A stretch of DNA of 64,000 nt, from NCBI GenBank assembly GCA_022729705.1, contig DZAX01000003.1, positions 17,214 to 81,213 of the forward strand, in the 5' to 3' direction. Each line of letters begins with the position of its first letter. The stretch's first letter is position 1. Under the pieces are notes generated by a model, which did not search any database, was not told the origin of the DNA, and was given only the letters and a program-made list of their open reading frames with translations. Both the position numbers and the translations under genes were made by a program. Source of the stretch: Helicobacter cetorum (GTDB lineage: Bacteria; Campylobacterota; Campylobacteria; Campylobacterales; UBA6016). Positions 1 through 64,000 of the stretch are shown here, one piece after another.

Positions 1-116
1 TCCTCTAGCGTATCTCCCGCAGAAATACACCCCGAAATATCAGGAAAAAATACACCGCATCCACCATCCTCTGTTTGCTCAAATACCGCCGGATACGCTT
101 TTAGCCATTTTTCCAT
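1..116 (-). CDS. hicB: HicB-family antitoxin, N-terminal part (gene runs off the window start)
   Basis: Minus-strand translation from the ATG at 114-116 reads MEKWLKAYPAVFEQTEDGGCGVFFPDISGCISAGDTLEE, a typical HicB N-terminus. The start overlaps the hicA stop. Confidence 0.6.
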   Translation of the reverse strand, partial: MEKWLKAYPAVFEQTEDGGCGVFFPDISGCISAGDTLE

Positions 117-319
117 TTTTCAAACTCCTCTTTGGTTTTTCCAAGCTGTTTTAGTATGTTTTGCATTGTTTTTGGCGGTATGCTCTTTTTTGGGTGCGGA
201 ATAGTCGCCTTGCGCTTTAGCTCACCATGCTTAAATTGCTTATGGCTTCCCTCTTGCGATACCTCATACCATCCCAAAAAAAGAGCGTATTTGATTAAAT
301 CTTTTGAAGTCGCTTGCAT
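101..319 (-). CDS. hicA: HicA-family mRNA interferase toxin
   Basis: ORF 101..361. The internal Met start gives MQATSKDLIKYALFLGWYEVSQEGSHKQFKH...ATIPHPKKSIPPKTMQNILKQLG, a HicA/YcfA-type pattern. It is followed by hicB in the usual hicA-hicB order. Confidence 0.75.
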   Translation of the reverse strand: MQATSKDLIKYALFLGWYEVSQEGSHKQFKHGELKRKATIPHPKKSIPPKTMQNILKQLGKTKEEFEKWKNG

Positions 320-474
320 ACTGTTTTTACTTTTATATTTTTTATATGTATTATTGTACACACTTTTTGTTTATCTTGGCGCTCGTTTTTTATGGAAATA
401 GAAAAATTGTGATGAGGCTATTGCTAGTATAATGCCCTACTTAACTGCGACTTCACAAGGCATACCTCTTAAAA

Positions 475-496
475 TTAGGTGCGAAAGATGAGTTAT
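475..496 (+). repeat. Dispersed 20-22 nt motif TTAGGTGCGAAAGATGAGTTAT (copy 1 of 3)
   Basis: Identical to 4332..4353 and near-identical (reverse complement) to 47325..47345. It reads as AGGTG-N6-ATG (Shine-Dalgarno plus start). Confidence 0.8.
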
Positions 497-562
497 CAAG
501 TCAAATCATCAACTTTCTCCCGCATTTATGCGGGTAATCACCTTTCGGCGATGGAACTCGGC

Positions 563-632
563 GGGGGGGATGCAAGGAGCGATTGGTCCCTGCCGCAAAT
601 ACTGGCTTTGCTCGTATTTGCGCATAATATCA
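563..632 (+). repeat. GC-rich multi-hairpin intergenic repeat, family A
   Basis: GGGGGATGCAAGGAGCGATTGGTCCCTGCCGCAAATACTGGCTTTGCTCGTATTTGCGCATAATATCA aligns by eye with 10576..10634 and with the reverse complement of 37142..37209. Confidence 0.75.
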
Positions 633-676
633 GTCTCCAAATTATTTTTTAAATAGTAAAGCTGTAAAATAGAACT

Positions 677-3040
677 ATGCTTAAACAAATAATTACTCTA
701 ACGCTTGCCACAGCCACGTTGTTTGCTCTAAATATAGACGTCAAACTTGGTAAAAGCAAAAGCGAAAAATACTCGGTTTTAAATCTAGAGAGTGCGGAGT
801 CTTTCCGTTGTTATAAAAATGAAGCGGATGAGGCTCCAAAATATAGCTATATTTGCGAATTCCCAAAGCCGCCTAAGACGCCGTTTAAGGGGTTTAAAAG
901 CGACTTTTTTACTGTTTCTCAATACGATTCTGGAGGCTATAAACTATCAATAGTCTCTAGGACAAAATCCGATATTTTTTCGCAAACTTTTGACCCTAAA
1001 AGTGTTTACGAAAAAAGAGCCGGGCTTGAGAAGAGCGCAAAAAAGTTTGTAATTGTGGCGTATGAAAAAGAGTTGCCGTTTGCCTCACCCATGAAAAACC
1101 CGCCGATTAATTTTCCGATAGCTTTTGGCACAGACCCGTATGTGTATGTAAAGACTCTCGACATAAACGGCTTGCCGATAAACGACGCTGGCTCTTTACA
1201 GGATATAGCGCAGTTTAACGCCGTTAGAAAAATGTACAAAAAAGGTTCTTATGCTGAGACAATCACGCTAGCCGAACAAGCCCAAAAAAGCTCTCCAAAC
1301 TCTATTTTTACATCCGAATACGAGCTACTTCGCATCAAATCTCTTACGGCTTTGGGCGGAGCCGCAAACAATATCACGGCCATAGAGATTGGCAAAGCGT
1401 GGCTCAAAAACTTTCCGGATGATGAAAAAGCCTCAGATGTGTTGGTAGCTCTCATGATTGCTTCGGCGAGAAACCAAGACCTCAAAAACGCCCAGTACTA
1501 TTTTGAGAGAGTGACCGGAGATTTTGCGTTTTTGGATATATCAAAACAGGCGATGATTGATTTTGGCGACGCATTTAGGTCGTCTTTGCCCAAAAAGTCG
1601 ATAGAGCTTTATAAAAGAGCGCTTTACGAGACAAAAGAGAAAGAGACGGCTTCTTTGGCGGCGTACAAAATAGCCGACACATATCTTTCGCTAAACGATA
1701 GCGAGAGAGCCAAAGAGTATTACGCCAAAATCCTCAAAGGAAACGTTGGGTTTATACTAAAAGATCCTGAGGGGACATATAGTTTCGCCAAAAAACTAGC
1801 CGGAGCCGCTATATATACGCAAGCTTCCGATGTTGGCGATTTGACGATTGATAATCTAAACAAAAAAAGTCCAAGCTATGAGACGCTTCTTAGCGATATT
1901 GGTGAGTGGTTTGCAAACGCAGGGGATGCGCAAAAGGCAAGAAGTTATTTTAAACGCTATTTGAGCGAGTTTCCGGCGGGCAAATTTAATAAAAGTGTAG
2001 AGGCCAGGCTAGATAAGCTAAACTTCAACGGCGACCAAAATATGAGCGTAACGGAGCTAGTCAAGCTAGCCGACAAGTATCCAAAAGATCAAGTTGGGCA
2101 AAAAGCCATCGTAAAAACGTTAAAAACGTTAACTGAAAATAAAAAATATGAAGACGCTTTGGCTCTTGAGCCAAAAGTCGCCGCTTTTGGTTTGGGTAAA
2201 GAGCTTCTTGCTGAAGCGAGCGGATATATTTTAAAAAGTGAAAAAGAGGCGCTTAGCCAATATCTAGCCTCTAATCGTTGTAAAGAGGCGACCGCGCTAT
2301 ACGCTAAAAATCGCATTGCCCTAAGCGGAGCCGAAGAGCCTAAGATATTTGATTGTTTGATGAGTGCCGGAGACTTTTTTAGGGCGTATGACCTATCCAA
2401 AAAACGTGTGATCGTAAAAGACTTGGCGGCAAAGCTTCCATGGCTTTACAGGCTAGAAGCCTCAGCGCTAAAAACGGGTAACACAAAAGAGGCTTATGGC
2501 GCGGCAAAAGATGTGTTGGCTCTATCAAAAATATACAAAGTCGGCGATTTCTCCGGCGTAGCTTTTGACGCGACTACCTTGGCGTTAGAGTATAAAGACG
2601 GGGTTATGATGGCTGAGGCGGCAAATATTATAGACAATCATTATCCGTCTGATTCAAGAAGTATTACAGCATATAAAGCGGCGGCTCGTTTGGCAATTAG
2701 TAAAAACGACACTCTTTCAAATCTAAAGTATTCAGAGAGAATTTACAATCTTCAAAATAAGCTAAAGATTTTTGTAGAGACTCCGTGGGTTGAGTTTAAC
2801 TACGCCTCAGCGCTTGCAAAAAGCGGCGCACACAAAAAAGCGGCAAACATAATGGAAGCTCTTTTGCAAAAACAGCTTTCCGCAGAAGATAGAAGCAGAG
2901 CTCTTTTTGAGCTTTCATCCAATCTTATCTCCGCCGGAGAGAGGGCAAGAGCAAAAACTACGTTAAATGAGTGTATAAAAATAAATAATAACTCATCTTG
3001 GAAAAAACTGTGTCAAGACTCGCTGGATATTTTAAAATAA
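677..3040 (+). CDS. Secreted TPR-like repeat protein (size and architecture reminiscent of PflA-type flagellar accessory proteins, tentative)
   Basis: 787-aa ORF with signal-like N-terminus MLKQIITLTLATATLFA. It has many helical-pair repeats (AKEYYAKILKG, ARSYFKRYLSEFP). The family was not firmly recognised. Confidence 0.6.
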   Translation: MLKQIITLTLATATLFALNIDVKLGKSKSEKYSVLNLESAESFRCYKNEADEAPKYSYICEFPKPPKTPFKGFKSDFFTVSQYDSGGYKLSIVSRTKSDIFSQTFDPKSVYEKRAGLEKSAKKFVIVAYEKELPFASPMKNPPINFPIAFGTDPYVYVKTLDINGLPINDAGSLQDIAQFNAVRKMYKKGSYAETITLAEQAQKSSPNSIFTSEYELLRIKSLTALGGAANNITAIEIGKAWLKNFPDDEKASDVLVALMIASARNQDLKNAQYYFERVTGDFAFLDISKQAMIDFGDAFRSSLPKKSIELYKRALYETKEKETASLAAYKIADTYLSLNDSERAKEYYAKILKGNVGFILKDPEGTYSFAKKLAGAAIYTQASDVGDLTIDNLNKKSPSYETLLSDIGEWFANAGDAQKARSYFKRYLSEFPAGKFNKSVEARLDKLNFNGDQNMSVTELVKLADKYPKDQVGQKAIVKTLKTLTENKKYEDALALEPKVAAFGLGKELLAEASGYILKSEKEALSQYLASNRCKEATALYAKNRIALSGAEEPKIFDCLMSAGDFFRAYDLSKKRVIVKDLAAKLPWLYRLEASALKTGNTKEAYGAAKDVLALSKIYKVGDFSGVAFDATTLALEYKDGVMMAEAANIIDNHYPSDSRSITAYKAAARLAISKNDTLSNLKYSERIYNLQNKLKIFVETPWVEFNYASALAKSGAHKKAANIMEALLQKQLSAEDRSRALFELSSNLISAGERARAKTTLNECIKINNNSSWKKLCQDSLDILK

Positions 3041-3080
3041 TTTGTCTACAATGCGTAGACTTCAAATTTAAGGAGCAATC

Positions 3081-3302
3081 ATGCAAGAGGTAAAACTTCT
3101 ACACACTATTAATTTGGCCAGCTTAGAGGGCGGTAAGATAATGCTAAGCCATGTCGAACGCCCTTACGGCGAAAACTCAGAGGCGGTCGTAAGCATTGGG
3201 GTAACCCTAAAAGGTGATGAGCCTGATTGGAAGGTTCATATTCCATATCAAAATATAGACGAGCTAATTGAAGCTCTAAGAGCCGCAAAAAGCGCTCAAT
3301 AA
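3081..3302 (+). CDS. Hypothetical small protein
   Basis: 73-aa ORF with a good RBS (AAGGAG 7 nt upstream of the ATG). No family recognised. Confidence 0.5.
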   Translation: MQEVKLLHTINLASLEGGKIMLSHVERPYGENSEAVVSIGVTLKGDEPDWKVHIPYQNIDELIEALRAAKSAQ

Positions 3303-3552
3303 TAAGGGTTCTAAATCAAAAGTAATCGGTAACTTAACAATCAAAAATATTACAAAATCAGTAGTATTTGACACAGAGACGAGCAAGGTTGTTACAGATA
3401 TGCAGGGCGGTCAAAGAATCGGCGTTACGCTTAGCTCTAAAATCAATAGAAAAGATTTTGGGCTAAACTGGAATAAAACCCTTGAAGCTGGCGGTTTTGT
3501 GGTTGGAGATGAAATAAAAATTAGCGTCGAACTAGAAGGCGTGGCAAAATAG
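3301..3552 (+). pseudogene. YceI-family (polyisoprenoid-binding) protein, C-terminal fragment only
   Basis: The frame-1 translation GSKSKVIGNLTIKNITKSVVFDTE...SSKINRKDFGLNWNKTLEAGGFVVGDEIKISVELEGVAK matches the YceI C-terminal half. There is no N-terminal half or signal peptide, and the frame opens only at 3280. Confidence 0.55.
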
Positions 3553-3558
3553 AGTTGT

Positions 3559-3586
3559 AATCGGGAGTTTTCTCCCGATTTTGTTT
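3559..3586. terminator. Bidirectional rho-independent terminator hairpin
   Basis: AATCGGGAG-TTTT-CTCCCGATT followed by TTGTTT, between convergent reading frames. Confidence 0.6.
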
Positions 3587-3914
3587 ACATCCCCGGCTTT
3601 CCCATTCCAGGCTCCGGCGGACTCATTTCACCCCTCGGCGCCCCCGGATCCCTCGGACCTCTTTTTGGTCTAGTGGCTCGCATAGCGTCAGTCTCTTTTT
3701 TTCTGCACTCTTTTAAAGCCGCATTATCTGTTGCAACCTCAACGCAAGACTTAAACTCTTTGATGATACTTATTTTTTTATCCGCCATTTGGCTCATGTT
3801 TGCCTTAGCGGTCTCAAAATTAGCCGGATTATTTGGTCCGGCCGCCAATAAAGCCGATGAAGCGCCGATAAGTAGAGATAAAGATACAACGAGTTTTTTC
3901 ATTAGAGACTCCAC
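3585..3914 (-). CDS. Small secreted protein with a Pro/Gly/Arg-rich tail
   Basis: 109-aa ORF with signal peptide MKKLVVSLSLLIGASSALLAAG. The likely start is the second Met at 3902. Confidence 0.5.
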   Translation of the reverse strand: MESLMKKLVVSLSLLIGASSALLAAGPNNPANFETAKANMSQMADKKISIIKEFKSCVEVATDNAALKECRKKETDAMRATRPKRGPRDPGAPRGEMSPPEPGMGKPGM

Positions 3915-3944
3915 TGTTTATTTTGCGATGCGCCATGATTTTAT

Positions 3945-4079
3945 CTGATTGATTCTCAAATTTTCGGCAAAGCCCAAAATGTGATGATTAATCAGAGCGT
4001 TCAATTAAATAACTGTCAAGTTTCACTACATTACCCCGTCCCATTTAAAAGAGTAGCATAAAACGCATCAGGTGAAATC
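3945..4079 (+). repeat. Dispersed repeat family C (core ...CTCA-ATTTT-GGCAAAGCCCAAAATG...), copy with internal deletion
   Basis: Aligns by eye with the reverse complement of 18138..18304 and with 52585..52645. Confidence 0.65.
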
Positions 4080-4331
4080 TTAAAATTTTGCGGCTCTATT
4101 TCAAACCAACTTTTAACCGCTTCACGCGATGTTCTATTTGAGGATCTGCGGTCGCGGGGTTTGTTGGGGGTTTGATTTCATTATATTTGGTTGCTAACCC
4201 GGCATTTTAAATCAGACTTTTGTATAATTTCCATTACATACATGCAAGTTTGTACTGGTCAAATAGGAATAAGGATTTTACAAATATCATTACCTCGCTA
4301 CGAAGCGCAACTGCTGAATTATTGCTTGGAT

Positions 4332-4353
4332 TTAGGTGCGAAAGATGAGTTAT
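4332..4353 (+). repeat. Dispersed motif TTAGGTGCGAAAGATGAGTTAT (copy 2)
   Basis: Exact 22-nt match to 475..496. The ATG is followed by AGT TAT ATA TAG (stop after 4 codons). It lies 34 nt upstream of the 4387 ORF. Confidence 0.8.
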
Positions 4354-4386
4354 ATATAGAATACAATTGGGGAGTAGGTTGACAAT

Positions 4387-5733
4387 ATGCAAATAGCGGT
4401 ATTTTCTGGTGATAAGAAGAGTGTTGATATAGCTGTTAAAAATTTAGAGCTTACGCTTTATAAAAATCAAAAACTAATCGACTGGTTGTCTAACAAAAAT
4501 GAAAGCGTAGAGTTTTCGGTCTACTACGAAAATTTTGACCAAGAGAATCTGTTAAAACAAAAAATAGACGTCGCAATTATTTTTGAGGACGTAGGATTAA
4601 AGTTTGCGCTAACCAAAAAAATCAAACTCAAATATGGCAGTTGTGTAAATATCTATATCTCTTCTCAAAACAGTAGTCTACAAAATATGATAAACGAGCA
4701 CATAGACGATTTTATGCTAAGTAGCGAGCTTCTTGCGGGCGCTAGCGAGTCAAAATTGAAAATTTGGCTTGAGCTCTCTTTTTTGAGACAGCACGACATG
4801 AGCGTGTCCGAGGATGGAAAAAATATTTTTAACGTCAAAACCTGCCCCAGACGCACTAGATTTGATATACACAATGAGGGCTCGCTCAATCTTCTGTGGG
4901 AATTTTTTCTTAACGACAAAAGGTTTGATAGACTCTCTTACGCTAGCGACTGGATTCAAGCATGCTATAACATATGTCTCAAACTTTTGGATTTGGGCTA
5001 TAAACCTTTTGTTGTTTTTGGGGAAAACAACGCCGTCTACTCTCTTACAATCTCTCCGTTGCCTATCGGGAAAAAGGCTTTTTATAGGGAGCTTGTAGAG
5101 TATGCGCAACTAGAGAAACTAAGATTTATCAGCCATAGCTGCAGAAATTCAAAAGGAATTTTTTCACTTCGCCTGCTAAAAGATCTTAGTTTTGAAGAAG
5201 AATCAAACACAAAAACACCGCCGCCGCAAGAAGAGCAGACGGCAGCCGCATATATTCCGCTTAAAAATCCATCTATGTCTGTAGACTCTGCTAGGGAGTA
5301 TATTAAAGAGTGCGGCATCAATGAAGAAGATTTATCGGAAATAAGACTACTAAACAAAGATGTTGAAGATGATTTGGACGAGACGGACGACCTAATGAAA
5401 AGTCTCAGAATATATGGAAGATTTTTTATCGACTTCTCGGAAGCTATCAAAAAACTATTAGCGTTTGAGGATCTTAGAAACATAATAAGCGACATCGGAA
5501 AAATTATGCTCGAAGTAAAAGAGGTGGAGAAAATCGAGAGATCCGTATTTTTTGCAGACTTAATCAGACGAGATCTAACCCTTTGGTTTAATCACATCTT
5601 TATACTACAAGACGCTCAAAATGTGCACTATTTAGACGCTTCCCTAGCTAGTAGTTGTCATAAAATAAAAGAGTGTTTAAGCCCTGAATCTGTCGGCGTC
5701 GGTAATGATGATTGCGAATTGGAGCTTTTCTAA
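4387..5733 (+). CDS. Hypothetical 448-aa cytoplasmic protein with an acidic C-terminal half
   Basis: Long ORF with an ATG start and no TM segments. It has an acidic stretch NEEDLSEIRLLNKDVEDDLDETDD and ends in GNDDCELELF. No family recognised. Confidence 0.55.
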   Translation: MQIAVFSGDKKSVDIAVKNLELTLYKNQKLIDWLSNKNESVEFSVYYENFDQENLLKQKIDVAIIFEDVGLKFALTKKIKLKYGSCVNIYISSQNSSLQNMINEHIDDFMLSSELLAGASESKLKIWLELSFLRQHDMSVSEDGKNIFNVKTCPRRTRFDIHNEGSLNLLWEFFLNDKRFDRLSYASDWIQACYNICLKLLDLGYKPFVVFGENNAVYSLTISPLPIGKKAFYRELVEYAQLEKLRFISHSCRNSKGIFSLRLLKDLSFEEESNTKTPPPQEEQTAAAYIPLKNPSMSVDSAREYIKECGINEEDLSEIRLLNKDVEDDLDETDDLMKSLRIYGRFFIDFSEAIKKLLAFEDLRNIISDIGKIMLEVKEVEKIERSVFFADLIRRDLTLWFNHIFILQDAQNVHYLDASLASSCHKIKECLSPESVGVGNDDCELELF

Positions 5734-5824
5734 AACTCGCCAATACTTATTCACAATCACTCGCTTACCTCTTAATTTTTGCCGAGCAGATATTTATTTT
5801 CTACTCCTCCAAGCGAGCAAGTTA

Positions 5825-6760
5825 TTATCCATCTTCGTTCATTTGTTTAATAAGTTCGCTTAAGACCTCTTGCATCTTGTCGTTTTTCACTTGACAAGTT
5901 CCAGCCGCTCCGTGTCCGCCGCCTCCGTATTTTAGCATTAGGGTTCCCACGACGGTTTTACTGGAGCGGTCAAAGATTGATTTTCCGCATGCTAGTACTG
6001 TATTTTGCCGTTTTAGTCCCCAGATGATGTGTATGGAAATATTGGTTTGAGGAAATAGGGCGTATATCATAAAGCGGTTTGTCGGGTATATTAGCTCTTC
6101 GTTTCGTGTGTCAAAAACAGCTACGTTGTTGTGTACGGTAGTGGCTTGAAGTATCTGTTCTTTTGCTTGATTTGCGTATCTATTGTAGAGCTCAACTCTC
6201 TCTTTTACGTCTTCAAGCTCAAATATCTCCTCTATCGTATGGTTCCTACAGTAGTCAATCAAATCCATCATCAATTGGTAGTTGGAGATACGAAACTCTC
6301 TAAAACGTCCAAGTCCGGTTCTAGCATCCATCAAAAAACTAAAAAACTCCCATCCTTTTGGCTCCAATATATCACTCATCTCAAACTGCGCCGAATCCGC
6401 CTTGTCAACGGCTATCATCATCTGCTCAAAGCTTCTTGGGAAAATATCAAATCCTCCAAAATGTTCAAACACAACCCTAGCGGCACTAGGAGCTGTAGGA
6501 ATAATGATGTGGTTATCTTTTTTTTCGTTTCGTAAAGCTTCTGATAGATGGTGGTCAAACGCTAAGTAGACGCCCTCGACAAACGGCAGATTGGTGGTGA
6601 TGTCGTTTGCGTGTATTATTACTTTTGCATCCTGCATATCTTTTGGATGCACAAACGCTATATCGTCTATAATACCAAGATGCCTTAAAAGTACAGCGCA
6701 AACAAGCCCATCTATATCGCTTCTAGTAATCAGTCTATGTTTTTTTTCACTCACTCTCAA
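5825..6760 (-). CDS. DHH-family phosphoesterase (exopolyphosphatase-like)
   Basis: 311 aa. N-terminal ITRSDIDGLVCAVLL...AFDHH and C-terminal GGGGHGAAG resemble DHH/DHHA1 motifs. Confidence 0.6.
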   Translation of the reverse strand: MRVSEKKHRLITRSDIDGLVCAVLLRHLGIIDDIAFVHPKDMQDAKVIIHANDITTNLPFVEGVYLAFDHHLSEALRNEKKDNHIIIPTAPSAARVVFEHFGGFDIFPRSFEQMMIAVDKADSAQFEMSDILEPKGWEFFSFLMDARTGLGRFREFRISNYQLMMDLIDYCRNHTIEEIFELEDVKERVELYNRYANQAKEQILQATTVHNNVAVFDTRNEELIYPTNRFMIYALFPQTNISIHIIWGLKRQNTVLACGKSIFDRSSKTVVGTLMLKYGGGGHGAAGTCQVKNDKMQEVLSELIKQMNEDG

Positions 6761-7023
6761 GCTCCTTTTTTTGTTTAACCTGTTTTAACTTATTTTACAA
6801 TATTAATATATATAACAGGGCTTATTGGGGCGTAAAATACTACCCAAAAGAGTGGTTTTGTGCAGTTTTATATATTTTGACGCAATTATCGTGCACGCAT
6901 TTGACAAAGAAAACAGCGTCAATCTAATCATTCCCGAAGAGGCAAATGCCTACGTCACAAAAGAAGCGTTTCTTGACGATGGTTTTACACATTAATTTTT
7001 AAATGTATTTTATGGAGCTCTTA

Positions 7024-8133
7024 TTAACTAAACAGCGCCTCAAGAGCCGCTTTGGAGGATGTTGGTTTTTTCTCTTCCATTTTTGGAGCTTCCATCGCCC
7101 CCGCTTCTTCTATAAGCTCTATTTGATAACCCGTTAGCATGGAGGCTAATCTTATGTTTATGCCCGCTTTTCCGATAGCTTTTGATTTTTGGCCCTCAAA
7201 TACGCTTACTATCGCTGTATCACCCTTGATGACAACGCCTTTTACAGCTGCCGGACTCATCGCTCGGGATACGAAAAGCTCCGGAACCTCTGAGTATTCG
7301 ATAACGTCTATATTTTCGTTTTTTAGCTCTTTTGACACTGAGTTGATTCTCACGCCTTTTACGCCTACCGCCGTGCCTATTGGGTCTACTCTTGGGCTGT
7401 TGGAGCTTAGAGCTAGCTTTGCCCTCTCTCCTGGGATTCTAGCGCATTTTTTGATTTCGATTAAGCCCTCTGAGATTTCCGGCACCTCAAGTCTCATTAG
7501 CTCTTCCAAAAATTTTGGGCTTGTGCGGGTAAGCTCTAGCCCTATCCCCTTTTTGGAGTTTGTATCTATCACTTTTAGCACCGCTTTTACGACGTTTCCT
7601 ACTTTAAAGGTTTCGCCTTTTATACGGTTTTTTCTAGGCATCAACGCTCTTATTTCATCTATTTCGATAAAGGTGTTGCCGTCCGCATCCACCCTTACCA
7701 CTTGACCAGAGACTATTCTGCCCTCTTTTTTGGAGTATTTTTTGTAGATTTCGTTTTCTATTAACTTTTGGATTTCATTTTCAAGCTCTCTGTGCATAAT
7801 ATTTACGATATTTCTGCCGTACTCTTCCAGATTGATGTCGTATCTAAGCTCGTCGCCAATATCTAGGCTTTCGTCTATCGTCTTTGCCTCTGTGACGTTG
7901 ATATAGTTTTTGCCATCCGCCACAAGCGGGTCTTCATCGGAGACTACAAGCACTTTCTGATAGAGCCTTGCTCGTCTCTTTTCATCATCAAACTCTACAT
8001 CAAAAAAAAGGTCGCTACCAATCGCCTTGGTTGCGCTTTTTATGAGAGCCGCCTTGATTCCCTCTTTTACGTCTTTTGGATTTAGACTTTTTTCGTATGC
8101 GATAGAATCCGCAATATCAAGTATTTTTTCCAA
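7024..8133 (-). CDS. nusA: Transcription termination/antitermination factor NusA
   Basis: 369 aa with an S1-like then KH-like layout (VSGQVVRVD..., RIPGERAKLALSS, IGTAVGVKGVRI, AIGKAGINIRLAS). TTG start with an AAGGAAAG RBS. Confidence 0.9.
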   Translation of the reverse strand: MEKILDIADSIAYEKSLNPKDVKEGIKAALIKSATKAIGSDLFFDVEFDDEKRRARLYQKVLVVSDEDPLVADGKNYINVTEAKTIDESLDIGDELRYDINLEEYGRNIVNIMHRELENEIQKLIENEIYKKYSKKEGRIVSGQVVRVDADGNTFIEIDEIRALMPRKNRIKGETFKVGNVVKAVLKVIDTNSKKGIGLELTRTSPKFLEELMRLEVPEISEGLIEIKKCARIPGERAKLALSSNSPRVDPIGTAVGVKGVRINSVSKELKNENIDVIEYSEVPELFVSRAMSPAAVKGVVIKGDTAIVSVFEGQKSKAIGKAGINIRLASMLTGYQIELIEEAGAMEAPKMEEKKPTSSKAALEALFS

Positions 8134-8310
8134 GTTATGGCTTTCCTTATTGATTACTTTTTGACAAAAACATAAAAAATGTTGACTATGGATTTTTTGT
8201 TTTTTTGAAGACTGAAATAATACTTAAAACAAGCTTTAATACAGATTAAACTTTAAGGCTATTTTAGCTACAATAAACCATAATTTTGTACACAATAAAG
8301 CCTTAAGGAA

Positions 8311-8559
8311 ATGATGATGCAACTAAAGCTAGCAGGGGAAGACAGCAGCGCCAACCCAAAAACGATAACGGTAGACAAGCTACTAGAAGAGGCTATGACA
8401 AAAAGGCCTTGTATATACTATTTTGACAAATCAAACTCGCATAAAGACCTAATAGTGCTAGTGGAAAAAGTGGAAAAACTAAACGCCGGCATCTATCTAA
8501 GAGAGGTTAAGTATGGGCTTGACGAGCAAGATTATCTATATGAGGTGCATATTATTTAA
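8311..8559 (+). CDS. Hypothetical small protein upstream of miaB
   Basis: 82-aa ORF whose stop overlaps the miaB start (ATGTAA-type junction). Confidence 0.45.
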
Positions 8560-9851
8560 TGTCCCAAAAACTCCTTTACATAGAGACCCTAGGCTGCGCT
8601 ATGAATGTCAGAGACTCAGAACATATCATAGCGGAGCTAACCGAGAAAGATAGTTACCTCCTTACATCCTCCCCAAAAGATGCGGATCTTATCATTATCA
8701 ATACCTGCTCTGTTAGAGAAAAGCCGGTTCAAAAGCTCTTTAGCGAAATAGGCGTTTTCAAAAAACTCAAAAAAAGCGGCGCCAAAATTGGCGTATGCGG
8801 TTGCACTGCAAGCCACCTAGGCGATGAGATAATCAAAAAAGCCCCTGCTGTAAACTTCGTCGTAGGCGCTAGAAACGTCTCAAAAATCAAAACAGCCGTA
8901 GAGACAGAGGGTTTTGTAGCGATAGATATAGATTATGACGACTCCTCTTATATGTTTGGCGAATATAGAAAAGACGGCTTTCGCGCTCTTGTCAATATCT
9001 CTATTGGTTGCGACAAAGAGTGCGCCTACTGCATCGTTCCGCATACAAGAGGCGATGAAGTCTCAGTTCCGCTTGAACTTATAATAAACGAAGTCAAAAA
9101 AGCGGTGGATAAAGGCGCAAAAGAGGTGATCCTTTTAGGGCAAAACGTCAACAACTACGGCAAAGGTTTTAAAGATAAAACCATCAACTTTACAAGACTG
9201 CTTCAAGAGGTAAGTCGCATAGAAGGCTTAGAGCGATTACGTTTTACCTCCCCGCACCCTCTTCACGCCGATGATGAGTTTATCGAAGAGTTTGTGAGCA
9301 ACCCAAAAATCTGTAAAAATATGCACTTTCCGCTTCAAAGCGGCAGTACAAAAGTGCTAAAAGATATGAGACGCGGCTACACAAAAGAGTGGTTTTTGGC
9401 TAAAGCCGCAAAAATTAGAGAGCTTTGTCCGGAGGCGACTATCAGCACGGACGTTATCGTAGGTTTTCCAGGGGAGAGTGACGAGGAGTTTTTGGAGACG
9501 ATGGAAGTTGTCAAAGAGGTTGGCTTTGAGATGATGTTTTCGTTTGCCTATTCGCCAAGACCTCTTACAAAAGCCTCCGATATGCCTTTTCAGATTGATG
9601 AAGAAATCAAAAAAATGAGGCTTTTGACGCTTCAAAGTGCGCAACTAGCAATCCAAGAAGAAGCGCACAAAAGACAAGTCGGCAAAGTGGAAAAACTCCT
9701 CGTTGAGGGCAAAGACGGCGATATGTATTTTGGAAAGACGGGCGCCGGATTTGGCGTAAAGTTTGAGAGCAAAGAGGAGCTTTTAGGTCAAATCGTAAGC
9801 GTCAAAATAACAAAAGCGGGGAGGCATGCGTTAAGTGGGCTTCTTGTCTAA
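8559..9851 (+). CDS. miaB: tRNA-i6A37 methylthiotransferase MiaB
   Basis: N-terminal [16 protein letters not shown], radical-SAM [11 protein letters not shown] and a C-terminal TRAM-like region. Confidence 0.85.
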
Positions 9852-10470
9852 AGAGCGAAAAAGAAAAATCGTAGCCGCTCTCATTCCCCCTCTCGCCAAT
9901 CTGCTAATAAGAGCCATCTATCTAACCTGCAAAAAAGAGTTTAAGCTAGCCCCCTCATACCCCTCAGAGCCTTTTATCATAGCTTTTTGGCACGGAGAGC
10001 TTTTGATGCAGCCGTTTGTTTACAAAAAAATAAGGGGACAACATAAAATATCGGTCATGATAAGCGAACATTTTGACGGCGAAATAATCGCAAAAATCAT
10101 CTCCTATTTTGGCTTTTCAAGCATTAGGGGTTCAAGCTCCAAAGGCGGCGCTAGAGTTCTCATAGAAGCTATCAAAACCTCTAAAAGCGGCGAAGAGATA
10201 GCGATAACCCCCGATGGGCCAAGGGGACCTAGACACTCAGTTGCAGACGGCATAGTCGCTCTCTCGCACAAGACCGGAGCAAAAATAGTCGTTTTTAACT
10301 ACCGCTCAAATAGATGTTGGAGACTCAAAAGCTGGGATAGATTTGTAGTGCCAAAGCCGTTTTCTACGATTAGCTTTTTTGCGGACAAAATACTGGATAT
10401 TTCAAAGCTAAATAGCGAAGAGGCAAAAGAGCTAATATTGGAACAGATGTTGCAAGATGCTGATAGATGA
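9835..10470 (+). CDS. DUF374-type lysophospholipid acyltransferase-like protein
   Basis: [11 protein letters not shown]...[29 protein letters not shown]...[14 protein letters not shown] start overlapping the miaB end. Confidence 0.65.
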
Positions 10471-10575
10471 GGGATACAAGAGGAGTCCAAAACGCTCTAT
10501 GATGTTATATCGCAATAGACATCAAATATCATTGTTGTCCATAAAGACTGCGATAAAAAGAGGTTTTTGGCATTT

Positions 10576-10634
10576 CAGGGGCGATTAGCCCCCGCTACGA
10601 ATACGGGCTTTGCTCGTGTTTGTGCGTAACATCG
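10576..10634 (+). repeat. GC-rich multi-hairpin intergenic repeat, family A
   Basis: CAGGGGCGATTAGCCCCCGCTACGAATACGGGCTTTGCTCGTGTTTGTGCGTAACATCG aligns with 563..632. Confidence 0.7.
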
Positions 10635-10920
10635 ATACGGTGCTAAAACCTTTATATTTGAAGACAAAGAGAAGCCATTAAGCCAAAATTGTCTAAGATA
10701 TAGGATATTTAAAATTTTTGAGCGGGTCGGCGCAAAGGCAGCACCACATCAACTTAGGCGCTCGTTTGCGACGGACTTAATTAATAAAGGGGCGAAAATC
10801 GTGGATGTATCCGAATTATTAGGCCATAAGGAGTTGGCTACTACGCAGATATACACAAAGCCGAATATGAGCAAGAAGCTATTTTCATACTCGCAAGCCC
10901 ACTCTATGTGCAAAGAGTAA
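10630..10920 (+). pseudogene. Tyrosine recombinase (XerC/D/H-like integrase), C-terminal ~95 aa only
   Basis: The frame-1 translation ...AAPHQLRRSFATDLINKGAKIVDVSELLGHKELATTQIYTKPN... carries the catalytic HxxR...LGH...Y region. There is a stop at 10627-29 just upstream and no N-terminal domain. Confidence 0.75.
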
Positions 10921-10923
10921 CCA

Positions 10924-11898
10924 GTGTTTGGGAATATAATAAAAAAATTTGTAAAAACGGCGTTTGTCTCTATCATTAAAGATGGAACTATTTGCGATGT
11001 TTGCCTCAAAGTGTATAAGGGCAAAACAGAGCTAAGCAGCGACACTAAGTGTTTTTCCACAAACACTCCGGAGTCGTCAAAACTTCTATATGACTTTGTA
11101 CTTCGTCAATACGACAAGTATTCGATAGTATATAGTGCCTCAATTATCGATACAATCAATCAAGGCGGCCTGCCCGGTTGTGATAAAAGAAACTTTCACA
11201 GATATAGCGTAGATACGACAAACGCTTCCACAGTCTGTATTGATAGGACTTGGTCTATTTTTGCAAGCAACTATGATATTGAGAATACAAAAAAAGATTA
11301 CGCCGATTTGGGCGGTCTTGATTTTCTATTTTCGCCGATAGTCGTCTTAAAACGGTTTTTTGACGATATGCTTACCTCTGAACCTATGCTTTGTATCCTA
11401 AAGCAAGATACGTCCGCCACTTTGGCGATACTTACAAAAAATAATCTACTATTTAGCGGTTTTGCCGTGCTAGATGCGGCTTCTGAGAATAAAAGCTCCG
11501 GCTCCAAAGACGACGAAAAGATATTTGGCGACGAAGAGGATTTGGATAAAGAGAGCCTAATAGATCTTGACGACCTCGCTTTTGGGCTAAAAAACGACGG
11601 CGATTTCGACCTTGGCGGAACTGATCTGGAAGATGGTTCTAACGCTACAAAAGAGATGGAGTCTTTAAGCGGCGACCTTAGAATATTAGAGTTTGTAAAA
11701 ACATCTTTAGCTGATTTTTATAAAAACGAGATGTACGAATCTACGTTTATCGAGAAAATAGCTATCGCCGACCTATACTTTGACTCGCCAGAGCTAAAAA
11801 ATCTGCTTGAGAAAAAACTTATGATGAACGTTACGCATAAAAAAATAGAGCTTAGCAAAATTACAGCCACGCTAGCCGCAGAAGAGGTTTTGTTTTGA
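10924..11898 (+). CDS. Hypothetical protein with an acidic linker, first gene of a PilM/N/O-like trio (weak)
   Basis: 324-aa ORF with a GTG start, translationally coupled to the next two genes. The PilM-like role is inferred only from position. Confidence 0.4.
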   Translation: MFGNIIKKFVKTAFVSIIKDGTICDVCLKVYKGKTELSSDTKCFSTNTPESSKLLYDFVLRQYDKYSIVYSASIIDTINQGGLPGCDKRNFHRYSVDTTNASTVCIDRTWSIFASNYDIENTKKDYADLGGLDFLFSPIVVLKRFFDDMLTSEPMLCILKQDTSATLAILTKNNLLFSGFAVLDAASENKSSGSKDDEKIFGDEEDLDKESLIDLDDLAFGLKNDGDFDLGGTDLEDGSNATKEMESLSGDLRILEFVKTSLADFYKNEMYESTFIEKIAIADLYFDSPELKNLLEKKLMMNVTHKKIELSKITATLAAEEVLF

Positions 11899-12422
11899 AA
11901 ACAAGTTTTATAAAACCTAGACAAAAAAGTGTTTTTAGGCGTGATACTGAGTTTTGGCTTTGGTTTATCGGTATTGCGATAGGTGTTTTAATAGCCCTTT
12001 TTACGGCGTTACAGCTTGAACTTTTCAACGTAAGGCACGACATAGAAAAAGCGATGCAAGATAAAAAGTTTTTGGGTTCCGAGACAGAGAAACTAAAAGC
12101 GGAGTATGAGAAGCTAAAAAAAGAGCTAATGCTTTCACAAGAGTTTAAGACTTCGAATGTTGTTTTAAAAGATAACCTGACGAACCTTTTTACAATTATA
12201 CCAGACGAGGTAACGCTAGATAAGATAGAGATAGCAAACGACTCTCTCGTTTTATACGGAACATCACCGTCAAAAGAGCTTTACAATCTACATCTAACGC
12301 CAGCTTTAAAGTCGATATTCACAACAAGTGAGACCTCTTTTTCCAGCATTGAGGGCAAAGGCGTTAGGTTTATGTCGATAAACAAACTTGAAATTAAAGA
12401 GACTGAAAATGCAGGAGAATAA
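11895..12422 (+). CDS. PilN-like bitopic membrane protein
   Basis: Short basic N-terminus, single TM (FWLWFIGIAIGVLIALFTAL), a coiled-coil, then a ...IPDEVTLDKIEIANDSLVLYGTSPS... pattern typical of PilN/GspL-C. Confidence 0.45.
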   Translation: MKTSFIKPRQKSVFRRDTEFWLWFIGIAIGVLIALFTALQLELFNVRHDIEKAMQDKKFLGSETEKLKAEYEKLKKELMLSQEFKTSNVVLKDNLTNLFTIIPDEVTLDKIEIANDSLVLYGTSPSKELYNLHLTPALKSIFTTSETSFSSIEGKGVRFMSINKLEIKETENAGE

Positions 12423-12948
12423 GAAATTTGATATTGCAAAAGCGATAGGCTTTTTACTGTTTTTTGTAGCTATGTGTGTCTTCTCTTTTACTGTTTTACT
12501 TATACCTGGCATCAGAGAGTATAGGCAACAAAACGGCGTTTATAAAATAGAATACTCTCTTTATCTAAAAGCAAAAGAGTTGTTTGACGCTGAAAACGCT
12601 AGAATGGCGTCGCTACAAAAAACAAATGCTAGAATTATCACAGCTCTAGGCAAAGCGACAAACGAAGGCACTCTGTCTACTCTTGCCAACGGATATTTCA
12701 AAAAAGTAAATATACAAAAAATTGGTGCCGCACAAAAAGAGGGTGGTTTTATCTATGACGACTACAATGTAACCGCATCTTTTGACACCTCAAAAAATAT
12801 GTTTGCATTTTTAAAAGCGGTTGAAGAAGACAACGCCGTTTTGCAAGTTAAAACGCCGCTAACAATAGAGGGTGGAGCCGATGGGCTTGTCTCAAGCTTT
12901 ATACTTAGAGCGTATCACGCCGGTTCGTCAAAAGCCGCCGCTAAATAG
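12409..12948 (+). CDS. PilO-like bitopic membrane protein
   Basis: Start chosen at MQENKK. Single TM (IGFLLFFVAMCVFSFTVLLIP) followed by a coiled-coil and an alpha/beta C-terminus. Confidence 0.4.
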   Translation: MQENKKFDIAKAIGFLLFFVAMCVFSFTVLLIPGIREYRQQNGVYKIEYSLYLKAKELFDAENARMASLQKTNARIITALGKATNEGTLSTLANGYFKKVNIQKIGAAQKEGGFIYDDYNVTASFDTSKNMFAFLKAVEEDNAVLQVKTPLTIEGGADGLVSSFILRAYHAGSSKAAAK

Positions 12949-13963
12949 GGTTTTGTAAAGCCGCTAGCTCTATTGCGATCTCTTTTGGTTTTATGCCGGC
13001 AAGAGAGAGGTATCCCCTAACTTTTGGCGGTATTTTTGCCGCCCTGCACTCCTCTTTAAATCTTTTTTCCATTACATTTTTAGCGTAGAGAGATACAAAA
13101 ATAACTCCGTTTTCATTTTTTGAGACACAAAAAGAGCCGCCCACAACGGCATCATAGTTTTTGCCTATCTCTTTTCTTTGGGCGGTTGAGGGCAGATACC
13201 CTATCTTTTTTAGAGCTAACGCTATATTTGATACATCTATCGTCTGCGACACGGAGCGAAAAGTTATCAGAGAGTCTCTTTGAAAAAATGAAACATCAAA
13301 TAAAGCCGCCTCTTCTTCTAAAATATCAAAACTACTTCTTACTCCATCCTTATATGCATCCACAAAAGGGGTTGCAAACTCCCGTCTTATGCCGTTTCGC
13401 TCATATTTTACGTCGCTGTTGCTCTCATCCTCAAAATACTTTAGCCCATTGTTTTGAAGATAGTCGTATAGCTCTTTTTTTGTTGTCTTTAAAAGCGGCT
13501 TAACAAGCAGATACCCGTCTCTTTTTTGCACTCCTCCGCCGCCGACGAGCTCTCTTATTCCAGCCCCCCTAGCAAGCCTCATCAAAAACCATTCTAAGCG
13601 GTCGTTTAGCTGATGGGCTGTTATGAGAGCGTCAAACCCCTCGTCTTTTATAAGCCTCTCAAAAAATTCATACCGAATACGCCTAGCCTCCGCCTCAAAG
13701 TTTTTTGTCGGCGGTGATACGCTAAGAGTAAAACATCTTTTAGCACGAGCCAATGAGAGCTCTTTTGCATACGCCTCTTCGACTTTTGAGGAGTCTCTTG
13801 TATTGTAGTTTACCAGCGCAATATCAAACTCCACGCCCGCCTCTTCAAGCAAAAAAAAGAGAGCGGTAGAATCCACTCCGCCGGAAAAAGCGAGCAGATT
13901 TTTTTTCCCCCTTAGCGCATTAATAGCCTCTGCGTCAAGCAGGCTCATCGATTCTAGCGACAA
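12941..13963 (-). CDS. tilS: tRNA(Ile)-lysidine synthase
   Basis: PP-loop LLAFSGGVDSTALFFLL, AHQLNDRLEWFLMRLARGAG. Confidence 0.85.
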   Translation of the reverse strand: MSLESMSLLDAEAINALRGKKNLLAFSGGVDSTALFFLLEEAGVEFDIALVNYNTRDSSKVEEAYAKELSLARAKRCFTLSVSPPTKNFEAEARRIRYEFFERLIKDEGFDALITAHQLNDRLEWFLMRLARGAGIRELVGGGGVQKRDGYLLVKPLLKTTKKELYDYLQNNGLKYFEDESNSDVKYERNGIRREFATPFVDAYKDGVRSSFDILEEEAALFDVSFFQRDSLITFRSVSQTIDVSNIALALKKIGYLPSTAQRKEIGKNYDAVVGGSFCVSKNENGVIFVSLYAKNVMEKRFKEECRAAKIPPKVRGYLSLAGIKPKEIAIELAALQNPI

Positions 13964-15248
13964 CTCTATCCTTAGCGGCTCCTGTAGCCGTCATCTTAAA
14001 CAAAACGCCTATTTGTGGATTTTCCACCTCGCTCTCGTTTATCAGCAATTCTCCGTCAATCTCGGGAGCCCAAATCTTCTTTTTGCCTTTAAGCAAAAAT
14101 TCATGCTCGTCGCTTACCCCCTCAAGCACCGCTTCAAAGCTCTTGCCCACGTTCTCTTTCGCTTTTTCTACCGCTTTTTTATCTATGACCTTTTTTAGCG
14201 CCTTTAGTCTTTTGGTTATTATTTTTTTATTTACTTTGTCTGTCATCTCATAAGCGTCGGTACCCTCCTCATTGGAGTATTCAAAGACGCTTATCCCATC
14301 AAAATCAAACTCCTCCATAAAGGAAAGCGCCTCCTCAAAATCCTCGTCGCTCTCACCCGGATGCCCTACGATAATGGAAGTCCTCACATAACTTTGAGGC
14401 GCAGCTCTCATTTTCTCCAAAAGCTCTATTGTTTTTGCCTTACCCGCTCCGCGCTTCATAATGTGCAACATCTTGTCGCTAATGTGTTGCACCGGCATAT
14501 CAAAGTAGTTTACAAACCTTTTTGAGGCTACGATAGTATCTATCAGCTCGTCATCCACGGTGGATGGATAAAGATACAAAACTCTCGCATAAAAATCGCC
14601 GTCCATCGCGTCTATTTTTTTGATTAGTTCCGTAAGTCCATTTTTCACGCCGCTATCTCTTTTGTATGAGGAGCTGTCTTGCGCCACAATACTAAAATCA
14701 AAATACCCTTTTTTGTTTAGCGCCGCTATCTCTTTTACGATAGACTCCTCGTTTCGCGAAAAAAGCTTTCCTTTAAAAGACGGTATGGCGCAAAAACTGC
14801 ACACCTGATTGCACCCTTCGCTTATTTTGATATAGGCGTGATAGTTTGAATTGATAACCACCCTGTCCTCTTGGTCGATGAGAAAAGTCCCCTCCGTAAA
14901 CTTCGCCTCTCCGCCCTCAATTAGCTCGTCTATGCGCGAATAATCCGCCACTCCGGTAAAAATATCCACCTCTGTAAGCTCTTTTTGAAGCTCCTCTTTG
15001 TATCTCTCAGACAGGCACCCCGCCATGACAAGCTTTGAGCCCTCTTTGCGCCCGCCGTGAAGAGCCAAAAGAGTATTGATACTCTCCTGCTTTGCCGCGT
15101 CTATAAAGCCGCAAGTATTGACGATAATCGCATCCGCCTCGCTTGAGTCGTCCGTCATCTCATACTTTTGCAACCTGCCTAGCATTACCTCACTATCGAC
15201 TTGGTTTTTTGAGCATCCAAGGCTCACCATAAAAAGTTTTTTTTTCAT
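13935..15248 (-). CDS. rimO: Ribosomal protein S12 methylthiotransferase RimO
   Basis: MVSLGCSKNQVDSE N-terminus, radical-SAM CNQVCSFCAIP, 437 aa with a C-terminal TRAM. Confidence 0.85.
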   Translation of the reverse strand: MKKKLFMVSLGCSKNQVDSEVMLGRLQKYEMTDDSSEADAIIVNTCGFIDAAKQESINTLLALHGGRKEGSKLVMAGCLSERYKEELQKELTEVDIFTGVADYSRIDELIEGGEAKFTEGTFLIDQEDRVVINSNYHAYIKISEGCNQVCSFCAIPSFKGKLFSRNEESIVKEIAALNKKGYFDFSIVAQDSSSYKRDSGVKNGLTELIKKIDAMDGDFYARVLYLYPSTVDDELIDTIVASKRFVNYFDMPVQHISDKMLHIMKRGAGKAKTIELLEKMRAAPQSYVRTSIIVGHPGESDEDFEEALSFMEEFDFDGISVFEYSNEEGTDAYEMTDKVNKKIITKRLKALKKVIDKKAVEKAKENVGKSFEAVLEGVSDEHEFLLKGKKKIWAPEIDGELLINESEVENPQIGVLFKMTATGAAKDRVVARIDEPA

Positions 15249-15270
15249 CTTAGATCCAACACATTAAAAT

Positions 15271-15342
15271 ACGCAAGACGGGCAAAGCCCGCCTTACTAC
15301 GCTGAGCGCCGAGCTACTGAAGCTAGCCGCCGAAGGCGACAG
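15271..15342 (-). repeat. GC-rich multi-hairpin intergenic repeat, family B
   Basis: The reverse complement ...CGGCGGCTAGCTTCAGTAGCTCGGCGCTCAGCGTAGTAAGGCGGGCTTTGCCCGTCTTGCG aligns with 37256..37328 and 56740..56813. Confidence 0.75.
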
Positions 15343-15369
15343 ATGGAGACTCTTGTTATTCTACAACGC

Positions 15370-16191
15370 CTAAATCCATATATTGTCAATAAGTCGTGTA
15401 GTTCCGACTTTTGCAGCCACCAAAATAATAGAGTTTTTAAGCTCCACACTCTCAATGGCGTTTAGCTCTCGGTCACAAAAAGCTATATACTCCACTTCAA
15501 CACCGCAAAGCTCCTCTCTCATTTTCGTCTCCAAAGCCGTGCGCTTAGTCTCGCCCTTGCCTATCAGCGCCCCCACCGCAAACAGCGATTTTGAAATAGA
15601 CAAAGCCGCTTTTTTTTGCGCCTCGTCCAAATATGTATTTCTACTACTCATCGCAAGCCCGTCTTTTTGGCGCACAGTATGGCAGTCGATAATCTCCACA
15701 TTCATAAAGTATCTATTCGCCATTTGCCGTATCAAAATCAGCTGTTGCGCATCTTTTCGCCCAAAATACGCCCTCGTCGCACAGGATATATTAAGAAGTT
15801 TCATAACCACCGTCAATACACCGTCATAATGCCCAGGACGGATAAACCCCTCAAGAGTATATCCCCTTATAGGCGGCGCCTTGATTATCGGCTCATCATT
15901 TTTGTATATCTCATCTATTGTTGGCAAAAAAAGCGCATCTACCCCAGCTAGTTTACACAACTTAATATCAGCTTCCAGTCGTCTTGGATATTTACCCAAA
16001 TCTTCATTCGCCAAAAACTGCGCCGGATTTACAAAAATAGATACAACGCAAAAATCGTTTTCACTTTTCGCTCTTTTTACAAGCGAGATGTGCCCGTCGT
16101 GCAAAGCCCCCATAGTCGGCGCAAAGCCGATGGAGCCGCCTAAGTTTTTGGTGTAGTTTTTGAATTGCTCGGCAGTGTCAAAAATTTTCAA
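15370..16191 (-). CDS. panC: Pantoate--beta-alanine ligase
   Basis: [17 protein letters not shown] and FVNPAQF motifs, 273 aa. Confidence 0.9.
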
Positions 16192-16271
16192 TTTAAAGCC
16201 TTGTTTTCCTATAATCGGCGATTAAGACGCCATAAAAAGACTAGATTATACAATAAAATTAAGGAAATATT

Positions 16272-17366
16272 TTGGACGCATACGAATACTCCGAACTAAT
16301 AAAAACACTAGATTCAAAAATGTCAAATATCGTAGCTTTGATAAAACCAGACAACGTAAGCGCAAAGCTACGAGAGATTGAAGAGATGGAAAAAGAGGAG
16401 TCTTTTTGGCTAGACGCCGCAAAATCCTCTGAGATACAAAGACAAAAATCAAAACTAAGCTCTCTTTTTACCAAATATCAAGCCGTTAGAAACGCTCTAA
16501 CAGACTCAAAAGAGCTATTTGAAATATCCAACTCCGAAAACGATACGGACACCGCCGAAGCTCTTTTTGCCGAAGCCCCTGAGCTTGAACGCAAAATCAA
16601 AAAGATGGAGATAGAGGTGATGCTAAGCGGCGAGAACGACGGCAGAAACGCCATAGTCTCCATTCATCCCGGCGCAGGCGGCACAGAGTCAAACGATTGG
16701 GCTTCAATGCTTTATCGTATGTATATCAGATGGGCGGAGCGAAAAGGTTTTAAAGCTGAGATTATGGACTATCAAGAGGGCGAAGAAGCGGGAATCAAAG
16801 ACGCTACGGTGCTAATCAGCGGCGAAAACGCATACGGCTACCTAAAAGCCGAAAACGGTATTCATAGGCTTGTGCGCATATCTCCATACGATTCAAACGC
16901 AAGAAGACACACATCCTTTAGCTCGGTGCTAGTCTCTCCTGAAATAGACGACGATATAGCGATAGACATCGACGAAAAAGATATAAGAATAGACTACTAC
17001 AGAGCCTCTGGTGCGGGCGGTCAACACGTCAACAAAACAGACTCAGCCGTGCGAATCACACACGTTCCGACAAATATTGTAGTTCAGTGTCAAAACGATA
17101 GAAGCCAACACAAAAACAAAGACAAAGCGTTTAAGATGTTAAAATCAAGGCTATACGAGTTTGAACTAGAAAAAAGAGAAGCGGAACTAGCCGGAGTAGA
17201 AAAAAGTAATATCGGCTGGGGAAGTCAGATAAGAAGCTACGTCTTAGCCCCGTATCAGCAAGTCAAGGACACAAGAAGCGAACAAGCCTACTCAAACGTC
17301 TTTGAGATACTAGACGGCGCACTTGACGACGTCGTGGAAGATGTGTTGGTGGCGCTTAGGAGGTAA
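16272..17366 (+). CDS. prfB: Peptide chain release factor 2 (single uninterrupted frame)
   Basis: GGQ motif ([19 protein letters not shown]), RRHTSFSSV, 364 aa. TTG start after AAGGA. No internal frameshift site is needed. Confidence 0.9.
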
Positions 17367-17370
17367 AAGC

Positions 17371-18135
17371 ATGAGATTGTCTTTGTTTGAGATAGAAACT
17401 ATTTTGAAAGCGAAAAATAGCGTTTTTGGTAAGGAGTCAAAGATTTATCTATTTGGTAGTCGCACGGATGACTCAAAAAAAGGCGGAGATATAGATTTAT
17501 ATGTACAAACAGGCACTTGCGACTCTTTGCTCGATAAAAAATTTGAGTTTCTATCCTTAATAGAGCAAGCGCTTGGCGAACAAAAAATAGACGTTGTTTT
17601 TGATGAAAATAAAAATAGAGCGATAGACATAGAGGCAAAAACCAATGGAATTGAGCTAAATATTGACGCCATAAAACTCCAAAAATATTTTGACGAATGC
17701 GACAAACATCTACAAAGAATCAAAGAGGCGTACGGCGATATAGAACGCATTTTGCCAATATCAACAGAAAAATATCAACAGCTAGGCAAAGATGACGTAC
17801 AAGCGATTGATCAATATCTATTCAGATTTGCAAAGCTTCAAGATACTTTGGGCGATAAAATTTTTAGAGTGCTAATCCGGCAATACGAAGACAACGGCGA
17901 TACGCTATCCTTCATAGACGTTTTAAATAGATTGGAAAAAATAGGCTTTATAAGCAGTGCAAAAGAGTGGAGCGCCCTTAGACAAATTAGAAACGAAATA
18001 TCCCATCAATACGACGACGAACCAGACGGAATGTCGCAAGCCATCAACCAAATCATAAATCAAAAAAGCGTAATAGAGGAGATATACCTAAAGGTAAAAA
18101 ATAAATATCAAGACTCTTTTCGCCAGCGACACTAG
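17371..18135 (+). CDS. Single-chain fusion of a minimal nucleotidyltransferase (MNT) domain and a HEPN domain
   Basis: The ATG at 17371 follows an AGGAGG RBS. The N-terminus has the LFGSRTDDSKKGGDIDLYV (GS...DxD) NTase motif. The C-terminus has ALRQIRNEISHQY, the HEPN Rx4H motif. Confidence 0.7.
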   Translation: MRLSLFEIETILKAKNSVFGKESKIYLFGSRTDDSKKGGDIDLYVQTGTCDSLLDKKFEFLSLIEQALGEQKIDVVFDENKNRAIDIEAKTNGIELNIDAIKLQKYFDECDKHLQRIKEAYGDIERILPISTEKYQQLGKDDVQAIDQYLFRFAKLQDTLGDKIFRVLIRQYEDNGDTLSFIDVLNRLEKIGFISSAKEWSALRQIRNEISHQYDDEPDGMSQAINQIINQKSVIEEIYLKVKNKYQDSFRQRH

Positions 18136-18137
18136 CG

Positions 18138-18304
18138 GATTTGATACATCAGGAGCAAATGGAACCGGAGTGTAACAAAGTCGCCCCCTTGGCAGACAAA
18201 TTGAATCCTCTGATTAAACATGAATTTGCAAGAGCCGTTTACTGAAGACATCATTTTGGGCTTTGTTCAAAATGTGAGAATTAATTAGAGGGTTCAATCA
18301 TCAG
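18138..18304 (-). repeat. Dispersed repeat family C, longest copy
   Basis: The reverse complement CTGATGATTGAACCC...TCTCACATTTTGAACAAAGCCCAAAATGATGTCTTCAGTAAACGGCTCTTGC... aligns with 52585..52645 and 3945..4079. Confidence 0.65.
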
Positions 18305-18330
18305 TTCCGCAAATTGAGACTCCGTCCCCT

Positions 18331-18567
18331 CTAGCGCATGAAATGAATCAAGCAGTACAGCATCCATAAAAGATAGCCCCGTCGTGGCGAAATACCCAAG
18401 CTAGGAGAGTCTTGACCCTCGTATCCGTCCAACTCTCCTTGCGAATCGGCATTGTGCTGGAGACTACGTTTTGCGCTTTTTTTGCCGTAGTTAAAGATAT
18501 ATTTTTGACTTTCTTCGCTTAGCGCTCCAACGTTGGAGTTGTTGATAAAAACATTAAGCTCTCTCAT
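18331..18567 (-). pseudogene. hipA: HipA-like kinase toxin, N-terminal stub
   Basis: MRELNVFINNSNVGALSEESQKYIFNYGKK matches the HipA N-terminal coupling domain. The remaining ~45 aa look out of family and the kinase core is absent. Confidence 0.55.
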
Positions 18568-18809
18568 CTATTTTGCCTATTCAGCTCATCTAGCGTGGGC
18601 GGGCGACCTTTTGGGCGAATGTCAAGCTCATAACCCAAAATATCCAAAAGTCGCGCGACCTTATAAATCCCAACATCCGCCGCAAAGCCATTTTCAACGG
18701 TTGCAATGGTGCGCATCGAAATAGCAGACAAGACGGAGAGCTCTTTTTGTGTGAGCTTTTTTTCTTTTCGTTTGGACTTAATTGCAATGCTAAGCTCTGA
18801 GAGTTCCAT
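18564..18809 (-). CDS. hipB: XRE/HipB-like HTH antitoxin
   Basis: KSKRKEKKLTQKELSVLSAISMRTIATVENG is an HTH_XRE pattern. It overlaps the hipA stub by 4 nt. Confidence 0.65.
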   Translation of the reverse strand: MELSELSIAIKSKRKEKKLTQKELSVLSAISMRTIATVENGFAADVGIYKVARLLDILGYELDIRPKGRPPTLDELNRQNR

Positions 18810-18926
18810 GAGTAGCTCATTTGTGTAATATTTTGCAGATTATAGCACTATTGTTAGTAAATATGCAATATTTTGCTTATTTTAAAACTCCTTAAACGCC
18901 TCCTTATAAGCACAAAACTAGCGTCT

Positions 18927-19940
18927 CTATATAACCTTTGACACAGACAAAACAAACGCCTTAGGCTCCTCTATCGTTATTTTTCCGCCATGCGCAGCGG
19001 CTATTTGTAGAGACAAGGCTAGTCCTAATCCATTGCCTTTTGTTTTTGTCGTCTTAAACGGGTCAAAGAGCATCGCCTTATCTGCTATAGGCGCTCCGCT
19101 ATCCTCTACTCTCAAAAAATAGAAGTTTTCATTTTCGCTCATTGTGACGCATATTAGACCGTTGTCCTCTCTTGCGTCCTCTATCGCATCTATCGCATTA
19201 AAAAGCAGATTTTGCATAACCATGGATATAAGCTCCAAATCGCCGTTTATAGTGGCGTTTGGCAAAAAAAACCTAAACTCAACGTCTTTTGAATAAGAGT
19301 ATTTGCCCATAGAGCTTCGCAACTCATTTTCCAGCGTATTAAGCTCAAACGGACTTTTTTTGATAGGCGCCCCTTTTGTAAAGAGTAGAGTCGCTTTGAT
19401 GATACGCTCCACGCGCCAAATAGACTTTTTGATCTCATCGACGACCGGACGGATATTTTCACCAACCATACTATGAAGCGTTGAAGCTAGTATTGCGACG
19501 CTGCCTACGGGATTTCTGATCTCATGCGCCAAATGCGCCGCCATCTGCCCCATAGAGGCTAGTCTTTGAGTTCTTTTTTGCTCTGTAATATCGGTTGCCG
19601 ATACGATGGTCTTAGTGCCGAGCTTGACAGATTTTATGAGAAATGATTTTTCGTCTATCTCAACCTCTCCGTTGTGTTTAAAGTTTTGATGGTCAAAGCC
19701 CAAAGCTCCGGCGGTGGAGTTTTGCAAAAATATCTTTCCCTGCTCATCCAAAACCCATATCGCCGTCGGTAAAAACTCTATAATCTCACTTAATATCTTA
19801 TGAAGAGCCTCATAAGAGCCTTTTAGTTCTCTATACTCGTGCTCTACAACGTATGTTTGGTTGATGAGCGTGTCTAGGGTGTCCAAAAATAGTTTCTTAT
19901 CTTCTGTAGAGAGCTGTTCTAGTAATTTCTTATCAATCAT
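18927..19940 (-). CDS. Cytoplasmic PAS-histidine kinase (NtrB/FlgS-like)
   Basis: H-box AHLAHEIRNPVGS, N-box LLFNAIDAIED, G-boxes VEDSGAPI and GNGLGLALS. No TM segments. Confidence 0.8.
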   Translation of the reverse strand: MIDKKLLEQLSTEDKKLFLDTLDTLINQTYVVEHEYRELKGSYEALHKILSEIIEFLPTAIWVLDEQGKIFLQNSTAGALGFDHQNFKHNGEVEIDEKSFLIKSVKLGTKTIVSATDITEQKRTQRLASMGQMAAHLAHEIRNPVGSVAILASTLHSMVGENIRPVVDEIKKSIWRVERIIKATLLFTKGAPIKKSPFELNTLENELRSSMGKYSYSKDVEFRFFLPNATINGDLELISMVMQNLLFNAIDAIEDAREDNGLICVTMSENENFYFLRVEDSGAPIADKAMLFDPFKTTKTKGNGLGLALSLQIAAAHGGKITIEEPKAFVLSVSKVI

Positions 19941-20080
19941 TCCACGGCTTTTTTTGATTAAATCATATCGCCAATTAGCTAAATAGCACCTATAAAATAG
20001 TGTAATCAGTAAATAAGATATAAAATACGAGCTGAATTAGAAACAAAAGGCACCGAAAAAATGAGAGCTAACAAAAAAAT

Positions 20081-21499
20081 ATGCGAAGAAGCAACAAACC
20101 ATTGAATAAGCTACATATTTTTTGGCTTATAAGCTCTTTGACGCTTCTCAGGCTCATAAGCGCACCCTTTTTTGGGTATGGCGTAGATGAGGCTCACTAT
20201 GTTTTGTATGCGAAATATTTGGCGTTAAGCTACTTTGACCATCCGCCGCTTGTTGGGTGGACGCACTATATCTTTTCGTTTTTTGGAGAGGGAGAGTTTT
20301 GGGCTAGAGTCCCAGCTATACTTCTTGGGGCGTTAAACAGCACTCTTGTTTATCTGCTTCTCAAAGATAAAGACGAGAGGGCGGCTTTGTGGGCGGTAAT
20401 TGCGCTTAACGCCTCTTTTGTGCTCTCCGTGCTGTTTTTGACGCTTATGCCTGACTCTTTGCTTATCACTTTTATGCTATTTTTGATTGTTGCGGCAAAG
20501 AGATTGGCGAGAGCGAAGAGCGCGACAAACTATCTGCTTATCGGCGTGATTTTTGGGCTTTTGGGGCTTAGTAAATACACGGCGATACTGTTTGTTCCGG
20601 CATTTTTACTCTATCTTTTTTGGATTAGACGAAGCGATATTTTGTTTGATCCAAGGCTTGCTATCGCCTTTTTTGCGGCGCTTGCTCTTATCTCGCCCGT
20701 TATCGTATGGAATATTCAAAACGACTTTGCAAGCCTCGCTTATCAAGCCTCACACGTTAGCGGCGGCGAGAGCGGAAGCTTTAAAAACTTTTTTATCTCT
20801 CTTGGGCGTCAATTTGCATCTTACAACCCCGCTCTTTTTATTATCGCTTTTTACGGGCTTTTTCGAGCGGCTAAAGGGCGCGAATTTAAGCTAGAGACTA
20901 TGCTTGGTGCCTCAATACTCTTGTTTATGCTTATCTCTCAATACCGCCAAGTGGCGTTGCCTCACTGGATAAGCCCATTTTTTGCGCTTTTTGTTCCTAT
21001 TGGCGCTTTTTATCTTTATATTGAGAGAGAGCGGCTTGCTAGGTGGACGCTAGGAGTTAGCCTCGCTTTGGCGGCGCTCATACATCTGGAGCTTATAGCA
21101 AAACTGGGAACACTTCCCGATTTTAAGTCGCCGTTTAGAGATATATACGGCTGGGATGAAGCCGCAAAAGAGGCGACAAAAAAACTAGAAGAGCTAAACT
21201 CTACAAACAAAGCCCTCGCAGTTGCAAACTGGAGCATGGCGAGTCGCGCGATAGCGTATGCGGGCGCACCCGTCTACCTGCCTGATGAGCGAAAAGATCA
21301 GTTTGATATTTGGCTTGGCGACTCTCCGGCTGGAAAAGATTTGCTCTTTATTAATCCAAAAACATTTAACATAGATATAAATTTTTCTTTTGAATGCGCC
21401 GATGTTGTCAACCTAGGGAAGTACGATGCAAAAATCAACGGCGGGACTGTTGAGAGCTTCTCTTTTGATTTATGCTCTAATTTCAAAGGTAAACGATGA
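20081..21499 (+). CDS. GT39/ArnT-like membrane glycosyltransferase
   Basis: 472 aa, multi-TM. The N-terminal loop YGVDEAHYVLYAKYLALSYFDHPPLVGW is typical of the PMT_2/ArnT family. Confidence 0.7.
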   Translation: MRRSNKPLNKLHIFWLISSLTLLRLISAPFFGYGVDEAHYVLYAKYLALSYFDHPPLVGWTHYIFSFFGEGEFWARVPAILLGALNSTLVYLLLKDKDERAALWAVIALNASFVLSVLFLTLMPDSLLITFMLFLIVAAKRLARAKSATNYLLIGVIFGLLGLSKYTAILFVPAFLLYLFWIRRSDILFDPRLAIAFFAALALISPVIVWNIQNDFASLAYQASHVSGGESGSFKNFFISLGRQFASYNPALFIIAFYGLFRAAKGREFKLETMLGASILLFMLISQYRQVALPHWISPFFALFVPIGAFYLYIERERLARWTLGVSLALAALIHLELIAKLGTLPDFKSPFRDIYGWDEAAKEATKKLEELNSTNKALAVANWSMASRAIAYAGAPVYLPDERKDQFDIWLGDSPAGKDLLFINPKTFNIDINFSFECADVVNLGKYDAKINGGTVESFSFDLCSNFKGKR

Positions 21500-22098
21500 A
21501 AAACCCTGTTTTTATTACTTCACTTATGGCGGTACTAGCTTTTTGCACCCTTGGTTATCTCTATTTAGACGTGCCGGTTGCGACTCTTTTTTACAAGACA
21601 AAACCGATTCCGGCTGTTTTTGAGTTTATAACGGCGTTTGGGATTCCAACATGGTATCTTACATCGTTTGCGGCTATTTTCATATTTTTTAGATATTTTG
21701 CAAAAATAGAAGAGAGGGCAAACGTATTTTTTTATCTATTTTGGGCGGTTGCGGGTAGCGGCATAGTCGCTGATATTTTGAAGTTTATCTTTGGTAGGGC
21801 TAGACCGGAGTTGTACTTTTCCGAGCAGATATACGGCTTTAAGTTTATCGGCTTATATGCTCTATACTTTTCGTTTCCATCAGGACACGCTGCGACCGCT
21901 TTTTCGCTTGCGACTGCTATAGCGTTTTTTAAGCCAAAATTTACTGTTTTTTTGTATTCTACGGCGGCTTTGATCGCTTTTAGCCGTATAGCTATTGGAG
22001 CCCACTATACGAGTGACGTTGTGGCGGGAGCGTATATAGGGGTTGTTTTTGCTCTTTGGCTTAAAGCGGCGATGGAAAGTAGAGGTTATAGATTTTGA
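21496..22098 (+). CDS. PAP2-family membrane phosphatase (LpxE/PgpB-like)
   Basis: KFIFGRARP, PSGH and SRIAIGAHYTSD form the tripartite PAP2 motif. It is coupled to the upstream glycosyltransferase. Confidence 0.8.
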   Translation: MKNPVFITSLMAVLAFCTLGYLYLDVPVATLFYKTKPIPAVFEFITAFGIPTWYLTSFAAIFIFFRYFAKIEERANVFFYLFWAVAGSGIVADILKFIFGRARPELYFSEQIYGFKFIGLYALYFSFPSGHAATAFSLATAIAFFKPKFTVFLYSTAALIAFSRIAIGAHYTSDVVAGAYIGVVFALWLKAAMESRGYRF

Positions 22099-22772
22099 AA
22101 TCTCCAAAACATATAGCCATTATTATGGACGGCAACGGCAGATGGGCAAAGCTAAGAGGCAAAATAAGGGTAAAAGGTCATGAAGAGGGCGCAAAAAGAG
22201 TCCGCACTATCACAGAGAGCGCGACAAACGCCGGAGTAAAATACCTCACGCTTTACGCCTTTAGCACCGAAAACTGGGCGAGACCAAAAACAGAAGTAGA
22301 GTTTTTGATGAAACTGCTTGAGAAGTATCTCGACAACGAGCTTGCTACATATCAAAAAAACTCTACAAAGTTTAAAGCGATAGGCGACATATCCAAATTT
22401 TCAGCCTCGCTAAAAGAAAAAATAGAAAATGCGGAACAAACGACTGCAAACAACAAAAAACTAACCCAAATACTAGCCATAAACTACGGCTCAAAAGACG
22501 AAATAGTAAGAGCCGCCAAAAAAATGATGGACTCTTCGCTAGAATTCACCGAAGAGAATCTAAACGCCTCTCTTGACACAAATGAGATTCCGCCCGTAGA
22601 TATGCTGATAAGAACCGGCGGAGACAAACGGCTTTCAAATTTTTTACTGTGGCAGAGCGCTTATGCGGAGCTATTTTTTACCGATACGCTATGGCCTGAT
22701 TTTGATGAAAAAGAGTTTTTTTCGTTAATAGAAGAGTTTAAAACTAGAGAGAGGAGATTTGGAAAGGTATGA
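22095..22772 (+). CDS. uppS: Undecaprenyl diphosphate synthase
   Basis: HIAIIMDGNGRWA, IRTGGDKRLSNFLLWQSAYAELFF. Confidence 0.9.
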   Translation: MKSPKHIAIIMDGNGRWAKLRGKIRVKGHEEGAKRVRTITESATNAGVKYLTLYAFSTENWARPKTEVEFLMKLLEKYLDNELATYQKNSTKFKAIGDISKFSASLKEKIENAEQTTANNKKLTQILAINYGSKDEIVRAAKKMMDSSLEFTEENLNASLDTNEIPPVDMLIRTGGDKRLSNFLLWQSAYAELFFTDTLWPDFDEKEFFSLIEEFKTRERRFGKV

Positions 22773-23521
22773 TACTGTTTGCTATTCTCCTTGGCGTAAT
22801 ATTTGGTTCTTTTTTGAATGTTCTTATAGTTAGAGTCCCAAGCGGGCAAAGTATAGTAAAACCCTCATCCCACTGTCCGGTATGCAAAAATCCGCTCAAA
22901 TGGAGCCACAATATCCCTATTTTTTCATATCTATATTTGAAGGGATTGTGCGCCTATTGCAACGTCAAAATAAGCCCCGTTTATCTATTGATGGAGGTGT
23001 TATCCGGCGTAATATTTGCGGCTGTATTTCTCAAATCTCCAAATATTTTTTACGCTCTCTGCGTCTCCGTATCGTTTAGTCTTCTTTTGGCGCTCTCCGT
23101 CATAGATATAAGATACAAAGAGGCTCCGGATTCCATCAATCTTTCAGCTTTTATGGCTGGGCTTGCGGCGGCTATGTTTTATGCGCCTATGCCGATGTTT
23201 GTCAACTTTTTACACCTTTTGGAGTATGGTAAATCGGCGTTTATTCTTGCCGGGTTTTTTGTTATGCTACGCTTTTCGCTCTCATATTTTCTAAAAAAAG
23301 AGAGTTTAGGCGAGGCGGACATCATAGTCGCGGCGACACTCGGGGCGATGCTTGGGAGTATGAACGGCTTTTTGGCTATATTTTTGGGAGCTCTGTTTTC
23401 TTTGATTCCGGCGTTTATCTATCGTAAGCGCGGCATTTATGAAGTGGCCTTTGTGCCTTATCTTACAGCGGGCGGTTTTTTGGTGTTTATGTTCAAAGAG
23501 AGCCTTTGGTTTATGGGTTAA
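22769..23521 (+). CDS. Prepilin (type IV) leader peptidase, A24 family
   Basis: N-terminal CPVCKNPLKWSHNIPIFSYL...CAYC zinc-like motif, polytopic, GEADI and later Asp-containing loops. Confidence 0.75.
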   Translation: MILFAILLGVIFGSFLNVLIVRVPSGQSIVKPSSHCPVCKNPLKWSHNIPIFSYLYLKGLCAYCNVKISPVYLLMEVLSGVIFAAVFLKSPNIFYALCVSVSFSLLLALSVIDIRYKEAPDSINLSAFMAGLAAAMFYAPMPMFVNFLHLLEYGKSAFILAGFFVMLRFSLSYFLKKESLGEADIIVAATLGAMLGSMNGFLAIFLGALFSLIPAFIYRKRGIYEVAFVPYLTAGGFLVFMFKESLWFMG

Positions 23522-23525
23522 TGCG

Positions 23526-24581
23526 TTGAAAAGAGTTGAGGCATATATTTTACATAACTTTCTATCTTTTTTTCTGTCGTTTTTTTTCACGCTTTTTGCG
23601 ATTTCGTCGCTTGTGCTTATCATTAGGCTTGCGGATTTGACGGGCGTCGTCAATGTTGATTTTGGCGAATTTGTCTCCTTGTATCTATTTGGTGCGCCGC
23701 AACTGCTTTTTTATACGCTTCCAATAGCGTTTTTCTTGGCCTCAGGGCTCTCTTTTGCCAAACTCTCCTTTGATAGGGAGCTTGTTGCGATGTTTGCGCT
23801 GGGGGCAAATCTACGCGTTTTGATGACCCCTATCGTCAAAATAGCGTTTATGCTCACAATCGCTCTTTTGTTTATAGGCTACTTTGTGCATCCGTATAGC
23901 GTTTCGGTCGCCAAAAACTTCATAGAAAACAAAAAAAATATCTCAAAACTAAACATAAAACCAAGCGAAGCGGGGCAGAAGTTTGGCGACTGGCTTGTCT
24001 TTGTCTCCGGCGAAAAAAATGGCGACTTTGTAGATACAGTACTCTTTTCAGCCTCCTCCAAAGCCTCTCTTATCGGCGAAAATGCGGGCGAAAAAAACCA
24101 AAGCTCCACGTTTGTATCGGCAAAAAGCGCTCAAATAAGCGTACAAAACGGCGGTGCGGCTTTAGTTTTAAAAGACGGCAAAGGGTATAGGCTGGAGCAA
24201 AACTCTACAAAACTACTCCACTTTGAAGAGATGCGCATCAAAAGTGCTCCAAAAGATGGTGCGTTTCAACCCTCAAACTTTGTGGAGTATTGGAAAGAGG
24301 CGTTTACGGATAATAAAAGAGCAAAAGATTTTAGCGATGTATTTTTGACCGCCGTCTTTCCTCTTGCCTCTATCTTTTTTATACCCGCTTTTGGGATTAT
24401 CAACCCAAGGTATCAAAAAAATAGGGCGGCGTTGTATCTTATCTTGGCGATAACACTTTTTTATACCCTTATGCTTGCCATAAACCCTGTTTTGACCTAC
24501 CTTGGTATATTCGTCATAACTCCGCTCTGGTTTGCAATCGGGTATGTGCTTTACAAAAAAAGCGGCGCGGTTAGGTTTTAG
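23526..24581 (+). CDS. LptF/LptG (YjgP/YjgQ) family LPS export permease
   Basis: A TTG start at 23526 gives MKRVEAYILHNFLSFFLSFFFTLFAI..., followed by a periplasmic beta-jellyroll-like middle and C-terminal TMs. The longer ORF from 23439 overlaps the peptidase gene. Confidence 0.65.
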   Translation: MKRVEAYILHNFLSFFLSFFFTLFAISSLVLIIRLADLTGVVNVDFGEFVSLYLFGAPQLLFYTLPIAFFLASGLSFAKLSFDRELVAMFALGANLRVLMTPIVKIAFMLTIALLFIGYFVHPYSVSVAKNFIENKKNISKLNIKPSEAGQKFGDWLVFVSGEKNGDFVDTVLFSASSKASLIGENAGEKNQSSTFVSAKSAQISVQNGGAALVLKDGKGYRLEQNSTKLLHFEEMRIKSAPKDGAFQPSNFVEYWKEAFTDNKRAKDFSDVFLTAVFPLASIFFIPAFGIINPRYQKNRAALYLILAITLFYTLMLAINPVLTYLGIFVITPLWFAIGYVLYKKSGAVRF

Positions 24582-24586
24582 CGACT

Positions 24587-25315
24587 TTGAGGGTTTTGGC
24601 TATTGTGGAGTACAACGGCAGTCGGTTTTTTGGCTCCCAGGTTCAAGCGTCTACAAAAGAGACGGTGATGGGTAGGCTCGGCGAGGCGCTAAGCTCCGTG
24701 GGCGTCTTCGCACCGCCTCTAGCCTCGGGCAGAACCGACGCCGGCGTACACGCTCTTTGCCAGCCAATAACCTTTGATATTCCGCCGTTTTGGGAGAGCG
24801 AGCTTGCTAAGCTAAAAGTGCATCTAAACGCAAAGTTAGCCCCATATATCAAAATCAAAAAAATCACCCCCGTAAAAGACGACTTTCACCCAAGGTTTCA
24901 CGCCAAAAGAAGAGTCTATCGCTATGCGCTAAAAGTCGGCGAACAAGAGCCGTTTTTTGGTGATTTTGTCATGTTTGTAAAGTCGCTTGATATGACTCGC
25001 ATCAAAGAGGCGATAAAGATTTTTGAGGGTGAACACGACTTTGGTCTTTTCAAGAAAAACGGAAGCGCCGAAAAAAGTAGTGTACGCCAAATGTACAAAA
25101 CATCTATCTATTTACACAAAGAGCTTTATATCTTCAGGTTTGAGGCAAACAGCTTTTTAAGAAGCCAAATAAGGCTAATGATGGGTGCTCTACTCGATGT
25201 GTCTGAGGGTAAAATAACAAAAGAGCAATTAAAAGAGCAGTTGGGCGGCAAAGCCAGATACACCGCCCGCATTGCTCCTCCGAATGGGCTTTATCTCTCT
25301 AAGGTGTATTATTAG
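24587..25315 (+). CDS. truA: tRNA pseudouridine(38-40) synthase TruA
   Basis: VEYNGSRFFGSQVQ and GRTDAGVHA catalytic Asp motif, 242 aa. Confidence 0.9.
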   Translation: MRVLAIVEYNGSRFFGSQVQASTKETVMGRLGEALSSVGVFAPPLASGRTDAGVHALCQPITFDIPPFWESELAKLKVHLNAKLAPYIKIKKITPVKDDFHPRFHAKRRVYRYALKVGEQEPFFGDFVMFVKSLDMTRIKEAIKIFEGEHDFGLFKKNGSAEKSSVRQMYKTSIYLHKELYIFRFEANSFLRSQIRLMMGALLDVSEGKITKEQLKEQLGGKARYTARIAPPNGLYLSKVYY

Positions 25316-25425
25316 CTTGCCATAGCCACAAGACGGGTTATTTTATCGCTTCTCGTTGGCGTGCTTATCGGCAAGCTTGTAGTTGCCGGATTTAATCCTT
25401 TTGTTGCGGTTTATCTTAGCATCGA

Positions 25426-25434
25426 GGGGGGGGG
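25426..25434 (+). repeat. Poly-G tract (G9)
   Basis: ATCGA-GGGGGGGGG-TAATC, with a second G6 at 25452..25457. One G fewer would fuse two membrane-protein-like reading frames. Confidence 0.9.
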
Positions 25435-25461
25435 TAATCGCTCTTTTTAAAGGGGGGTGGG

Positions 25462-26650
25462 TTGTCAAAAGTATTATTTTTGCGGCTCTTATTGGCTCGC
25501 TACTTACTTTGGCGGCGGAGAGCGGCTTATGCAAGCGAGAGCGAAGTGAGAACCGTTGACGACTCAAAGCTAAGAAAAAAGATTTTTGAGGTGTGGGATG
25601 AAAAATCAAGCGTCAAAAAAGGCGAACATCTAGCCTCTTTGTCCTTGCTAAACCAAGACGGTTACGGCGAAAACCTGCTTTTGTATGATAGAGGGCAAAA
25701 AAAGAGGTTACGCGACTACGCAACCAACCTCTCAGCCGTAAACAAAAACGGCATAGTCGTAAGAAACTCCGACATTAGAGCGTTGCCAAGCGCCAAACCA
25801 TATTTCTTAATCCGCAAAAAGAGGGCGAGGGGTTTCCCTTTGATTATTTCCAAGAGAGCAAAATCTATGCAAACACCCCTATTTGCGCCCTATTTGCAAC
25901 CGCTGACGAGGCGTTTTTTTATGTCTCAAACTACATAAGCGGCGGCTGGATTGACTCAAGAAATATCTACTTTACGACTCCGCAAGAAGAAGAGAGGCTC
26001 AAAAACTCAAAACAGCTGTTTTTGGAAAAAACGGAGTGTTTTTGGAAAAAATGGCTATCGGCTCTTTTGTGTACAAAGACGGCGAAGAGTTTTTGGGCGC
26101 AAGTAATGAGGGCATATCAAAGCTTATTTTTGACAAAGACGCTTTTGCGCCGCTACCGCTTGAGTTTTCAGAGCGTACCCTCTCCGCTTTGGCGGATGGC
26201 ATGATGAACGAGCCTTACGGCTGGGGCGGGATGTTTGACAATAGGGATTGCTCTATATTTTTGAGGGATTTGTATCTGCCATTTGGCGTATACTTGCCCA
26301 GAAACTCCAAAGACCAAGTAAAGCTTCACAGCAAAAGATATATAGACCTCTCAAAGCTTAGCGAAGCCAAAAAAAGTGAATACATCACGCAAAACGCGAC
26401 TCCGTTTGACACGCTTTTGTATCTCAAAGGGCATATTTTGCTCTATATCGGACAGCGAGATGGCGAACCACTGGCACTACATGATATGTGGGGGTTTGCA
26501 TATAGCAAAAACGGCGAAGAAAAAAAGTATATTATCGGAAAACCAGTCATATCAACGCTTTATATAGGCGAAAAGCATGATGGGTTCGATGGTAATAAAA
26601 GTATTGCCGCGAGGCTTCTTGGTATGCGGGATATAGCGCCTAGGTTTTGA
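25462..26650 (+). pseudogene. NlpC/P60-family cell-wall hydrolase with SH3b-like N-terminal domains, disrupted by frameshifts
   Basis: Homology-like text continues across three frames: frame 1 to ~25800 (...RALPSAKPYF), frame 3 (LNPQKEGEGFPFDYFQESKIYANTP...GGWIDSRNIYF), then frame 2 from 26036 (...YGWGGMFDNRDCSIFLRDLY...GHILLYIG...HDMWG). There is a tandem GTTTTTGGAAAAAA duplication at ~26020. Confidence 0.65.
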
Positions 26651-26847
26651 GCTGTTATAGGGGTTTTGGCGCAAAAATATTAATGAGAGCCATGGGGCTT
26701 GGTTTGTCGGGGTATTATATTTTGGCTGATTAATTTTTAGGTAAACTCATAAAATACTTTATTTTGAAGTTCTTTCACGGTCTCGCTGGGTGGGAACACA
26801 GATTCAATTAATTGTTCCAACTCAGGAGAGCGGGAACGAGTCAAAAT
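26329..26847 (+). repeat. Long direct repeat, copy 1 (3' part of the NlpC/P60 gene plus ~200 bp downstream)
   Basis: Near-identical by eye to 27778..28331. Confidence 0.85.
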
Positions 26848-26960
26848 CTTGGAGAGTATAGCAAAAGTACTTTTGGTAGGCGACGCTGTAAAAGTCGTAT
26901 GCATTTTGTAGGTTTTATTTTGCTAGAATCCAAACAAAAGTCGGTAGAAAGGAGTATCAA

Positions 26961-27221
26961 ATGTATGCAGTCGAGTTTGAGACGGTATCAAAAGACGGCG
27001 TTATTTATATACCGCAAGAGTATAGAGACGAACTTGGAAATAGAGACGATATACGACTAATCGTAATGTATGATATTGCGACGCAAATAGGCAAAAACAG
27101 AGACGAACCCATCGATAAATTGAAGTATTTAGAAAAACTTTTTTTAAACTCAAATAATCAAATAACGGCAACAAAAGAGCTTGCTATAAATACGGATAAG
27201 ATGACAGATGATATATCTTGA
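26961..27221 (+). CDS. vapB: AbrB/SpoVT-type antitoxin (VapB-like)
   Basis: 86 aa. The N-terminal MYAVEFETVSKDGVIYIPQEYRDELG is a swapped-hairpin AbrB-like pattern. It overlaps the PIN gene by 14 nt. Confidence 0.65.
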   Translation: MYAVEFETVSKDGVIYIPQEYRDELGNRDDIRLIVMYDIATQIGKNRDEPIDKLKYLEKLFLNSNNQITATKELAINTDKMTDDIS

Positions 27222-27612
27222 TACAAATATCTTGATATACGCTTTTTGCAAAAATGTGGATAATGAAGAGCAGAAAACGATTGCGCAGGGGATTTTAAAA
27301 TCTGCAATATCCGAAGAAAAACTTTTACTCTCCGAGTTGACGATGTACGAGTTTGCTTTTGTTTCACAAAAATTAAAAGAGTCCAGTGAGGCGACAAGGC
27401 TAAACTTGGATTTTTTGTCACAATATGTCAAAAATGCAAATATACACAAAAAAGTAATCGATACAATGCAAAAAACTTCGAGCTATAAACACTCTTTTGA
27501 TACGTACCATGTCTGCTTTGCCAATCATTTCAACTGCTCAGAAATCGTTACATACGATAGCGGTTTTAAGATATTTGACAAATACTCCGAGACAGTTATC
27601 AAAATAGTTTAA
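27208..27612 (+). CDS. vapC: PIN-domain ribonuclease toxin (VapC-like)
   Basis: MIYLDTNILIYAF start with conserved Asp, later acidic residues (SELTMYEF, TYD), 134 aa. Confidence 0.75.
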   Translation: MIYLDTNILIYAFCKNVDNEEQKTIAQGILKSAISEEKLLLSELTMYEFAFVSQKLKESSEATRLNLDFLSQYVKNANIHKKVIDTMQKTSSYKHSFDTYHVCFANHFNCSEIVTYDSGFKIFDKYSETVIKIV

Positions 27613-27777
27613 ATGTCGCTGTGGATTAGAATAGAGAGATTTGTAAAAAATGGAGACTGTCTCAAATGGTCGATATATTGCGGCAACAGATTTTGTATAA
27701 GGCAAACCAAATGCTTACATCCTCGGAAGAAATAAAAAGAAATGAAGATAAAGAAAAAGGGGACAGTCCCCATTTTT

Positions 27778-28331
27778 CAGCAAAAGATATATAGACCTCT
27801 CAAAGCTTAGCGAAGCCAAAAAAAATGAATACATCACGCAAAACGCAACTCCGTTTAACACGCTTTTGTATCTCAAAGGGCATATTTTGCTCTATATCGG
27901 AGGTCGAGAGGGCGAACCTCTTGCGCTGCATGATATGTGGGGGTTTGCATACAACAAAAACGGCGAAGAAAAAAGTATATCATCGGAAAACCCGTCATAT
28001 CAACGCTCTACATAGGCGAAAAGCATGATGGGTTTGATAGTAATAAAAGTATTGCCGCGAGGCTTCTTGGTATGCGGGATATTGCGCCTAGGTTTTGAGC
28101 TGTTATGGGAGTTTTGGCGCGAAAATATTAATGAGAGTTATGGGGCTTGGTTTGTCGGGGTATTATATTTTGGCTGATTAATTTTTAGGTAAACTCATAA
28201 AATACTTTATTTTGAAGTTCTTTCACGGTCTCGCTGGGTGGGAACACAGATTCAATTAATTGCTCCAACTCAGGAGAGCTGGAGCAAGAAGGTACTTTCA
28301 CAGTTTCAGGAGAGTGGGAACGAGTCAAAAT
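27778..28331 (+). repeat. Long direct repeat, copy 2 (degenerate: A7 to A6 frameshift and a ~35-bp internal insertion)
   Basis: Matches 26329..26847. The coding part is frameshifted at GAAGAAAAAAGT, and there is an extra CTGGAGCAAGAAGGTACTTTCACAGTTTCAGGAGAG near the end. Confidence 0.85.
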
Positions 28332-28622
28332 TTAGTTCAAATTTTCAGTAGAATTTACACGATTTTGCTTAAGTAAGCGCCATTCTAGCCTGTCCCTTTT
28401 TATTTTATTCCTTTTTATTATCTTAGAGGAGCCCTTAAGATAAGTTTGGTTATTCTTTTGAGAATTACTATATGTGTCCAGCTTCACCACGTTATGGCAT
28501 TTTAATTTAATAAAAAAGATAGCTTAAGCATAACTAAAGTATTTATAATCAAACAAGGATTGTAAATATGTCATAAGTCTATCTTTAGTAAAACAAGGAC
28601 GAACTCATATGCAAGGGTTATT

Positions 28623-29669
28623 GTGAAGCAAGTTATTCTCCCATTATCGTCTTTTATTATATTACAAGGGTGCGGTCCTGTCGCTTATCAGCCTAAACCA
28701 ATTACATACGATAAGATGCCGATTCAGCAACAGATAGTGCAATATGAAGCAAACAATCCTTTTATTAGACAGTATCCGCTTCAAGCGCAACAAGTTGCTA
28801 CCGCTGTTGAAACTGAGCTTCCAGTAAGCGAAGAGGCTATAAAGATTGATAAAAAACAAATAAAAAAACAACTTACGCCAAAGCAGACACAGGCTATAGT
28901 CTCTTCACCTATTTTTGCACCCCAGATACAACTAGGAGTTTCAGCTTCGAAATATGCTTCACAAATATCCGGTATGAATTATGAGCAGTGTGGTATTGCG
29001 GCTGTAGTTGTGTCAATAAATAATCAATCCGCACAACCAGTATATGTAGATATAACTCAATTTTCTGCAACTACGGCAATGGGTGAGATGCAGCCATATA
29101 TGCCTATTGATGTGGTAAATATAGCCATGAATTCCGAAGGCTTTAATCAGGCGATAAAGGGGGCTGCCGAAGGTGCATTCGCAGGGGCGACAGGAGGAGC
29201 AATCGTTGGCGGACTTGTGGCTGTTGCACTTGGACTTAAATTTGAACATGGCGCAAGACTTGGTGCGGTAAGTGGTGGCATTGGTGGTGTAGGCGGCGGT
29301 GCTCAGGGGTATAGGCAAAAATTTTCTCAAGCGATGAGCTCAGAAGTAGAGAGCAAAAAATTTATGTCTAGAAATATTTATCCAAATACAACGGTTACTG
29401 GGGTTCTATTTTTTCCGAATGAAATAACTGGTTTGAAATTGCATTTACCAACGAAGACAGTTAATATAGTATTAAATGCGCCGATAGGGCAGTTTTCTAG
29501 TGTAGATTCAAATATTGCGGTTACGGCAGAGAAGGCTTTGGAGCGAATAAAAGCAAACGTTAAGGAAAAGCATCCGCCTGATGAAGTAAATTGCAAGGCT
29601 GGGGCTATTGCGCCAGTAGAAACGAGTACCGAAAAATGTGAATTTATAAAAGAAATCCAAACCCAATGA
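28623..29669 (+). CDS. Lipoprotein with a Gly-zipper-like segment
   Basis: GTG start, lipobox FIILQGC, Gln-rich linker and glycine-rich GAAEGAFAGATGGAIVGGLVAVALG...GGIGGVGGGAQG. Confidence 0.6.
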   Translation: MKQVILPLSSFIILQGCGPVAYQPKPITYDKMPIQQQIVQYEANNPFIRQYPLQAQQVATAVETELPVSEEAIKIDKKQIKKQLTPKQTQAIVSSPIFAPQIQLGVSASKYASQISGMNYEQCGIAAVVVSINNQSAQPVYVDITQFSATTAMGEMQPYMPIDVVNIAMNSEGFNQAIKGAAEGAFAGATGGAIVGGLVAVALGLKFEHGARLGAVSGGIGGVGGGAQGYRQKFSQAMSSEVESKKFMSRNIYPNTTVTGVLFFPNEITGLKLHLPTKTVNIVLNAPIGQFSSVDSNIAVTAEKALERIKANVKEKHPPDEVNCKAGAIAPVETSTEKCEFIKEIQTQ

Positions 29670-29789
29670 CTATAGGGCACCTCTAAAAACTATGTTTTTT
29701 CATAATGCGTTTAGTAGCAAAGCCAATGATTATAGGCTTTGCATAATTTAAAAAAGTGAAAAATAAGAGTTTTTAGAGGTGCCCTATAG
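29670..29789. mobile_element. 120-bp MITE-like element with perfect 21-bp terminal inverted repeats
   Basis: CTATAGGGCACCTCTAAAAAC (29670-29690) and GTTTTTAGAGGTGCCCTATAG (29769-29789) are exact reverse complements. The interior is itself palindromic (GCAAAGCC...GGCTTTGC). A second copy lies at 37375..37490. Confidence 0.75.
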
Positions 29790-30179
29790 TATTCGCAATA
29801 CTCGGTGATGCTGCGGTAAGCGCGGAAATTATACAGCGTCATTTTAAAGAGTTTAATATCTGTCCAAACGAAAATCAAAGAGCGGTACACACTAACTTGT
29901 TAAAAGTATATTAAAAATTAAAAAGTGTTTTTTGATGCTATTCAAAAGAAAATGCATAGTTTAGTAAGGCTTGTTGTGTATTAAATTGACAGTAAACACA
30001 AGATGTATTCATAGAGCTTTCGCAAGTCCTAGAGTAGTGGTCTTGCGCTTCAAAGTACGGTAAACAAATTTTGCATTTTATAGAAAACGGCTCGATAATA
30101 TTGGCAAAATGCAAGCTTTTATAAAATGCCCTATGTATGCGGATATCGCCATACTAATCAAAAACCAAAGGAAGTCTAA

Positions 30180-30815
30180 ATGATGCGATCTTTACAGCTA
30201 ATATTGATAGTAACTATTGTTTTTTTAAGTTCAGGGTGCGCCATCAAGGGCAACTATAATCATGATTACATAGCCCATGAAATTAAGCAAGATTTACAAA
30301 AAAATACCGACTTAAGTATGGTCATTTTTACCGTCAAAGCACTAGATGAATCGAAATTTATGGGGAAATATAATCAAGCTAATGGACAAGGCATCAGCGC
30401 AGTAGAGCTCGAATTACCAGTGGGACTTATAACAAGAGAAATTACATATGAATTTTTTAAACAATATTTTTCAAAAGTTGAAAAAGTTTCAGATGAGAAA
30501 TTATTAGAAAAAAACGGATACCAAATAGTTTTAATACCGGCTACTGAAGCTTTTTATTATGAGCCCGTCGCTATGTTTGCTACGGCAGGAGTTAGATTTA
30601 AATTACATATTATTATTAATAAAAATAATAAAACAGTTTTTAATAAAATATATGATTCAGGCTTAATAAATGGTGAAATGTCTATAATGACAAGCTCACT
30701 GCAAGAATCTGCTAATAAGACTTTTCATAAAGGGCTGTTTAATCTTTATAAAATAATTAATAAGGATATTGCGTTAGTTATTGCGAATGAATGGCATGCA
30801 AAAGAACTAAAATAA
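30180..30815 (+). CDS. Lipoprotein, AT-rich gene
   Basis: Lipobox FLSSGC after MMRSLQLILIVTIVF, 211 aa. No family recognised. Confidence 0.55.
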   Translation: MMRSLQLILIVTIVFLSSGCAIKGNYNHDYIAHEIKQDLQKNTDLSMVIFTVKALDESKFMGKYNQANGQGISAVELELPVGLITREITYEFFKQYFSKVEKVSDEKLLEKNGYQIVLIPATEAFYYEPVAMFATAGVRFKLHIIINKNNKTVFNKIYDSGLINGEMSIMTSSLQESANKTFHKGLFNLYKIINKDIALVIANEWHAKELK

Positions 30816-30840
30816 CTGTTTAGTCCCCCATTCTTACGGT

Positions 30841-31504
30841 ATTATAATACCCCAAAAAAACAGTACTCAAGACGATAAACAAAAACACCCCCATGGAGAG
30901 TTTAAAGAGTATAACATTGGATTTATCCATATTGACATTAAATATCTCCCCAAGATAGATAACGCAAGAAACTATCTTTATGTCGCCATAGATAGAGCCT
31001 CTCGTCTTGTCTTTGCCAGTGTATATCCGGATAAAAGTGCCAAATCTTTTCTTGAAGCGGCTTTGGATTTTTTCCCTTTTACGGCTACAAAAGTATTAAC
31101 AGATAACGGTAAAGAGTTTACGGATGGATTTCATAGAGGGCGTAAAGAATCATCCGGAAATCATCCATTTGACCAAGTATGCGCAAAGCATACAATTGAG
31201 CGCCGACGTACGCTGCCTTATACTCCTAAAATCAATGGTATGGTTGAACGGATGAATGGTAAGGTTAAGAAGAGTGTTTTATAAAGTTTTATACACGAGT
31301 GCTACAGAACTAAGCAAGGGGGTTGTGGCGTATATTTCACCATACAATAGAGTAATTAAACACTCAGGACTTGGACGCGAAGTGCCGGTGAGTTCTTTAT
31401 GTAAACGATTTAAAAGCGACCCTGAACTATTTAAGAGAGACTTTATTGTGATAGATGGGGAGAGGATGTGGCAAAAAAAGATATGGAAGAGACATAGAGT
31501 TTGA
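30841..31504 (+). pseudogene. IS481-like (rve/DDE) transposase remnant lacking the N-terminal HTH, frameshifted
   Basis: Frame 1: ...GEFKEYNIGFIHIDIKYLPKIDNARNYLYVAIDRASRLVFASVY...VLTDNGKEF...LPYTPKINGMVERMNG. It then continues in another frame from ~31256: ...YISPYNRVIKHSGLG. Confidence 0.75.
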
Positions 31505-31624
31505 TGCGCGTGAAAAATGGGGCGGCGAGACAAAGCTTACAAACGGCGACGTATGGTTTATCACACCAATGGTAAAAAAGATGCCGTGCGAAGTTGAGGC
31601 AAAGAGACTCTCGCAAGGAGAGTA

Positions 31625-31784
31625 ATACCATCCCCCACAAACCTAGCGCCCTATCTCTTGATGCAAATGCTTTGTAGCGTCGTTGATATTTCTTGATGTG
31701 CAATTAGCACACCTACGAAATATCGCCTAGCTACAAAACATTTTCATCTTCGATATAGTGTACTAGGTTTGTGGGGGATGGTAT
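31625..31784. repeat. 160-bp palindromic element bounded by a perfect 22-bp inverted repeat
   Basis: ATACCATCCCCCACAAACCTAG (31625-31646) and CTAGGTTTGTGGGGGATGGTAT (31763-31784). The interior has further imperfect symmetry. Confidence 0.7.
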
Positions 31785-31799
31785 AAGATTTTATCCGAT

Positions 31800-33545
31800 T
31801 TAGTTTTTAAAACCTTTTAGCTCCTCGTCGACTCTTGCAAGCACATCTTCCCAGTTCTCTTCAAAACTTTTGCGAAATAGTCGCATTGAGTCGTACCAAT
31901 CGGTAGTTTCACCCGCCAGTCCCCATCTCCAGTCTGGAACAGATGGAAGTAGCGTCCATGTCGGTTTGCCTTTTGCGGCGGCTAGATGCGCCACTGATGT
32001 GTCCACCGTGATGACAATATCCAAACATTCAATAAGAGCCGAAGTGTCCGAAAAATCATTTAAATACTCGCTCATATCCAAAAGATCAAGCGATTCTTGC
32101 AAAATCTTCAAATCCTCTGCTTCAAACTCTTTTTGGAGCGAAACAAAGCAACATTTTTTGTTTTTTAGCGCGGCAAAATTAGCCGCCTGAATAGACCTGT
32201 GGATGTCGCCGCTAAAATCTTTATTGCCTTTCCACGCTATGCCTACTTTTAGCTTTTCTGCCGGTAGTTTTGAGGTAAAAAACTCTTTTTTTGCTTCGTC
32301 GTCGCAAATATAGTTAATATTTTTTGGCTTAGCGGGGCTTGTTATGCCAAGAGCGTAAAGCAGACCGACAAGGCTGATGTGATAGTCAAAGTGTGGATTT
32401 TGGGCGATTATCTCCTCATGATCCATTACTCTAACCCCAAGAGAGGAGGCTTTAAATAGCGCTTGCAACGCTCCTTGCGGCGAGAAAATAATATTTGTGT
32501 TTTCTAGTTTCTCATGTTTTAGTAGTCTAGCAAAATTGATAGTATCGCCAAATCCCTGCTCATGATAGACAAGCAATGTCTTGCCGTTTGCGTCTTCACC
32601 TTTGTATCTAGGCGCGCCGCACAAAAGGTCGGTTTTTTGGCGGTATTCGTATAGTCTTAGCCCCTGTTCATAATCTCCTTCGGCCAAGCAGATAAGGGCT
32701 AGATTGGTTTTTGCGGCGTTTTTTGGATCTCCTAGCTTTATAGCTTTTAAAAACGCCTCTTTAGCCTCTTCATATTTTCCTTCCGATTTTAGCAAAACGC
32801 CTAGATTTATATGATTTACAGAATCGTTTGGATTTAGCTCAAACGCTTTTATTATCGCGCCTCTCGCTTTGTCTAGCTCCCCTTTGTCTATGAGAATATT
32901 TGAGATATTGCAGTATGAGCCGGCGTGGTTTGGGTCTATTTGGAGTACTTTGATAAAGTGTCCCAAAGCTTCGTCATAAAACTTTTGCTCCATTTTCATA
33001 ACGCCCAGCTCTGTTAGTGCGTTTTTTTTGTGTGCCGGATACCCTAGCGCTACGGTATACGCCTCTTCTGCGGATACAAACTCTTTTTTGCCCTTAAAAG
33101 CGGAGCCGAGCGTGATAAGTGCTTCGCCATCAGAGCTGTCGAGCCCAAAACATTTTGCCGCTTCGCTTATAGCCTCGTCATAGTTTTCAAGTCTTAGAGC
33201 CGCCTTGGCAAGATTTTGTCTAGCCGCTACAAAGTTTGGATCTAGGACAATAGCGTTTCTGTATAGATTTGCCGCTTTTACTATATCTCCTGATTTTGAC
33301 ACAATATTTGCCAAGTTGTTTATTGTTTGCGGATTTCGGGGGTTTGACTCTAGCGATTTTTGATACGCGTTTGCCGCCGCTTCATTTTTACCTTCGTTTG
33401 CCAGTATTACGCCAAGTAGATTCAAGGCGCGAAACTCTTTGTGATTTAGCTTTAGGCACTTATTCGCCCATGTTTTAGCCGCCCCCATATCCCCTGATTC
33501 ATAAGCATACGCCGCTTTAGCGTATAGTTCGTCTGTTTTTTGCAA
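31800..33545 (-). CDS. TPR-repeat protein with a C-terminal GT9-like (heptosyltransferase-fold) domain
   Basis: N-terminal TPRs (AYQKSLESNPRNPQTINNLANI etc.). The C-terminus has LLVYHEQGFGDTINFARLL and VITVDTSVAHLAAAKGKPTWTLL. Confidence 0.65.
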   Translation of the reverse strand: MQKTDELYAKAAYAYESGDMGAAKTWANKCLKLNHKEFRALNLLGVILANEGKNEAAANAYQKSLESNPRNPQTINNLANIVSKSGDIVKAANLYRNAIVLDPNFVAARQNLAKAALRLENYDEAISEAAKCFGLDSSDGEALITLGSAFKGKKEFVSAEEAYTVALGYPAHKKNALTELGVMKMEQKFYDEALGHFIKVLQIDPNHAGSYCNISNILIDKGELDKARGAIIKAFELNPNDSVNHINLGVLLKSEGKYEEAKEAFLKAIKLGDPKNAAKTNLALICLAEGDYEQGLRLYEYRQKTDLLCGAPRYKGEDANGKTLLVYHEQGFGDTINFARLLKHEKLENTNIIFSPQGALQALFKASSLGVRVMDHEEIIAQNPHFDYHISLVGLLYALGITSPAKPKNINYICDDEAKKEFFTSKLPAEKLKVGIAWKGNKDFSGDIHRSIQAANFAALKNKKCCFVSLQKEFEAEDLKILQESLDLLDMSEYLNDFSDTSALIECLDIVITVDTSVAHLAAAKGKPTWTLLPSVPDWRWGLAGETTDWYDSMRLFRKSFEENWEDVLARVDEELKGFKN

Positions 33546-34140
33546 GATTTTTCTTTTTGTTGGTGTATATGAAATAAGCGGCGGCGACTACGCACGACGC
33601 TATAACTACTATTGTAAATGTATCCGTGTATCGCTTAACCTCTTGGATGTTGTCGCCGATGAAATAGCCAAGAGCAGTTAACACGCACATCCACACAAAC
33701 GCCCCAAGGGAGGTAAAGAGCATAAAACGCCAAAGTCTCATCTTCGCAAGTCCCGCCGGAATTGAGATGTAGTGGCGCGCGATTGGTATTAGCCGCCCCA
33801 AAAATGTGGTGATTTCACCGTATCGTCTAAAAAAGTAGTCCATTTGGGCGAGTCGCCTGCGCGAAACTAATATCTTTGAGCCATGATTCCACAAAAAACT
33901 TCTGCCGTATCTACGCGAGACGACATAGTTTATCAAAGCTCCGGCAAGGCTTCCGGCGGTTCCTGCTAGGACGCTTAGAGTCGCATTTAGCTCTCCGGTA
34001 TGTGCCAAATATCCGGCGGGTATCATCACAAATTCGCTTGGAATTGGAAATACGGTGCTCTCTAGCGCCATCAAAACAAATATACCAATATATCCCCACT
34101 CTTTGACGGTTTCGACAAATAGAGCCGCTATCTGCTCCAT
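33517..34140 (-). CDS. DedA-family inner-membrane protein
   Basis: ALESTVFPIPSEFVMIPAGYLA, FLGRLIPIARHYISIPAG, 207 aa. Confidence 0.8.
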   Translation of the reverse strand: MEQIAALFVETVKEWGYIGIFVLMALESTVFPIPSEFVMIPAGYLAHTGELNATLSVLAGTAGSLAGALINYVVSRRYGRSFLWNHGSKILVSRRRLAQMDYFFRRYGEITTFLGRLIPIARHYISIPAGLAKMRLWRFMLFTSLGAFVWMCVLTALGYFIGDNIQEVKRYTDTFTIVVIASCVVAAAYFIYTNKKKNLAKNRRTIR

Positions 34141-34593
34141 TTAAGAGAGTAATCCGGCAAACGGCAATGCGGCGCTTCTATCCTCGGCGTAAATGCGTTT
34201 GCCATTTTTTATATCATACTTCCAAATTGGAGCTTTTGCTTTAAAATCTTCTACAAAGTCGTTGATTAAAGCTAGTGCGACTTTTCGTTTTGGGCTAAGT
34301 ACGGCGGCGATAAAACTGCTTGTGTGAAGCGGCGTATCGCCTTTTGAATGCGCCATTTGTATAATTGCGTTTTGTTCTTTTGCATTTTTTTGCCAAGCGT
34401 CAAACCATAAGTTTAGGATTGGTTCGTATATATCGAAGCTAAGCCCCTCGATGCCGTCCTCATCCCGCACTATGCCGACAAATGTAACAAATGCGCCAAA
34501 GTTTTGGTCTTTAAACTCTCTATGCCAGTCGCACACTATTTTTTCTACTTCAAGCGAGCCCTCATATAGCGAAAGCGCACTCATCCACCGCAC
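34141..34593 (-). CDS. moaE: Molybdopterin synthase catalytic subunit MoaE
   Basis: 150 aa, GAFVTFVGIVRDE...FDIYEPI pattern, immediately downstream of and overlapping moaD. Confidence 0.75.
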   Translation of the reverse strand: MRWMSALSLYEGSLEVEKIVCDWHREFKDQNFGAFVTFVGIVRDEDGIEGLSFDIYEPILNLWFDAWQKNAKEQNAIIQMAHSKGDTPLHTSSFIAAVLSPKRKVALALINDFVEDFKAKAPIWKYDIKNGKRIYAEDRSAALPFAGLLS

Positions 34594-34802
34594 ACCGGAG
34601 GGAGTATTGAGACTCTGTCCCCATCTTTTAGCGGCGTGTTTTTATCGCCTACAAGAGAGTCATTGAGGGCTACGGCTGAGTTTGCAAGCCAAGGTTTTAA
34701 GCTCTCTATCTCTTGAAGTTTTGCTCCGACTTCGCCTAGCGTAGACGCTTCAATCTCCATATCAGCCGTACCGATTGGTCCTAAAAATTCTATTTTAATC
34801 AT
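34581..34802 (-). CDS. moaD: Molybdopterin synthase sulfur-carrier subunit MoaD
   Basis: Start at MIKIEFLGPIG (ATG 34800-34802). 73 aa ending in the diagnostic C-terminal GG (ILPPVCGG). Confidence 0.8.
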   Translation of the reverse strand: MIKIEFLGPIGTADMEIEASTLGEVGAKLQEIESLKPWLANSAVALNDSLVGDKNTPLKDGDRVSILPPVCGG

Positions 34803-34818
34803 TTTGACTATTTTTCCT

Positions 34819-35178
34819 TTATCCGATAATTTGTCTAATGGCAGCAAAAAGAGCCTCCGCCTTAATCGGCTTTTGAACCGCCATCGCCGCGCCGCTCATC
34901 GCCGCTTCTTTAAGTCTATTTGCCTCCGAGACGGAACTTACCATGATGACTTTGACATCGCTATGTCTCTCTTTTAGCCCCTTTAGCGTCTCTATGCCTG
35001 ATATGCCGCCCATTTCAACGTCAAGCAATACGCAGTCAACAGCGGTGTAATCGTAAATCTCAAGAGCCTCTTCGCCGCTTTTTGCTTCAAGCACTACTGT
35101 ATGCTCCATACTTTCAAGCAAGTCCCGCAAAATTCTTCTAAATATTTTTGTGTCGTCTACAATCATAAAACGTGCCAT
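34819..35178 (-). CDS. Stand-alone CheY-like receiver domain protein
   Basis: MIVDD, LLDVEMGGISG, VIMVSS, QKP: the receiver acidic pocket, T/S and K positions. 119 aa. Confidence 0.8.
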   Translation of the reverse strand: MARFMIVDDTKIFRRILRDLLESMEHTVVLEAKSGEEALEIYDYTAVDCVLLDVEMGGISGIETLKGLKERHSDVKVIMVSSVSEANRLKEAAMSGAAMAVQKPIKAEALFAAIRQIIG

Positions 35179-35491
35179 TTATTCTTCCTTTTTTGCTTTT
35201 AAACGTTATAAACATATTTCTAATTTTAGGGTAATTTTTATAAAAGAGATATTGAGACTTTAATCGTGAGGGCTTTGGTTAACATAAGTTAAGAGTTAGG
35301 TCTTTTATTTTATTCTCAGAGTTTTCGTAAATAATGGCGCCTAGGAAGCTCATTTGTTTGATTCTCCTTTGTCTTGCGTCTTTGGAGGCTGATGTGGGTG
35401 ATTTTAGCATAAATTTTTTTGGGTTTAAAATTAAGATAAAAAGCGCTAGAATTCGCCTCCAAAAAAAATTAAAACCAATCAGGAGGTCACC

Positions 35492-35767
35492 ATGGCTTTG
35501 GATTCGGCAAAAAAAAGCGACATAATCGCCAAATTTAGCAATTCCGAAAAAGACACAGGCTCACCGGCCGTGCAAATCGCTCTTCTCACAGAGAGAATCA
35601 CATATCTTACAGAGCACCTTAAAGTAAACGCAAAAGACCACTCTTCAAGACTTGGACTTCTAAAGCTAGTCGGTCAAAGAAGAAGACTTATGAGATACCT
35701 AAAGAGAAAAGACTCAAAAAAATATGCTGAAGTTATCTCCACTCTTGGCGTTAGAGACAGAGTATAA
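35492..35767 (+). CDS. rpsO: 30S ribosomal protein S15
   Basis: [47 protein letters not shown]. Confidence 0.92.
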
Positions 35768-35971
35768 TCCGCTTTACGCGCTTTTATATAAAATCCTCAT
35801 CATCCCGCATTTATGCGGGCGGCTTTAGCGAGACGCAAAAAACATTTATATTCCTATTGCCAATACAAGTAAACCCCATATTGGCGCATAGCGTCAGTAC
35901 TTCAAGACAAAAATAATCCTAATTAAAGTTTTCAGCTGTATAATCCTAAAAATTTAATTTGAAAGGTTTTT

Positions 35972-37135
35972 ATGGCAACCACAGACGAAATACGCTCCGC
36001 ATTGTCACAAGTGGCATACCCTGGTTTTACGAAAGACATCGTAAGCTTTGGTTTTGTAAAAAATATAGAGACGGGCGTTAAGCCTCGTATTGAGATTGAG
36101 ATAACGGCGAGTTCCGAAGAGATATCCTCTATATTGAAAGAAGATATCAAAAGCAAACTTTCTCTTATTGGAGTAAGTGATTTTGAACTTATATTAAACC
36201 AGCCGCAAACCCCAAGAGAGACCTCTTCAAAGGGTAAAAACATAGCTCCGTATATCAAAAACTTTATTATGGTAAGCTCAGGCAAAGGCGGCGTAGGCAA
36301 ATCCACGACAACGACAAATCTAGCGATAGCTCTTGCGATGCAGGGTAAAAAAATAGGCGTATTGGATGCGGATATATATGGTCCAAATATACCAAGGATG
36401 TTTGGCTTAACGGGAGCGCAACCGCAAGTTGAAGCAAATAGAGTAAAACCCGCTCACGCACTTGGTTGCGAGGTAATGAGCATGGGGATGCTGATGGAAG
36501 AGGGGCAATCTCTTATTTGGAGAGGGGCTATGATCATGAAAGTGATTCAGCAGCTGCTAACCGATATAGATTGGGGTGAACTAGACGCTCTTATTATCGA
36601 TATGCCTCCGGGCACAGGCGACGCTCAACTGACTTTAGCGCAAAGCGTGCCGGTTACCTGCGGCATAGTCGTCACAACTCCGCAAACGGTAGCGATTGAC
36701 GATGCAAAAAGAAGTCTTGATATGTTTGATAAGCTACATATTCCCCTCGGCGGTATAGTCGAAAATATGAGTGGCTTTATCTGTCCGGAAAGCGGCAAAG
36801 AGTATGATATTTTTGGCAAAGGCACCGCAACAGAGCTTGCAAAAGAGTACAAAACAACCGTTATCGCACAAATTCCTATCGAAGTAGACACTAGAAAAGG
36901 CGGAGACGAGGGTAGACCTATCACATATTACGCCCCGACATCAGAGAGCGCAAAAAGATTTCTTAAAGCGGCGGCGACTGTGTGGGCGAAGATAGAAGAG
37001 ATAAACAAAAACGGCGGAGCCTCAAACGAGACTATTCAACCAACAATAGGATTGGATGGCAAAACAAGTGCGTGCAGCTCCAGCGGCGGCGAAGAGTCAC
37101 ACTCGCACTCAGGCGGTGGTTGCGGTTGCAAATAA
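35972..37135 (+). CDS. apbC: Mrp/ApbC/NBP35-family Fe-S cluster carrier ATPase with a DUF59-like N-domain and a Cys/His-rich tail
   Basis: IRSALSQVAYPGFTKDIVSFGFV, deviant Walker A SSGKGGVGKSTTTTNLA. The tail is SACSSSGGEESHSHSGGGCGCK. Confidence 0.8.
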   Translation: MATTDEIRSALSQVAYPGFTKDIVSFGFVKNIETGVKPRIEIEITASSEEISSILKEDIKSKLSLIGVSDFELILNQPQTPRETSSKGKNIAPYIKNFIMVSSGKGGVGKSTTTTNLAIALAMQGKKIGVLDADIYGPNIPRMFGLTGAQPQVEANRVKPAHALGCEVMSMGMLMEEGQSLIWRGAMIMKVIQQLLTDIDWGELDALIIDMPPGTGDAQLTLAQSVPVTCGIVVTTPQTVAIDDAKRSLDMFDKLHIPLGGIVENMSGFICPESGKEYDIFGKGTATELAKEYKTTVIAQIPIEVDTRKGGDEGRPITYYAPTSESAKRFLKAAATVWAKIEEINKNGGASNETIQPTIGLDGKTSACSSSGGEESHSHSGGGCGCK

Positions 37136-37141
37136 AGCCAC

Positions 37142-37209
37142 TGATGTTATGCACAAGCACGAGCAAAGCCCGTGCTTGCGGCAGGGGCTATTCGCCCCTT
37201 GCATCCCCC
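37142..37209 (-). repeat. GC-rich multi-hairpin intergenic repeat, family A (inverted copy)
   Basis: The reverse complement GGGGGATGCAAGGGGCGAATAGCCCCTGCCGCAAGCACGGGCTTTGCTCGTGCTTGTGCATAACATCA aligns with 563..632. Confidence 0.75.
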
Positions 37210-37255
37210 TAAAGCTACCGGCTTCGCCGGAGAAATAAAATGCGCAAAGCAAAAT

Positions 37256-37328
37256 CTGCCGCAAATGCGGCTAGCTTCAGCAGCTCAGCGCCAGCGTAGC
37301 AACGGCGGGCTTTGCCCGTCGTTGCGTG
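37256..37328 (+). repeat. GC-rich multi-hairpin intergenic repeat, family B
   Basis: CTGCCGCAAATGCGGCTAGCTTCAGCAGCTCAGCGCCAGCGTAGCAACGGCGGGCTTTGCCCGTCGTTGCGTG aligns with 56740..56813 and with the reverse complement of 15271..15342. Confidence 0.75.
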
Positions 37329-37374
37329 CTACCCAGTATATTGTTCCAGCTCCAAACACCGTATTAAAATCATT

Positions 37375-37490
37375 TAGGGCACCTCTAAAAAACTATGTTT
37401 TTTCATAATGCGTTTAGTAGCAAAGCCAATGATTATAGGCTTTGTATAATTTTAAAAAGTGGAAAATGAGAGTTTTTAGAAGTGCCCTTA
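37375..37490. mobile_element. MITE-like element, second copy (slightly diverged inverted repeats)
   Basis: TTAGGGCACCTCTAAAAAAC...GTTTTTAGAAGTGCCCTTA. The interior is near-identical to 29691..29768. Confidence 0.7.
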
Positions 37491-37579
37491 ACATACTCAT
37501 AAATTTATCCAGCGCAGATTCTTTAACATCGATGGTTAGCAGCATCTTCGACCTCTTATTTGAAATTAATTTGCCTATA

Positions 37580-38398
37580 TTACAATAACGTCTCCACAAG
37601 CTCCCTTGCGATTTTCTGATAATGCTCTTTGCACTCCTCGTCGGCGTGCGCCACAGGCGGCATACCCTCGTCGCTAAGCTCTCTTATTTGCATCAAAAAC
37701 GGGATTTGTCCTAATAGTTTTATACCGTAGGTTTTGGCTAGCACTTCTCCGCCGCCGCTTCCGAAGATGTCGTATCTGATTTTTGTATCTGGAGCCACAA
37801 AGTAGCTCATATTTTCTACTATTCCGGCAATCGGCACTTTAATATCCTGAAACATCCGTATCGCGCGGCTCACGTCGTCGGTTGCCACGGCTTGCGGGGT
37901 TGTCACCAAAATACCCGCTGATATTTTCATCTCCTGAGCAGTGGTAAGCTGAATATCGCCCGTGCCAGGGGGCATATCGATGACAAAAAAATCAAGCTCT
38001 CCCCACTCTACGTCTTCTATTAGCTGTACAAGAGCGTTTACGGCGACAGAGCTCCTCCATACTAGCGGGGTGTCTGGGGTTGGGGTTGTGATACCTACCG
38101 ACATTATTTTTATTCCGTAGTTTTCGCTTGGGATTATCTTGTCGTTTGCGCTCCATTTGAGCGTTTCATCCCTGATATTGAGTAGTCTTGGAATGTCGGG
38201 ACCGTAGACGTCGGCGTCCAGTATTCCTACTCTTTTGCCCATTTGAGCTAGAGCCACAGCTAGATTTGCGCTAACGGAGCTTTTGCCTACGCCGCCTTTG
38301 CCGCTTGTGACGGCTATGACGTGTTTGGCGAATGAGGCTCTATTGTTTGGAGACTCAAATGTTCCGTAGGTTATTGGTTTTTTAGGAGATTGATTCAT
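37580..38398 (-). CDS. Second Mrp/ParA-type P-loop ATPase (short form, no DUF59 domain)
   Basis: VTSGKGGVGKSSVSANLAVALAQMGKRVGILDADVYGPDIPRLL, DMPPGTGDIQLT, 272 aa. Confidence 0.8.
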   Translation of the reverse strand: MNQSPKKPITYGTFESPNNRASFAKHVIAVTSGKGGVGKSSVSANLAVALAQMGKRVGILDADVYGPDIPRLLNIRDETLKWSANDKIIPSENYGIKIMSVGITTPTPDTPLVWRSSVAVNALVQLIEDVEWGELDFFVIDMPPGTGDIQLTTAQEMKISAGILVTTPQAVATDDVSRAIRMFQDIKVPIAGIVENMSYFVAPDTKIRYDIFGSGGGEVLAKTYGIKLLGQIPFLMQIRELSDEGMPPVAHADEECKEHYQKIARELVETLL

Positions 38399-38777
38399 TT
38401 TTTGCCTCTTTTATTGCATTTTCTATTTTTCTTAGCGCGCGTTTTGCTTTTATTTGCCACTCTTCTATTGGGTCTGCGGCTTTTTGAAATCTCGCCGCCA
38501 ACTCGTCATATATCGCGATTCTGGTGCTAAAAAGCTCTTTTATAAGCTCCAAAGCCTCTCCCATACGCCCCTCTTGTTTTGCTATTTTTAGTATTTCGCC
38601 AAACATTTTATGATTATCCGTCAGCTTTACCTCAACTCCCAGCTTCTCGGCGACGCCTCTTAGTTCAAAGGAGGAGATATAAACGCCGCTATAATCCGCC
38701 CCTAAAAGTTCGTACAGATAAAAACCAAAGGAGTTTGAGATTAAATTTTTATTATTATCATTAGCAATATCCATCAC
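38382..38777 (-). CDS. Hypothetical helical protein coupled to the short Mrp ATPase
   Basis: 131-aa ORF overlapping the downstream ATPase gene by 17 nt. No family recognised. Confidence 0.45.
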   Translation of the reverse strand: MMDIANDNNKNLISNSFGFYLYELLGADYSGVYISSFELRGVAEKLGVEVKLTDNHKMFGEILKIAKQEGRMGEALELIKELFSTRIAIYDELAARFQKAADPIEEWQIKAKRALRKIENAIKEAKNESIS

Positions 38778-39046
38778 AAGCCTTTTTTACTTTAATTTTA
38801 GCGCTTTTACATGATTTTATCTTAACCAAAAAAATATGAAAATACAAATCAAAATACGTTTCCAAGCTTTAAGTTCAACAATCAAACGCTTTTTTGAAAC
38901 AGCGCCGCTCTTTTGTTTTCAAATAAAAAATCATAATAACTTAGGTTGGTAAAATTAAGACTTCATTAAGATAAGTTTACATAGAATTTGTTTCTTTGCA
39001 AAAAAAGCAAAACGAATGGTTACAAAGATTAAAAAAAGGAGCGTTT

Positions 39047-39967
39047 ATGAGGAAGTTACTGGTGTCACTGTGTCTATTTTCTTCAGTTGCAATCAATTCC
39101 CTTTTAGCGGATAATATTACCATCTCCGCCAAAGAAGCAAAAGAGTTGCTAGGCAAACCCGGAGTTGTTTTCGTAAGCGGCGATAACGCCGATGTTTACA
39201 ACTTAAATCACGTCGAGGGTTCTGTAAATATGGACGCTCACCACCTTCACCATTCAGATATTACGGGGGATATGCACTGTGCGCCGCTTTATATGTGTCC
39301 GGACGAAGCTGAGAAATTTATCGGCTCAAAGGGCATTGACAATAATACTATGGTCGTAGCCTACGACGACTTTAAAGGTCCAAACGCTTCGGGCGTATGG
39401 CACTATTTCAAAAGCTTTGGGCATGACAACGTAAGATTTGTAAACGGCGGCATAGCGCAACTTAGAGCGGAGGGCGTAAAAATAGTAAAAGGAACGGAGC
39501 CTAAAGCGACTCCAAAAACTTTTAAAATAGACCCAAAAAAAATCAATCATAAAATGTCCGTAGATAAACATGAAGTGCTTAAAGCGGTAAAAGATATTGA
39601 AATTAACGGGGATAAGTCCAAATACGTCATTATAGATTCAAGAAGAATTGAAGAGATTATAGGCGTTTCAAAATTGGACAACGTAGCTAGAGGCGGACAT
39701 ATTCCAAACGCAAAATTTATAGAGTGGACGCATTTTAGCGACGCTACAAAAAAATTCTCTTACAAAACGCCCGAAGAGATGCAGGCTATTCTTGATAAAA
39801 ACGGCGTAACAAAAGATAAAATAATTTATACATATTGTCATGTTGGAGCCGGAAGAAGCTCCTATATTATGACTGTACTTGAAAAATTAGGCTATAAAAA
39901 CGCAAAGGTCTATGTCGGTTCTTGGGATGAGTGGGGCAATGACTGGAATATGCCGATAAGACGATGA
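39047..39967 (+). CDS. Periplasmic tandem-rhodanese sulfurtransferase
   Basis: The ATG at 39047 follows AAGGAG. Signal peptide MRKLLVSLCLFSSVAINSLLA, two rhodanese-like halves and the active-site loop YCHVGAGRSS. Confidence 0.8.
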   Translation: MRKLLVSLCLFSSVAINSLLADNITISAKEAKELLGKPGVVFVSGDNADVYNLNHVEGSVNMDAHHLHHSDITGDMHCAPLYMCPDEAEKFIGSKGIDNNTMVVAYDDFKGPNASGVWHYFKSFGHDNVRFVNGGIAQLRAEGVKIVKGTEPKATPKTFKIDPKKINHKMSVDKHEVLKAVKDIEINGDKSKYVIIDSRRIEEIIGVSKLDNVARGGHIPNAKFIEWTHFSDATKKFSYKTPEEMQAILDKNGVTKDKIIYTYCHVGAGRSSYIMTVLEKLGYKNAKVYVGSWDEWGNDWNMPIRR

Positions 39968-39981
39968 GGGAGAAAGTAACA

Positions 39982-42861
39982 ATGGTAAAAACAAGAAGAG
40001 ATTTTTTAAAAGCATCGGGTCTAACAGCGGCGCTTGTAGCGGGGCAGGGTTCGCTATTTGCAAAAACAAACGTTATGAAAGTGGAAAACGCTAAAGAGGC
40101 GTATCCAAATGCAAGTTTTACAGAAAACCTGTACAGAAACGAGTTTAACTTTACATACGGCAAAAAAGAGGAGCACGGTTTTGCATACCACTGCGTAAAC
40201 TGTCAAGGTAACTGCGCATGGGAAATCTGGTCAAACAACGGCGTGGTGACAAGGGAAAACCAATCCGCAAGATATCCGGTAATTAGTCCAAGCACGCCGG
40301 ATTTTAACCCAAGAGGCTGTAATAAGGGCGTGGAACACTCTCAGGTAATGTATGAAAAAGATAGAGTTCTATACCCAATGAAAAGAGTGGGCGCAAGGGG
40401 CGAGGGCAAATGGAAAAGAGTTAGCTGGGATGAGGCGACTACGGAAATAGCTCAAAAACTTTACGACAATATGATAGACCCTAAAAAAGGACCGGGAAGT
40501 ATCACGGTACACGCCGGAACAGGGCTTTTGACTGAGGGCAGAAGAGGCGGGCCTCTTAGATTTTCAACGCAACTAGGAGCGGTAAGAATCTATCCGGCTT
40601 CATATCTTGGCGATATGTTCTCAGGAGCCGCTGTGGCGTACGGCGAGGGCAACATGGGCTGTACATATGATTTTATGTATACGGTAAACGTGGCTATTAT
40701 GTGGGGCGCAAACCCATCTGCGACAAGAATTCCAGATGCGCACTTTGTATGGGAAGGCAAGTATAACGGCGCAAAAATCGTTGTAATTACCCCTGAATTT
40801 AACGCCTCAGCTTCAAGAGCTCATCTATGGGTGCCTATCAAGCCGGGTACGGACAACTATCTTGCAATGAGCGTCATTAACGAGCTAATCAGCAAAAAAC
40901 TATATATGCCGCAAGCAATCAAAACATATACAGACCTGCCTTTTCTTGTGAGAATGGATAACAAAAAACTTCTTAGAAGATCTGATTTTGAACATGCTAA
41001 AGATGAAAAAGAGCATCACAAATTTGACGAACAATTTTATACGTGGAATACAAAAACCTCATCTGTAGCCCTAATGCCCGGTTCTGAGGGAAGCGACCTG
41101 AAAAGCCTAAGACTAAAAGACAAAGGGTATGATATAGATCCTGCAATCGAAGGGGTTTGGGATGTAAAACTTCTTGATGGCAAAACTATAAAAGTAACAA
41201 CCGTATTTGAAATGTTAAAAGCCGAAGCGGCTAAGTTTCCGGCCGAGAAAACCCAGAAATTGACAAGCGTTCACCCATCAATCGTAGAAGAGCTTGCAAG
41301 AGACATAGCTAAAGAAAAAGTAGTTGAAATAACAACGGGCTTCTCGCTAAACAAATACTTCAACGGTATCCTAAATATCTGGAATATCGCTTCAATTTGC
41401 GGTCTAACGGGTAGATATGGTCCAAGAGGCGGTCTAAACACAGAAAATGAGTTTCAGCTATCAGGTCTTGAAACGCTTTCCGGTCACGCAGGCAAATACC
41501 AAGCTAGATTTGGCTCGGGATTTTTTGGCGAATTTATGTTTGGCAACGGTATGAAAGACTTTGATAAGTACTTCACCGATGCGGATCTAAAAAGAAGCCA
41601 AGGTATCGAGAAAAAAGAGTATAAAGCGATAATAGAGCAGATGGTAAAAGATGGCAAAGCATACGCCGCCGATCCAAAAGACGCAAAAAGAGCAAAACCT
41701 TTTTGGATGCCTGAAATCGCACTTTTGGTCGCCGACTCTAGATTTAGAAGAAACAAGGGTGTGAGCTATAGAGAAGAGTTTTTGAAACTTACTAAATACT
41801 TTGCGTATGTAGACTATAGAATGAGTGAAACGGCAATATACGCCGACATTTTGCTTCCGGCAAAATCACACTATGAAGTATTTGACCTTAGAAGCTCTCC
41901 AGGATACCATAGATTTACAAACCTTGCGCATCCTATCGCAAATATGAAACCTGTAGGAGAAGCGAAAGACGAGTGGAGCATATTTGAGATACTATCCAAA
42001 AAGCTTGAAGAGATAGCAAAAAAAGGTCCTGTTCAAAAAGTAAAAGACCCGAAATTTACAAGAGACGGCGTAAGGGAACTTGATAAGTTTCATCTCGAGT
42101 ATACAAACCACGACGAAGAGTCGGAGGGCAACCTTGAGCCTTATCTTGGAACCGACAAAATGGCTATTGAGGCGGCTCTTGACAAGTGCGAGCAGTATGC
42201 GCCTTATACGATAGAAAAGATGAAAAAATCGGGCGGCTTCTTGGTTTTAAACGAAAAAGCGGCAAAAACTTCTCCTCTTTATGCGGATAGACCGTTTAAC
42301 TCATGGGAAGACCAGATGTTCAAATTTGAGAGATTTGAGACTATGAGCGGTAGACAGACGTTTTATGTTGACCATGAGATGTGGATAAAGCTAGGTGCGA
42401 CGGTCAATACGGCTAGAGAAAATATCGCCCCTGTGACAAAATCATTTCCGTTTACAATGCTAACGCCTCACGCTAGATGGTCGATTCACGCCAACTACAA
42501 AAACTCTAAGTTTCTTATGAGACTCCAAAGAGGGAAGCCATGGATAGCGATAAACGATAAAGTCGCAAAAATAAAAGGAATTAAAGACGGCGACGACGTA
42601 AGAGTCTATAACAATCTTGGTCAATTCTTTGCAATGGCGAAAGTATCACACTCTGCGCCGATGGATTCACTAGTTATAGAAGACGGCTGGGAGCCGAATA
42701 TGTTTCGGGGAATGAGAGGACCAAACGATGTGGTGCCTACGTCTCTAAACCTACTTGAAATGGCGGACAACTGGGGACATCTCAAATTTGGCGGTCTTTG
42801 GGACGGTAACCAATACGCATACGACGCAGCCGTAAACATCGAAAAAGCTAAAAAAGCTTAA
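39982..42861 (+). CDS. Tat-exported molybdopterin oxidoreductase catalytic subunit, NarG/SerA/EbdA (type II DMSOR) clade, substrate unknown
   Basis: The ATG at 39982 follows GGGAG. Twin-arginine TRRDFLKASG and FS0 motif HCVNCQGNCAW-x30-RGC (H-x3-C-x3-C-x34-C). 959 aa. Confidence 0.85.
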   Translation: MVKTRRDFLKASGLTAALVAGQGSLFAKTNVMKVENAKEAYPNASFTENLYRNEFNFTYGKKEEHGFAYHCVNCQGNCAWEIWSNNGVVTRENQSARYPVISPSTPDFNPRGCNKGVEHSQVMYEKDRVLYPMKRVGARGEGKWKRVSWDEATTEIAQKLYDNMIDPKKGPGSITVHAGTGLLTEGRRGGPLRFSTQLGAVRIYPASYLGDMFSGAAVAYGEGNMGCTYDFMYTVNVAIMWGANPSATRIPDAHFVWEGKYNGAKIVVITPEFNASASRAHLWVPIKPGTDNYLAMSVINELISKKLYMPQAIKTYTDLPFLVRMDNKKLLRRSDFEHAKDEKEHHKFDEQFYTWNTKTSSVALMPGSEGSDLKSLRLKDKGYDIDPAIEGVWDVKLLDGKTIKVTTVFEMLKAEAAKFPAEKTQKLTSVHPSIVEELARDIAKEKVVEITTGFSLNKYFNGILNIWNIASICGLTGRYGPRGGLNTENEFQLSGLETLSGHAGKYQARFGSGFFGEFMFGNGMKDFDKYFTDADLKRSQGIEKKEYKAIIEQMVKDGKAYAADPKDAKRAKPFWMPEIALLVADSRFRRNKGVSYREEFLKLTKYFAYVDYRMSETAIYADILLPAKSHYEVFDLRSSPGYHRFTNLAHPIANMKPVGEAKDEWSIFEILSKKLEEIAKKGPVQKVKDPKFTRDGVRELDKFHLEYTNHDEESEGNLEPYLGTDKMAIEAALDKCEQYAPYTIEKMKKSGGFLVLNEKAAKTSPLYADRPFNSWEDQMFKFERFETMSGRQTFYVDHEMWIKLGATVNTARENIAPVTKSFPFTMLTPHARWSIHANYKNSKFLMRLQRGKPWIAINDKVAKIKGIKDGDDVRVYNNLGQFFAMAKVSHSAPMDSLVIEDGWEPNMFRGMRGPNDVVPTSLNLLEMADNWGHLKFGGLWDGNQYAYDAAVNIEKAKKA

Positions 42862-42876
42862 GGGGAGAAATTATAA

Positions 42877-43962
42877 ATGTCAGAAATGAAAGCACCAAAA
42901 AGACAGCTTGCAATGGTTATGGATCTCAATAAATGTATCGGCTGTCAAACTTGTACCGTAGCTTGTAAAACGCAGTGGACAAATAGAAACGGAAGAGATT
43001 ATATGTATTGGAATAACGTCGAAACATTCCCAGGAGAGGGGTATCCAAAACAGTGGAGAACCTCGGGTGGGGGTTTTGACAAAGAGGGCAATCTAAAAGA
43101 GGGGGTAATTCCTGAAATAGAGACGGGCTACGGCACTCCGTGGGATTTTAACCACGAAGATTTGGCAAAAGGCGTAGAGTTTAAGTCAAACGTCGCTCCT
43201 ATTTGGGGACCAAACTGGGATGAAGACCAAGGTGCGGGTGATTTCCCATCTGATAACTACTTCTTTTATATCCCAAGAATCTGCAACCACTGCGACAATC
43301 CGGGGTGTCTAGCGTCTTGTCCAAGAGACGCGATATTTAAGAGAACTCAAGACGGCGTTGTGCTTGTAGACCAAGAGAGATGTCAAGGTTATAGATTTTG
43401 TATAGCGGGTTGCCCTTACAAAAAAATCTACTTTAACCCAAAAATCTCAAAATCAGAAAAATGTATTTTCTGCTTTCCTAGGGTCGAAAAAGGGCTTCCA
43501 CCGGCGTGCGCGCAACAGTGCGTGGGCAGGATTAGATTTGTGGGCTTTTTGGATGATGAAGAGGGGCAAGTATACAAATTGGTCAAAAAATATAAAGTAG
43601 CTCTTCCTCTAACGCCGGAGGCGAATACGGGACCAAACGTGTACTATGTGCCGCCTATTGCGGGACCGCTTAAGTTTGACGCAAACGGCAAACCGATAGA
43701 GGGAAGCGACAGGGTTCCACCCGAGCAGCTAGAGGCGCTGTTTGGCAAAGAAGTTCACGCCGCCATTAAGACGCTAAACGATGAAATGGAAAAAAGAAAA
43801 GTAACCGGAAAATCTGAGCTTCTTGACCTTTTAATTGCGTACAAACATGCGGATATGTTTAGACTAGACGCCGGTTATTACGCACATCACAATAATTCGC
43901 TAAAACCGATAGACCATAGATATGACGCGGGCAAATTTACATCATTTAAGGCGGTGCACTAA
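42877..43962 (+). CDS. NarH/SerB/EbdB-like four-cluster Fe-S subunit
   Basis: CIGCQTCTVACK, YMYWNNVETFPG, CNHCDNPGCLASCP, CQGYRFCIAGCPYKKIYFN, CIFCFPRVEKGLPPACAQQC. No signal peptide (Tat hitch-hiker expected). Confidence 0.85.
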   Translation: MSEMKAPKRQLAMVMDLNKCIGCQTCTVACKTQWTNRNGRDYMYWNNVETFPGEGYPKQWRTSGGGFDKEGNLKEGVIPEIETGYGTPWDFNHEDLAKGVEFKSNVAPIWGPNWDEDQGAGDFPSDNYFFYIPRICNHCDNPGCLASCPRDAIFKRTQDGVVLVDQERCQGYRFCIAGCPYKKIYFNPKISKSEKCIFCFPRVEKGLPPACAQQCVGRIRFVGFLDDEEGQVYKLVKKYKVALPLTPEANTGPNVYYVPPIAGPLKFDANGKPIEGSDRVPPEQLEALFGKEVHAAIKTLNDEMEKRKVTGKSELLDLLIAYKHADMFRLDAGYYAHHNNSLKPIDHRYDAGKFTSFKAVH

Positions 43963-45134
43963 TGAATAAAACTGTTAAACTACTGACGCTAACGGCGCTT
44001 GCAGGCGTTAGCCTCGCCGCCGCCGATTATATTGGCGCCGCTAAAACGGATAAAATAGACGCTTCAAAAATAAAGCTTGAAAGCGTAACGCTATATCCGC
44101 AAACAACTATCGGCAACAACGATAAAGAGACTACGGCAAAAACAAAAGGGTTAAAAGCTCTTGAGGCAAAAGCGGGAGTCGCTTTTAACGATAAAGAGAT
44201 GGTAGTGGTTGTAAAATATAAAGACGACACAAACTCCAAACAGAGCCTAAAAAGCGTCAAAGCTTTTGGAGATGCGGTGGCTATTCAGTTTCCAACATCT
44301 TGTATGGAGACCGATAAGCTTCCTTATATAGGCATGGGAAGCGAAGGAAGAGCGGTAAGCGTGCTATTGCAAAAAAATGTGGAAGCCTTGTACCCCTCTA
44401 GTCAAAGCACCGATGTGACCATGCAGCAGGCGAGACAAAATCTAAACCTATTCGGCGATGATTTGAAGAAAAAAGAGGCGGCTCAGAAAGTTTTTGGTAA
44501 TGCAAAATACAACAAAGTGTTTGTTTCCGAGGGCTTTAGGACAATGACAGAGGTCAAAGACGCCAAAAATTACGAAATGTCTATGAGCTACAAAAGCGGC
44601 GAGTGGACGGCGGTGTTTAAAAAACCGCTTAACGACGAATACTCAAAAGCATGTGACGCAACCCCTATGGCTATAGCTATATGGGACGGAGCCAAAGACG
44701 GTAGAAACGGAACCAAATGGCTGTCAAACTGGACGCCTATCAATATGACGGGTAGTGCAAAAGCAAAAGCGGACATAGCAAAAATCACAGAAAAATCAAA
44801 AGGCAACGCTGCTAACGGCAAAAAACTAGCGGCTGATAATTGCGCAGCGTGCCATACAATGGGCGACGCGAAAGCTCCAATGGAAAATATGGCTCCCGAG
44901 CTTTCAAATATTGGCGGATACTCTACGGCGGCGTACCTAAAAGAGTCTATGACGGCTCCTAATGCGGCTATAGTTTTGGGGCATAACAAAAATGCGCATC
45001 CGGCGACTCCTTGGTATAACATAGACGACAAGGGCGTTAAAACTTCAACCATGCCGGCTTTTGATTATCTAAAACCCGCTGAATTAGATGATATAGTGGC
45101 GTATCTACAAACTCTAAAGACGGGGGTAAAGTAA
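43962..45134 (+). CDS. Periplasmic heme subunit: EB_dh/SerC-like heme b domain fused to a C-terminal mono-heme c-type cytochrome
   Basis: Sec signal MNKTVKLLTLTALAGVSLAAA. FGDAVAIQFP...LPYIGMGSEG...DGRNGTKWLSNW resembles EB_dh. The C-terminal DNCAACHTMGD is a CxxCH heme c site. Confidence 0.7.
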   Translation: MNKTVKLLTLTALAGVSLAAADYIGAAKTDKIDASKIKLESVTLYPQTTIGNNDKETTAKTKGLKALEAKAGVAFNDKEMVVVVKYKDDTNSKQSLKSVKAFGDAVAIQFPTSCMETDKLPYIGMGSEGRAVSVLLQKNVEALYPSSQSTDVTMQQARQNLNLFGDDLKKKEAAQKVFGNAKYNKVFVSEGFRTMTEVKDAKNYEMSMSYKSGEWTAVFKKPLNDEYSKACDATPMAIAIWDGAKDGRNGTKWLSNWTPINMTGSAKAKADIAKITEKSKGNAANGKKLAADNCAACHTMGDAKAPMENMAPELSNIGGYSTAAYLKESMTAPNAAIVLGHNKNAHPATPWYNIDDKGVKTSTMPAFDYLKPAELDDIVAYLQTLKTGVK

Positions 45135-45135
45135 C

Positions 45136-45522
45136 ATGAAAAAGCTGTTCTTGTCATCAATATTTGCGGTTTTCGCCGCAACTTCTTCTTTTTGCGCCAC
45201 AGAAGTCAAAGATGCGGCGCCAATGGCGGGAGAGGTGGAGAAAAAGGGATTTTTGGTTACTGAAGAGTGCGTAAAAAAAGGCTATTTCAAAGATTGTAGG
45301 CTAGACACCACAGCTACAAGTCCGATGGCTTTATATGTTCACTCCGAGGGCACTATGTACAGACTTGATGCGGCGGGCATATCTATGCATGAACTAGACG
45401 AGGGTTTTGGTAAAAACAACATAACCGTCATAGGAAAGCTAGAAAAAGACAATACAATTAAAATCAGAGCCTACAAAGCTCCGCCTCCTGAGGGTAAATC
45501 CTTTTTTAAAGGTTGTTTATAA
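45136..45522 (+). CDS. Small periplasmic protein of the molybdoenzyme operon
   Basis: 128 aa, signal MKKLFLSSIFAVFAATSSFCA. The start is 1 nt after the upstream stop. No family recognised. Confidence 0.5.
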   Translation: MKKLFLSSIFAVFAATSSFCATEVKDAAPMAGEVEKKGFLVTEECVKKGYFKDCRLDTTATSPMALYVHSEGTMYRLDAAGISMHELDEGFGKNNITVIGKLEKDNTIKIRAYKAPPPEGKSFFKGCL

Positions 45523-45531
45523 TGCAACGTA

Positions 45532-45580
45532 GCCGCAAGAAACTTTGCCTCTTGCGGCAAATTTAATTTTTATTTTTTAT
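45532..45580 (+). terminator. Hairpin plus T-rich tract after the structural genes
   Basis: GCCGCAAGA-AACTTTGCC-TCTTGCGGC followed by AAATTTAATTTTTATTTTTT. Confidence 0.45.
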
Positions 45581-45598
45581 CCTCTAAGGTTTTTATCT

Positions 45599-46153
45599 AT
45601 GGACAACAAACAACGAGCTTTCATATACGCTTTTCTTTCAACGGTTTTTTCTGATAAACTCTCAAAAAAGAGCATTCAAGATTTGAAAGATAACCCTGAT
45701 TTTTTAGATTTAATTGGAGAAAATGCAAGAAAATTTTTTGATGATAACGACGTGGAGACGCTTGATGAAGAGCTAAATATAGACTTCACAAGCGCATTTT
45801 TGGCAAATTCACATCCGGCGGAGTCTTCTATCATGGATGCAAAATATCAAATATCGACCGGTCTTGAGAATCCGGTAATGAATTTTTATATAGGCAACGG
45901 TTTTGATATAAACCTCAATAATACAAATCTTCTCACCCCCGACCATATAGCGATAGAGCTTGGTTTTATGCAAAATCTAACGCTTGGAGAGGATGTCCAA
46001 ACGCAAAAAGAGTTTATGAAAAAACATATCCTAAAATGGATGGTACCATATTTTTTAGGAGCCAAAACGCTTGTGGAGACCCCTTTTTATCTTGACTTTT
46101 TGGATTTTGCGACAGAGTTTTTGCTTTCCGACTACGAGTCTTTGAGTGTCTAA
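45599..46153 (+). CDS. TorD/NarJ/DmsD-family redox-enzyme maturation chaperone
   Basis: Start at MDNKQRAFIYAFLSTVFS. NIDFTSAFL...HPAESS...FYIGNGFD...LTPDHIAIELGFMQNL...FMKKHILKWM is the family pattern. Confidence 0.75.
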   Translation: MDNKQRAFIYAFLSTVFSDKLSKKSIQDLKDNPDFLDLIGENARKFFDDNDVETLDEELNIDFTSAFLANSHPAESSIMDAKYQISTGLENPVMNFYIGNGFDINLNNTNLLTPDHIAIELGFMQNLTLGEDVQTQKEFMKKHILKWMVPYFLGAKTLVETPFYLDFLDFATEFLLSDYESLSV

Positions 46154-47216
46154 TTTTGCGCTCTTTATCGAGCCGCTAAAGTGTCTAAGAAACGACTACG
46201 CCGCAAATGAGTGCATAATCTGCGCGGATGTATGCCCCGAGAAAGCTATAACCGTAAAAAGAAATAAAATAACCTTTGAAGAAAATCTCTGTACTCTCTG
46301 CCACGCTTGTGTCGGCGTTTGCCCCACAGAAGCCGTGGAAAGCGAAAAATTTGAACCAAATATTTTTATCGCAAAAGAGATTAGCATTGAAAATAACGAG
46401 CTAAAACAAAAACTTCTCAGCAATAATCTAAAACTCTCCTGCAAGGAACTTGGCGTCTGCCTAAGCGTATTTGACGAATCACATCTAATTACGCTCGCCC
46501 TTAAAAGCGCGCGTAAAATAAGCGTCGACATTAGTCCGTGCGCCGAATGCGACTTAAACAAAGAGTCCAAACTAAAAAATGCGATAGACCTTTCGCTGGG
46601 AGTCGCAAATAGCTTTTTGGAAGAGTTTGCAAATAAAAATATCGAAATTGTCTCTCAAAAAGCGGCGGATAGAAGAAACTTTTTTAAGACGATACTAAAA
46701 CGCTCCGTTAACGCTATAGAGGAGTATGAAGAAAAACCTCAAAAGCCAAAGACAAAACTGCCGCTAAAAAGAATACTGCTCAAAAACGCCATAAAAGACG
46801 CGCTTGAGGAGACAAACAGATTTGTCCAAAACGACTACCCGTTTAGCGTCTCAAAGACAATTGATAAGAACTGCACAAACTGCAAAGCGTGCGTCGAGTT
46901 TTGCCCGACAAACGCACTTTTTTACTCAAACGACTTCTCAAAAATCTACTTCCAAAGCGGAAAATGCGTCTCTTGTGACATCTGCAACGATATATGCGCC
47001 CCAAAATCATTTACGGACGGCTTTGAGCGCGATATGTCGATGTTTGCTTTTGACAAAGCGAGCGCGGTTATAGAACACAACCTCATAATTTGCCGCTCCT
47101 GTAAGCTAGCCTTTTCATCAAAAGAGGGCGAAGAGATATGCCCGCAATGTGAAGAGTACAACAATGACTTTGCGTATATGTTTGTGACCGCCGAGGAGTT
47201 GGAGAGAGGGGTGTAG
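46146..47216 (+). CDS. Cytoplasmic poly-ferredoxin (NapF-like) with a C-terminal Cys4 ribbon
   Basis: Four clusters of the CxxCxxCxxxCP type (CIICADVCP, CTLCHACVGVCP, CTNCKACVEFCP, CVSCDICNDICAP) plus CRSC...CPQC. GTG start overlapping the chaperone stop. Confidence 0.75.
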   Translation: MSNFALFIEPLKCLRNDYAANECIICADVCPEKAITVKRNKITFEENLCTLCHACVGVCPTEAVESEKFEPNIFIAKEISIENNELKQKLLSNNLKLSCKELGVCLSVFDESHLITLALKSARKISVDISPCAECDLNKESKLKNAIDLSLGVANSFLEEFANKNIEIVSQKAADRRNFFKTILKRSVNAIEEYEEKPQKPKTKLPLKRILLKNAIKDALEETNRFVQNDYPFSVSKTIDKNCTNCKACVEFCPTNALFYSNDFSKIYFQSGKCVSCDICNDICAPKSFTDGFERDMSMFAFDKASAVIEHNLIICRSCKLAFSSKEGEEICPQCEEYNNDFAYMFVTAEELERGV

Positions 47217-47245
47217 CCCCTTTTGTAGTTCAAGGCTTTATTGCA

Positions 47246-47277
47246 GGGAACTTCTAAAAACCTCTTTTAGAACTCCC
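47246..47277. repeat. Short hairpin related to the MITE inverted repeats (GGGAACTTCTAAAAAC / TTTTAGAACTCCC)
   Basis: Lies 30 nt after the ferredoxin stop. The arms resemble GGGCACCTCTAAAAAC of the 29670 and 37375 elements. It may act as a terminator. Confidence 0.5.
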
Positions 47278-47324
47278 AACCCTCCCTTTTCTCGATTTTA
47301 AAAAAATCTTATTTCAATTCTTAT

Positions 47325-47345
47325 TGACTCATCTTTCGCACCTAT
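47325..47345 (-). repeat. Dispersed motif (A)TAGGTGCGAAAGATGAGTCA (copy 3, inverted)
   Basis: The reverse complement matches copies at 475 and 4332 except near the 3' end. The ATG is followed by AGT CAA TAA. Confidence 0.75.
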
Positions 47346-47421
47346 CTAGGAGAATAGGTGACTATAATGTGGTGAAACTGGGCACATATATCATTTTCTA
47401 TTTTATTTGATATAATGAAAT

Positions 47422-47676
47422 ATGGCAAAAATAGATGAACTCAAAGAAATCAAATCAGATTTAAAAGAGATTTTTAAAGCGTTGCTTTATATGATTTTGG
47501 CACTATTAAGTGCTATTGTAACGCTTATATATAATGTATTGACAAATAGTGTTCCTCCACATTTGATTATTTTGGGAGGGATAGGGCTAATCGTAGTTTT
47601 CTTAATAGTATTGTATACATTAAAAATTTGGAATAAAATGCAAGAGATTAACGAGGAGATGAGAGATGCAACTTAA
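47422..47676 (+). CDS. Small two-TM membrane protein
   Basis: 84 aa with a charged N-terminus, then ALLYMILALLSAIVTLIY and LIILGGIGLIVVFLIVLY. Confidence 0.45.
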   Translation: MAKIDELKEIKSDLKEIFKALLYMILALLSAIVTLIYNVLTNSVPPHLIILGGIGLIVVFLIVLYTLKIWNKMQEINEEMRDAT

Positions 47677-47779
47677 TATTATATTGGGATACGGTTTGGC
47701 GGTTGCAACAGCTGTTCTAATTGTTTGGTTTTTCAAAAAACTCACAACTGATAAGCATAGTCATTCGCTCACGCACTGA
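47666..47779 (+). CDS. Very small single-TM peptide (37 aa), overlapping the upstream ORF by 11 nt
   Basis: ATG at 47666: MQLNIILGYGLAVATAVLIVWFFKKLTTDKHSHSLTH. It is below the ORF-track cutoff. Confidence 0.3.
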   Translation: MQLNIILGYGLAVATAVLIVWFFKKLTTDKHSHSLTH

Positions 47780-47860
47780 TAGAAATATTTTTTCGTTCTT
47801 GCTCTCCTGAGGCTGTGAAAGAATCCACCGCGCTTTCCAGTCTCTCCCCCCGCCCCCCCC

Positions 47861-48003
47861 AACGCCATTGACTTAAGAAAATTGTCATTTCTACGAAAGC
47901 GGGAATCTAGGGGGATTGTCACGTCGATATTGGTGTTTCTATGGATTCCCGCCTACGCTGGAATGACGAAATTTGGCGTTGATACGCTTAAGTCAATGGC
48001 GTT
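47861..48003. repeat. Nested palindromic element (17-bp outer inverted repeat, inner GTCATTTC..GCGGGAATC / GATTCCCGC..GGAATGAC pair) flanked by C-tracts
   Basis: AACGCCATTGACTTAAG (47861-77) and CTTAAGTCAATGGCGTT (47987-48003). C6-G-C8 sits immediately left (47846-60) and C7-T8 immediately right (48005-19). Confidence 0.75.
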
Positions 48004-48115
48004 GCCCCCCCTTTTTTTTATTTTCCAACATTTTTGGCTATGCTGTTCAAGCTTATTTTTTGATATTTCGGTTACAATTTTAAAGGTTAAATTTAAAGCT
48101 TTTTTAGGAGAGAGT

Positions 48116-48418
48116 ATGTTTGGTTTGTATGACAAAAAAGCGTATCAATTGCTCAAAAAATACTCTGATAAAAAAGATATGACGGAGTGGAACGAGTATA
48201 GAGAAAAAACCGAAAATCAAAAAATAAACTTAAGATTTGAACATCTTGGACGGTTTTATCTTAAAAACGCCAACTTAAAAAATATAGACTTTAGGTTTGC
48301 TCGGCTAAACGATGTGAATATGCTTGGCGCAGACGTAGAGAATGCAAAAATAGACGCTTTTTTAAACTATCTATTCTTGTTTTTATGTAACCACTCACCT
48401 ACATGCCAAAAAAGTTGA
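48116..48418 (+). pseudogene. Pentapeptide-repeat protein, N-terminal part only (3' end replaced by an inverted-repeat element)
   Basis: The ATG at 48116 follows AGGAGAG. MFGLYDKKAYQLLKKYSDKKDMTEWNEYRE...INLRFEHLGRFYLKNANLKNIDFRFARLNDVNMLGADVENAKI, then unrelated text from ~48386. Confidence 0.55.
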
Positions 48419-48518
48419 TTTTGACCTAGATAAGCGTCAAAAAGCACTCATTTTGAAGTCAAATTTGGCAAAAACTAAGCAAAATAATTAAAAATTAAGA
48501 GGTAGGTGAGTGGTTACA
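48386..48518. mobile_element. 133-bp element bounded by a perfect 17-bp inverted repeat starting TGT (IS-end-like)
   Basis: TGTAACCACTCACCTAC (48386-48402) and GTAGGTGAGTGGTTACA (48502-48518). Confidence 0.6.
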
Positions 48519-48519
48519 A

Positions 48520-48597
48520 AAATTCAAAGAGTACAAACCTAGATTTTTACATATAGATGTAACCTATTTGCCTAAGTTAGATCAAAAGAGCGCCTGA
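48520..48597 (+). pseudogene. 26-codon scrap of an IS481-like transposase
   Basis: KFKEYKPRFLHIDVTYLPKLDQKSA* is paralogous to EFKEYNIGFIHIDIKYLPKIDNAR in the 30841 remnant. Confidence 0.6.
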
Positions 48598-48630
48598 CAC
48601 CCATTTACTATTCAATTGTACCAAAATCCC

Positions 48631-49215
48631 CTACAAACAAACCACCCCCTCACCCCCAAGCAAAGCCTCCACCGTATCGAGCGCATTACCCACCTTACCC
48701 ACCATAAGACTACCTTGAAGCCCATAAAACTCCAAACAAGCCCCGCACGAATATATCTCCACGCCATCATTTTCAAGTTTTTTCAGAGTCTTTGCCACAT
48801 CTGCGCACTCCGCTTTTGCCGTCAAAAACACGCCGCTGTTTACGAAGATGATTTTTTGCGGTTTTTGGGTTGCGCTTAGCATGGCGGTCAAAAATCCTCG
48901 TATTAGCTTTGCGCCTAACTCCTCGTTGTCGCCTATGTGGTCGCTTTTGACAAAGACTACTTTTCGCCCCGTGTTTTGGGCGGGTTTTATCTCGCATTTG
49001 TAGCCTTTTACCGCCGTTATGATGTATTCGCCGTTATCTGTGTTTTTGATGTCCGGTTCCAAGCCGCTTTGGCGCAAAAATCTGCATACGTTTTCTTTTG
49101 AGATTTCGCTATTTAGGAGTATCTCAAATACCCCCTCCTCGCCCAAGGCTTCTACGCCCTCTTTTGTCATGATTACCGGTTTTGGGCATTCCATGTCTCT
49201 TGCGTCTATTTTCAT
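48631..49215 (-). CDS. yedF: YedF-type selenium-metabolism protein (TusA/SirA-like N-domain plus DsrE-like C-domain)
   Basis: Start at MKIDARDMECPKPV (CPxP motif) after an AGGAGAG RBS. The C-terminal half is ...IIFVNSGVFL...VEIYSCGACLEFYG. It is adjacent to selB/selA. Confidence 0.7.
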   Translation of the reverse strand: MKIDARDMECPKPVIMTKEGVEALGEEGVFEILLNSEISKENVCRFLRQSGLEPDIKNTDNGEYIITAVKGYKCEIKPAQNTGRKVVFVKSDHIGDNEELGAKLIRGFLTAMLSATQKPQKIIFVNSGVFLTAKAECADVAKTLKKLENDGVEIYSCGACLEFYGLQGSLMVGKVGNALDTVEALLGGEGVVCL

Positions 49216-49363
49216 CTTTTCTCTCCTTGTACATTGTATTGATGTTATGCGCCAAAACGAACTCGTCCGTTTTGGCGGCAAGGACATAAATGTCCCTGCA
49301 CCCCCTACTAAAGCTACGAAAACTTTCGTTTTCGAGAATTATATGGGTTTTTACGCTCTTTTT

Positions 49364-51211
49364 TTACAAAAGTGCGTAAGATTGGTTAAAAACTCTTTTT
49401 TGCTCTATATTTTCGATGTCATCCCATCTATCTAGGTACTCCAGATAGTTTATCGCGTATTTGCGACTTATGCCAAGAGCCTCTTTGACGCTTGCGACGG
49501 TTGCAAATCCATCTTTTTGTATTAGCGTTCTTATCTCTTGGAGTACGGCTTGAAGCGATTTTGCGCTTATGAAGTGGTTGTGCGCTAGGCGGACGGCTTT
49601 TTGTGAAGAGCAGAGTTTTTTTAGGATTTCGTCGCCAAAAGCTCTGTCTATATCTAGTTTGTCATAGATGTTGTAAGGAGCCTCCGGCATAAAATCACTA
49701 CTCTCAAGAGCCGCCAAGACTATATCTGTAAGCTCTTTGCACAAATCTCTATTTTTGTTTTCAGTCAAGGAGTATAAACCGTTGTTTGAGGTGATGACTC
49801 CCTCGGCTTCTAGCTGTGCAAAAGCGATTTGGGCTAGGTACTCGCTAGCCCATGAGAGCTTTTGTTTTACGGATTTTGGTGCCAGAAGTGCGGCGGGATT
49901 TTTGGCGTATATCTTTTTTAGCTCTAGCGCCAAAGCGTCCAGCGAGTTTTGCGGATATAGTACCTTATCTTTTTCATCTACGATTACGCCATCCATACCG
50001 CTCGCTATTTCAAGAGCCTCGGCATACCCTATCCCAAAACGTTGTTCTGAGCAGATTAGCCCAAATCCTGTTTTGTGTGCGCTCATCAGTGCCGCAAAAG
50101 CTTTTTTCAGCTCCTTTTTCTCCAGCGCCGCCAAAAGAGCCTCTCGCTGACTCTTTTTGAGAGGATCCGCCACCACTCCTATCGCTACGCCTCCGCCCAC
50201 TGTGTGAGATGAGTTTCTTAGCACAAAAGGCTCGCCGTAGACCAAAAACATATTTTTATCAAACTTCAGAGTCGCCGTTATTCGCCCTTCATCTTCGCTT
50301 ATTACAAACACTCTGCAGGCAGCCGCGTCGGCGCCAAAAAAAGCGGTTAGTTCGCTTAGGTGTTTTACGTTTGTCTCCGGCTTTTTGTGGATTACGACAT
50401 CTATGTCTTTAAATCCCCTCATAAACCCTTTTTTGGTGAGGAGCATCCCTTTTTTGATTTCGTTGTGGCTTACGTCTGATAGATTTATCGCCGTTCTCTG
50501 TCCTTGCGTCGCCTTATCCACCGTTTTGTTGTGAGTCTGTATCGAGCGCGCTTTGACGCTTTTTTGGATTTGGGGGATGTACAGGGGCTCTTTTGCGCTT
50601 ATCTCTCCGTCTAGTAGCGTACCTGTGACGACGCACCCCGCACCTGCCACGCTAAACACTCTGTCGATATAGAGTCTTGCCAATCTATTTGTCTGCGCGG
50701 GTTTGCTTTTTAGAGAGAAGAGATAGTTTTTTAGCTCCTCTTTTTGCTCTTTTTTTTTGACACTAAAGGGAAGTATGGAGAGCAAGCTTAGATTTTTGTA
50801 CTCGCCCAAAAACTCTATCGTCTCCGACTTTCTGCGCTCCATCGTCTCCTCATCCGCCAAATCAGATTTGCTCAAAACCGCTATCACACCCAGAGATTTT
50901 ATCGAATCCAAAATCAGCAAATGTTCGCGCGTCTGCTCCTTTGCCCCCTCGTTTACGTCTATCACGATAAGCACATAGTCAAACCCAAAAGCACCGCCAA
51001 TCATCGTCTTTACAAGCTTCTCATGCCCCGGCACATCGATAAAAGAGATTTCATTATCCCCGTCATCCATCGACGAAAAAGATAGCTCTATCGTAATCCC
51101 CCGTCGCTTCTCCTCGGGTGTAGCGTCTCCCTCAAAGCCTGTTAGCTCTTTTATTATCGTCGTTTTGCCGTGGTCTATGTGTCCGGCGGTTCCTATGATT
51201 ACTCTATTCAT
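49364..51211 (-). CDS. selB: Selenocysteine-specific translation elongation factor SelB
   Basis: GTPase motifs GHIDHGKTT, DVPGHEK, SKSD. 615 aa with a long winged-helix-type C-terminal extension. The start overlaps the selA stop. Confidence 0.88.
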   Translation of the reverse strand: MNRVIIGTAGHIDHGKTTIIKELTGFEGDATPEEKRRGITIELSFSSMDDGDNEISFIDVPGHEKLVKTMIGGAFGFDYVLIVIDVNEGAKEQTREHLLILDSIKSLGVIAVLSKSDLADEETMERRKSETIEFLGEYKNLSLLSILPFSVKKKEQKEELKNYLFSLKSKPAQTNRLARLYIDRVFSVAGAGCVVTGTLLDGEISAKEPLYIPQIQKSVKARSIQTHNKTVDKATQGQRTAINLSDVSHNEIKKGMLLTKKGFMRGFKDIDVVIHKKPETNVKHLSELTAFFGADAAACRVFVISEDEGRITATLKFDKNMFLVYGEPFVLRNSSHTVGGGVAIGVVADPLKKSQREALLAALEKKELKKAFAALMSAHKTGFGLICSEQRFGIGYAEALEIASGMDGVIVDEKDKVLYPQNSLDALALELKKIYAKNPAALLAPKSVKQKLSWASEYLAQIAFAQLEAEGVITSNNGLYSLTENKNRDLCKELTDIVLAALESSDFMPEAPYNIYDKLDIDRAFGDEILKKLCSSQKAVRLAHNHFISAKSLQAVLQEIRTLIQKDGFATVASVKEALGISRKYAINYLEYLDRWDDIENIEQKRVFNQSYALL

Positions 51212-52539
51212 AGCGCAAGAGAGTTTAATAGCCTTGTCACGCTCTCTATGTCGTCCTCCATGATAGTGCGAACGTCAAGTAGTACGCTCTCATCTTCCAC
51301 TCTAGCAATTACGCCGCCCTCTCTCAGCGCTTTTATGAGTTTTTGCGGTTTTTCGCGCGAGATGATACGAATCGCCACAGAGCCTATCTTCTCCTCAGGC
51401 AGAGAGCCGCCGCCCACATACGCAGCGACTTTTACTATCTCAAACTTTGATTTATCATCTAGCTTTTCCATCATATCAGACGCTTTTTGTGTTAACTCTT
51501 TATCATCCATGCTTAACATCCCAATAGCCGGAATATTGCGCTTATCGCCAAAGGCGTATTCGAGCATCGTCTGCTCCACAATCGCAAGGGTGAGTTTATC
51601 GCATCGAAGCATTCTAAGAAGCTGATTTTTTTTGAGCTTGTCGATAAGAGCTTTTTTGCCTAGAATTATCCCCGCCTGAGTTGCGCCAAAGAGCTTATCG
51701 GCACTAAAACTCACAATTGAGGGCGAGCTTTTGAGAATCTCATAAATATCCGCCTCTTTGTTGGCAAACTCCATCTTGCTCTTAGTCAAATTCGCACTTC
51801 CAAGGTCATAATAATCAATAAGTCCCTTGTCTTTGGCAAGCCCCGCAATATCCTCAAACGCAACCTCTTCGACAAAGCCGTTTATCGTGAAGTTTGACCT
51901 ATGCACTTTCATCAGTACTCTTGTCTTTTCGCTTATGGCGTTTTCATAATCAGCTAGCCTTGTTTTGTTGGTGGCGCCGACCTCTTTTAGCTTTGCGCCG
52001 CTGTTTGCCATCACCTCGGGAATCCTAAAACCGCCGCCTATCTCTACAAGCTCGCCTCTGGAGACCACGCACTCTTTGTTTTTTGCAAAAGTGTTTAATA
52101 CCAAAAACACAGCCGCCGCATTGTTGTTGACAAGCAGTATATCCTCGCATCCAAACAAGAATTTTGCAAGCTTTGTCAAGTGTCCGTATCTATCGTCTCT
52201 TTTGCCTAGCCTCGCGTTATACTCCAGATTTGAGTAGCCAGACGAACACAAAGAGGCGTATTCAAGCGCTTTTTTTGAGATTGGCGCCCTGCCTAAGTTT
52301 GTGTGAATGACAACCCCTGTCGCATTGATTAGAGGTCTAAAAGTAGGCGTTAAAAGAGCTTCGTATCGCTTGATTATTTCAGACTCTATATCGCTGGCGT
52401 CAAGCGAAGTAGCGCCCTCTCGGATTTCATCTAGCAAGCTTTTTGCAATCTTTTTCACAGACTCCGTATTTAGCCCCTCAAACCTCTTTGATTCTAGTAG
52501 TTTGCCTATCTGCGGCAATTTTTTTAGCTCTTCACTCAT
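51208..52539 (-). CDS. selA: L-seryl-tRNA(Sec) selenium transferase SelA
   Basis: 443 aa. The PLP-lysine region VSFSADKLFGATQAGIILGKK parallels the SelA FSGDKLLGGPQAG motif. Confidence 0.88.
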   Translation of the reverse strand: MSEELKKLPQIGKLLESKRFEGLNTESVKKIAKSLLDEIREGATSLDASDIESEIIKRYEALLTPTFRPLINATGVVIHTNLGRAPISKKALEYASLCSSGYSNLEYNARLGKRDDRYGHLTKLAKFLFGCEDILLVNNNAAAVFLVLNTFAKNKECVVSRGELVEIGGGFRIPEVMANSGAKLKEVGATNKTRLADYENAISEKTRVLMKVHRSNFTINGFVEEVAFEDIAGLAKDKGLIDYYDLGSANLTKSKMEFANKEADIYEILKSSPSIVSFSADKLFGATQAGIILGKKALIDKLKKNQLLRMLRCDKLTLAIVEQTMLEYAFGDKRNIPAIGMLSMDDKELTQKASDMMEKLDDKSKFEIVKVAAYVGGGSLPEEKIGSVAIRIISREKPQKLIKALREGGVIARVEDESVLLDVRTIMEDDIESVTRLLNSLAL

Positions 52540-52584
52540 TGCTTTAAGTCTCGTCTAGTTAAAATATACTTTACTTTTACCATT

Positions 52585-52645
52585 TGATTGATGCTCACAT
52601 TTTAGGCAAAGCCCAAAATGAGGTCTTCAGCAGACAGCTCTCGCG
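52585..52645 (+). repeat. Dispersed repeat family C, short copy just upstream of tRNA-Sec
   Basis: GATTGATGCTCACATTTTAGGCAAAGCCCAAAATGAGGTCTTCAGCAGACAGCTCTCGC aligns with the reverse complement of 18138..18304. Confidence 0.65.
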
Positions 52646-52660
52646 GCTTGCCGCTCTTTT

Positions 52661-52759
52661 GGAAGATATGCTCCTCTGGTGGGGACCGCGGGCTTCAAAC
52701 CCGTTGAACGGCTCGGTGCCGACGCTGTTGGTAGGTTCGATTCCTACATCTTCTCGCCA
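52661..52759 (+). tRNA. selC: tRNA-Sec (anticodon TCA), selC
   Basis: GGAAGAT...ATCTTCTCGCCA. The anticodon loop CTTCAAA has TCA at 52695-52697 on a GC stem (GCGGG/CCCGT). There is a long extra arm (CGGCTCGGTGCCG...) and a T-arm GTAGG-TTCGATT-CCTAC. The overall layout parallels E. coli selC. Ends are +/-2 nt. Confidence 0.85.
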
Positions 52760-52761
52760 AT

Positions 52762-53796
52762 TCACCTGATAATCAAATCCCTCTCACCCTTTTGTTTGCA
52801 AACCCCGATAACCACGCTTTTGGCATACCCCGCATCTACCAGCTCTTTTATCGCCTCATTTGCGTGTCTCTCATTGACGGCAAAGACTAGTCCGCCTGAT
52901 GTTTGAGCGTCAAAAAGTATCATTTTTAGCTCTTCGTCGATGTCGCCCATCTCTATTTTGGGAGCCAAAAAGTTTCTGTTTTTGTAGCTTCCGCCGCATA
53001 TTAGCCCCATTTTGGCGTATTTCATAGAGCCTGAGAGCAGCGGTATGCTAGAGGAAAAAATCTCAATAGAGACGTCGCGACTCATCTCGCTTAGGTGTCC
53101 GAGAAGTCCAAAACCTGTGATGTCCGTGCAAGCGGAAGCGTTGTATTTGAGGGCTATGCGCGAGGCTTTATCGTTTAGCTTTAGCATCGCCTCTATCGCC
53201 TCTTTTTGCTCTGAATCATCACACATATCCGCCTTCATAGCCGTAGACAACACCCCTATCCCAAAAGGCTTGACGGCGATTAGTACGTCGCCCTCTGTCG
53301 CTGTGGAGTTTTTGAGGATTTTCGCCGGATGCAAAGTCCCCGTTGCACTAAGACCATACTTCATCTCCACATCTTCCACGGTGTGTCCGCCAAGCAGTGA
53401 AGCCCCCGCTTCGTCTATCTTGTTTTTTCCGCCGCTCATAATCTCTCGCAATATCTCAAGCGTCAAATTCACCTTGTCAAAGCAGACGATATTTAGAGCC
53501 GTTATAGGCTTTGCGCCCATCGCATACAAATCACTAAGTGAATTTGCCGCCGCAATCTGCCCAAACATATAAGGGTCGTCTACAATAGGCGTGATAAGGT
53601 CAAGCGTCTGAACTATCGCAAGCTCGTCGCTTAGCCTGTAAACCCCCGCATCATCCGAGGTGTCAAACCCTACAAGCACATTTTTGTCATCACGAGAGGA
53701 AAAAGAGGAAAAGAGTTGTGTTAGATCCGCCGGACCCATCTTTGCCGCTCAGCCCGCCGCTTTTACAAACTGCGTTAATCGTATTTTAGCGTCCAA
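52762..53796 (-). CDS. selD: Selenide, water dikinase SelD, with an in-frame UGA (selenocysteine) at 53749..53751
   Basis: The ORF track starts at MGPADL (53739). Reading upstream through the TGA gives (TTG)DAKIRLTQFVKAAG-U-AAKMGPADL, the conserved SelD N-terminus where Cys/Sec sits. AAGGG lies 7 nt before the TTG at 53794-96. Confidence 0.8.
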
Positions 53797-54012
53797 TATT
53801 TGCCCTTATTATTTAATCTCTTCGGTGGCATAACCCACTTTTTTTACCGCATCAGCCAAATCTCTTGTGAAGTTAAGTTATAGCCAATTTGTCTCAAAAG
53901 AGCCATCGCCAAGTCACTCATACGCCAGAGACTGCAGATAAAGAGTTGGACAGAATGGTTTTAAAGCTTTATGGGGTGGATGCAAGCGACTTAAGCTAGA
54001 AGCTTTGAGTCG

Positions 54013-54390
54013 CTAAAACTTGCTACTATCTATCTCAATCACAGTATGCACATTGCCCCTTGGTTCAAAATCAAATGTTAGTTTCATCCATTTTGGAGCG
54101 AGTTTGGCGTATAGTGTGTCAAATATTTCGTTTGCGACGTTTTCGTGAGAGATATGCTTGTTTCTAAAAGAGTTGACATATAGTTTGATAGCTTTTAGCT
54201 CCACCACCCATTCGTTTGGCGTATACTCAATGCGTATCTCGCCAAAATCGGGGTAGCCGCTTCTGGGACACAAAGCGGTAAACTCTGGTAGGGTGATTTT
54301 GATGACGTAATTTTTTTTGTGTTCGTTTGCCCAAATCTCTAGGTCTTTTGAGACGTCAAAACCTTCTACTATCTGCTCTCCGTACTTCAT
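54013..54390 (-). CDS. queF: NADPH-dependent 7-cyano-7-deazaguanine reductase QueF (type I)
   Basis: EFTALCPRSGYPDFGEIRIEY (catalytic Cys motif) and HISHENVANEI, 125 aa. Confidence 0.85.
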   Translation of the reverse strand: MKYGEQIVEGFDVSKDLEIWANEHKKNYVIKITLPEFTALCPRSGYPDFGEIRIEYTPNEWVVELKAIKLYVNSFRNKHISHENVANEIFDTLYAKLAPKWMKLTFDFEPRGNVHTVIEIDSSKF

Positions 54391-56703
54391 CTACACATCC
54401 AAATGTTTTACATCTTTTGCGTGTTCTTCGATATATTTTCGTCTAGGCTCGACCTCGTCGCCCATAAACAGCGTAAATATACCGTCCGCTTCTTGACTAT
54501 TTTCGATAGCGACTTTTACAAGTCTTCTATTTTCAGGATTCATCGTAGTCTCCCAAAGCTGGTCAGGGTTCATCTCTCCAAGACCTTTGTACCTTTGGAT
54601 ATATGCGCCTTTTTTTGCGGAACTCTCCACGCTTTCAAGCACCTCAAAAGGGTCTTTACCCTCTAACAACGATAGATTTTTCTCTTTTAGCTTGTTGAAG
54701 ACGTGTATCGCTTCGGCAAATAGATGGTTTGAGAAGATATTGTCATCTATGATTATCTCTTCCAGTCCCGCATCTGTTTGGACAAATAGATGGATTTTTT
54801 CTTCGTTTATCGTCTTTGAGAGGATATTAAACCCTATTTTTTTGATATAGACATCAAGGTCGGCAAACAGCTCTTCGTTGTTTAGAGCAAGCAACTCCTC
54901 ATTTTCTATCATTCTTTTTACTACCTGCACTAGAGAGTATCTTTTTTTGAGCTCTTCCAAAATATCTTTGTAGTACGCCGTAGCTCTCAAAATATCTTTT
55001 ATCTCTTTATAATCTTTCTCATCCGCTCCTAGCGATTCTATGCCGTTTTCTATCAAAAATTCGTTTAGGGCTTGCCCATCCTTTAGGTATATCTCTTTTT
55101 TACCTTTTTTGTACCGATAAAGCGGCGGTTGGGCTATATATACATTTCCGTTTTGCACAAGCGGATTTAAGAATCTATAAAAGAAGGTAAGAAGCAGGGT
55201 TTGGATATGACTGCCGTCTACGTCCGCGTCGGTCATGATGATGAGTTTTCCGTATCTGAGCTTTTCATTGTCAAACTCATCGCCTATACCTGTGCCAAGA
55301 GCTGTAATGATATTTTTGATTTCGTCAGATTTTAGGATTTTTTCTAAGCCTGATTTTTCAACGTTTAGAATCTTTCCTTTTAGCGGCAAAATCGCTTGAA
55401 ATACCCTATTTCTCCCCTGCTTAGCGCTTCCCCCCGCAGAGTCGCCCTCCACTAGATAAAGCTCTGTGATAGAGGAGTCTTTGCTTTGACAATCCGCAAG
55501 TTTTCCCGGAAGCGTTCCCACAGACATAGACTCTTTTTTTCTAGTCAAATCCCTAGCTTTTTTGGCGGCTTCTCTACCTTTTGCGGCTAGAAGAGCTTTG
55601 TTCATAATAGCTTTGGCTTCTATCGGGTTTTCTTCAAAGTATTTTGTTAGCTTGTCGTATGCGAGTTTTTGAACCAAAGGTCTTACATAGCTACTTCCAA
55701 GCTTACCCTTTGTCTGCCCCTCAAATTGCGGCTCCGGCACGCGAACAGAGATTATCGCTACAAGTCCTTCTCTTACGTCGTCGCCGGTTACTTTTGTATC
55801 TTTTTCTCTAGCGTTTGCGTTTGCTTCCACATACGCCGTAATCGCTCTTGTAAGCCCCGCTCTAAAACCGCTTTCGTGTGTTCCACCGTCGGCTGTTTTG
55901 ATGTTATTTACAAAGCTTAGGACTTTTTCGTCATAACTTTCATTGTACAAAAGCGCTATATCCGCTTCTATATCTTCAAGTTTATCGCTAAAAGAGACTG
56001 TTTTGGTTAGAGAGGTTCTAGCACTTATATCTTCGACAAATTGAGCTATACCGCCCTCAAATTTGTAAACTTCTTTTACCCCGTTTCGCTCGTCGCTTAA
56101 GGTAATAGAGATTTTTGGATTTAGGTAAGCTAACTCTTTAAATCTTTTTGCAAGTATCTCAAACTGAAAATCTACCGTTTCAAAGATAGTACCATCCGGC
56201 CAAAACTCTACCGTAGTGCCGTTTTTTCTAGTGTTTCCGGTGACGCTTAAGATATTTTGAGGAATCCCTTTTTCAAAATCTTGTTCGTGTACTTCTCCGT
56301 TTTTGTAGATTGTGACGTGAAGTTTTGAAGATAGCGCGTTTACAACCGAGATACCAACGCCATGCAGACCGCCTGAAACTTTGTAAGTGTCTTTGTCAAA
56401 CTTTCCGCCCGCATGAAGCACGGTCAAAACTACAGTCGCCGCCGATATACCCTCTGTCGGGTGAATATCCACAGGAATACCTCTACCGTTGTCTTTTACA
56501 ATTGCCGAGCCTGATTTTGTTAGTATGACCTCTATTGTGTCGCAGTGTCCCGCCATCGATTCGTCTATGGAGTTGTCAACCGCTTCATAGACTAAGTGAT
56601 GCAAACCGCCTATACTTGTGTCCCCGATATACATACCAGGTCTTTTGCGCACAGCCTCTAAACCTTTTAGAACCTTGATATTACTTGCGCCGTATTCGCT
56701 CAT
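54391..56703 (-). CDS. gyrB: DNA gyrase subunit B
   Basis: YGASNIKVLKGLEAVRKRPGMYIGD, LVEGDSAGGSAKQGR, PLKGKILNVEK, YKGLGEMNPDQLWETTM. Confidence 0.95.
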   Translation of the reverse strand: MSEYGASNIKVLKGLEAVRKRPGMYIGDTSIGGLHHLVYEAVDNSIDESMAGHCDTIEVILTKSGSAIVKDNGRGIPVDIHPTEGISAATVVLTVLHAGGKFDKDTYKVSGGLHGVGISVVNALSSKLHVTIYKNGEVHEQDFEKGIPQNILSVTGNTRKNGTTVEFWPDGTIFETVDFQFEILAKRFKELAYLNPKISITLSDERNGVKEVYKFEGGIAQFVEDISARTSLTKTVSFSDKLEDIEADIALLYNESYDEKVLSFVNNIKTADGGTHESGFRAGLTRAITAYVEANANAREKDTKVTGDDVREGLVAIISVRVPEPQFEGQTKGKLGSSYVRPLVQKLAYDKLTKYFEENPIEAKAIMNKALLAAKGREAAKKARDLTRKKESMSVGTLPGKLADCQSKDSSITELYLVEGDSAGGSAKQGRNRVFQAILPLKGKILNVEKSGLEKILKSDEIKNIITALGTGIGDEFDNEKLRYGKLIIMTDADVDGSHIQTLLLTFFYRFLNPLVQNGNVYIAQPPLYRYKKGKKEIYLKDGQALNEFLIENGIESLGADEKDYKEIKDILRATAYYKDILEELKKRYSLVQVVKRMIENEELLALNNEELFADLDVYIKKIGFNILSKTINEEKIHLFVQTDAGLEEIIIDDNIFSNHLFAEAIHVFNKLKEKNLSLLEGKDPFEVLESVESSAKKGAYIQRYKGLGEMNPDQLWETTMNPENRRLVKVAIENSQEADGIFTLFMGDEVEPRRKYIEEHAKDVKHLDV

Positions 56704-56739
56704 GAAACCTCTTTTTTATTCGGATGTCTTAATTATTTT

Positions 56740-56813
56740 CTGCCGCTTTATGCGGCTAGCTTTAGCGGCTTGTGCTGCTTAGCGTAGCCAATACGGGCTT
56801 CGCCCGTTTTGGC
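56740..56813 (+). repeat. GC-rich multi-hairpin intergenic repeat, family B
   Basis: CTGCCGCTTTATGCGGCTAGCTTTAGCGGCTTGTGCTGCTTAGCGTAGCCAATACGGGCTTCGCCCGTTTTGGCG, between gyrB and dnaN. Confidence 0.75.
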
Positions 56814-56816
56814 GTT

Positions 56817-57890
56817 CTATAGGAATATCGGCATAACGATTGTTATAAAATTGTCGCTTTTTAGTTCAAATGGCATATTCGGCTCATTAAAACTTGTTGT
56901 AAACTCTTTTGAATCTATATTTGATAGAAAATCTATAATAAATCTTGAGTTAAAAGCTATCTGATACTCTGATTCCAACCCTGAACTAAACTCTATCTCT
57001 GTTTTTGCTTCCATATTCTCTTCAGACAAGCTCTCAAAAATAATCGCTTCTTTTTGAATTGTCATTTTTATCTCATTTGAAATATTACTAATCTGCTTTA
57101 TAGCTTCTATCACTCTATCTTTTTGAAGCGTTTGTCTATATTTTAGCTCTTTTGGAAGTATTCTGTTGTAATCAGGAAATTTTCCGTTGATTAGCTTTGT
57201 AAAAAATAGATATTGCTTTGTTTTTATAATCAAATAGTTTTGGCTATAAAACATATCTACATTGTCAAAAAACAGCTTTCCAATCTCCTGAATCGCTTTT
57301 TTTGGAATAATCATCGAAAGCTCTTCTTTGTTTTGCTCTTCTAGTTTTACAAGAGCCAATCTTTTTGTGTCCGTCGCCACTATGTTTACGCCGGTTACTT
57401 TTATATCGAGTAATGCGCCGTTTAACTCATATTTTGGATTGTTTGAGTCTATAGCTGAGCTAATTCTTTTAAATGCACTTATTAGCTTTACAGAGTTTAG
57501 TTCAACTTTTGGCAGATGTTCATATTCTGGAAACTTTGGAAACTCTTTTGCGTCAAACGTAGGCATTTTAAGCTTTGAGCCTTTTTGTTTGACCGTAATA
57601 TTGTTATCGGCGTATTCTACCGTAATATCATCGTCTTTTAGATTTCTCACATAATCGGCTATTTTTTTACCGTTAGCCGTTGCAAAACCTTCGTTTATTA
57701 CGTTTACGTCCTCGTTTGTTATCTTAAGACCTATTTCGTTATCCGTTCCCTTTATTGTCAAGGCTCCGTCTTTTGCCTCAATGTATATGTGAGAAGTGAT
57801 TTGACTATTGTCTTTTTTTTCTATAAACGGAATGACATTTGAGAGCATCTGTTCGAAGATCGTTTTGTTAATGGTAATTTTCATCTTCAC
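56817..57890 (-). CDS. dnaN: DNA polymerase III beta sliding clamp
   Basis: 357 aa of three-domain length, positioned between dnaA and gyrB. N-terminal MKITINKTIFEQMLSNV. Confidence 0.88.
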   Translation of the reverse strand: MKMKITINKTIFEQMLSNVIPFIEKKDNSQITSHIYIEAKDGALTIKGTDNEIGLKITNEDVNVINEGFATANGKKIADYVRNLKDDDITVEYADNNITVKQKGSKLKMPTFDAKEFPKFPEYEHLPKVELNSVKLISAFKRISSAIDSNNPKYELNGALLDIKVTGVNIVATDTKRLALVKLEEQNKEELSMIIPKKAIQEIGKLFFDNVDMFYSQNYLIIKTKQYLFFTKLINGKFPDYNRILPKELKYRQTLQKDRVIEAIKQISNISNEIKMTIQKEAIIFESLSEENMEAKTEIEFSSGLESEYQIAFNSRFIIDFLSNIDSKEFTTSFNEPNMPFELKSDNFITIVMPIFL

Positions 57891-58020
57891 TCCTTTTATT
57901 ATTAAGAAATTTTAGTAGTAGTATTAGTATGGCGTGTTTTTGTGAAAAACAACTACAAAAGCCTATGTCTAAGAGGCTTATATTAATTTGTTTATTATCC
58001 TTTTTTTTCACTTAATTCAC

Positions 58021-59349
58021 TTATGCTTCGTTTTTGACCATAATCTTTGTTTTTAGCTCTTCTAGTTTTGTCTCAAAATCGTTGTCGTTTTTTATTATTT
58101 CGTTGATTTTTTTGATTGAGTGGCTAACCGCCGTGTGATCTTTCATCCCAAAATAAGTAGCGATTATCGGCATTGAGTTTGGAGTTAGATTTCTAGCGAG
58201 ATAGATTACTATTCTTCTAGCATTTACTATTGCGCTGCTTCTTGATTTTGAGCGGATTTCGCTTGGTTTTATGTTTAGCTCTTTTGCGACTATGCCCACT
58301 ATATGGTCTATTGTGACGTTTTCTCTTTTCTCTCTGAGCTGGTCTTTTAACACGTTTTTTGCAAAATCAAGCGTGATTTCTTGCCCCATCATCTTTGAAA
58401 AGGCGTTTAATTTGATGATTACGCCCTCTATTTCCCTGATGTTCTCTCCTAAAGTTGAAGCTATGTAGCCTACTACTTCGGAGTTTAGGTATATGCCGTT
58501 TAGTTCGCATTTTTTGTTGACAATCGCTATTTTTGTCTCTAGCTCGGGCGGCGATATATCGGCAATAAGACCGGATTCAAATCTGCTTTTTAACCTAGCC
58601 TCTAGCCCGCCTATCTGTTTTGGGTGTTTGTCCGAGGTCATTACTATCTGTTTGCCGTTTGATTGCAAATCGTTGAAAGTGTGAAAAAACTCCTCTTGCG
58701 TCCCCTCTTTGTTTGATAAAAACTGCACGTCGTCGATTAAAAGCGCATCGCAACTTCTATATTTGTCTCTGAATCTATCCATCGTTTGGTTGCGAAGATG
58801 CGAGGTAAAATCGTTCATGAACTGCTCAATCGTTGCGTATATGATGTTTTTTGAGCCGGTTGTTAGCTTGTTGCCTATTGCGTGCAAAAGGTGGGTTTTG
58901 CCAAGCCCTACACCACCGTAGATAAAGAGCGGGTTATAAAGTTTACCCGGTTTTTCGGCTACCGAAATAGCGGCTGTATGCGCAAATTTGTTTGAAGAGC
59001 CGACGACAAAACTATCAAATATCCAAGATGGATTTAAAATCGTACTTTTGCTTTTTTGTGATACAGAGATGGCATTTTCAAACTTTACGCCCTCTTTTTT
59101 TGATTTTTTTGCAACCCCAACCCCTACTTTTACCTCTGGCTTTATACCTGTCTGAAGCTCGAATAGATGTGCGATTTTTGCGCTGTATTTTGACTCTACC
59201 CATTTGGCTACAAAAGGGTTGGCGGCTTTGAGCACGACAAGGTCGGATTTGGAAGCTTCTTCGTCAAATATTAGCCCAAGTAGGTAGTTGTCGTACTCCA
59301 TTTCGGTTAATTCTGTTTTTAGAAGTTTTCGGATAGTATCAAAAATCAT
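58021..59349 (-). CDS. dnaA: Chromosomal replication initiator DnaA
   Basis: Walker A GGVGLGKTHLLHAIGN, DDVQFL, C-terminal DNA-binding KDHTAVSHSIKKI. I prefer the ATG at 59347-49 (MIFDTIRKLLKTELTEMEYDNYL) over the TTG at 59397, because a DnaA box lies at 59359-67. Confidence 0.92.
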   Translation of the reverse strand: MIFDTIRKLLKTELTEMEYDNYLLGLIFDEEASKSDLVVLKAANPFVAKWVESKYSAKIAHLFELQTGIKPEVKVGVGVAKKSKKEGVKFENAISVSQKSKSTILNPSWIFDSFVVGSSNKFAHTAAISVAEKPGKLYNPLFIYGGVGLGKTHLLHAIGNKLTTGSKNIIYATIEQFMNDFTSHLRNQTMDRFRDKYRSCDALLIDDVQFLSNKEGTQEEFFHTFNDLQSNGKQIVMTSDKHPKQIGGLEARLKSRFESGLIADISPPELETKIAIVNKKCELNGIYLNSEVVGYIASTLGENIREIEGVIIKLNAFSKMMGQEITLDFAKNVLKDQLREKRENVTIDHIVGIVAKELNIKPSEIRSKSRSSAIVNARRIVIYLARNLTPNSMPIIATYFGMKDHTAVSHSIKKINEIIKNDNDFETKLEELKTKIMVKNEA

Positions 59350-59573
59350 TAAAAGCCCTGTGAATAACTGTGTTAAAACTTTTTTTATTCTAACCAAAAA
59401 AACATCAAAAAGAAGCCCAGAAGGTTTTATAATTCAATCTGAAAAAAGCCTTAAAGCCTTTTAAATAAGTGTTTAACAAGCTATAATTAGGCAGTAAAAT
59501 TTATTCACATCGATAAGTTATTCACTGGTGTGAATAAATGTGTGAATAAAATATTTTTTTAGGATTCAAATAG
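59350..59573. other. Candidate oriC / dnaA control region with five DnaA boxes
   Basis: TGTGAATAA at 59359, TTATTCACA at 59501, TTATTCACT at 59518, TGTGAATAA at 59529 and 59541, with AT-rich flanks (AAAATATTTTTTT). Confidence 0.6.
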
Positions 59574-60050
59574 TTGCTTATTTTAGGAATTGACCCCGGT
59601 ACAATCAACTGCGGATACGCCATCTTACGGGTCGAAAAAAACAAAATGTCGCTTGTCGAAGCGGGACTTATCAAGATAAAAACCAGAGAGCTACAGTTTC
59701 AAATAGCCGAGCTTGTAGAGGGTATCGATATGATCTTAAAAAACAGAACAATCGACGAAGTGGCGATAGAGGATATGTTTTACGCCCACAACCCAAAAAC
59801 CGTCATCAAACTAGCCCAGTTTCGCGGAGCCTTAGCACTAAAAATCATCCAAGAAATCGGCAACTTCCACGAATACACCCCCTTGCAAGTCAAAAAATCC
59901 CTAACCGGAAAAGCCAAAGCGGCAAAAGAGCAAGTAGCCTTCATGGTAAAAACGCTTCTTGGACTAAAAGAGGAGATTAGATCGCTGGATATTACGGACG
60001 CTATTGCGGTGGCTATTACTCATGCGCAGAGGGTGGGGTTACGGAGATAG
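59574..60050 (+). CDS. ruvC: Holliday junction resolvase RuvC
   Basis: [40 protein letters not shown] start. Confidence 0.9.
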
Positions 60051-60113
60051 ATATAGTTTTCCTGATAAGGCTTTTTATGTTATTTTTAGTAACAAATTGA
60101 CTAAGAGCAAAAA

Positions 60114-61172
60114 ATGCGGAAAAACATTATTTTACAAAACAGCAACAATATAAATCCGATAAATCAAACAAAATTTCTTATTTCTGTTACCAATAGGCTT
60201 TTGGGTGATCATGCTGTTGCTTCCATTGACAACGATTGGATGCGGAGGCTTTGGCAATGGGCGGATGAGAATGGAATTGAGACTACGGATGAGTTTGATA
60301 TTTTTTGTATAAGCAATGATGAGAAACGATTAGATTTGACCAATAAAAATAAAAAAATGTTATGGGAAAAAATCGAGACAATAGACTATTTGTCGGATAG
60401 AGAACGAAATGTGATTTATATGAGGTATTGGCTTGAATACTCATATGCTCAAATTGGTGCGAAGCTTATGGTGACTGACGTAAGAGCTATGCACATTCAT
60501 AGTTCTGCGAAGATGAAACTGCAAAATGCCGCAAAGAATAAGCTACCTAGAGCTAAAAAAGAGCTTTTAGAGTGTCGAAGCTTATTTTTATTTCAGTTAG
60601 ATTTGAATGCATTACCGAAAGAGTTGTTTTGTTTAAAGAACTTAGAATCTTTGACACTATTTTTACCGTTGAAAGAATTACATCCAGATATTGCAAAGCT
60701 AACAAATTTAAAAAGTTTATATATAATAAGCCCAAAGCTTAAAGAGTTGCCAGACAGCATAGAAAATATGAGTTCATTGGAATTAATTACTGTTTGGGAT
60801 AGTGAGTTAGAAAAACTTCCAAATAATATAGCGGATATGAAGTCTTTAAGAAGTATTTGGATTATGGATAGTCAAATACAAGAATTACCACAAAATATTT
60901 TTGATAATAAGACTTTATGGGATATTAATATTCGCGGTAAATTAACAGAGTTGCCAGAAGCAAATAATTGGAAGTTTAGAGACCGAGAAGACTGGGAGCA
61001 TCTATCAATAAATCTGGATTTTAGCGACAACAATTTAAAGTCGCTGCCCGCCTCATTTGCGTATTTGCAAAATGCGGATTTAAATATCAGAGATAATCCG
61101 CTTGAGATGACAAACGAGCTTTTAAAACTAATCGAAATAATGGAGTTAAACGGTTGTATGGTGGAGATATGA
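60114..61172 (+). CDS. Fusion protein: sigma-70 region-4-like HTH followed by leucine-rich repeats
   Basis: LSDRERNVIYMRYWLEYSYAQIGAKLMVTDVRAMHIHSSAKMKL (r4/LuxR-like HTH). This is followed by about 7 LRR units (LKSLYIISPKLKELPDSIENMSSLELITVWDSELEKLPNNIADMKSLRSIWI...). AT-rich gene with no signal peptide. Confidence 0.65.
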   Translation: MRKNIILQNSNNINPINQTKFLISVTNRLLGDHAVASIDNDWMRRLWQWADENGIETTDEFDIFCISNDEKRLDLTNKNKKMLWEKIETIDYLSDRERNVIYMRYWLEYSYAQIGAKLMVTDVRAMHIHSSAKMKLQNAAKNKLPRAKKELLECRSLFLFQLDLNALPKELFCLKNLESLTLFLPLKELHPDIAKLTNLKSLYIISPKLKELPDSIENMSSLELITVWDSELEKLPNNIADMKSLRSIWIMDSQIQELPQNIFDNKTLWDINIRGKLTELPEANNWKFRDREDWEHLSINLDFSDNNLKSLPASFAYLQNADLNIRDNPLEMTNELLKLIEIMELNGCMVEI

Positions 61173-61878
61173 AAAAAAAACGTTGAGATTTTTGTAGACG
61201 AAGAAATTATAAAGTTAAAAAAAAGAGCTTGAAATACTGGAAGAGTGGCTAGAAGAGTTAACGGCGCAAAAAGCTGAGATAGAGATTGTTATTACGACGT
61301 TTAACGCTAGATATTTTGCCGAGCTCGGAGAGCTGTTGGATAGGCTTTTTGTCCTAAAGGCATCATGTTATTCGCAAGACTCCGATGATAGCGAATCATT
61401 GAAAAGCAAATATAAAGAATTTAAACAAAGTTTTGAAAATGCAAAAAATGATTCTTTGCCAATACTAGACGAGTCAAGCGAATTGGAACTCAAAAAACTA
61501 TACAGAGAAGCATGCAAGCTTTGCCATCCCGACATTATGCCGTTCGACCAATACGACAAAGCTGAAAAAATATTTAAAGAACTAAGCGCTGCCTATCAGT
61601 CGAAAGATATTTTTAAAGTAAAAGAGATTTGCAACAGACTAAAACTAAACAACTTTTTTTCTAGCGTTTCGCAAAGTGAGAGCGATAAAGAGACTCTGAA
61701 ACTTGTCATTAATTCTATAAAACAAAAAATATATGCCTTAGAAAGTAAAATTGAGCTGTTAACAAAAGACGAAACGTATTTGTTGATTGTCGGTATAGAG
61801 GATATGGGCGAGTATTTTAGGCGCCTAAAAGAAGCGCTCCAAAAAGAGATAGAAATGTTACAAAAACAAGGAGAGTCT
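61169..61878 (+). pseudogene. Coiled-coil J-domain protein interrupted at two poly-A tracts
   Basis: ATG at 61169, then A9 (61172-80) and A8 (61217-24). Removing one A from each gives MKKNVEIFVDEEIIKLKKELEILEEWLEELTAQKAEIE...KKLYREACKLCHPD (HPD J-domain motif). There is no stop before the DUF4160 start. Confidence 0.55.
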
Positions 61879-62145
61879 ATGCCTACAATATCGATGTTTT
61901 ATGGAATTATTATAAGAATGTATTGCGCGCCAAGCGAGCATAATCCGCCGCATTTTCACGCCTATTACCAAGAACACAAAGCGATAATAGATATAAATAA
62001 GTGCGAATTGACAGACGGCTACCTGCCAAATAAACAATTAAAGCTGGTGTTGGCGTGGGCGGAGCTTAGAAAAGAGGAGCTTTTGGCGGATTGGACGCTT
62101 GCCCAAAACGGCGAGCTACCGTACAACATAGACCCTATCAGATAA
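61879..62145 (+). CDS. DUF4160-family small protein
   Basis: The ATG follows AAGGAGAG. MPTISMFYGIIIRMYCAPSEHNPPHFHAYYQEHKAIIDI is the DUF4160 signature. Confidence 0.7.
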   Translation: MPTISMFYGIIIRMYCAPSEHNPPHFHAYYQEHKAIIDINKCELTDGYLPNKQLKLVLAWAELRKEELLADWTLAQNGELPYNIDPIR

Positions 62146-62154
62146 GGAGCGAAT

Positions 62155-62394
62155 ATGTACTTATCCGTAATTTACGCAAAAGCGCTGGACGATTACAAGC
62201 TATTAATCGGCTTTGAAAACAATGAGCAAAAGATTTTTGACGTAAAGCCATATCTTGAAATAGGCAAATTCAAAGAGCTGAAAAATGAAAAACTATTTCG
62301 TACCGTCAAGGTCAAATTTGACTCTATCGAATGGGATAATATGCTAGATTTAGACCCTGAATTGTTGTATCAAAAAGGGCTTAGCAAAAAATGA
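62155..62394 (+). CDS. DUF2442-family small protein
   Basis: 79 aa, ...LLIGFENNEQKIFDVKPYLE...FDSIEWDNMLDLDPELLY. It is the usual partner of DUF4160. Confidence 0.65.
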   Translation: MYLSVIYAKALDDYKLLIGFENNEQKIFDVKPYLEIGKFKELKNEKLFRTVKVKFDSIEWDNMLDLDPELLYQKGLSKK

Positions 62395-62654
62395 AATAGA
62401 GCATGAGCATGTTAAAATATTTGCTTTATATCGCTTATGAAAGTTTCGTAGAAAACTGTGGATGTTATAAAATTGAAGTTTGCTCAGATTAACTCACACT
62501 AAAAGTGAGCTGACCCAAATGGACTAGTTGTCCAGTTTGAAATAGCTAAAAAATAATTATGGATTTTGTACGCAGTAGCAAACTAAAAATTAGTAGGTGC
62601 TTAAAATGAAGCGGTGTTTAAATATAATACGCAAAAATTTTTATAAGGTAATGA

Positions 62655-64000
62655 ATGCAAGATATAAGAAACATAGCGGTTATAGCACACGTTGACCACG
62701 GTAAAACGACTCTTGTAGACGGGCTACTAAAACAAGCGGGAACGTTTTCTGAGAGAGATAACGTTGAAGAGAGGGTGATGGACTCAAATCAGCTGGAAAA
62801 AGAGAGAGGTATTACGATTCTCTCCAAAAATACGGCGATTAGGTATAAAGGCAGAAAGATAAACATTATCGACACTCCGGGACACGCCGACTTTGGCGGC
62901 GAGGTTGAGAGGGTTCTTAAGATGGTTGACGCCGTTTTACTTCTTGTGGATGCGCAAGAGGGCGTTATGCCTCAAACAAAATTTGTCGTAAAAAAAGCGG
63001 TGGCTTTGGGGTTAAAAATCCTTCTAGTCGTAAACAAAATCGACAAACCGGCGGCGGAGCCTCTTAGAATTCAAGACGAAGTGTTTGACCTTTTGGCACA
63101 AATGGACGCCTCTGATGAGCAACTAGACTTCCCTGTAATATATGCGGCGGCTAGAAACGGTATGAGTAAAGCAAAAATGGAAGATCCAGATAGCGACCTT
63201 ACGCCTCTTTTTGAGATGATACTTACACACACTCCACAACCTACCGGAGGTCCTGAAAATCCTCTTCAACTTCAAGTGTTTACGCTTGACTATGACAACT
63301 ATGTCGGCAAGATAGGCATCAGCCGAATATTTAACGGCGTGGTAAAGAAAAACCAATCCGTAGTGCTTATAAAATCAGACGGCGAAAAACTAAACGGTAG
63401 AGTCACAAAGCTAATCGGCTTTATGGGGCTTGCTAGAACAGAGATAGACGAAGCGGAAGCGGGCGACATCGTGGCGATAGCCGGATTTGAGACTATCGAC
63501 GTTGGCGACAGCCTTTGCGAGCCAAACAACATTATGCCACTCGACCCTATGCACATCGAAGAGCCTACAATGAGCGTTGTATTCTCAATTAACGACAGCC
63601 CGCTTGCAGGAACTGAGGGAAAACACATCACTTCAAACAAAGTAAGAGAGAGACTAGAGTTTGAGATGAACACCAATATCGCTATGAAACTAGAAGCGGT
63701 AGAGGGCGAGGGTAGATTTAAAGTATCCGGCAGGGGCGAGCTTCAAATCACGATTTTGGCTGAGAATATGAGAAGAGAGGGCTTTGAGTTTGGTATCTCA
63801 AGACCTGAAGTTATCGTGCGCATTGAAAACGGCGTAAAATGCGAGCCGTTTGAGCATCTTGTAGTAGATGTGCCAGATGAGTTTAGCGGTACTGTAATAG
63901 AGATACTAGGCAAAAGAAAAGCCGAGATGAAATCAATGGTGCCAATGGGCGCGGGTCAAACAAGAATGGAGTTTGAGATTCCAGCACGTGCTCTTATCGG
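62655..64000 (+). CDS. typA: Translational GTPase TypA/BipA (5' part, runs off the window end)
   Basis: Not in the ORF track because there is no stop in the window. [45 protein letters not shown]. Confidence 0.9.

Follow-up and report, generated by a model that had tools for sequence, protein, structure and literature searches.

The window, by which we mean the whole stretch of 64,000 nt analysed here (Helicobacter cetorum assembly GCA_022729705.1, contig DZAX01000003.1, positions 17,214-81,213 of the forward strand), carries at 38996-47216 seven intact open reading frames, all in one orientation. An earlier note on this DNA had proposed all seven, and only small corrections of start codons were needed. 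In order, the genes encode a tandem rhodanese (Rhd), the catalytic alpha (A), beta (B) and gamma (C) subunits, a 128-aa exported protein (X128), an assembly chaperone (D) and a polyferredoxin (Fdx). Profile calls agree with the domain assignments given earlier to each of them (rhodanese, molybdopterin, NarH-like, heme, 128-aa, TorD/NarJ and polyferredoxin proteins). Together the genes specify a soluble molybdenum enzyme of the periplasm, composed of alpha, beta and gamma subunits.

Conservation and distribution of the cluster

The gene order Rhd-A-B-C-X128-D-Fdx is shared by 46 species genomes and by 63 contigs from metagenomes, a degree of conservation far beyond chance. A survey of related genomes for the rhodanese-first order, as suggested earlier, found Rhd directly before A in all 46 related genome loci, and X128 stands in its place in each of the 38 loci long enough to include it. 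Two further genes upstream belong to the conserved unit, a divergent one of 131 aa (38382-38777, minus strand) and one for an Mrp/NUBPL-type P-loop ATPase (Mrp2, 37580-38398, minus strand), both of which the seven-gene extent of the earlier note had missed. Its description of the operon as an orphan, in the sense of rare, must likewise be abandoned, as the cluster belongs to a large conserved family that keeps the same synteny in Campylobacterota and outside them. The absence of chlorite dismutase, NarI and quinol dehydrogenase from the cluster was borne out: no cld gene was found in the cluster, and no membrane subunit of the NarI type in the cluster or the 46 related loci.

Carriers are mostly Campylobacterota, a phylum of sulfur bacteria across which identity stays at 65-70% with fixed synteny. 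They include Sulfurovum and Sulfuricurvum from cave, aquifer and groundwater, and thus are not confined to marine settings, and among cultured carriers are the hydrogen oxidisers Nitrosophilus, Hydrogenimonas and Sulfurospirillum arcachonense. Sox is also present in many carriers, Sulfurovum being one example. YeeE, DsrE and MBL-fold genes neighbour the cluster in relatives. YedF-SelB-SelA genes lie near the cluster in the window, a synteny not kept in relatives.

The molybdenum enzyme and its nearest relatives

The alpha subunit (39964-42861, plus strand; alternative start 39982) is predicted to be a Tat-exported type II Mo-bisPGD enzyme, with the Tat motif MVKTRRDFLK. Its FS0 motif, YHCVNCQGNCAW...RGC, aligns with AHCINCLGNCAF...RGC of DdhA and also with ClrA and PcrA, and the Asp ligand in YLGDMF aligns with Asp170 of PcrA and the equivalent Asp of DdhA, ClrA and pNarG; the FS0 assignment and the type II clade proposed earlier both stand. 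So does the size argument: alpha, at 959-965 aa, has the size of SerA/DdhA and not that of NarG, whose PDB chains run to about 1245 aa. A PDB comparison matched PcrA (E = 1e-115). On TIGR03479 alpha scored 792.8 bits, under the trusted cutoff of 984.75; EbdA-like representatives (794-952 bits) also fall below that cutoff and DdhA (1424 bits) lies above it, so the cutoff marks the Ddh/Ser/Clr core and not the whole type II group. Identity is 39% to DdhA, 35% to ClrA and 29% to Haloferax pNarG, with NarG-like representatives more distant.

In a tree built by neighbour-joining only, and without true SerA and EbdA sequences, alpha forms its own clade, sister to DdhA (bootstrap 98) and within the Ddh/Clr(/Ser) clade (bootstrap 100), far from NarG, PcrA and the EbdA-like representatives. 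Three sequences (P0122, P0125 and P0129) branch between alpha and the DdhA clade, so alpha is a sister of that clade and not a member of it. The phylogeny proposed in the earlier note thus places alpha outside every characterised clade, and the idea of an uncharacterised enzyme survives the comparison by which that note would have judged it. Judged by sequence, the nearest characterised relative is specifically DdhA. Membership of the PcrAB perchlorate reductases was rejected: the gate residues Phe164, Tyr165 and Trp461 are matched by Pro, Ala and Glu (with some uncertainty at position 461), cld is lacking, and PcrA is remote in the tree.

The beta subunit (42877-43962, plus strand) is NarH-like, with 506.8 bits on TIGR03478 (cutoff 480.7). 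Its 15 Cys residues fall into four groups for four Fe-S clusters, among which CQGYRFCIAGC is a 3Fe-4S-type group. It shares 56% identity with ClrB and, by tblastn, 60% with the Rhodovulum ddh beta subunit. The gamma subunit (43962-45134, plus strand), which the earlier note had called simply a Sec-exported heme subunit, is indeed exported and heme-binding, and can be refined to an EB_dh heme-b domain (PF09459, 58.6 bits; cutoff 33.3) fused to a C-terminal monoheme cytochrome c (PF00034, 53.1 bits) with CAACH and TMP motifs. It scored 67.6 bits on TIGR03477, below the cutoff of 169.9. A Met in YIGMG and a Lys in GTKWLS fall in the alignment columns where these two residues are conserved in DdhC, ClrC and NarC. 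The predicted cofactor chain thus runs from Mo-bisPGD with an Asp ligand through FS0, the four beta Fe-S clusters and heme b to the fused heme c.

The enzyme shares with DdhABC of Rhodovulum sulfidophilum the FS0 motif and the Asp ligand, has a similar beta subunit and likewise an EB_dh gamma subunit with the conserved Met and Lys; both loci also encode a TorD-like chaperone and an ATPase of the Mrp/ParA type, and both systems are periplasmic and cytochrome c-linked. Unlike ddh, the window cluster adds a rhodanese, X128, a polyferredoxin and the cytochrome c domain on gamma. The order is Rhd-A-B-C-X-D as opposed to ddhA-B-D-C in the Rhodovulum locus (L052), and the residues around the Mo ligand differ. 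With ClrABC of Ideonella dechloratans and with SerABC the enzyme has in common the Ddh/Clr clade, the alpha-beta-gamma-delta architecture, the periplasmic location and an exchange of electrons with a soluble cytochrome of the c type, whose gene lies beside clr. The clr locus differs in having cld and transposases and in lacking rhodanese and X128.

The secreted rhodanese, X128 and the maturation genes

The rhodanese gene (39047-39967, plus strand) encodes a Sec-exported protein with two PF00581 domains (92.6 bits). The earlier reading of a tandem rhodanese with the loop CHVGAGRS was correct in domains and loop; the start moves from 38996 to the likely ATG at 39047, which is preceded by an AAGGAG ribosome-binding site. 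By alignment, the catalytic loop sits in the C-terminal domain and is conserved in relatives; Ser takes the place of its Cys in two degenerate loci alone, L049 and L051. An invariant AHHLHHSD...MHCAPLYxC motif marks the N-terminal domain. Linkage to the rhodanese spans the entire sister clade of DdhA, comprising the 46 Campylobacterota loci plus L049-L051 and L053, and is absent from the ddh (Rhodovulum) and clr (Ideonella) loci. The earlier statement that no characterised locus starts with a secreted rhodanese therefore holds for these two, the characterised loci inspected.

X128 (45136-45522, plus strand) had been noted as a periplasmic protein of 128 aa. It is Sec-exported and matches no family in Pfam or NCBIfam, and its C-terminal Cys tail had been missed. 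All 38 orthologs end in KSFFKGCL (codons 45496-45519, plus strand; penultimate Cys127), a tail that follows a proline linker and is invariant across Campylobacterota while the body has diverged to 32-45% identity. A tail-first scan of metagenomes recovered 63 cluster loci plus 17 matches outside any ORF, and the Cys tail was seen only in this cluster. The AF2 model is an OB-like barrel of moderate confidence (pLDDT 69) with a low-confidence tail, and it yielded no structural matches except weak ones (E >= 0.02) to OB folds, CcmE among them. X128 is the most informative part of the cluster and a new element, which we propose as a candidate cysteine-arm carrier or co-substrate.

Small proteins with Cys on a flexible C-terminal arm and a redox enzyme as partner are known from SoxYZ-SoxCD and DsrC-DsrAB; the C-terminus reads GGCGG in SoxY and ...GCV in DsrC, where Cys is the last residue but one, as it is in the ...GCL of X128. 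The parallel is one of function only, X128 being an analogue at most: homology to SoxY or DsrC was rejected for want of a family match and because the predicted fold is OB-like and not that of SoxY or DsrC. The partner of X128 also differs, being a bis-PGD type II enzyme in place of a sulfite-oxidase-family or siroheme enzyme.

Further relatives bear on these features. In the 72% GC loci, X128-related tails read ...AFKGCL (L053) and ...SKSCL (L050), and these versions of the cluster contain YeeE/YedE sulfur transporters and an ArsR-rhodanese regulator. In L049 and L051 three features have disappeared together: FS0, through loss of its cysteines or of the entire segment; the catalytic Cys of the rhodanese, replaced by Ser; and the Cys tail of X128.

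Between X128 and the chaperone gene lies a hairpin, GCCGCAAGA-N9-TCTTGCGGC, followed by a T-rich tract (45532-45580, plus strand; stem 45532-45540/45550-45558). It separates the structural from the maturation genes, as reported earlier, and was confirmed by a terminator scan and by folding energy (-15.6 kcal/mol, z = -3.1). Relatives have hairpins of differing sequence at the same position, and X128 lies on the structural-gene side. The TorD/NarJ-family chaperone that follows (45599-46153, plus strand; likely start corrected to ATG 45599) is syntenic and scored 35 bits on PF02613 (cutoff 22.2) and 50 bits on the TorD model NF003442. The cytoplasmic polyferredoxin (46146-47216, plus strand) matches Fer4 families and is syntenic in relatives at 28-75% identity; its translation shows Cys residues in four groups and, at the C-terminus, a CxxC...CxxC ribbon. 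It scored 47.8 bits on NapF TIGR00402, below the cutoff, and its likeness to NapF makes it a probable maturation factor. Mrp2 (PF10609, 312 bits; MrpORP/ApbC matches) lies divergently ahead of Rhd in almost every related locus that extends so far; a related ATPase gene lies 3' of ddhC in Rhodovulum and another in the 72% GC locus L053. It is probably a cytoplasmic Fe-S cluster carrier for maturation. The 131-aa gene overlaps Mrp2 by 17 nt and is syntenic in most loci at 23-85% identity. Its product, a predicted cytoplasmic all-helical protein (AF2 model, pLDDT 79), matches no Pfam or NCBIfam family and gave no significant Foldseek match. The unit thus contains assembly genes for a chaperone like TorD, a polyferredoxin like NapF and an ATPase of the Mrp type; assembly would take place in the cytoplasm before Tat export.

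A proposed sulfur relay and its alternatives

The function that we tentatively favour, and to which we give a little less than an even chance, is a rhodanese-to-carrier sulfur relay that feeds a cytochrome c-reducing sulfur dehydrogenase, with direction and substrate as we infer them. The enzyme would act on sulfur brought by a thiol relay: the secreted rhodanese would load sulfane sulfur, possibly from polysulfide, S0 or thiosulfate, onto its catalytic Cys and hand it to the penultimate Cys on the flexible tail of X128, which would bring it into the Mo-subunit funnel for oxidation by oxygen-atom transfer, either from carrier-bound persulfide to S-sulfonate or from rhodanese-released sulfite to sulfate. 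Electrons would then pass by way of heme b and heme c into the pool of periplasmic cytochrome c, and on to cbb3 oxidase or denitrification enzymes. Such a system would parallel SoxYZ plus SoxCD in function, but be built on a Ddh-like enzyme.

This proposal draws on the complete redox chain, which is typical of cytochrome c-linked type II enzymes, and on DdhA, itself a dehydrogenase, as closest characterised relative. The Met/Lys-ligated heme b of Ebd, Ser and Ddh is of high potential, near +230 to +320 mV, and such a heme fits electron output, or else the reduction of high-potential acceptors only. It is also suggested by the rhodanese linkage across the whole sister clade of DdhA and its absence from ddh and clr, by an X128 tail that stays invariant despite divergence of the body and is kept as -FKGCL/-SKSCL in the 72% GC lineage, and by the place of the X128 gene before the conserved hairpin, among the structural genes. 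The correlated losses in L049 and L051 and the YeeE/YedE and ArsR-rhodanese genes inside the 72% GC versions point the same way.

A published operon also favours this reading. Ca. Thiovulum stygium expresses in situ an operon described as consisting of rhodaneses, 'narG', 'narH', a gene related to cytochrome c and one without annotation; the operon was reported in all six Thiovulum genomes, which lack sox, sor, dsr and apr although stored sulfur is consumed, and was read as a membrane-bound respiratory nitrate reductase and named narGH (Bizic et al. 2022, PMC9938260). This operon, a prior sighting missing from the earlier note, appears to be the same as Rhd-A-B-C-X128, matched by description and not by sequence; L009, a 30% GC contig from Frasassi, is a likely Thiovulum copy.

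Several points count against the sulfur relay. We know of no precedent for a bis-PGD enzyme acting on protein-bound persulfide, and growth by sulfur oxidation alone is, to our knowledge, not on record for Nitrosophilus, Hydrogenimonas or Sulfurospirillum arcachonense. The relay would be redundant in the many carriers that have Sox, and it is weakened by the moderate confidence and weak fold matches of the X128 model.

An unlikely alternative is a periplasmic reductase of a high-potential oxyanion (selenate, chlorate/perchlorate, tetrathionate or iodate) that takes electrons from cytochrome c via gamma, with the rhodanese and the Cys-tail protein capturing or detoxifying a reactive product, for example selenite as selenotrisulfide. 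The place of alpha in the Ddh/Clr(/Ser) clade agrees with this, as does the ability of high-potential gamma hemes to deliver electrons too, as in Ser and Clr; some carriers are hydrogen oxidisers able to respire several acceptors, and the rhodanese weakly matches the ExtH selenite/tellurite model (42.7 bits, cutoff 200). However, cld is nowhere in the cluster, the PcrA gate residues are missing, and the nearby YedF-SelB-SelA genes are not syntenic. The high identity and fixed synteny across a phylum speak against a role in handling a trace substrate, and the YeeE, DsrE and MBL-fold neighbours point to sulfur.

We consider it distinctly improbable that the enzyme is a dehydrogenase of dimethylsulfide or another organosulfur compound (methanethiol, thioether) like DdhABC, with rhodanese and X128 as accessories. 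In favour, no characterised enzyme is nearer than DdhA, relatives bear the JGI annotation dimethylsulfide dehydrogenase, and the gamma subunit and Mrp-type ATPase are common to the ddh locus, but identity is only 39%, the Asp-ligand segment differs (IYPASYLGDMFSGAAVAYGEGN versus LDIFTDVGDLNTGAHLAYGNAL), and ddh has neither rhodanese nor X128. Oxidation of dimethylsulfide needs no thiol relay, and the cave, aquifer and groundwater Sulfurovum and Sulfuricurvum also carry the cluster.

A low-potential sulfur reductase (for polysulfide, S0 or thiosulfate) fed by the rhodanese would have a model in Sud, which supplies Psr in Wolinella, and in the SbdP-sulfur reductase of Aquifex, where a rhodanese donor beside a molybdoenzyme of sulfur energy metabolism is likewise found; a rhodanese reportedly supplies a Mo enzyme of sulfur respiration (Aussignargues et al. 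2012), and several cultured carriers reduce S0. Those donors nevertheless serve quinol-linked reductases of the Psr/Sre type, and Psr, Phs and Sre belong to other DMSO-reductase clades (alpha scored 113 bits on PhsA; cutoff 694). The window rhodanese differs in being tandem and secreted, in its extra His/Cys motif and as first gene of a type II operon. With no membrane quinol-oxidising subunit, and with entry via cytochrome c and a Met/Lys heme b far above the S0/H2S and thiosulfate potentials, this reading is very improbable.

KEGG-style annotation, the JGI label on relatives ('nitrate reductase / nitrite oxidoreductase alpha subunit') and the name narGH in Thiovulum would make the enzyme a nitrate reductase of the respiratory kind or a nitrite oxidoreductase, which is hardly credible: archaeal periplasmic Nar enzymes make nitrate reduction feasible at this size, but alpha falls short of NarG in length and on the narG model (TIGR01580, 219.8 bits; cutoff 1084), is distant from Haloferax pNarG and more so from NarG-like representatives, and has a Tat motif in place of a cytoplasm-facing site, NarI is missing, these bacteria use Nap (PMC9938260), and nitrate reduction leaves both rhodanese and Cys tail unexplained. 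Membership of NarGHI was accordingly rejected, and the current label of nitrate reductase is probably wrong.

The cluster encodes a complete, widely conserved, uncharacterised periplasmic molybdenum enzyme of sulfur-oxidising Campylobacterota, and the constant company of a secreted rhodanese and a Cys-tailed protein makes it probably a new sulfur-handling redox system.

Composition, setting and spread of the cluster

The seven co-oriented genes that the earlier note had placed at 38996-47216 are all present as intact open reading frames. Pfam and NCBIfam searches assigned them to a rhodanese of two domains (Rhd), a molybdopterin alpha subunit with a twin-arginine motif (TIGR03479, 793 bits, below the family cutoff, as Ebd-like enzymes also are), a NarH-like beta subunit scoring above its family cutoff (TIGR03478, 507 bits), a gamma subunit with an EB_dh heme-b domain fused to a C-terminal cytochrome c domain, a TorD/NarJ chaperone, and a polyferredoxin with weak similarity to NapF. 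The remaining gene encodes an exported protein of 128 amino acids, X128, that has no family in either database and whose homologues are all annotated as hypothetical. The rhodanese likely starts at the ATG at 39047, which has an AAGGAG site ahead of it, and the chaperone likely at the ATG at 45599.

The hairpin proposed between the X128 and chaperone genes was confirmed by folding (-15.6 kcal/mol, z = -3.1). The same spacer in relatives also contains hairpins, although of unrelated sequence. It is thus a real intercistronic element, and its position groups X128 with the structural genes. In a Sulfurovaceae genome (locus L018, 13728-14118) this spacer has grown to about 390 nt and is full of short direct repeats (GGTTCGATAGTTCGATAGTTCGACAGGCTCAC...).

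The earlier note described the cluster as an orphan, a description that did not survive comparison with other genomes. For the alpha subunit, the matches listed include over 120 relatives at 65-92% identity, and those that are named all belong to Campylobacterota (Sulfurovum, Sulfuricurvum, Sulfurimonadaceae, Nitratiruptor, Nitrosophilus, and Sulfurospirillum arcachonense). In 46 loci fetched from species-representative genomes, this conserved alpha family occurs in a fixed gene order: the rhodanese lies immediately upstream of alpha in every one, beta, gamma, and X128 follow in all 38 loci that reach far enough, and the chaperone and polyferredoxin are usually next. Synteny extends to a divergent pair upstream, a 131-aa gene (38382-38777, minus strand) and a Mrp/NUBPL ATPase, Mrp2 (37580-38398, minus strand; PF10609, 312 bits). 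AF2 predicts helices for the 131-aa protein, for which Foldseek returned no significant match. Adjoining Mrp2 is another Mrp/ApbC paralogue, at 387 aa the longer of the two (35972-37135, plus strand), with a His/Cys-rich tail (...EESHSHSGGGCGCK). A full cluster is also present in locus L009 (DZAZ01000025.1, 29.7% GC), from Frasassi cave sample PC08-66; its label of Helicobacter cetorum looks wrong, and it is probably a cave Thiovulum copy.

The flanking genes in the window (NusA, MiaB, TilS, RimO, PanC, PrfB, FlgS, UppS, and LptF) are ordinary chromosomal neighbours; the region is not a genomic island. An ORF at 47882-48418 (plus strand; MSFLRKRESRG...WIPAYAGMT) looks less like a gene than like a small extragenic repeat in translation. 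A selenocysteine/selenium gene set, YedF (TIGR03527, 199 bits), SelB, and SelA (48631-52539, minus strand), closely follows the cluster. A selenium link was considered and rejected: every related locus, including those at 92% identity, lacks the set at that position, and its adjacency thus appears coincidental.

Phylogeny and cofactor chain of the enzyme

Searched against the PDB, alpha matches PcrA best (E = 1e-115), then EbdA (1e-92) and NarG (1e-50). In a library clustered at 50% identity, with one representative per cluster, the whole Campylobacterota alpha family collapses to a single representative; the next relatives stand at 44%, 42%, and 40% identity, and the cluster names of the nearest ones outside the phylum are uninformative. 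From 67 full-length alpha subunits (891 columns, 100 bootstraps) we computed a neighbour-joining tree, in which EbdA was represented by the 50%-cluster representative P0165 and PcrA was rebuilt from a PDB alignment, SerA and true EbdA being left out. The window alpha falls inside a Campylobacterota clade (bootstrap 95-100), which is joined by three metagenomic proteins, P0122, P0129, and P0125 (98-100). Their joint sister group comprises P0126 and Rhodovulum sulfidophilum DdhA (98), and ClrA of Ideonella branches next (100), with PcrA, Haloferax pNarG, the EbdA-like P0165, and NarG-length proteins placed elsewhere. Pairwise identities of the window alpha are 39% to DdhA, 35% to ClrA, 31% to PcrA, and 29% to pNarG. 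Nesting inside a characterised clade, which the earlier note would have counted against its reading, was not seen in this tree, and the enzyme falls outside Ddh, Nar, and Pcr in all three membership tests. It forms a separate group, sister to DMS dehydrogenase and as yet uncharacterised.

Its assignment to the type II group is also borne out by the cofactor ligands of each subunit. Alpha keeps the Asp ligand and the N-terminal Fe-S cluster motif FS0, and the segment round the Asp ligand is invariant within its own tree clade and differs from that of DdhA and ClrA. Beta has 15 Cys in four groups. In gamma, a Met and a Lys occupy the heme-b positions conserved in DdhC, ClrC, and NarC, and a CAACH heme c domain is present in addition. 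With its electron chain complete, the enzyme is a soluble molybdoenzyme of type II, whole in its parts, located in the periplasm and connected to the cytochrome c pool.

A high-potential oxyanion reductase whose product is handled by thiols is unlikely, though it is the strongest of the competitors; ClrA branches close by, and the PcrA gate residues are not kept. The pcrABD island of Arcobacter CAB is a different system, transposon-borne and with cld. A dehydrogenase of DMS or another organosulfur compound would suit the sister relationship to DdhA, and we regard it as less likely still. At L052 12324-13442, in the Rhodovulum sulfidophilum ddh locus, ddhABDC is followed by a Mrp/ParA-type ATPase about 35% identical to Mrp2; ATPases of this kind may serve generally in the maturation of this enzyme clade.

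The rhodanese and the cysteine tail of X128

Neither the ddh locus of Rhodovulum nor the clr locus of Ideonella contains a rhodanese, in keeping with the earlier note, which knew of no characterised locus beginning with a secreted rhodanese, and X128 was sought in both and not found. The same rhodanese association does occur in outgroup loci, and the link is therefore older than the phylum. Locus L049 (P0122) has the order Rhd, alpha, beta, gamma, then an X128 homologue; L051 (P0123) has Rhd and alpha, then an X128 homologue, surrounded by DsrE, MBL-fold, and DUF302 genes. Two loci of 72% GC, L050 and L053 (P0125 and P0129), both have Rhd, a YeeE/YedE transporter, alpha, and beta, to which L053 adds gamma and a Mrp-like ATPase and L050 an ArsR-rhodanese regulator. 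Two S0-induced rhodaneses of Sulfurovum indicum were rejected as counterparts; they adjoin rho and not a Mo enzyme.

The N-terminal domain of Rhd (39047-39967), normally of the inactive type, has a motif invariant among the aligned orthologues, AHHLHHSD...G.MHCAPLYxC, which may bind metal or polysulfide. In most orthologues, though not in the window lineage, a Lys/Glu-rich insertion of about 55 aa separates the two domains.

Across the phylum the body of X128 keeps only 32-45% identity, and its tail, ...APPPPxKSFFKGCL, with a penultimate Cys, is found in all 38 genome orthologues and all 35 aligned database homologues. X128-like ORFs of the 72% GC loci end in ...KAGAFKGCL (L053) and ...AISKSCL (L050). 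When metagenomes were scanned with a degenerate DNA pattern covering the tail and its stop codon and 80 loci were fetched, 63 matches lay in this cluster and the other 17 lay outside any ORF. In L049 and L051, FS0, the Rhd catalytic Cys, and the X128 Cys tail are lost together: alpha of L049 lacks the FS0 cysteines and that of L051 the whole segment (L051 also lacks beta and gamma), the catalytic Cys is Ser in both, and both X128 homologues lack the Cys tail. Conservation outside the phylum, the specificity of the scan, and this correlated loss tie the tail to the enzyme. These degenerate versions (L049 6901-13465, L051 5964-9851; JGI metagenome contigs, 30-34% GC) have MBL-fold, DsrE, DUF302, thioredoxin-like, and MOSC genes as neighbours and may represent a non-redox branch that serves a separate function.

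An AF2 model of X128 (pLDDT 69) has a small barrel and a tail of low confidence, and Foldseek gave only weak OB-fold matches (E of at least 0.02), among them CcmE, a heme chaperone whose periplasmic barrel holds its cargo on a flexible C-terminal tail. We tentatively model the fold as OB-like. An extra CGEGGC...W.FGD insertion, which brings two further Cys, is present in most orthologues (L018, L028, and others) and absent from the window lineage. In some Sulfurovum copies the signal ends in a lipobox-like sequence (LAGC, FVGC), and the carrier may thus be membrane-tethered there.

A candidate route for sulfur oxidation

SoxY and DsrC offer sulfur to redox partners on the penultimate Cys of a flexible C-terminal arm, and rhodaneses are sulfane-sulfur donors. 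X128 is an analogue of the former two, not a homologue, and its arm together with a donor rhodanese leads us to propose a relay. The parts and their linkage are observed; the chemistry is what we infer from them. The rhodanese Cys would pass sulfur to Cys127 of X128, which would bring it to the Mo site for oxidation via oxygen-atom transfer, and electrons would exit through heme b and then heme c. We judge such a sulfur dehydrogenase to be the leading reading, at somewhat short of an even chance. The oxidative direction is favoured because the closest characterised relative is a dehydrogenase, because the bacteria with the cluster oxidise sulfur, and because the gamma type, high-potential in Ebd, Ser, and Ddh, all but excludes low-potential sulfur reduction. 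A low-potential sulfur reductase is accordingly improbable. Nitrate reduction, the function implied by narG/narH labels, is the least credible, the enzyme falling outside Nar.

One published sighting lends the sulfur-oxidative reading indirect support. Ca. Thiovulum stygium expresses in situ an operon in which rhodaneses are grouped with 'narG', 'narH', a gene for a cytochrome c, and one gene that lacks annotation, the 'nar' system being reported in six of six Thiovulum genomes, all without sox, sor, dsr, and apr and with no known route beyond S0 (PMC9938260). Judging by its description, this operon is probably orthologous to the cluster studied here. Another study reported 'narG' in Sulfurovum. 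The literature searched held no description of the system beyond the Thiovulum mention of narGH with a rhodanese. The type II group is a known enzyme family; new here is the tightly coupled module of rhodanese and cysteine arm, with its predicted function.

More doubtful is the wider proposal that the cluster is a hitherto unrecognised, Sox-independent periplasmic route for oxidising zero-valent or sulfane sulfur, in which the rhodanese loads the C-terminal cysteine arm of an OB-fold carrier and the Ddh-like enzyme oxidises the cargo and reduces cytochrome c. If true, it would close the gap in the sulfur oxidation of Thiovulum and provide a second sulfur route in Sulfurovum, Sulfuricurvum, and relatives; no bis-PGD enzyme known so far would have acted on a substrate bound to a protein before this one, and such a tethered substrate would widen the known range of type II molybdoenzymes. 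Labels of narG/narH, nxrA, or ddhA in pipelines and papers lead to overestimates of nitrate-reducing or DMS-oxidising potential. Campylobacterota are the dominant sulfide oxidisers of vents, caves, aquifers, and redoxclines, and for elemental-sulfur oxidation in this phylum the cluster offers a testable candidate, an enzyme that is conserved and expressed and is coupled with both a rhodanese and a cysteine-arm protein.

Follow-up and report, generated by a model that had tools for sequence, protein, structure and literature searches.

Closest described systems

Soluble type II molybdoenzymes have been reported to interact with soluble cytochromes c, and Ser and Clr, the characterised reductases of the group, likewise draw electrons from cytochrome c (PMC3578206). 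The haem b of EbdC is ligated by Met and Lys with an Em of +256 mV (+324 mV for Ddh), and cytochrome c is regarded as the probable natural partner of EbdC (PMC8840923). The subunits EbdC, SerC, ClrC and DdhC are about 210-240 aa long and carry haem b only, while their cytochrome c partner is separate. The earlier note on this DNA had stated the same division, that is, a haem-b-only gamma subunit and separate soluble cytochromes c in the characterised soluble enzymes, which agrees with both papers (PMC3578206, PMC8840923). Besides these, gamma-like proteins with a haem b domain and one to three haem c sites were predicted in Nitrospina gracilis by Lucker et al. in 2013 (PMC3578206).

The locus described here was found in a 64-kb stretch of DNA, hereafter the window, and all positions refer to it, on the + strand unless stated otherwise. 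Its source is a sulfur-associated Campylobacterales bacterium; sulfur- and hydrogen-oxidising Campylobacterota occur in large numbers in sulfidic, subsurface and hydrothermal environments. The host enzyme is a so far uncharacterised molybdoenzyme of type II, located in the periplasm, and in its gamma subunit an EB_dh haem b domain and a class I cytochrome c form one fused protein.

Domain architecture of the gamma subunit

The gamma subunit gene (43962..45134) encodes a protein of 390 aa, as judged from the open reading frame, the Pfam EB_dh and Cytochrom_C matches and the AlphaFold2 model, and its ATG start overlaps the stop of the beta subunit gene (TAATG). The three motifs quoted in the earlier note are all present in it. 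The N-terminus, MNKTVKLLTLTALAGVSLAAA|DY, resembles a Sec signal when read by eye, in line with the earlier claim of a Sec signal; the putative signal peptide spans residues 1-21 (43962..44024), with probable cleavage after AAA, and residues 1-18 have a pLDDT below 50 in the AlphaFold2 model.

The EB_dh domain occupies residues 24-261 (44031..44744), as delimited by Pfam, profile alignment, AlphaFold2 and Foldseek. Pfam EB_dh (PF09459) matches residues 34-251 with 58.6 bits against a cut-off of 33.3 (E=1.2e-15), while the 67.6 bits obtained with NCBIfam TIGR03477 stay under its trusted cut-off of 169.85; by these scores, gamma belongs to the wider Pfam EB_dh family as a divergent protein, outside the curated TIGR03477 subfamily. 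With Foldseek, the N-terminal domain matches NxrC (7b04, 9e-14) and EbdC (2ivf_C, 5e-13), both with probability 1.00, as an EbdC/NxrC-like beta-sandwich. A profile built from 37 gamma homologs also matches NxrC (1.8e-13) and EbdC, at about 1e-13. The earlier proposal that the first ~270 aa are EB_dh-like is thus borne out.

Two residues of this domain are candidate axial ligands of haem b. Met125 (LPYIGMG, 44334..44336) aligns with EbdC residue 108, and Lys252 (GTKWLSNW, 44715..44717) takes the position of EbdC residue 201 and of the NxrC Lys, so that the Met and Lys suspected from the sequence in the earlier note fall on the Met/Lys positions of EbdC. Both are invariant across the 37 homologs. 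Among 90 distant representatives, which are 22-57% identical to the query gamma, Lys252 is kept in 81 and Met125 in 75, and some of the 15 replacements of Met125 may be alignment errors. According to these alignments, haem b should be bound non-covalently within the EB_dh beta-sandwich.

The class I mono-haem cytochrome c domain comprises residues 283-386 (44808..45119) and is recognised by Pfam Cytochrom_C (53.1 bits against a cut-off of 21.3, E=8.5e-14) and Cytochrome_CBB3. Its PDB matches are a cytochrome c552, a c2 and a dihaem protein, and Foldseek returned the cytochrome c domains 2yev_B and SoxX 2oz1_B. The haem c attachment motif CAACH (Cys294, Cys297 and His298; 44841..44855) is present in all 90 distant representatives. 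Exactly one CxxCH, at residue 294, occurs in gamma, and likewise only one in each of the 120 homologs listed. Met364 (STMP, 45051..45053), which is proposed as the sixth ligand of haem c, is also conserved in 90 of 90 and aligns with the GTKMAF Met of cytochrome c552 8ed4_I; Met310 is conserved in only 36 of the 90. Taken from sequence, a covalent haem c should therefore be held at Cys294, Cys297, His298 and Met364. The Pfam match, the single CAACH and the conserved Met364 support the C-terminal mono-haem class I cytochrome c with a single CxxCH that the earlier note had described.

Between the two domains lies a conserved, partly helical linker (residues 262-282, 44745..44807), which contains a helix at residues 266-275 in the model and is kept in the alignment in relatives down to 41% identity. 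The AlphaFold2 model of the whole protein has a mean pLDDT of 82.5 and a pTM of 0.81, and the latter indicates that the two domains would have a defined packing. Both the model and its Foldseek matches agree with the two domains assigned by Pfam, where EB_dh and Cytochrom_C each scored above the cut-off.

Gamma resembles EbdC (2ivf chain C), SerC, ClrC and DdhC in being, as predicted, a Sec-exported soluble EB_dh beta-sandwich with conserved Met/Lys positions, and it would be expected to work at cytochrome c potential. It differs from them by the added C-terminal class I cytochrome c of 100 aa, and the structural-alignment identity is about 14-18%. NxrC of Kuenenia stuttgartiensis (7b04 chain C) is the best structural and profile match of the N-terminal domain, with the Lys of a G-x-K motif aligned; however, NxrC has no fused cytochrome c.

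Reality and spread of the fusion

A fusion of this kind could be an annotation or assembly artefact that joins two adjacent genes. Nothing was found in favour of this explanation except a 327-aa relative (P0350) without the cytochrome c part, and its likelihood is negligible. The identical 390-aa protein appears as a single gene call on five independent contigs, from two NCBI MAGs, a JGI metagenome and a Logan assembly among them, and the nucleotide identity of the open reading frame across these five assemblies is 99.7-100%, which excludes an artefactual stop or frameshift; the reading frame is intact throughout. Moreover, the fusion has the same order in all 120 homologs listed and in 107 of the 150 best 50%-identity representatives, and the linker is conserved. 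P0350 itself stops right at the linker, and its locus is rearranged and retains no trace of a cytochrome c, so that it was discarded as a split-gene relative, as was L020, whose gamma has neither the Met nor the Lys and belongs to a degenerate paralogue with a 770-aa alpha subunit.

The survey of relatives returned 557 close clusters, mostly from Campylobacterota. As an old and common arrangement, the fusion is the standard form of a large family that has no characterised member. Other arrangements of haem b and haem c exist as well, since in ten representatives the EB_dh domain is C-terminal and preceded by two CxxCH sites.

As to precedents, the uncharacterised proteins alt_NxrC2-4 of Nitrospina gracilis were predicted to carry c-type haem sites alongside a DMSO-reductase-like haem b domain, and they were likened to gamma subunits by description; unlike the gamma described here, they have one to three CxxCH, some are membrane-bound, and they lie outside the nxrAB operons (PMC3578206). 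Given this precedent and the spread of the fusion in its own family, the combination of haem b and haem c in a gamma-like protein is neither rare nor unprecedented. Literature on DdhA, SerA or ClrA in Sulfurimonas and Sulfurovum, together with a MopB phylogeny paper, yielded nothing on this clade.

Catalytic and iron-sulfur subunits

The alpha subunit (39964..42861, with a possible alternative start at 39982) is a Tat-exported Mo-bisPGD catalytic subunit of 965 aa, with the Tat motif TRRDFLK. It scores 792.8 bits against TIGR03479, which is under the trusted cut-off of 984.75, and its PDB matches are headed by PcrA (7e-115) and include EbdA (8e-92). The FS0 motif is H76-x3-C-x3-C (H76-CVN-C-QGN-C), followed by a further Cys, and the Mo ligand Asp217 is aligned to PcrA D170 and EbdA D223. 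The beta subunit (42877..43962) has 361 aa and four Fe-S clusters, and it exceeds the cut-off of TIGR03478 (506.8 versus 480.7 bits).

Members of the family are mislabelled by automatic annotation as "ethylbenzene dehydrogenase-related" or as "nitrate reductase / nitrite oxidoreductase". According to a previous study, the Mo site of NarG/NxrA has the signature Y-4x-D-11x-Q[N/M] (PMC6050957). This signature is absent from alpha, where the corresponding pattern is [A/S]-4x-D-11x-GN in 120 of 121 orthologs, and a nitrate or nitrite enzyme was rejected. In the comparison with NxrC-containing enzymes, the alpha subunit here also differs in size (965 versus about 1150 aa) as well as in lacking that Mo-site signature.

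PcrAB of Azospira (4ydd, 5e7o) shares with this enzyme the periplasmic location, the Asp-ligated Mo and a c-type cytochrome as partner. A variant of perchlorate reductase with the fused gamma in place of PcrC was weighed, following the suggestion in the earlier note of a similar fusion in an Arcobacter perchlorate island. PcrA is the top PDB match of alpha, and the island of Arcobacter sp. CAB lacks pcrC and has a mono-haem cytochrome c instead. That island, however, consists in the text of the CAB paper of pcrABD and a separate mono-haem cytochrome, CAB_00027520, named a "c-type monoheme cytochrome" and resembling cytochromes encoded in other Arcobacter genomes. An EB_dh domain is not mentioned there, and the text of the paper thus gives no support to the suggestion. 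The CAB paper and Melnyk 2015 describe only a mono-haem cytochrome c and pcrO, with no precedent for the fusion, and the A. butzleri genome paper contains nothing relevant to it. Furthermore, the PcrA gate residues F164, Y165 and W461 are replaced in alpha by Pro211, Ala212 and a Glu, the last of these in a gappy part of the alignment. Neither chlorite dismutase (cld) nor a multihaem protein was found among the 48 ORFs scanned across the window, and PcrC is an unrelated tetrahaem protein. The locus lies on the core chromosome near dnaA with no transposases in the window scan, and is thus not a mobile island. With all three gate residues absent and no cld in the window, perchlorate reductase was rejected as the identity of this enzyme, and the variant with a fused gamma is very improbable.

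Operon and neighbouring genes

The first gene of the operon (39047..39967) encodes a periplasmic rhodanese with a signal peptide, tandem domains (two stretches matched by Pfam Rhodanese) and the active-site loop CHVGAGR. Its stop overlaps the start of alpha (ATGA), and by this overlap the two genes are translationally coupled. The nearest solved structure is 1uar (1.2e-24), with the catalytic Cys aligned; the match to ExtH, from a selenite/tellurite reduction operon, is weak (E=3.7e-11), and the best NCBIfam match is a generic sulfurtransferase.

Downstream of gamma lies the gene of a secreted OB-fold-like protein of 128 aa (45136..45522). It ends in KSFFKGCL (nt 45496-45519, with Cys127), and this tail, KSFFKGC[L/M]-COOH, is invariant in 83 of 83 homologs. 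The model has a pLDDT of 71 and an unstructured tail. Pfam, NCBIfam and PDB sequence searches gave no match for the protein, and Foldseek gave weak OB-fold matches only (E >0.01), which are generic for OB-folds and include CcmE (8ce8_E, 1sr3). A SoxY-like fold, which was also considered, is unsupported, the fold being OB-like.

The CcmE matches raise the possibility, by analogy, that this small protein is a periplasmic cofactor chaperone, for example one that would deliver haem b to gamma, with the rhodanese unrelated to the substrate. CcmE is likewise an OB-fold protein with a functional C-terminal tail, and no settled route for haem b into Sec-exported EB_dh domains is known. On the other hand, the Foldseek matches are all weak and generic, characterised EB_dh enzymes are not known to need such a small protein, and it is missing from the distant fusion locus L016. 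In L017, moreover, a GCL tail is carried by a rhodanese-fold protein, which fits a sulfur relay better than haem delivery. A chaperone role thus appears improbable. A lineage with 68% GC has the Cys tail too, and there it is carried by the rhodanese as well as by the small protein.

The operon continues with a TorD/NarJ-type maturation chaperone (45545..46153; Pfam Nitrate_red_del, NCBIfam TorD and TIGR03482), the start of which is uncertain: in L001 the gene call begins at window position 45599 and gives 184 aa. The conserved last gene (46146..47216) encodes a NapF/EFR1-like polyferredoxin of 356 aa, which is probably a cytoplasmic protein with a role in maturation or electron transfer. No membrane-anchor gene is present in the operon, and scans for promoters and terminators gave results at chance level. 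On the - strand, a divergent pair (37580..38777) consists of a NUBPL/Mrp-type Fe-S carrier ATPase (37580-38398; Pfam ParA/NUBPL, 312 bits) and a 130-aa protein (38382-38777), which are possibly accessory genes. In Nitrosophilus alvini as well as in L005-L012, the ATPase gene adjoins the operon, while the 130-aa protein was found by tblastn only in L005-L012.

The same operon is present in Nitrosophilus alvini, Sulfuricurvum, eight other Campylobacterales MAG loci (L005-L012) and the lineage with 68% GC. A contig search with one protein as query returned only eight close MAG loci, too narrow a set for a broad view of the taxonomy. Cultured carriers include Nitrosophilus alvini, N. labii, Hydrogenimonas urashimensis and Sulfurospirillum arcachonense. 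Sulfur-related neighbours include a YeeE-type Sulf_transp gene in L017, soxZ in L015 and TusA-DsrE in the window. The rhodanese and the small KSFFKGC[L/M] protein hint at a sulfur or selenium substrate bound to a carrier.

Proposed electron path and possible function

What was observed, namely the arrangement of the domains, the conserved ligands, the fold, the operon context and the age of the fusion, is probably best explained by a two-haem gamma that relays electrons between the Mo site/Fe-S chain and cytochrome c. From this explanation we infer that both haems are in place, how the electrons travel and with which partners. After Sec export, gamma would bind haem b through Met125 and Lys252, as in ethylbenzene dehydrogenase, as well as haem c. 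Electrons would travel between the Asp217-ligated Mo-bisPGD and haem c by way of FS0, then the four clusters in beta, and haem b. Haem c would substitute for the diffusible cytochrome c that the unfused relatives Ebd, Ddh, Ser and Clr need, and the enzyme would in this way plug directly into the high-potential cytochrome c network, of which bc1, the cbb3 oxidase and periplasmic N-oxide reductases are the presumed partners. It is reasonable to expect, as the earlier note did, that the covalent fusion would hard-wire the enzyme to the cytochrome c pool.

The direction of electron flow can be proposed with less confidence. Judging from the haem b potentials of EbdC and Ddh, a chain at cytochrome c potential should not be able to reduce low-potential sulfur acceptors (PMC8840923). 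A dehydrogenase that oxidises sulfur or selenium species supplied by the rhodanese and the Cys-tailed protein, with electrons leaving via haem c, is a tentative assignment to which we give somewhat less than an even chance. Several cultured carriers of the operon, such as Nitrosophilus and Hydrogenimonas, are hydrogen oxidisers, and hence do not point to sulfur oxidation. The rhodaneses of S. indicum that are up-regulated on S0 were considered as expression evidence and set aside, what follows there being rho and gdhA, not this enzyme. The cluster is unmentioned in the papers on sulfur disproportionation and on Sulfurovum MH2-6, and no expression data tying the operon to any substrate were found in them.

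The opposite direction was considered too, namely a respiratory reductase acting on an oxyanion of high potential, such as selenate, tellurate, chlorate or iodate. In that case, haem c would let in electrons from bc1 or the cytochrome c pool, as cytochrome c4 does for Thauera SerABC, and a toxic or reactive product such as selenite would be dealt with by the rhodanese and the Cys-tailed protein. PcrA, the best solved relative of alpha (7e-115), is a reductase, and the characterised Ser and Clr receive electrons from soluble cytochromes c through gammas of the EB_dh type; the weak match of the rhodanese to ExtH and the YeeE/YedE-type transporter in L017 point the same way. The cultured carriers also include hydrogen oxidisers that respire several acceptors. 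Against this stand the missing PcrA gate residues (0/3), the absence of cld from the window, the missing nitrate-type signature, the generic sulfurtransferase, rather than ExtH, as best match of the rhodanese, and a searchable literature that ties no carrier organism to selenate or chlorate respiration. Such a reductase is possible, although on the unlikely side.

Returning to the oxidative reading, its most specific form is an as yet undescribed periplasmic module for sulfur (or selenium) oxidation, running from the rhodanese through the OB-fold Cys-arm carrier, the Mo-bisPGD enzyme and gamma to the cytochrome c pool, which as a whole is doubtful. In this module, the rhodanese would load sulfane sulfur on the C-terminal Cys arm of the small OB-fold carrier, the type II Mo-bisPGD enzyme would oxidise the carrier-bound sulfur, and gamma would pass the electrons from haem b through haem c to the pool. 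It would be functionally analogous to SoxCD, also a molybdoenzyme of the periplasm from which electrons leave through a c-type cytochrome, although SoxC belongs to the sulfite oxidase family and not to the Mo-bisPGD family. SoxY and DsrC are likewise small partners whose C-terminal arm is flexible and bears a Cys; the last residues are GGCGG in SoxY and PTGCV in DsrC, compared with KSFFKGCL here. The 128-aa protein, however, is OB-like and has neither sequence nor fold similarity to them, and the resemblance is at most functional.

Significance

The fusion can be read as a "Rosetta stone", as it supports electron exchange between the exposed Met/Lys haem b and a class I cytochrome c in soluble type II molybdoenzymes, and gamma offers a ready-made model of the haem b/cytochrome c electron-transfer interface in a single polypeptide. 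It also points to a molybdoenzyme family of sulfur- and hydrogen-oxidising Campylobacterota that is large, well conserved and wholly uncharacterised, and whose substrate could supply a missing reaction in models of sulfur or selenium cycling. If the oxidation module proves true, it would amount to a counterpart of SoxCD/SoxY built on a Mo-bisPGD enzyme, which many Campylobacterota and at least one lineage of high GC content possess.

Architecture of the gamma gene

The gamma gene (43962..45134, + strand) is an ORF of 390 aa, the ATG of which overlaps the stop codon of the preceding Fe-S subunit gene (TAATG). The earlier note read it as a haem b (EB_dh-like) domain joined to a c-type cytochrome, and this reading is borne out by Pfam, AlphaFold2 and Foldseek, with both domains recovered by profile search and structure prediction. 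In Pfam, EB_dh covers residues 34-251 (58.6 bits vs gathering score 33.3, E=1.2e-15) and Cytochrom_C residues 283-386 (53.1 bits vs 21.3, E=8.5e-14); the top NCBIfam match, TIGR03477 ('DMSO reductase family type II enzyme, heme b subunit'), is under its trusted cut-off (67.6 vs 169.85). The AlphaFold2 model, built with 37 homologs as input, is confident (pLDDT 82.5, pTM 0.81), and its N-domain resembles NxrC (7b04, 9e-14) and EbdC (2ivf_C, 5e-13) in Foldseek, while its C-domain resembles cytochrome c domains. The Sec-signal-like N-terminus (MNKTVK, a hydrophobic core and AAA-D) is disordered in the model. Two antisense ORFs within the gene (44588-45052, - strand, 154 aa; 44027-44260, - strand, 77 aa) are most likely spurious, because the sense frame is strongly conserved.

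Five contigs that were assembled independently (from two NCBI MAGs, one JGI metagenome and one Logan assembly) and have 99.7-100% nucleotide identity to the window each encode the identical protein as a single gene, which rules out an artefact and answers the concern that a frameshift or stop might separate two genes: the ORF is single and intact in all five. Each of the 120 listed gamma homologs has a single CxxCH, the relative position of which does not vary. The near-identical MAG contig L001 matches window 33962-47381 at 99.94% and diverges past 47381, carrying Cu-oxidase and OEP genes where the window has pentapeptide, TusA-DsrE and sel genes, which reflects either a rearrangement between strains or chimerism of the MAG contig; another near-identical contig, L003, is collinear as far as 47733.

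Distribution of the fusion

A 90%-identity database holds 557 gamma clusters at E<=1e-5, the best 120 of which are nearly all two-domain proteins of 389-423 aa, with Campylobacterales, Sulfuricurvum, Nitrosophilus and one 'Malikia' MAG as named sources. HMMER, run exhaustively against 1.84 billion 50%-identity representatives, found 113 matches at E<=1e-30, and EB_dh followed by a single-CxxCH cytochrome c was found in 107 of the best 150 representatives. The arrangement is real, as the earlier note had it, and more common than the note supposed. No clean split version was found among the relatives examined: the 327-aa P0350 stops exactly at the linker and its locus is rearranged, and the gamma of the degenerate paralogue L020 (770-aa alpha) has neither the Met nor the Lys ligand of haem b. 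Given this and its wide spread, the b-c fusion is old and the normal state of the gamma family.

Another layout, with two CxxCH upstream of a C-terminal EB_dh, occurs in 10 of the best 150 representatives (465-755 aa; P0441, P0444, P0448, P0454, P0457-P0459, P0466, P0467 and P0470), a predicted second kind of b + c fusion. A divergent EB_dh-like and cytochrome c protein of 346 aa, P0436, follows a DUF3373 gene with no molybdoenzyme nearby (L018 6485-9041); in Nitrosophilus alvini, too, there is a DUF3373 gene upstream of the operon (L013 1-1515). The Malikia-labelled contig L014 shares the operon and the downstream DUF6781, DUF493 and moaC genes with the Sulfuricurvum locus L015, to which it is 74% identical in nucleotide sequence, so it may be a mis-binned contig from Campylobacterota and not a copy from a betaproteobacterium.

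As for previous studies, gamma-like proteins of Nitrospina gracilis were predicted in 2013 to combine a haem b domain with 1-3 haem c sites, and soluble cytochromes c are the interaction partners of the soluble enzymes Ser, Clr, Ebd and Ddh (PMC3578206); pcrO was described as an EbdC homolog in some islands (Melnyk 2015). The similar arrangement that the earlier note mentions for an Arcobacter perchlorate island finds no support in the text on Arcobacter sp. CAB: the paper lists pcrABD, cld and transposases, along with a 'c-type monoheme cytochrome' that is encoded separately and resembles those in other Arcobacter genomes, and does not mention an EB_dh domain. Our literature search found no published work on this Campylobacterota molybdoenzyme.

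Candidate haem ligands

Met125, Lys252, Cys294, Cys297, His298, Met310 and Met364 are among the residues invariant across 37 aligned fusions (41-90% identical), and a profile built from them hits NxrC (1.8e-13) and EbdC (3.1e-13) among solved structures. In the profile alignment, Met125 and Lys252 correspond to EbdC residues 108 and 201 (counted from HMMER coordinates), which Kloer et al. reportedly assigned as its haem b Met/Lys ligands in 2006. Among 90 full-length representatives only 22-57% identical to the query, Lys252 is kept in 81 and Met125 in 75, and Cys294, Cys297 and His298 in all 90. Met364, kept in 90/90 vs 36/90 for Met310 and aligned with the GTKMAF Met of cytochrome c552, is therefore the proposed sixth haem c ligand. 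EbdC haem b, with its unusual Met/Lys ligation, has a potential of +256 mV, that of Ddh +324 mV, and cytochrome c is the probable partner of EbdC (PMC8840923).

The EB_dh domain also contains Cys114 and Cys231 (codons at 44301-44303 and 44652-44654), a pair that nearly every member of the closer clade has (P0001-P0040, ~47% identity or more; P0038 is without it) and missing from more distant fusions, which may form a lineage-specific disulfide.

The host enzyme and its operon

Alpha (965 aa) carries a Tat motif (TRRDFLK), an FS0 motif (H76-x3-C-x3-C) and the Mo ligand Asp217, aligned with PcrA D170 and EbdA D223; beta scores above the TIGR03478 cut-off. The closest solved relatives of alpha are PcrA (7e-115) and EbdA (8e-92), with NarG and NxrA well behind. 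The PcrA gate residues F164, Y165 and W461 (PMC6650914) are Pro, Ala and Glu in alpha, and the 48 ORFs scanned across the window include no chlorite dismutase. In place of the nitrate/nitrite Mo-site signature Y-4x-D-11x-Q[N/M] (PMC6050957), 120 of 121 alpha orthologs have [A/S]-4x-D-11x-GN. Orthologs 65-92% identical occur in Nitrosophilus, Sulfurospirillum arcachonense, Sulfuricurvum, Sulfurovaceae and Sulfurimonadaceae, and none of those found bears a functional name.

The operon, with overlapping or nearly abutting junctions, runs rhodanese, alpha, beta, gamma-cytochrome c, a 128-140-aa unknown, TorD-like chaperone and polyferredoxin, an order shared by Nitrosophilus alvini, Sulfuricurvum and eight further MAG loci of Campylobacterales. 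The rhodanese (39047-39967, + strand) carries a signal peptide, its catalytic loop is intact, and its closest solved relatives are thiosulfate sulfurtransferases. Its N-terminal non-catalytic domain holds a conserved HHLHH...HCAPLYMCP motif, and the Nitrosophilus and Sulfuricurvum proteins have a ~65-aa Lys-rich, coiled-coil-like insertion between the two domains. The small secreted protein (45136-45522, + strand, 128 aa), always directly 3' of the gamma gene, has no family assignment or sequence relative in Pfam, NCBIfam or PDB; it is predicted to fold as a small OB-like beta domain, its tail being disordered. All 83 homologs end in KSFFKGC[L/M]-COOH, preceded by a PPP stretch, and two further Cys (C45, C54) are invariant.

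In the operon of the 68% GC lineage L017 (alpha 52% identical), Sulf_transp and a 66-aa gene precede rhodanese, alpha and beta, and a 484-aa gamma-cytochrome c and a 149-aa protein follow. Its single-domain rhodanese-fold protein (L017 2313-2789) ends in SGGGGGCL and its small protein (L017 8350-8799) in GSFKGCL, so that a G-C-L C-terminal tail is common to two different accessory proteins. The rhodanese-fold protein has Ser at the expected catalytic Cys position, and the Sulf_transp gene, of the YeeE/YedE type, lies just upstream.

The locus belongs to the core chromosome. Upstream of the operon are moaE and two NUBPL/Mrp-type Fe-S carrier ATPases, the first at 35972-37135 (+ strand) and the second, together with a 130-aa unknown, at 37580-38777 (- strand), divergent from the operon. 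Directly downstream is a TusA-DsrE fusion, and after it a full selenocysteine cluster of selB, selA, tRNA-Sec and a selD-like AIRS gene (48631-53739, - strand; 52661-52755, + strand), followed by gyrB, dnaN and dnaA (54391-59397, - strand), which place the chromosomal replication origin region within the window. A NUBPL/Mrp-type ATPase also adjoins the operon in Nitrosophilus alvini, and a similar NBP35-like gene has been reported beside the Nitrotoga nxr operon. A 114-bp intergenic repeat with 94% identical copies at 37375-37488 and 29673-29785 has no tRNA or Rfam match.

Proposed role

Gamma is probably a two-haem relay, which would connect the Fe-S chain with the periplasmic high-potential cytochrome network, the fused haem c taking the place of the diffusible partner of its unfused relatives. 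The enzyme itself is tentatively viewed as a dehydrogenase, to which the rhodanese and the Cys-tailed protein would deliver sulfur or selenium, because sulfur-transfer accessories are present in the operon and a chain at cytochrome c potential would be unable to reduce low-potential sulfur acceptors. Its main rival, only somewhat less likely, is a reductase of a high-potential oxyanion. The fused gamma as such is real and was correctly read, and the uncharacterised enzyme system surrounding it is a more interesting object than the fusion itself.
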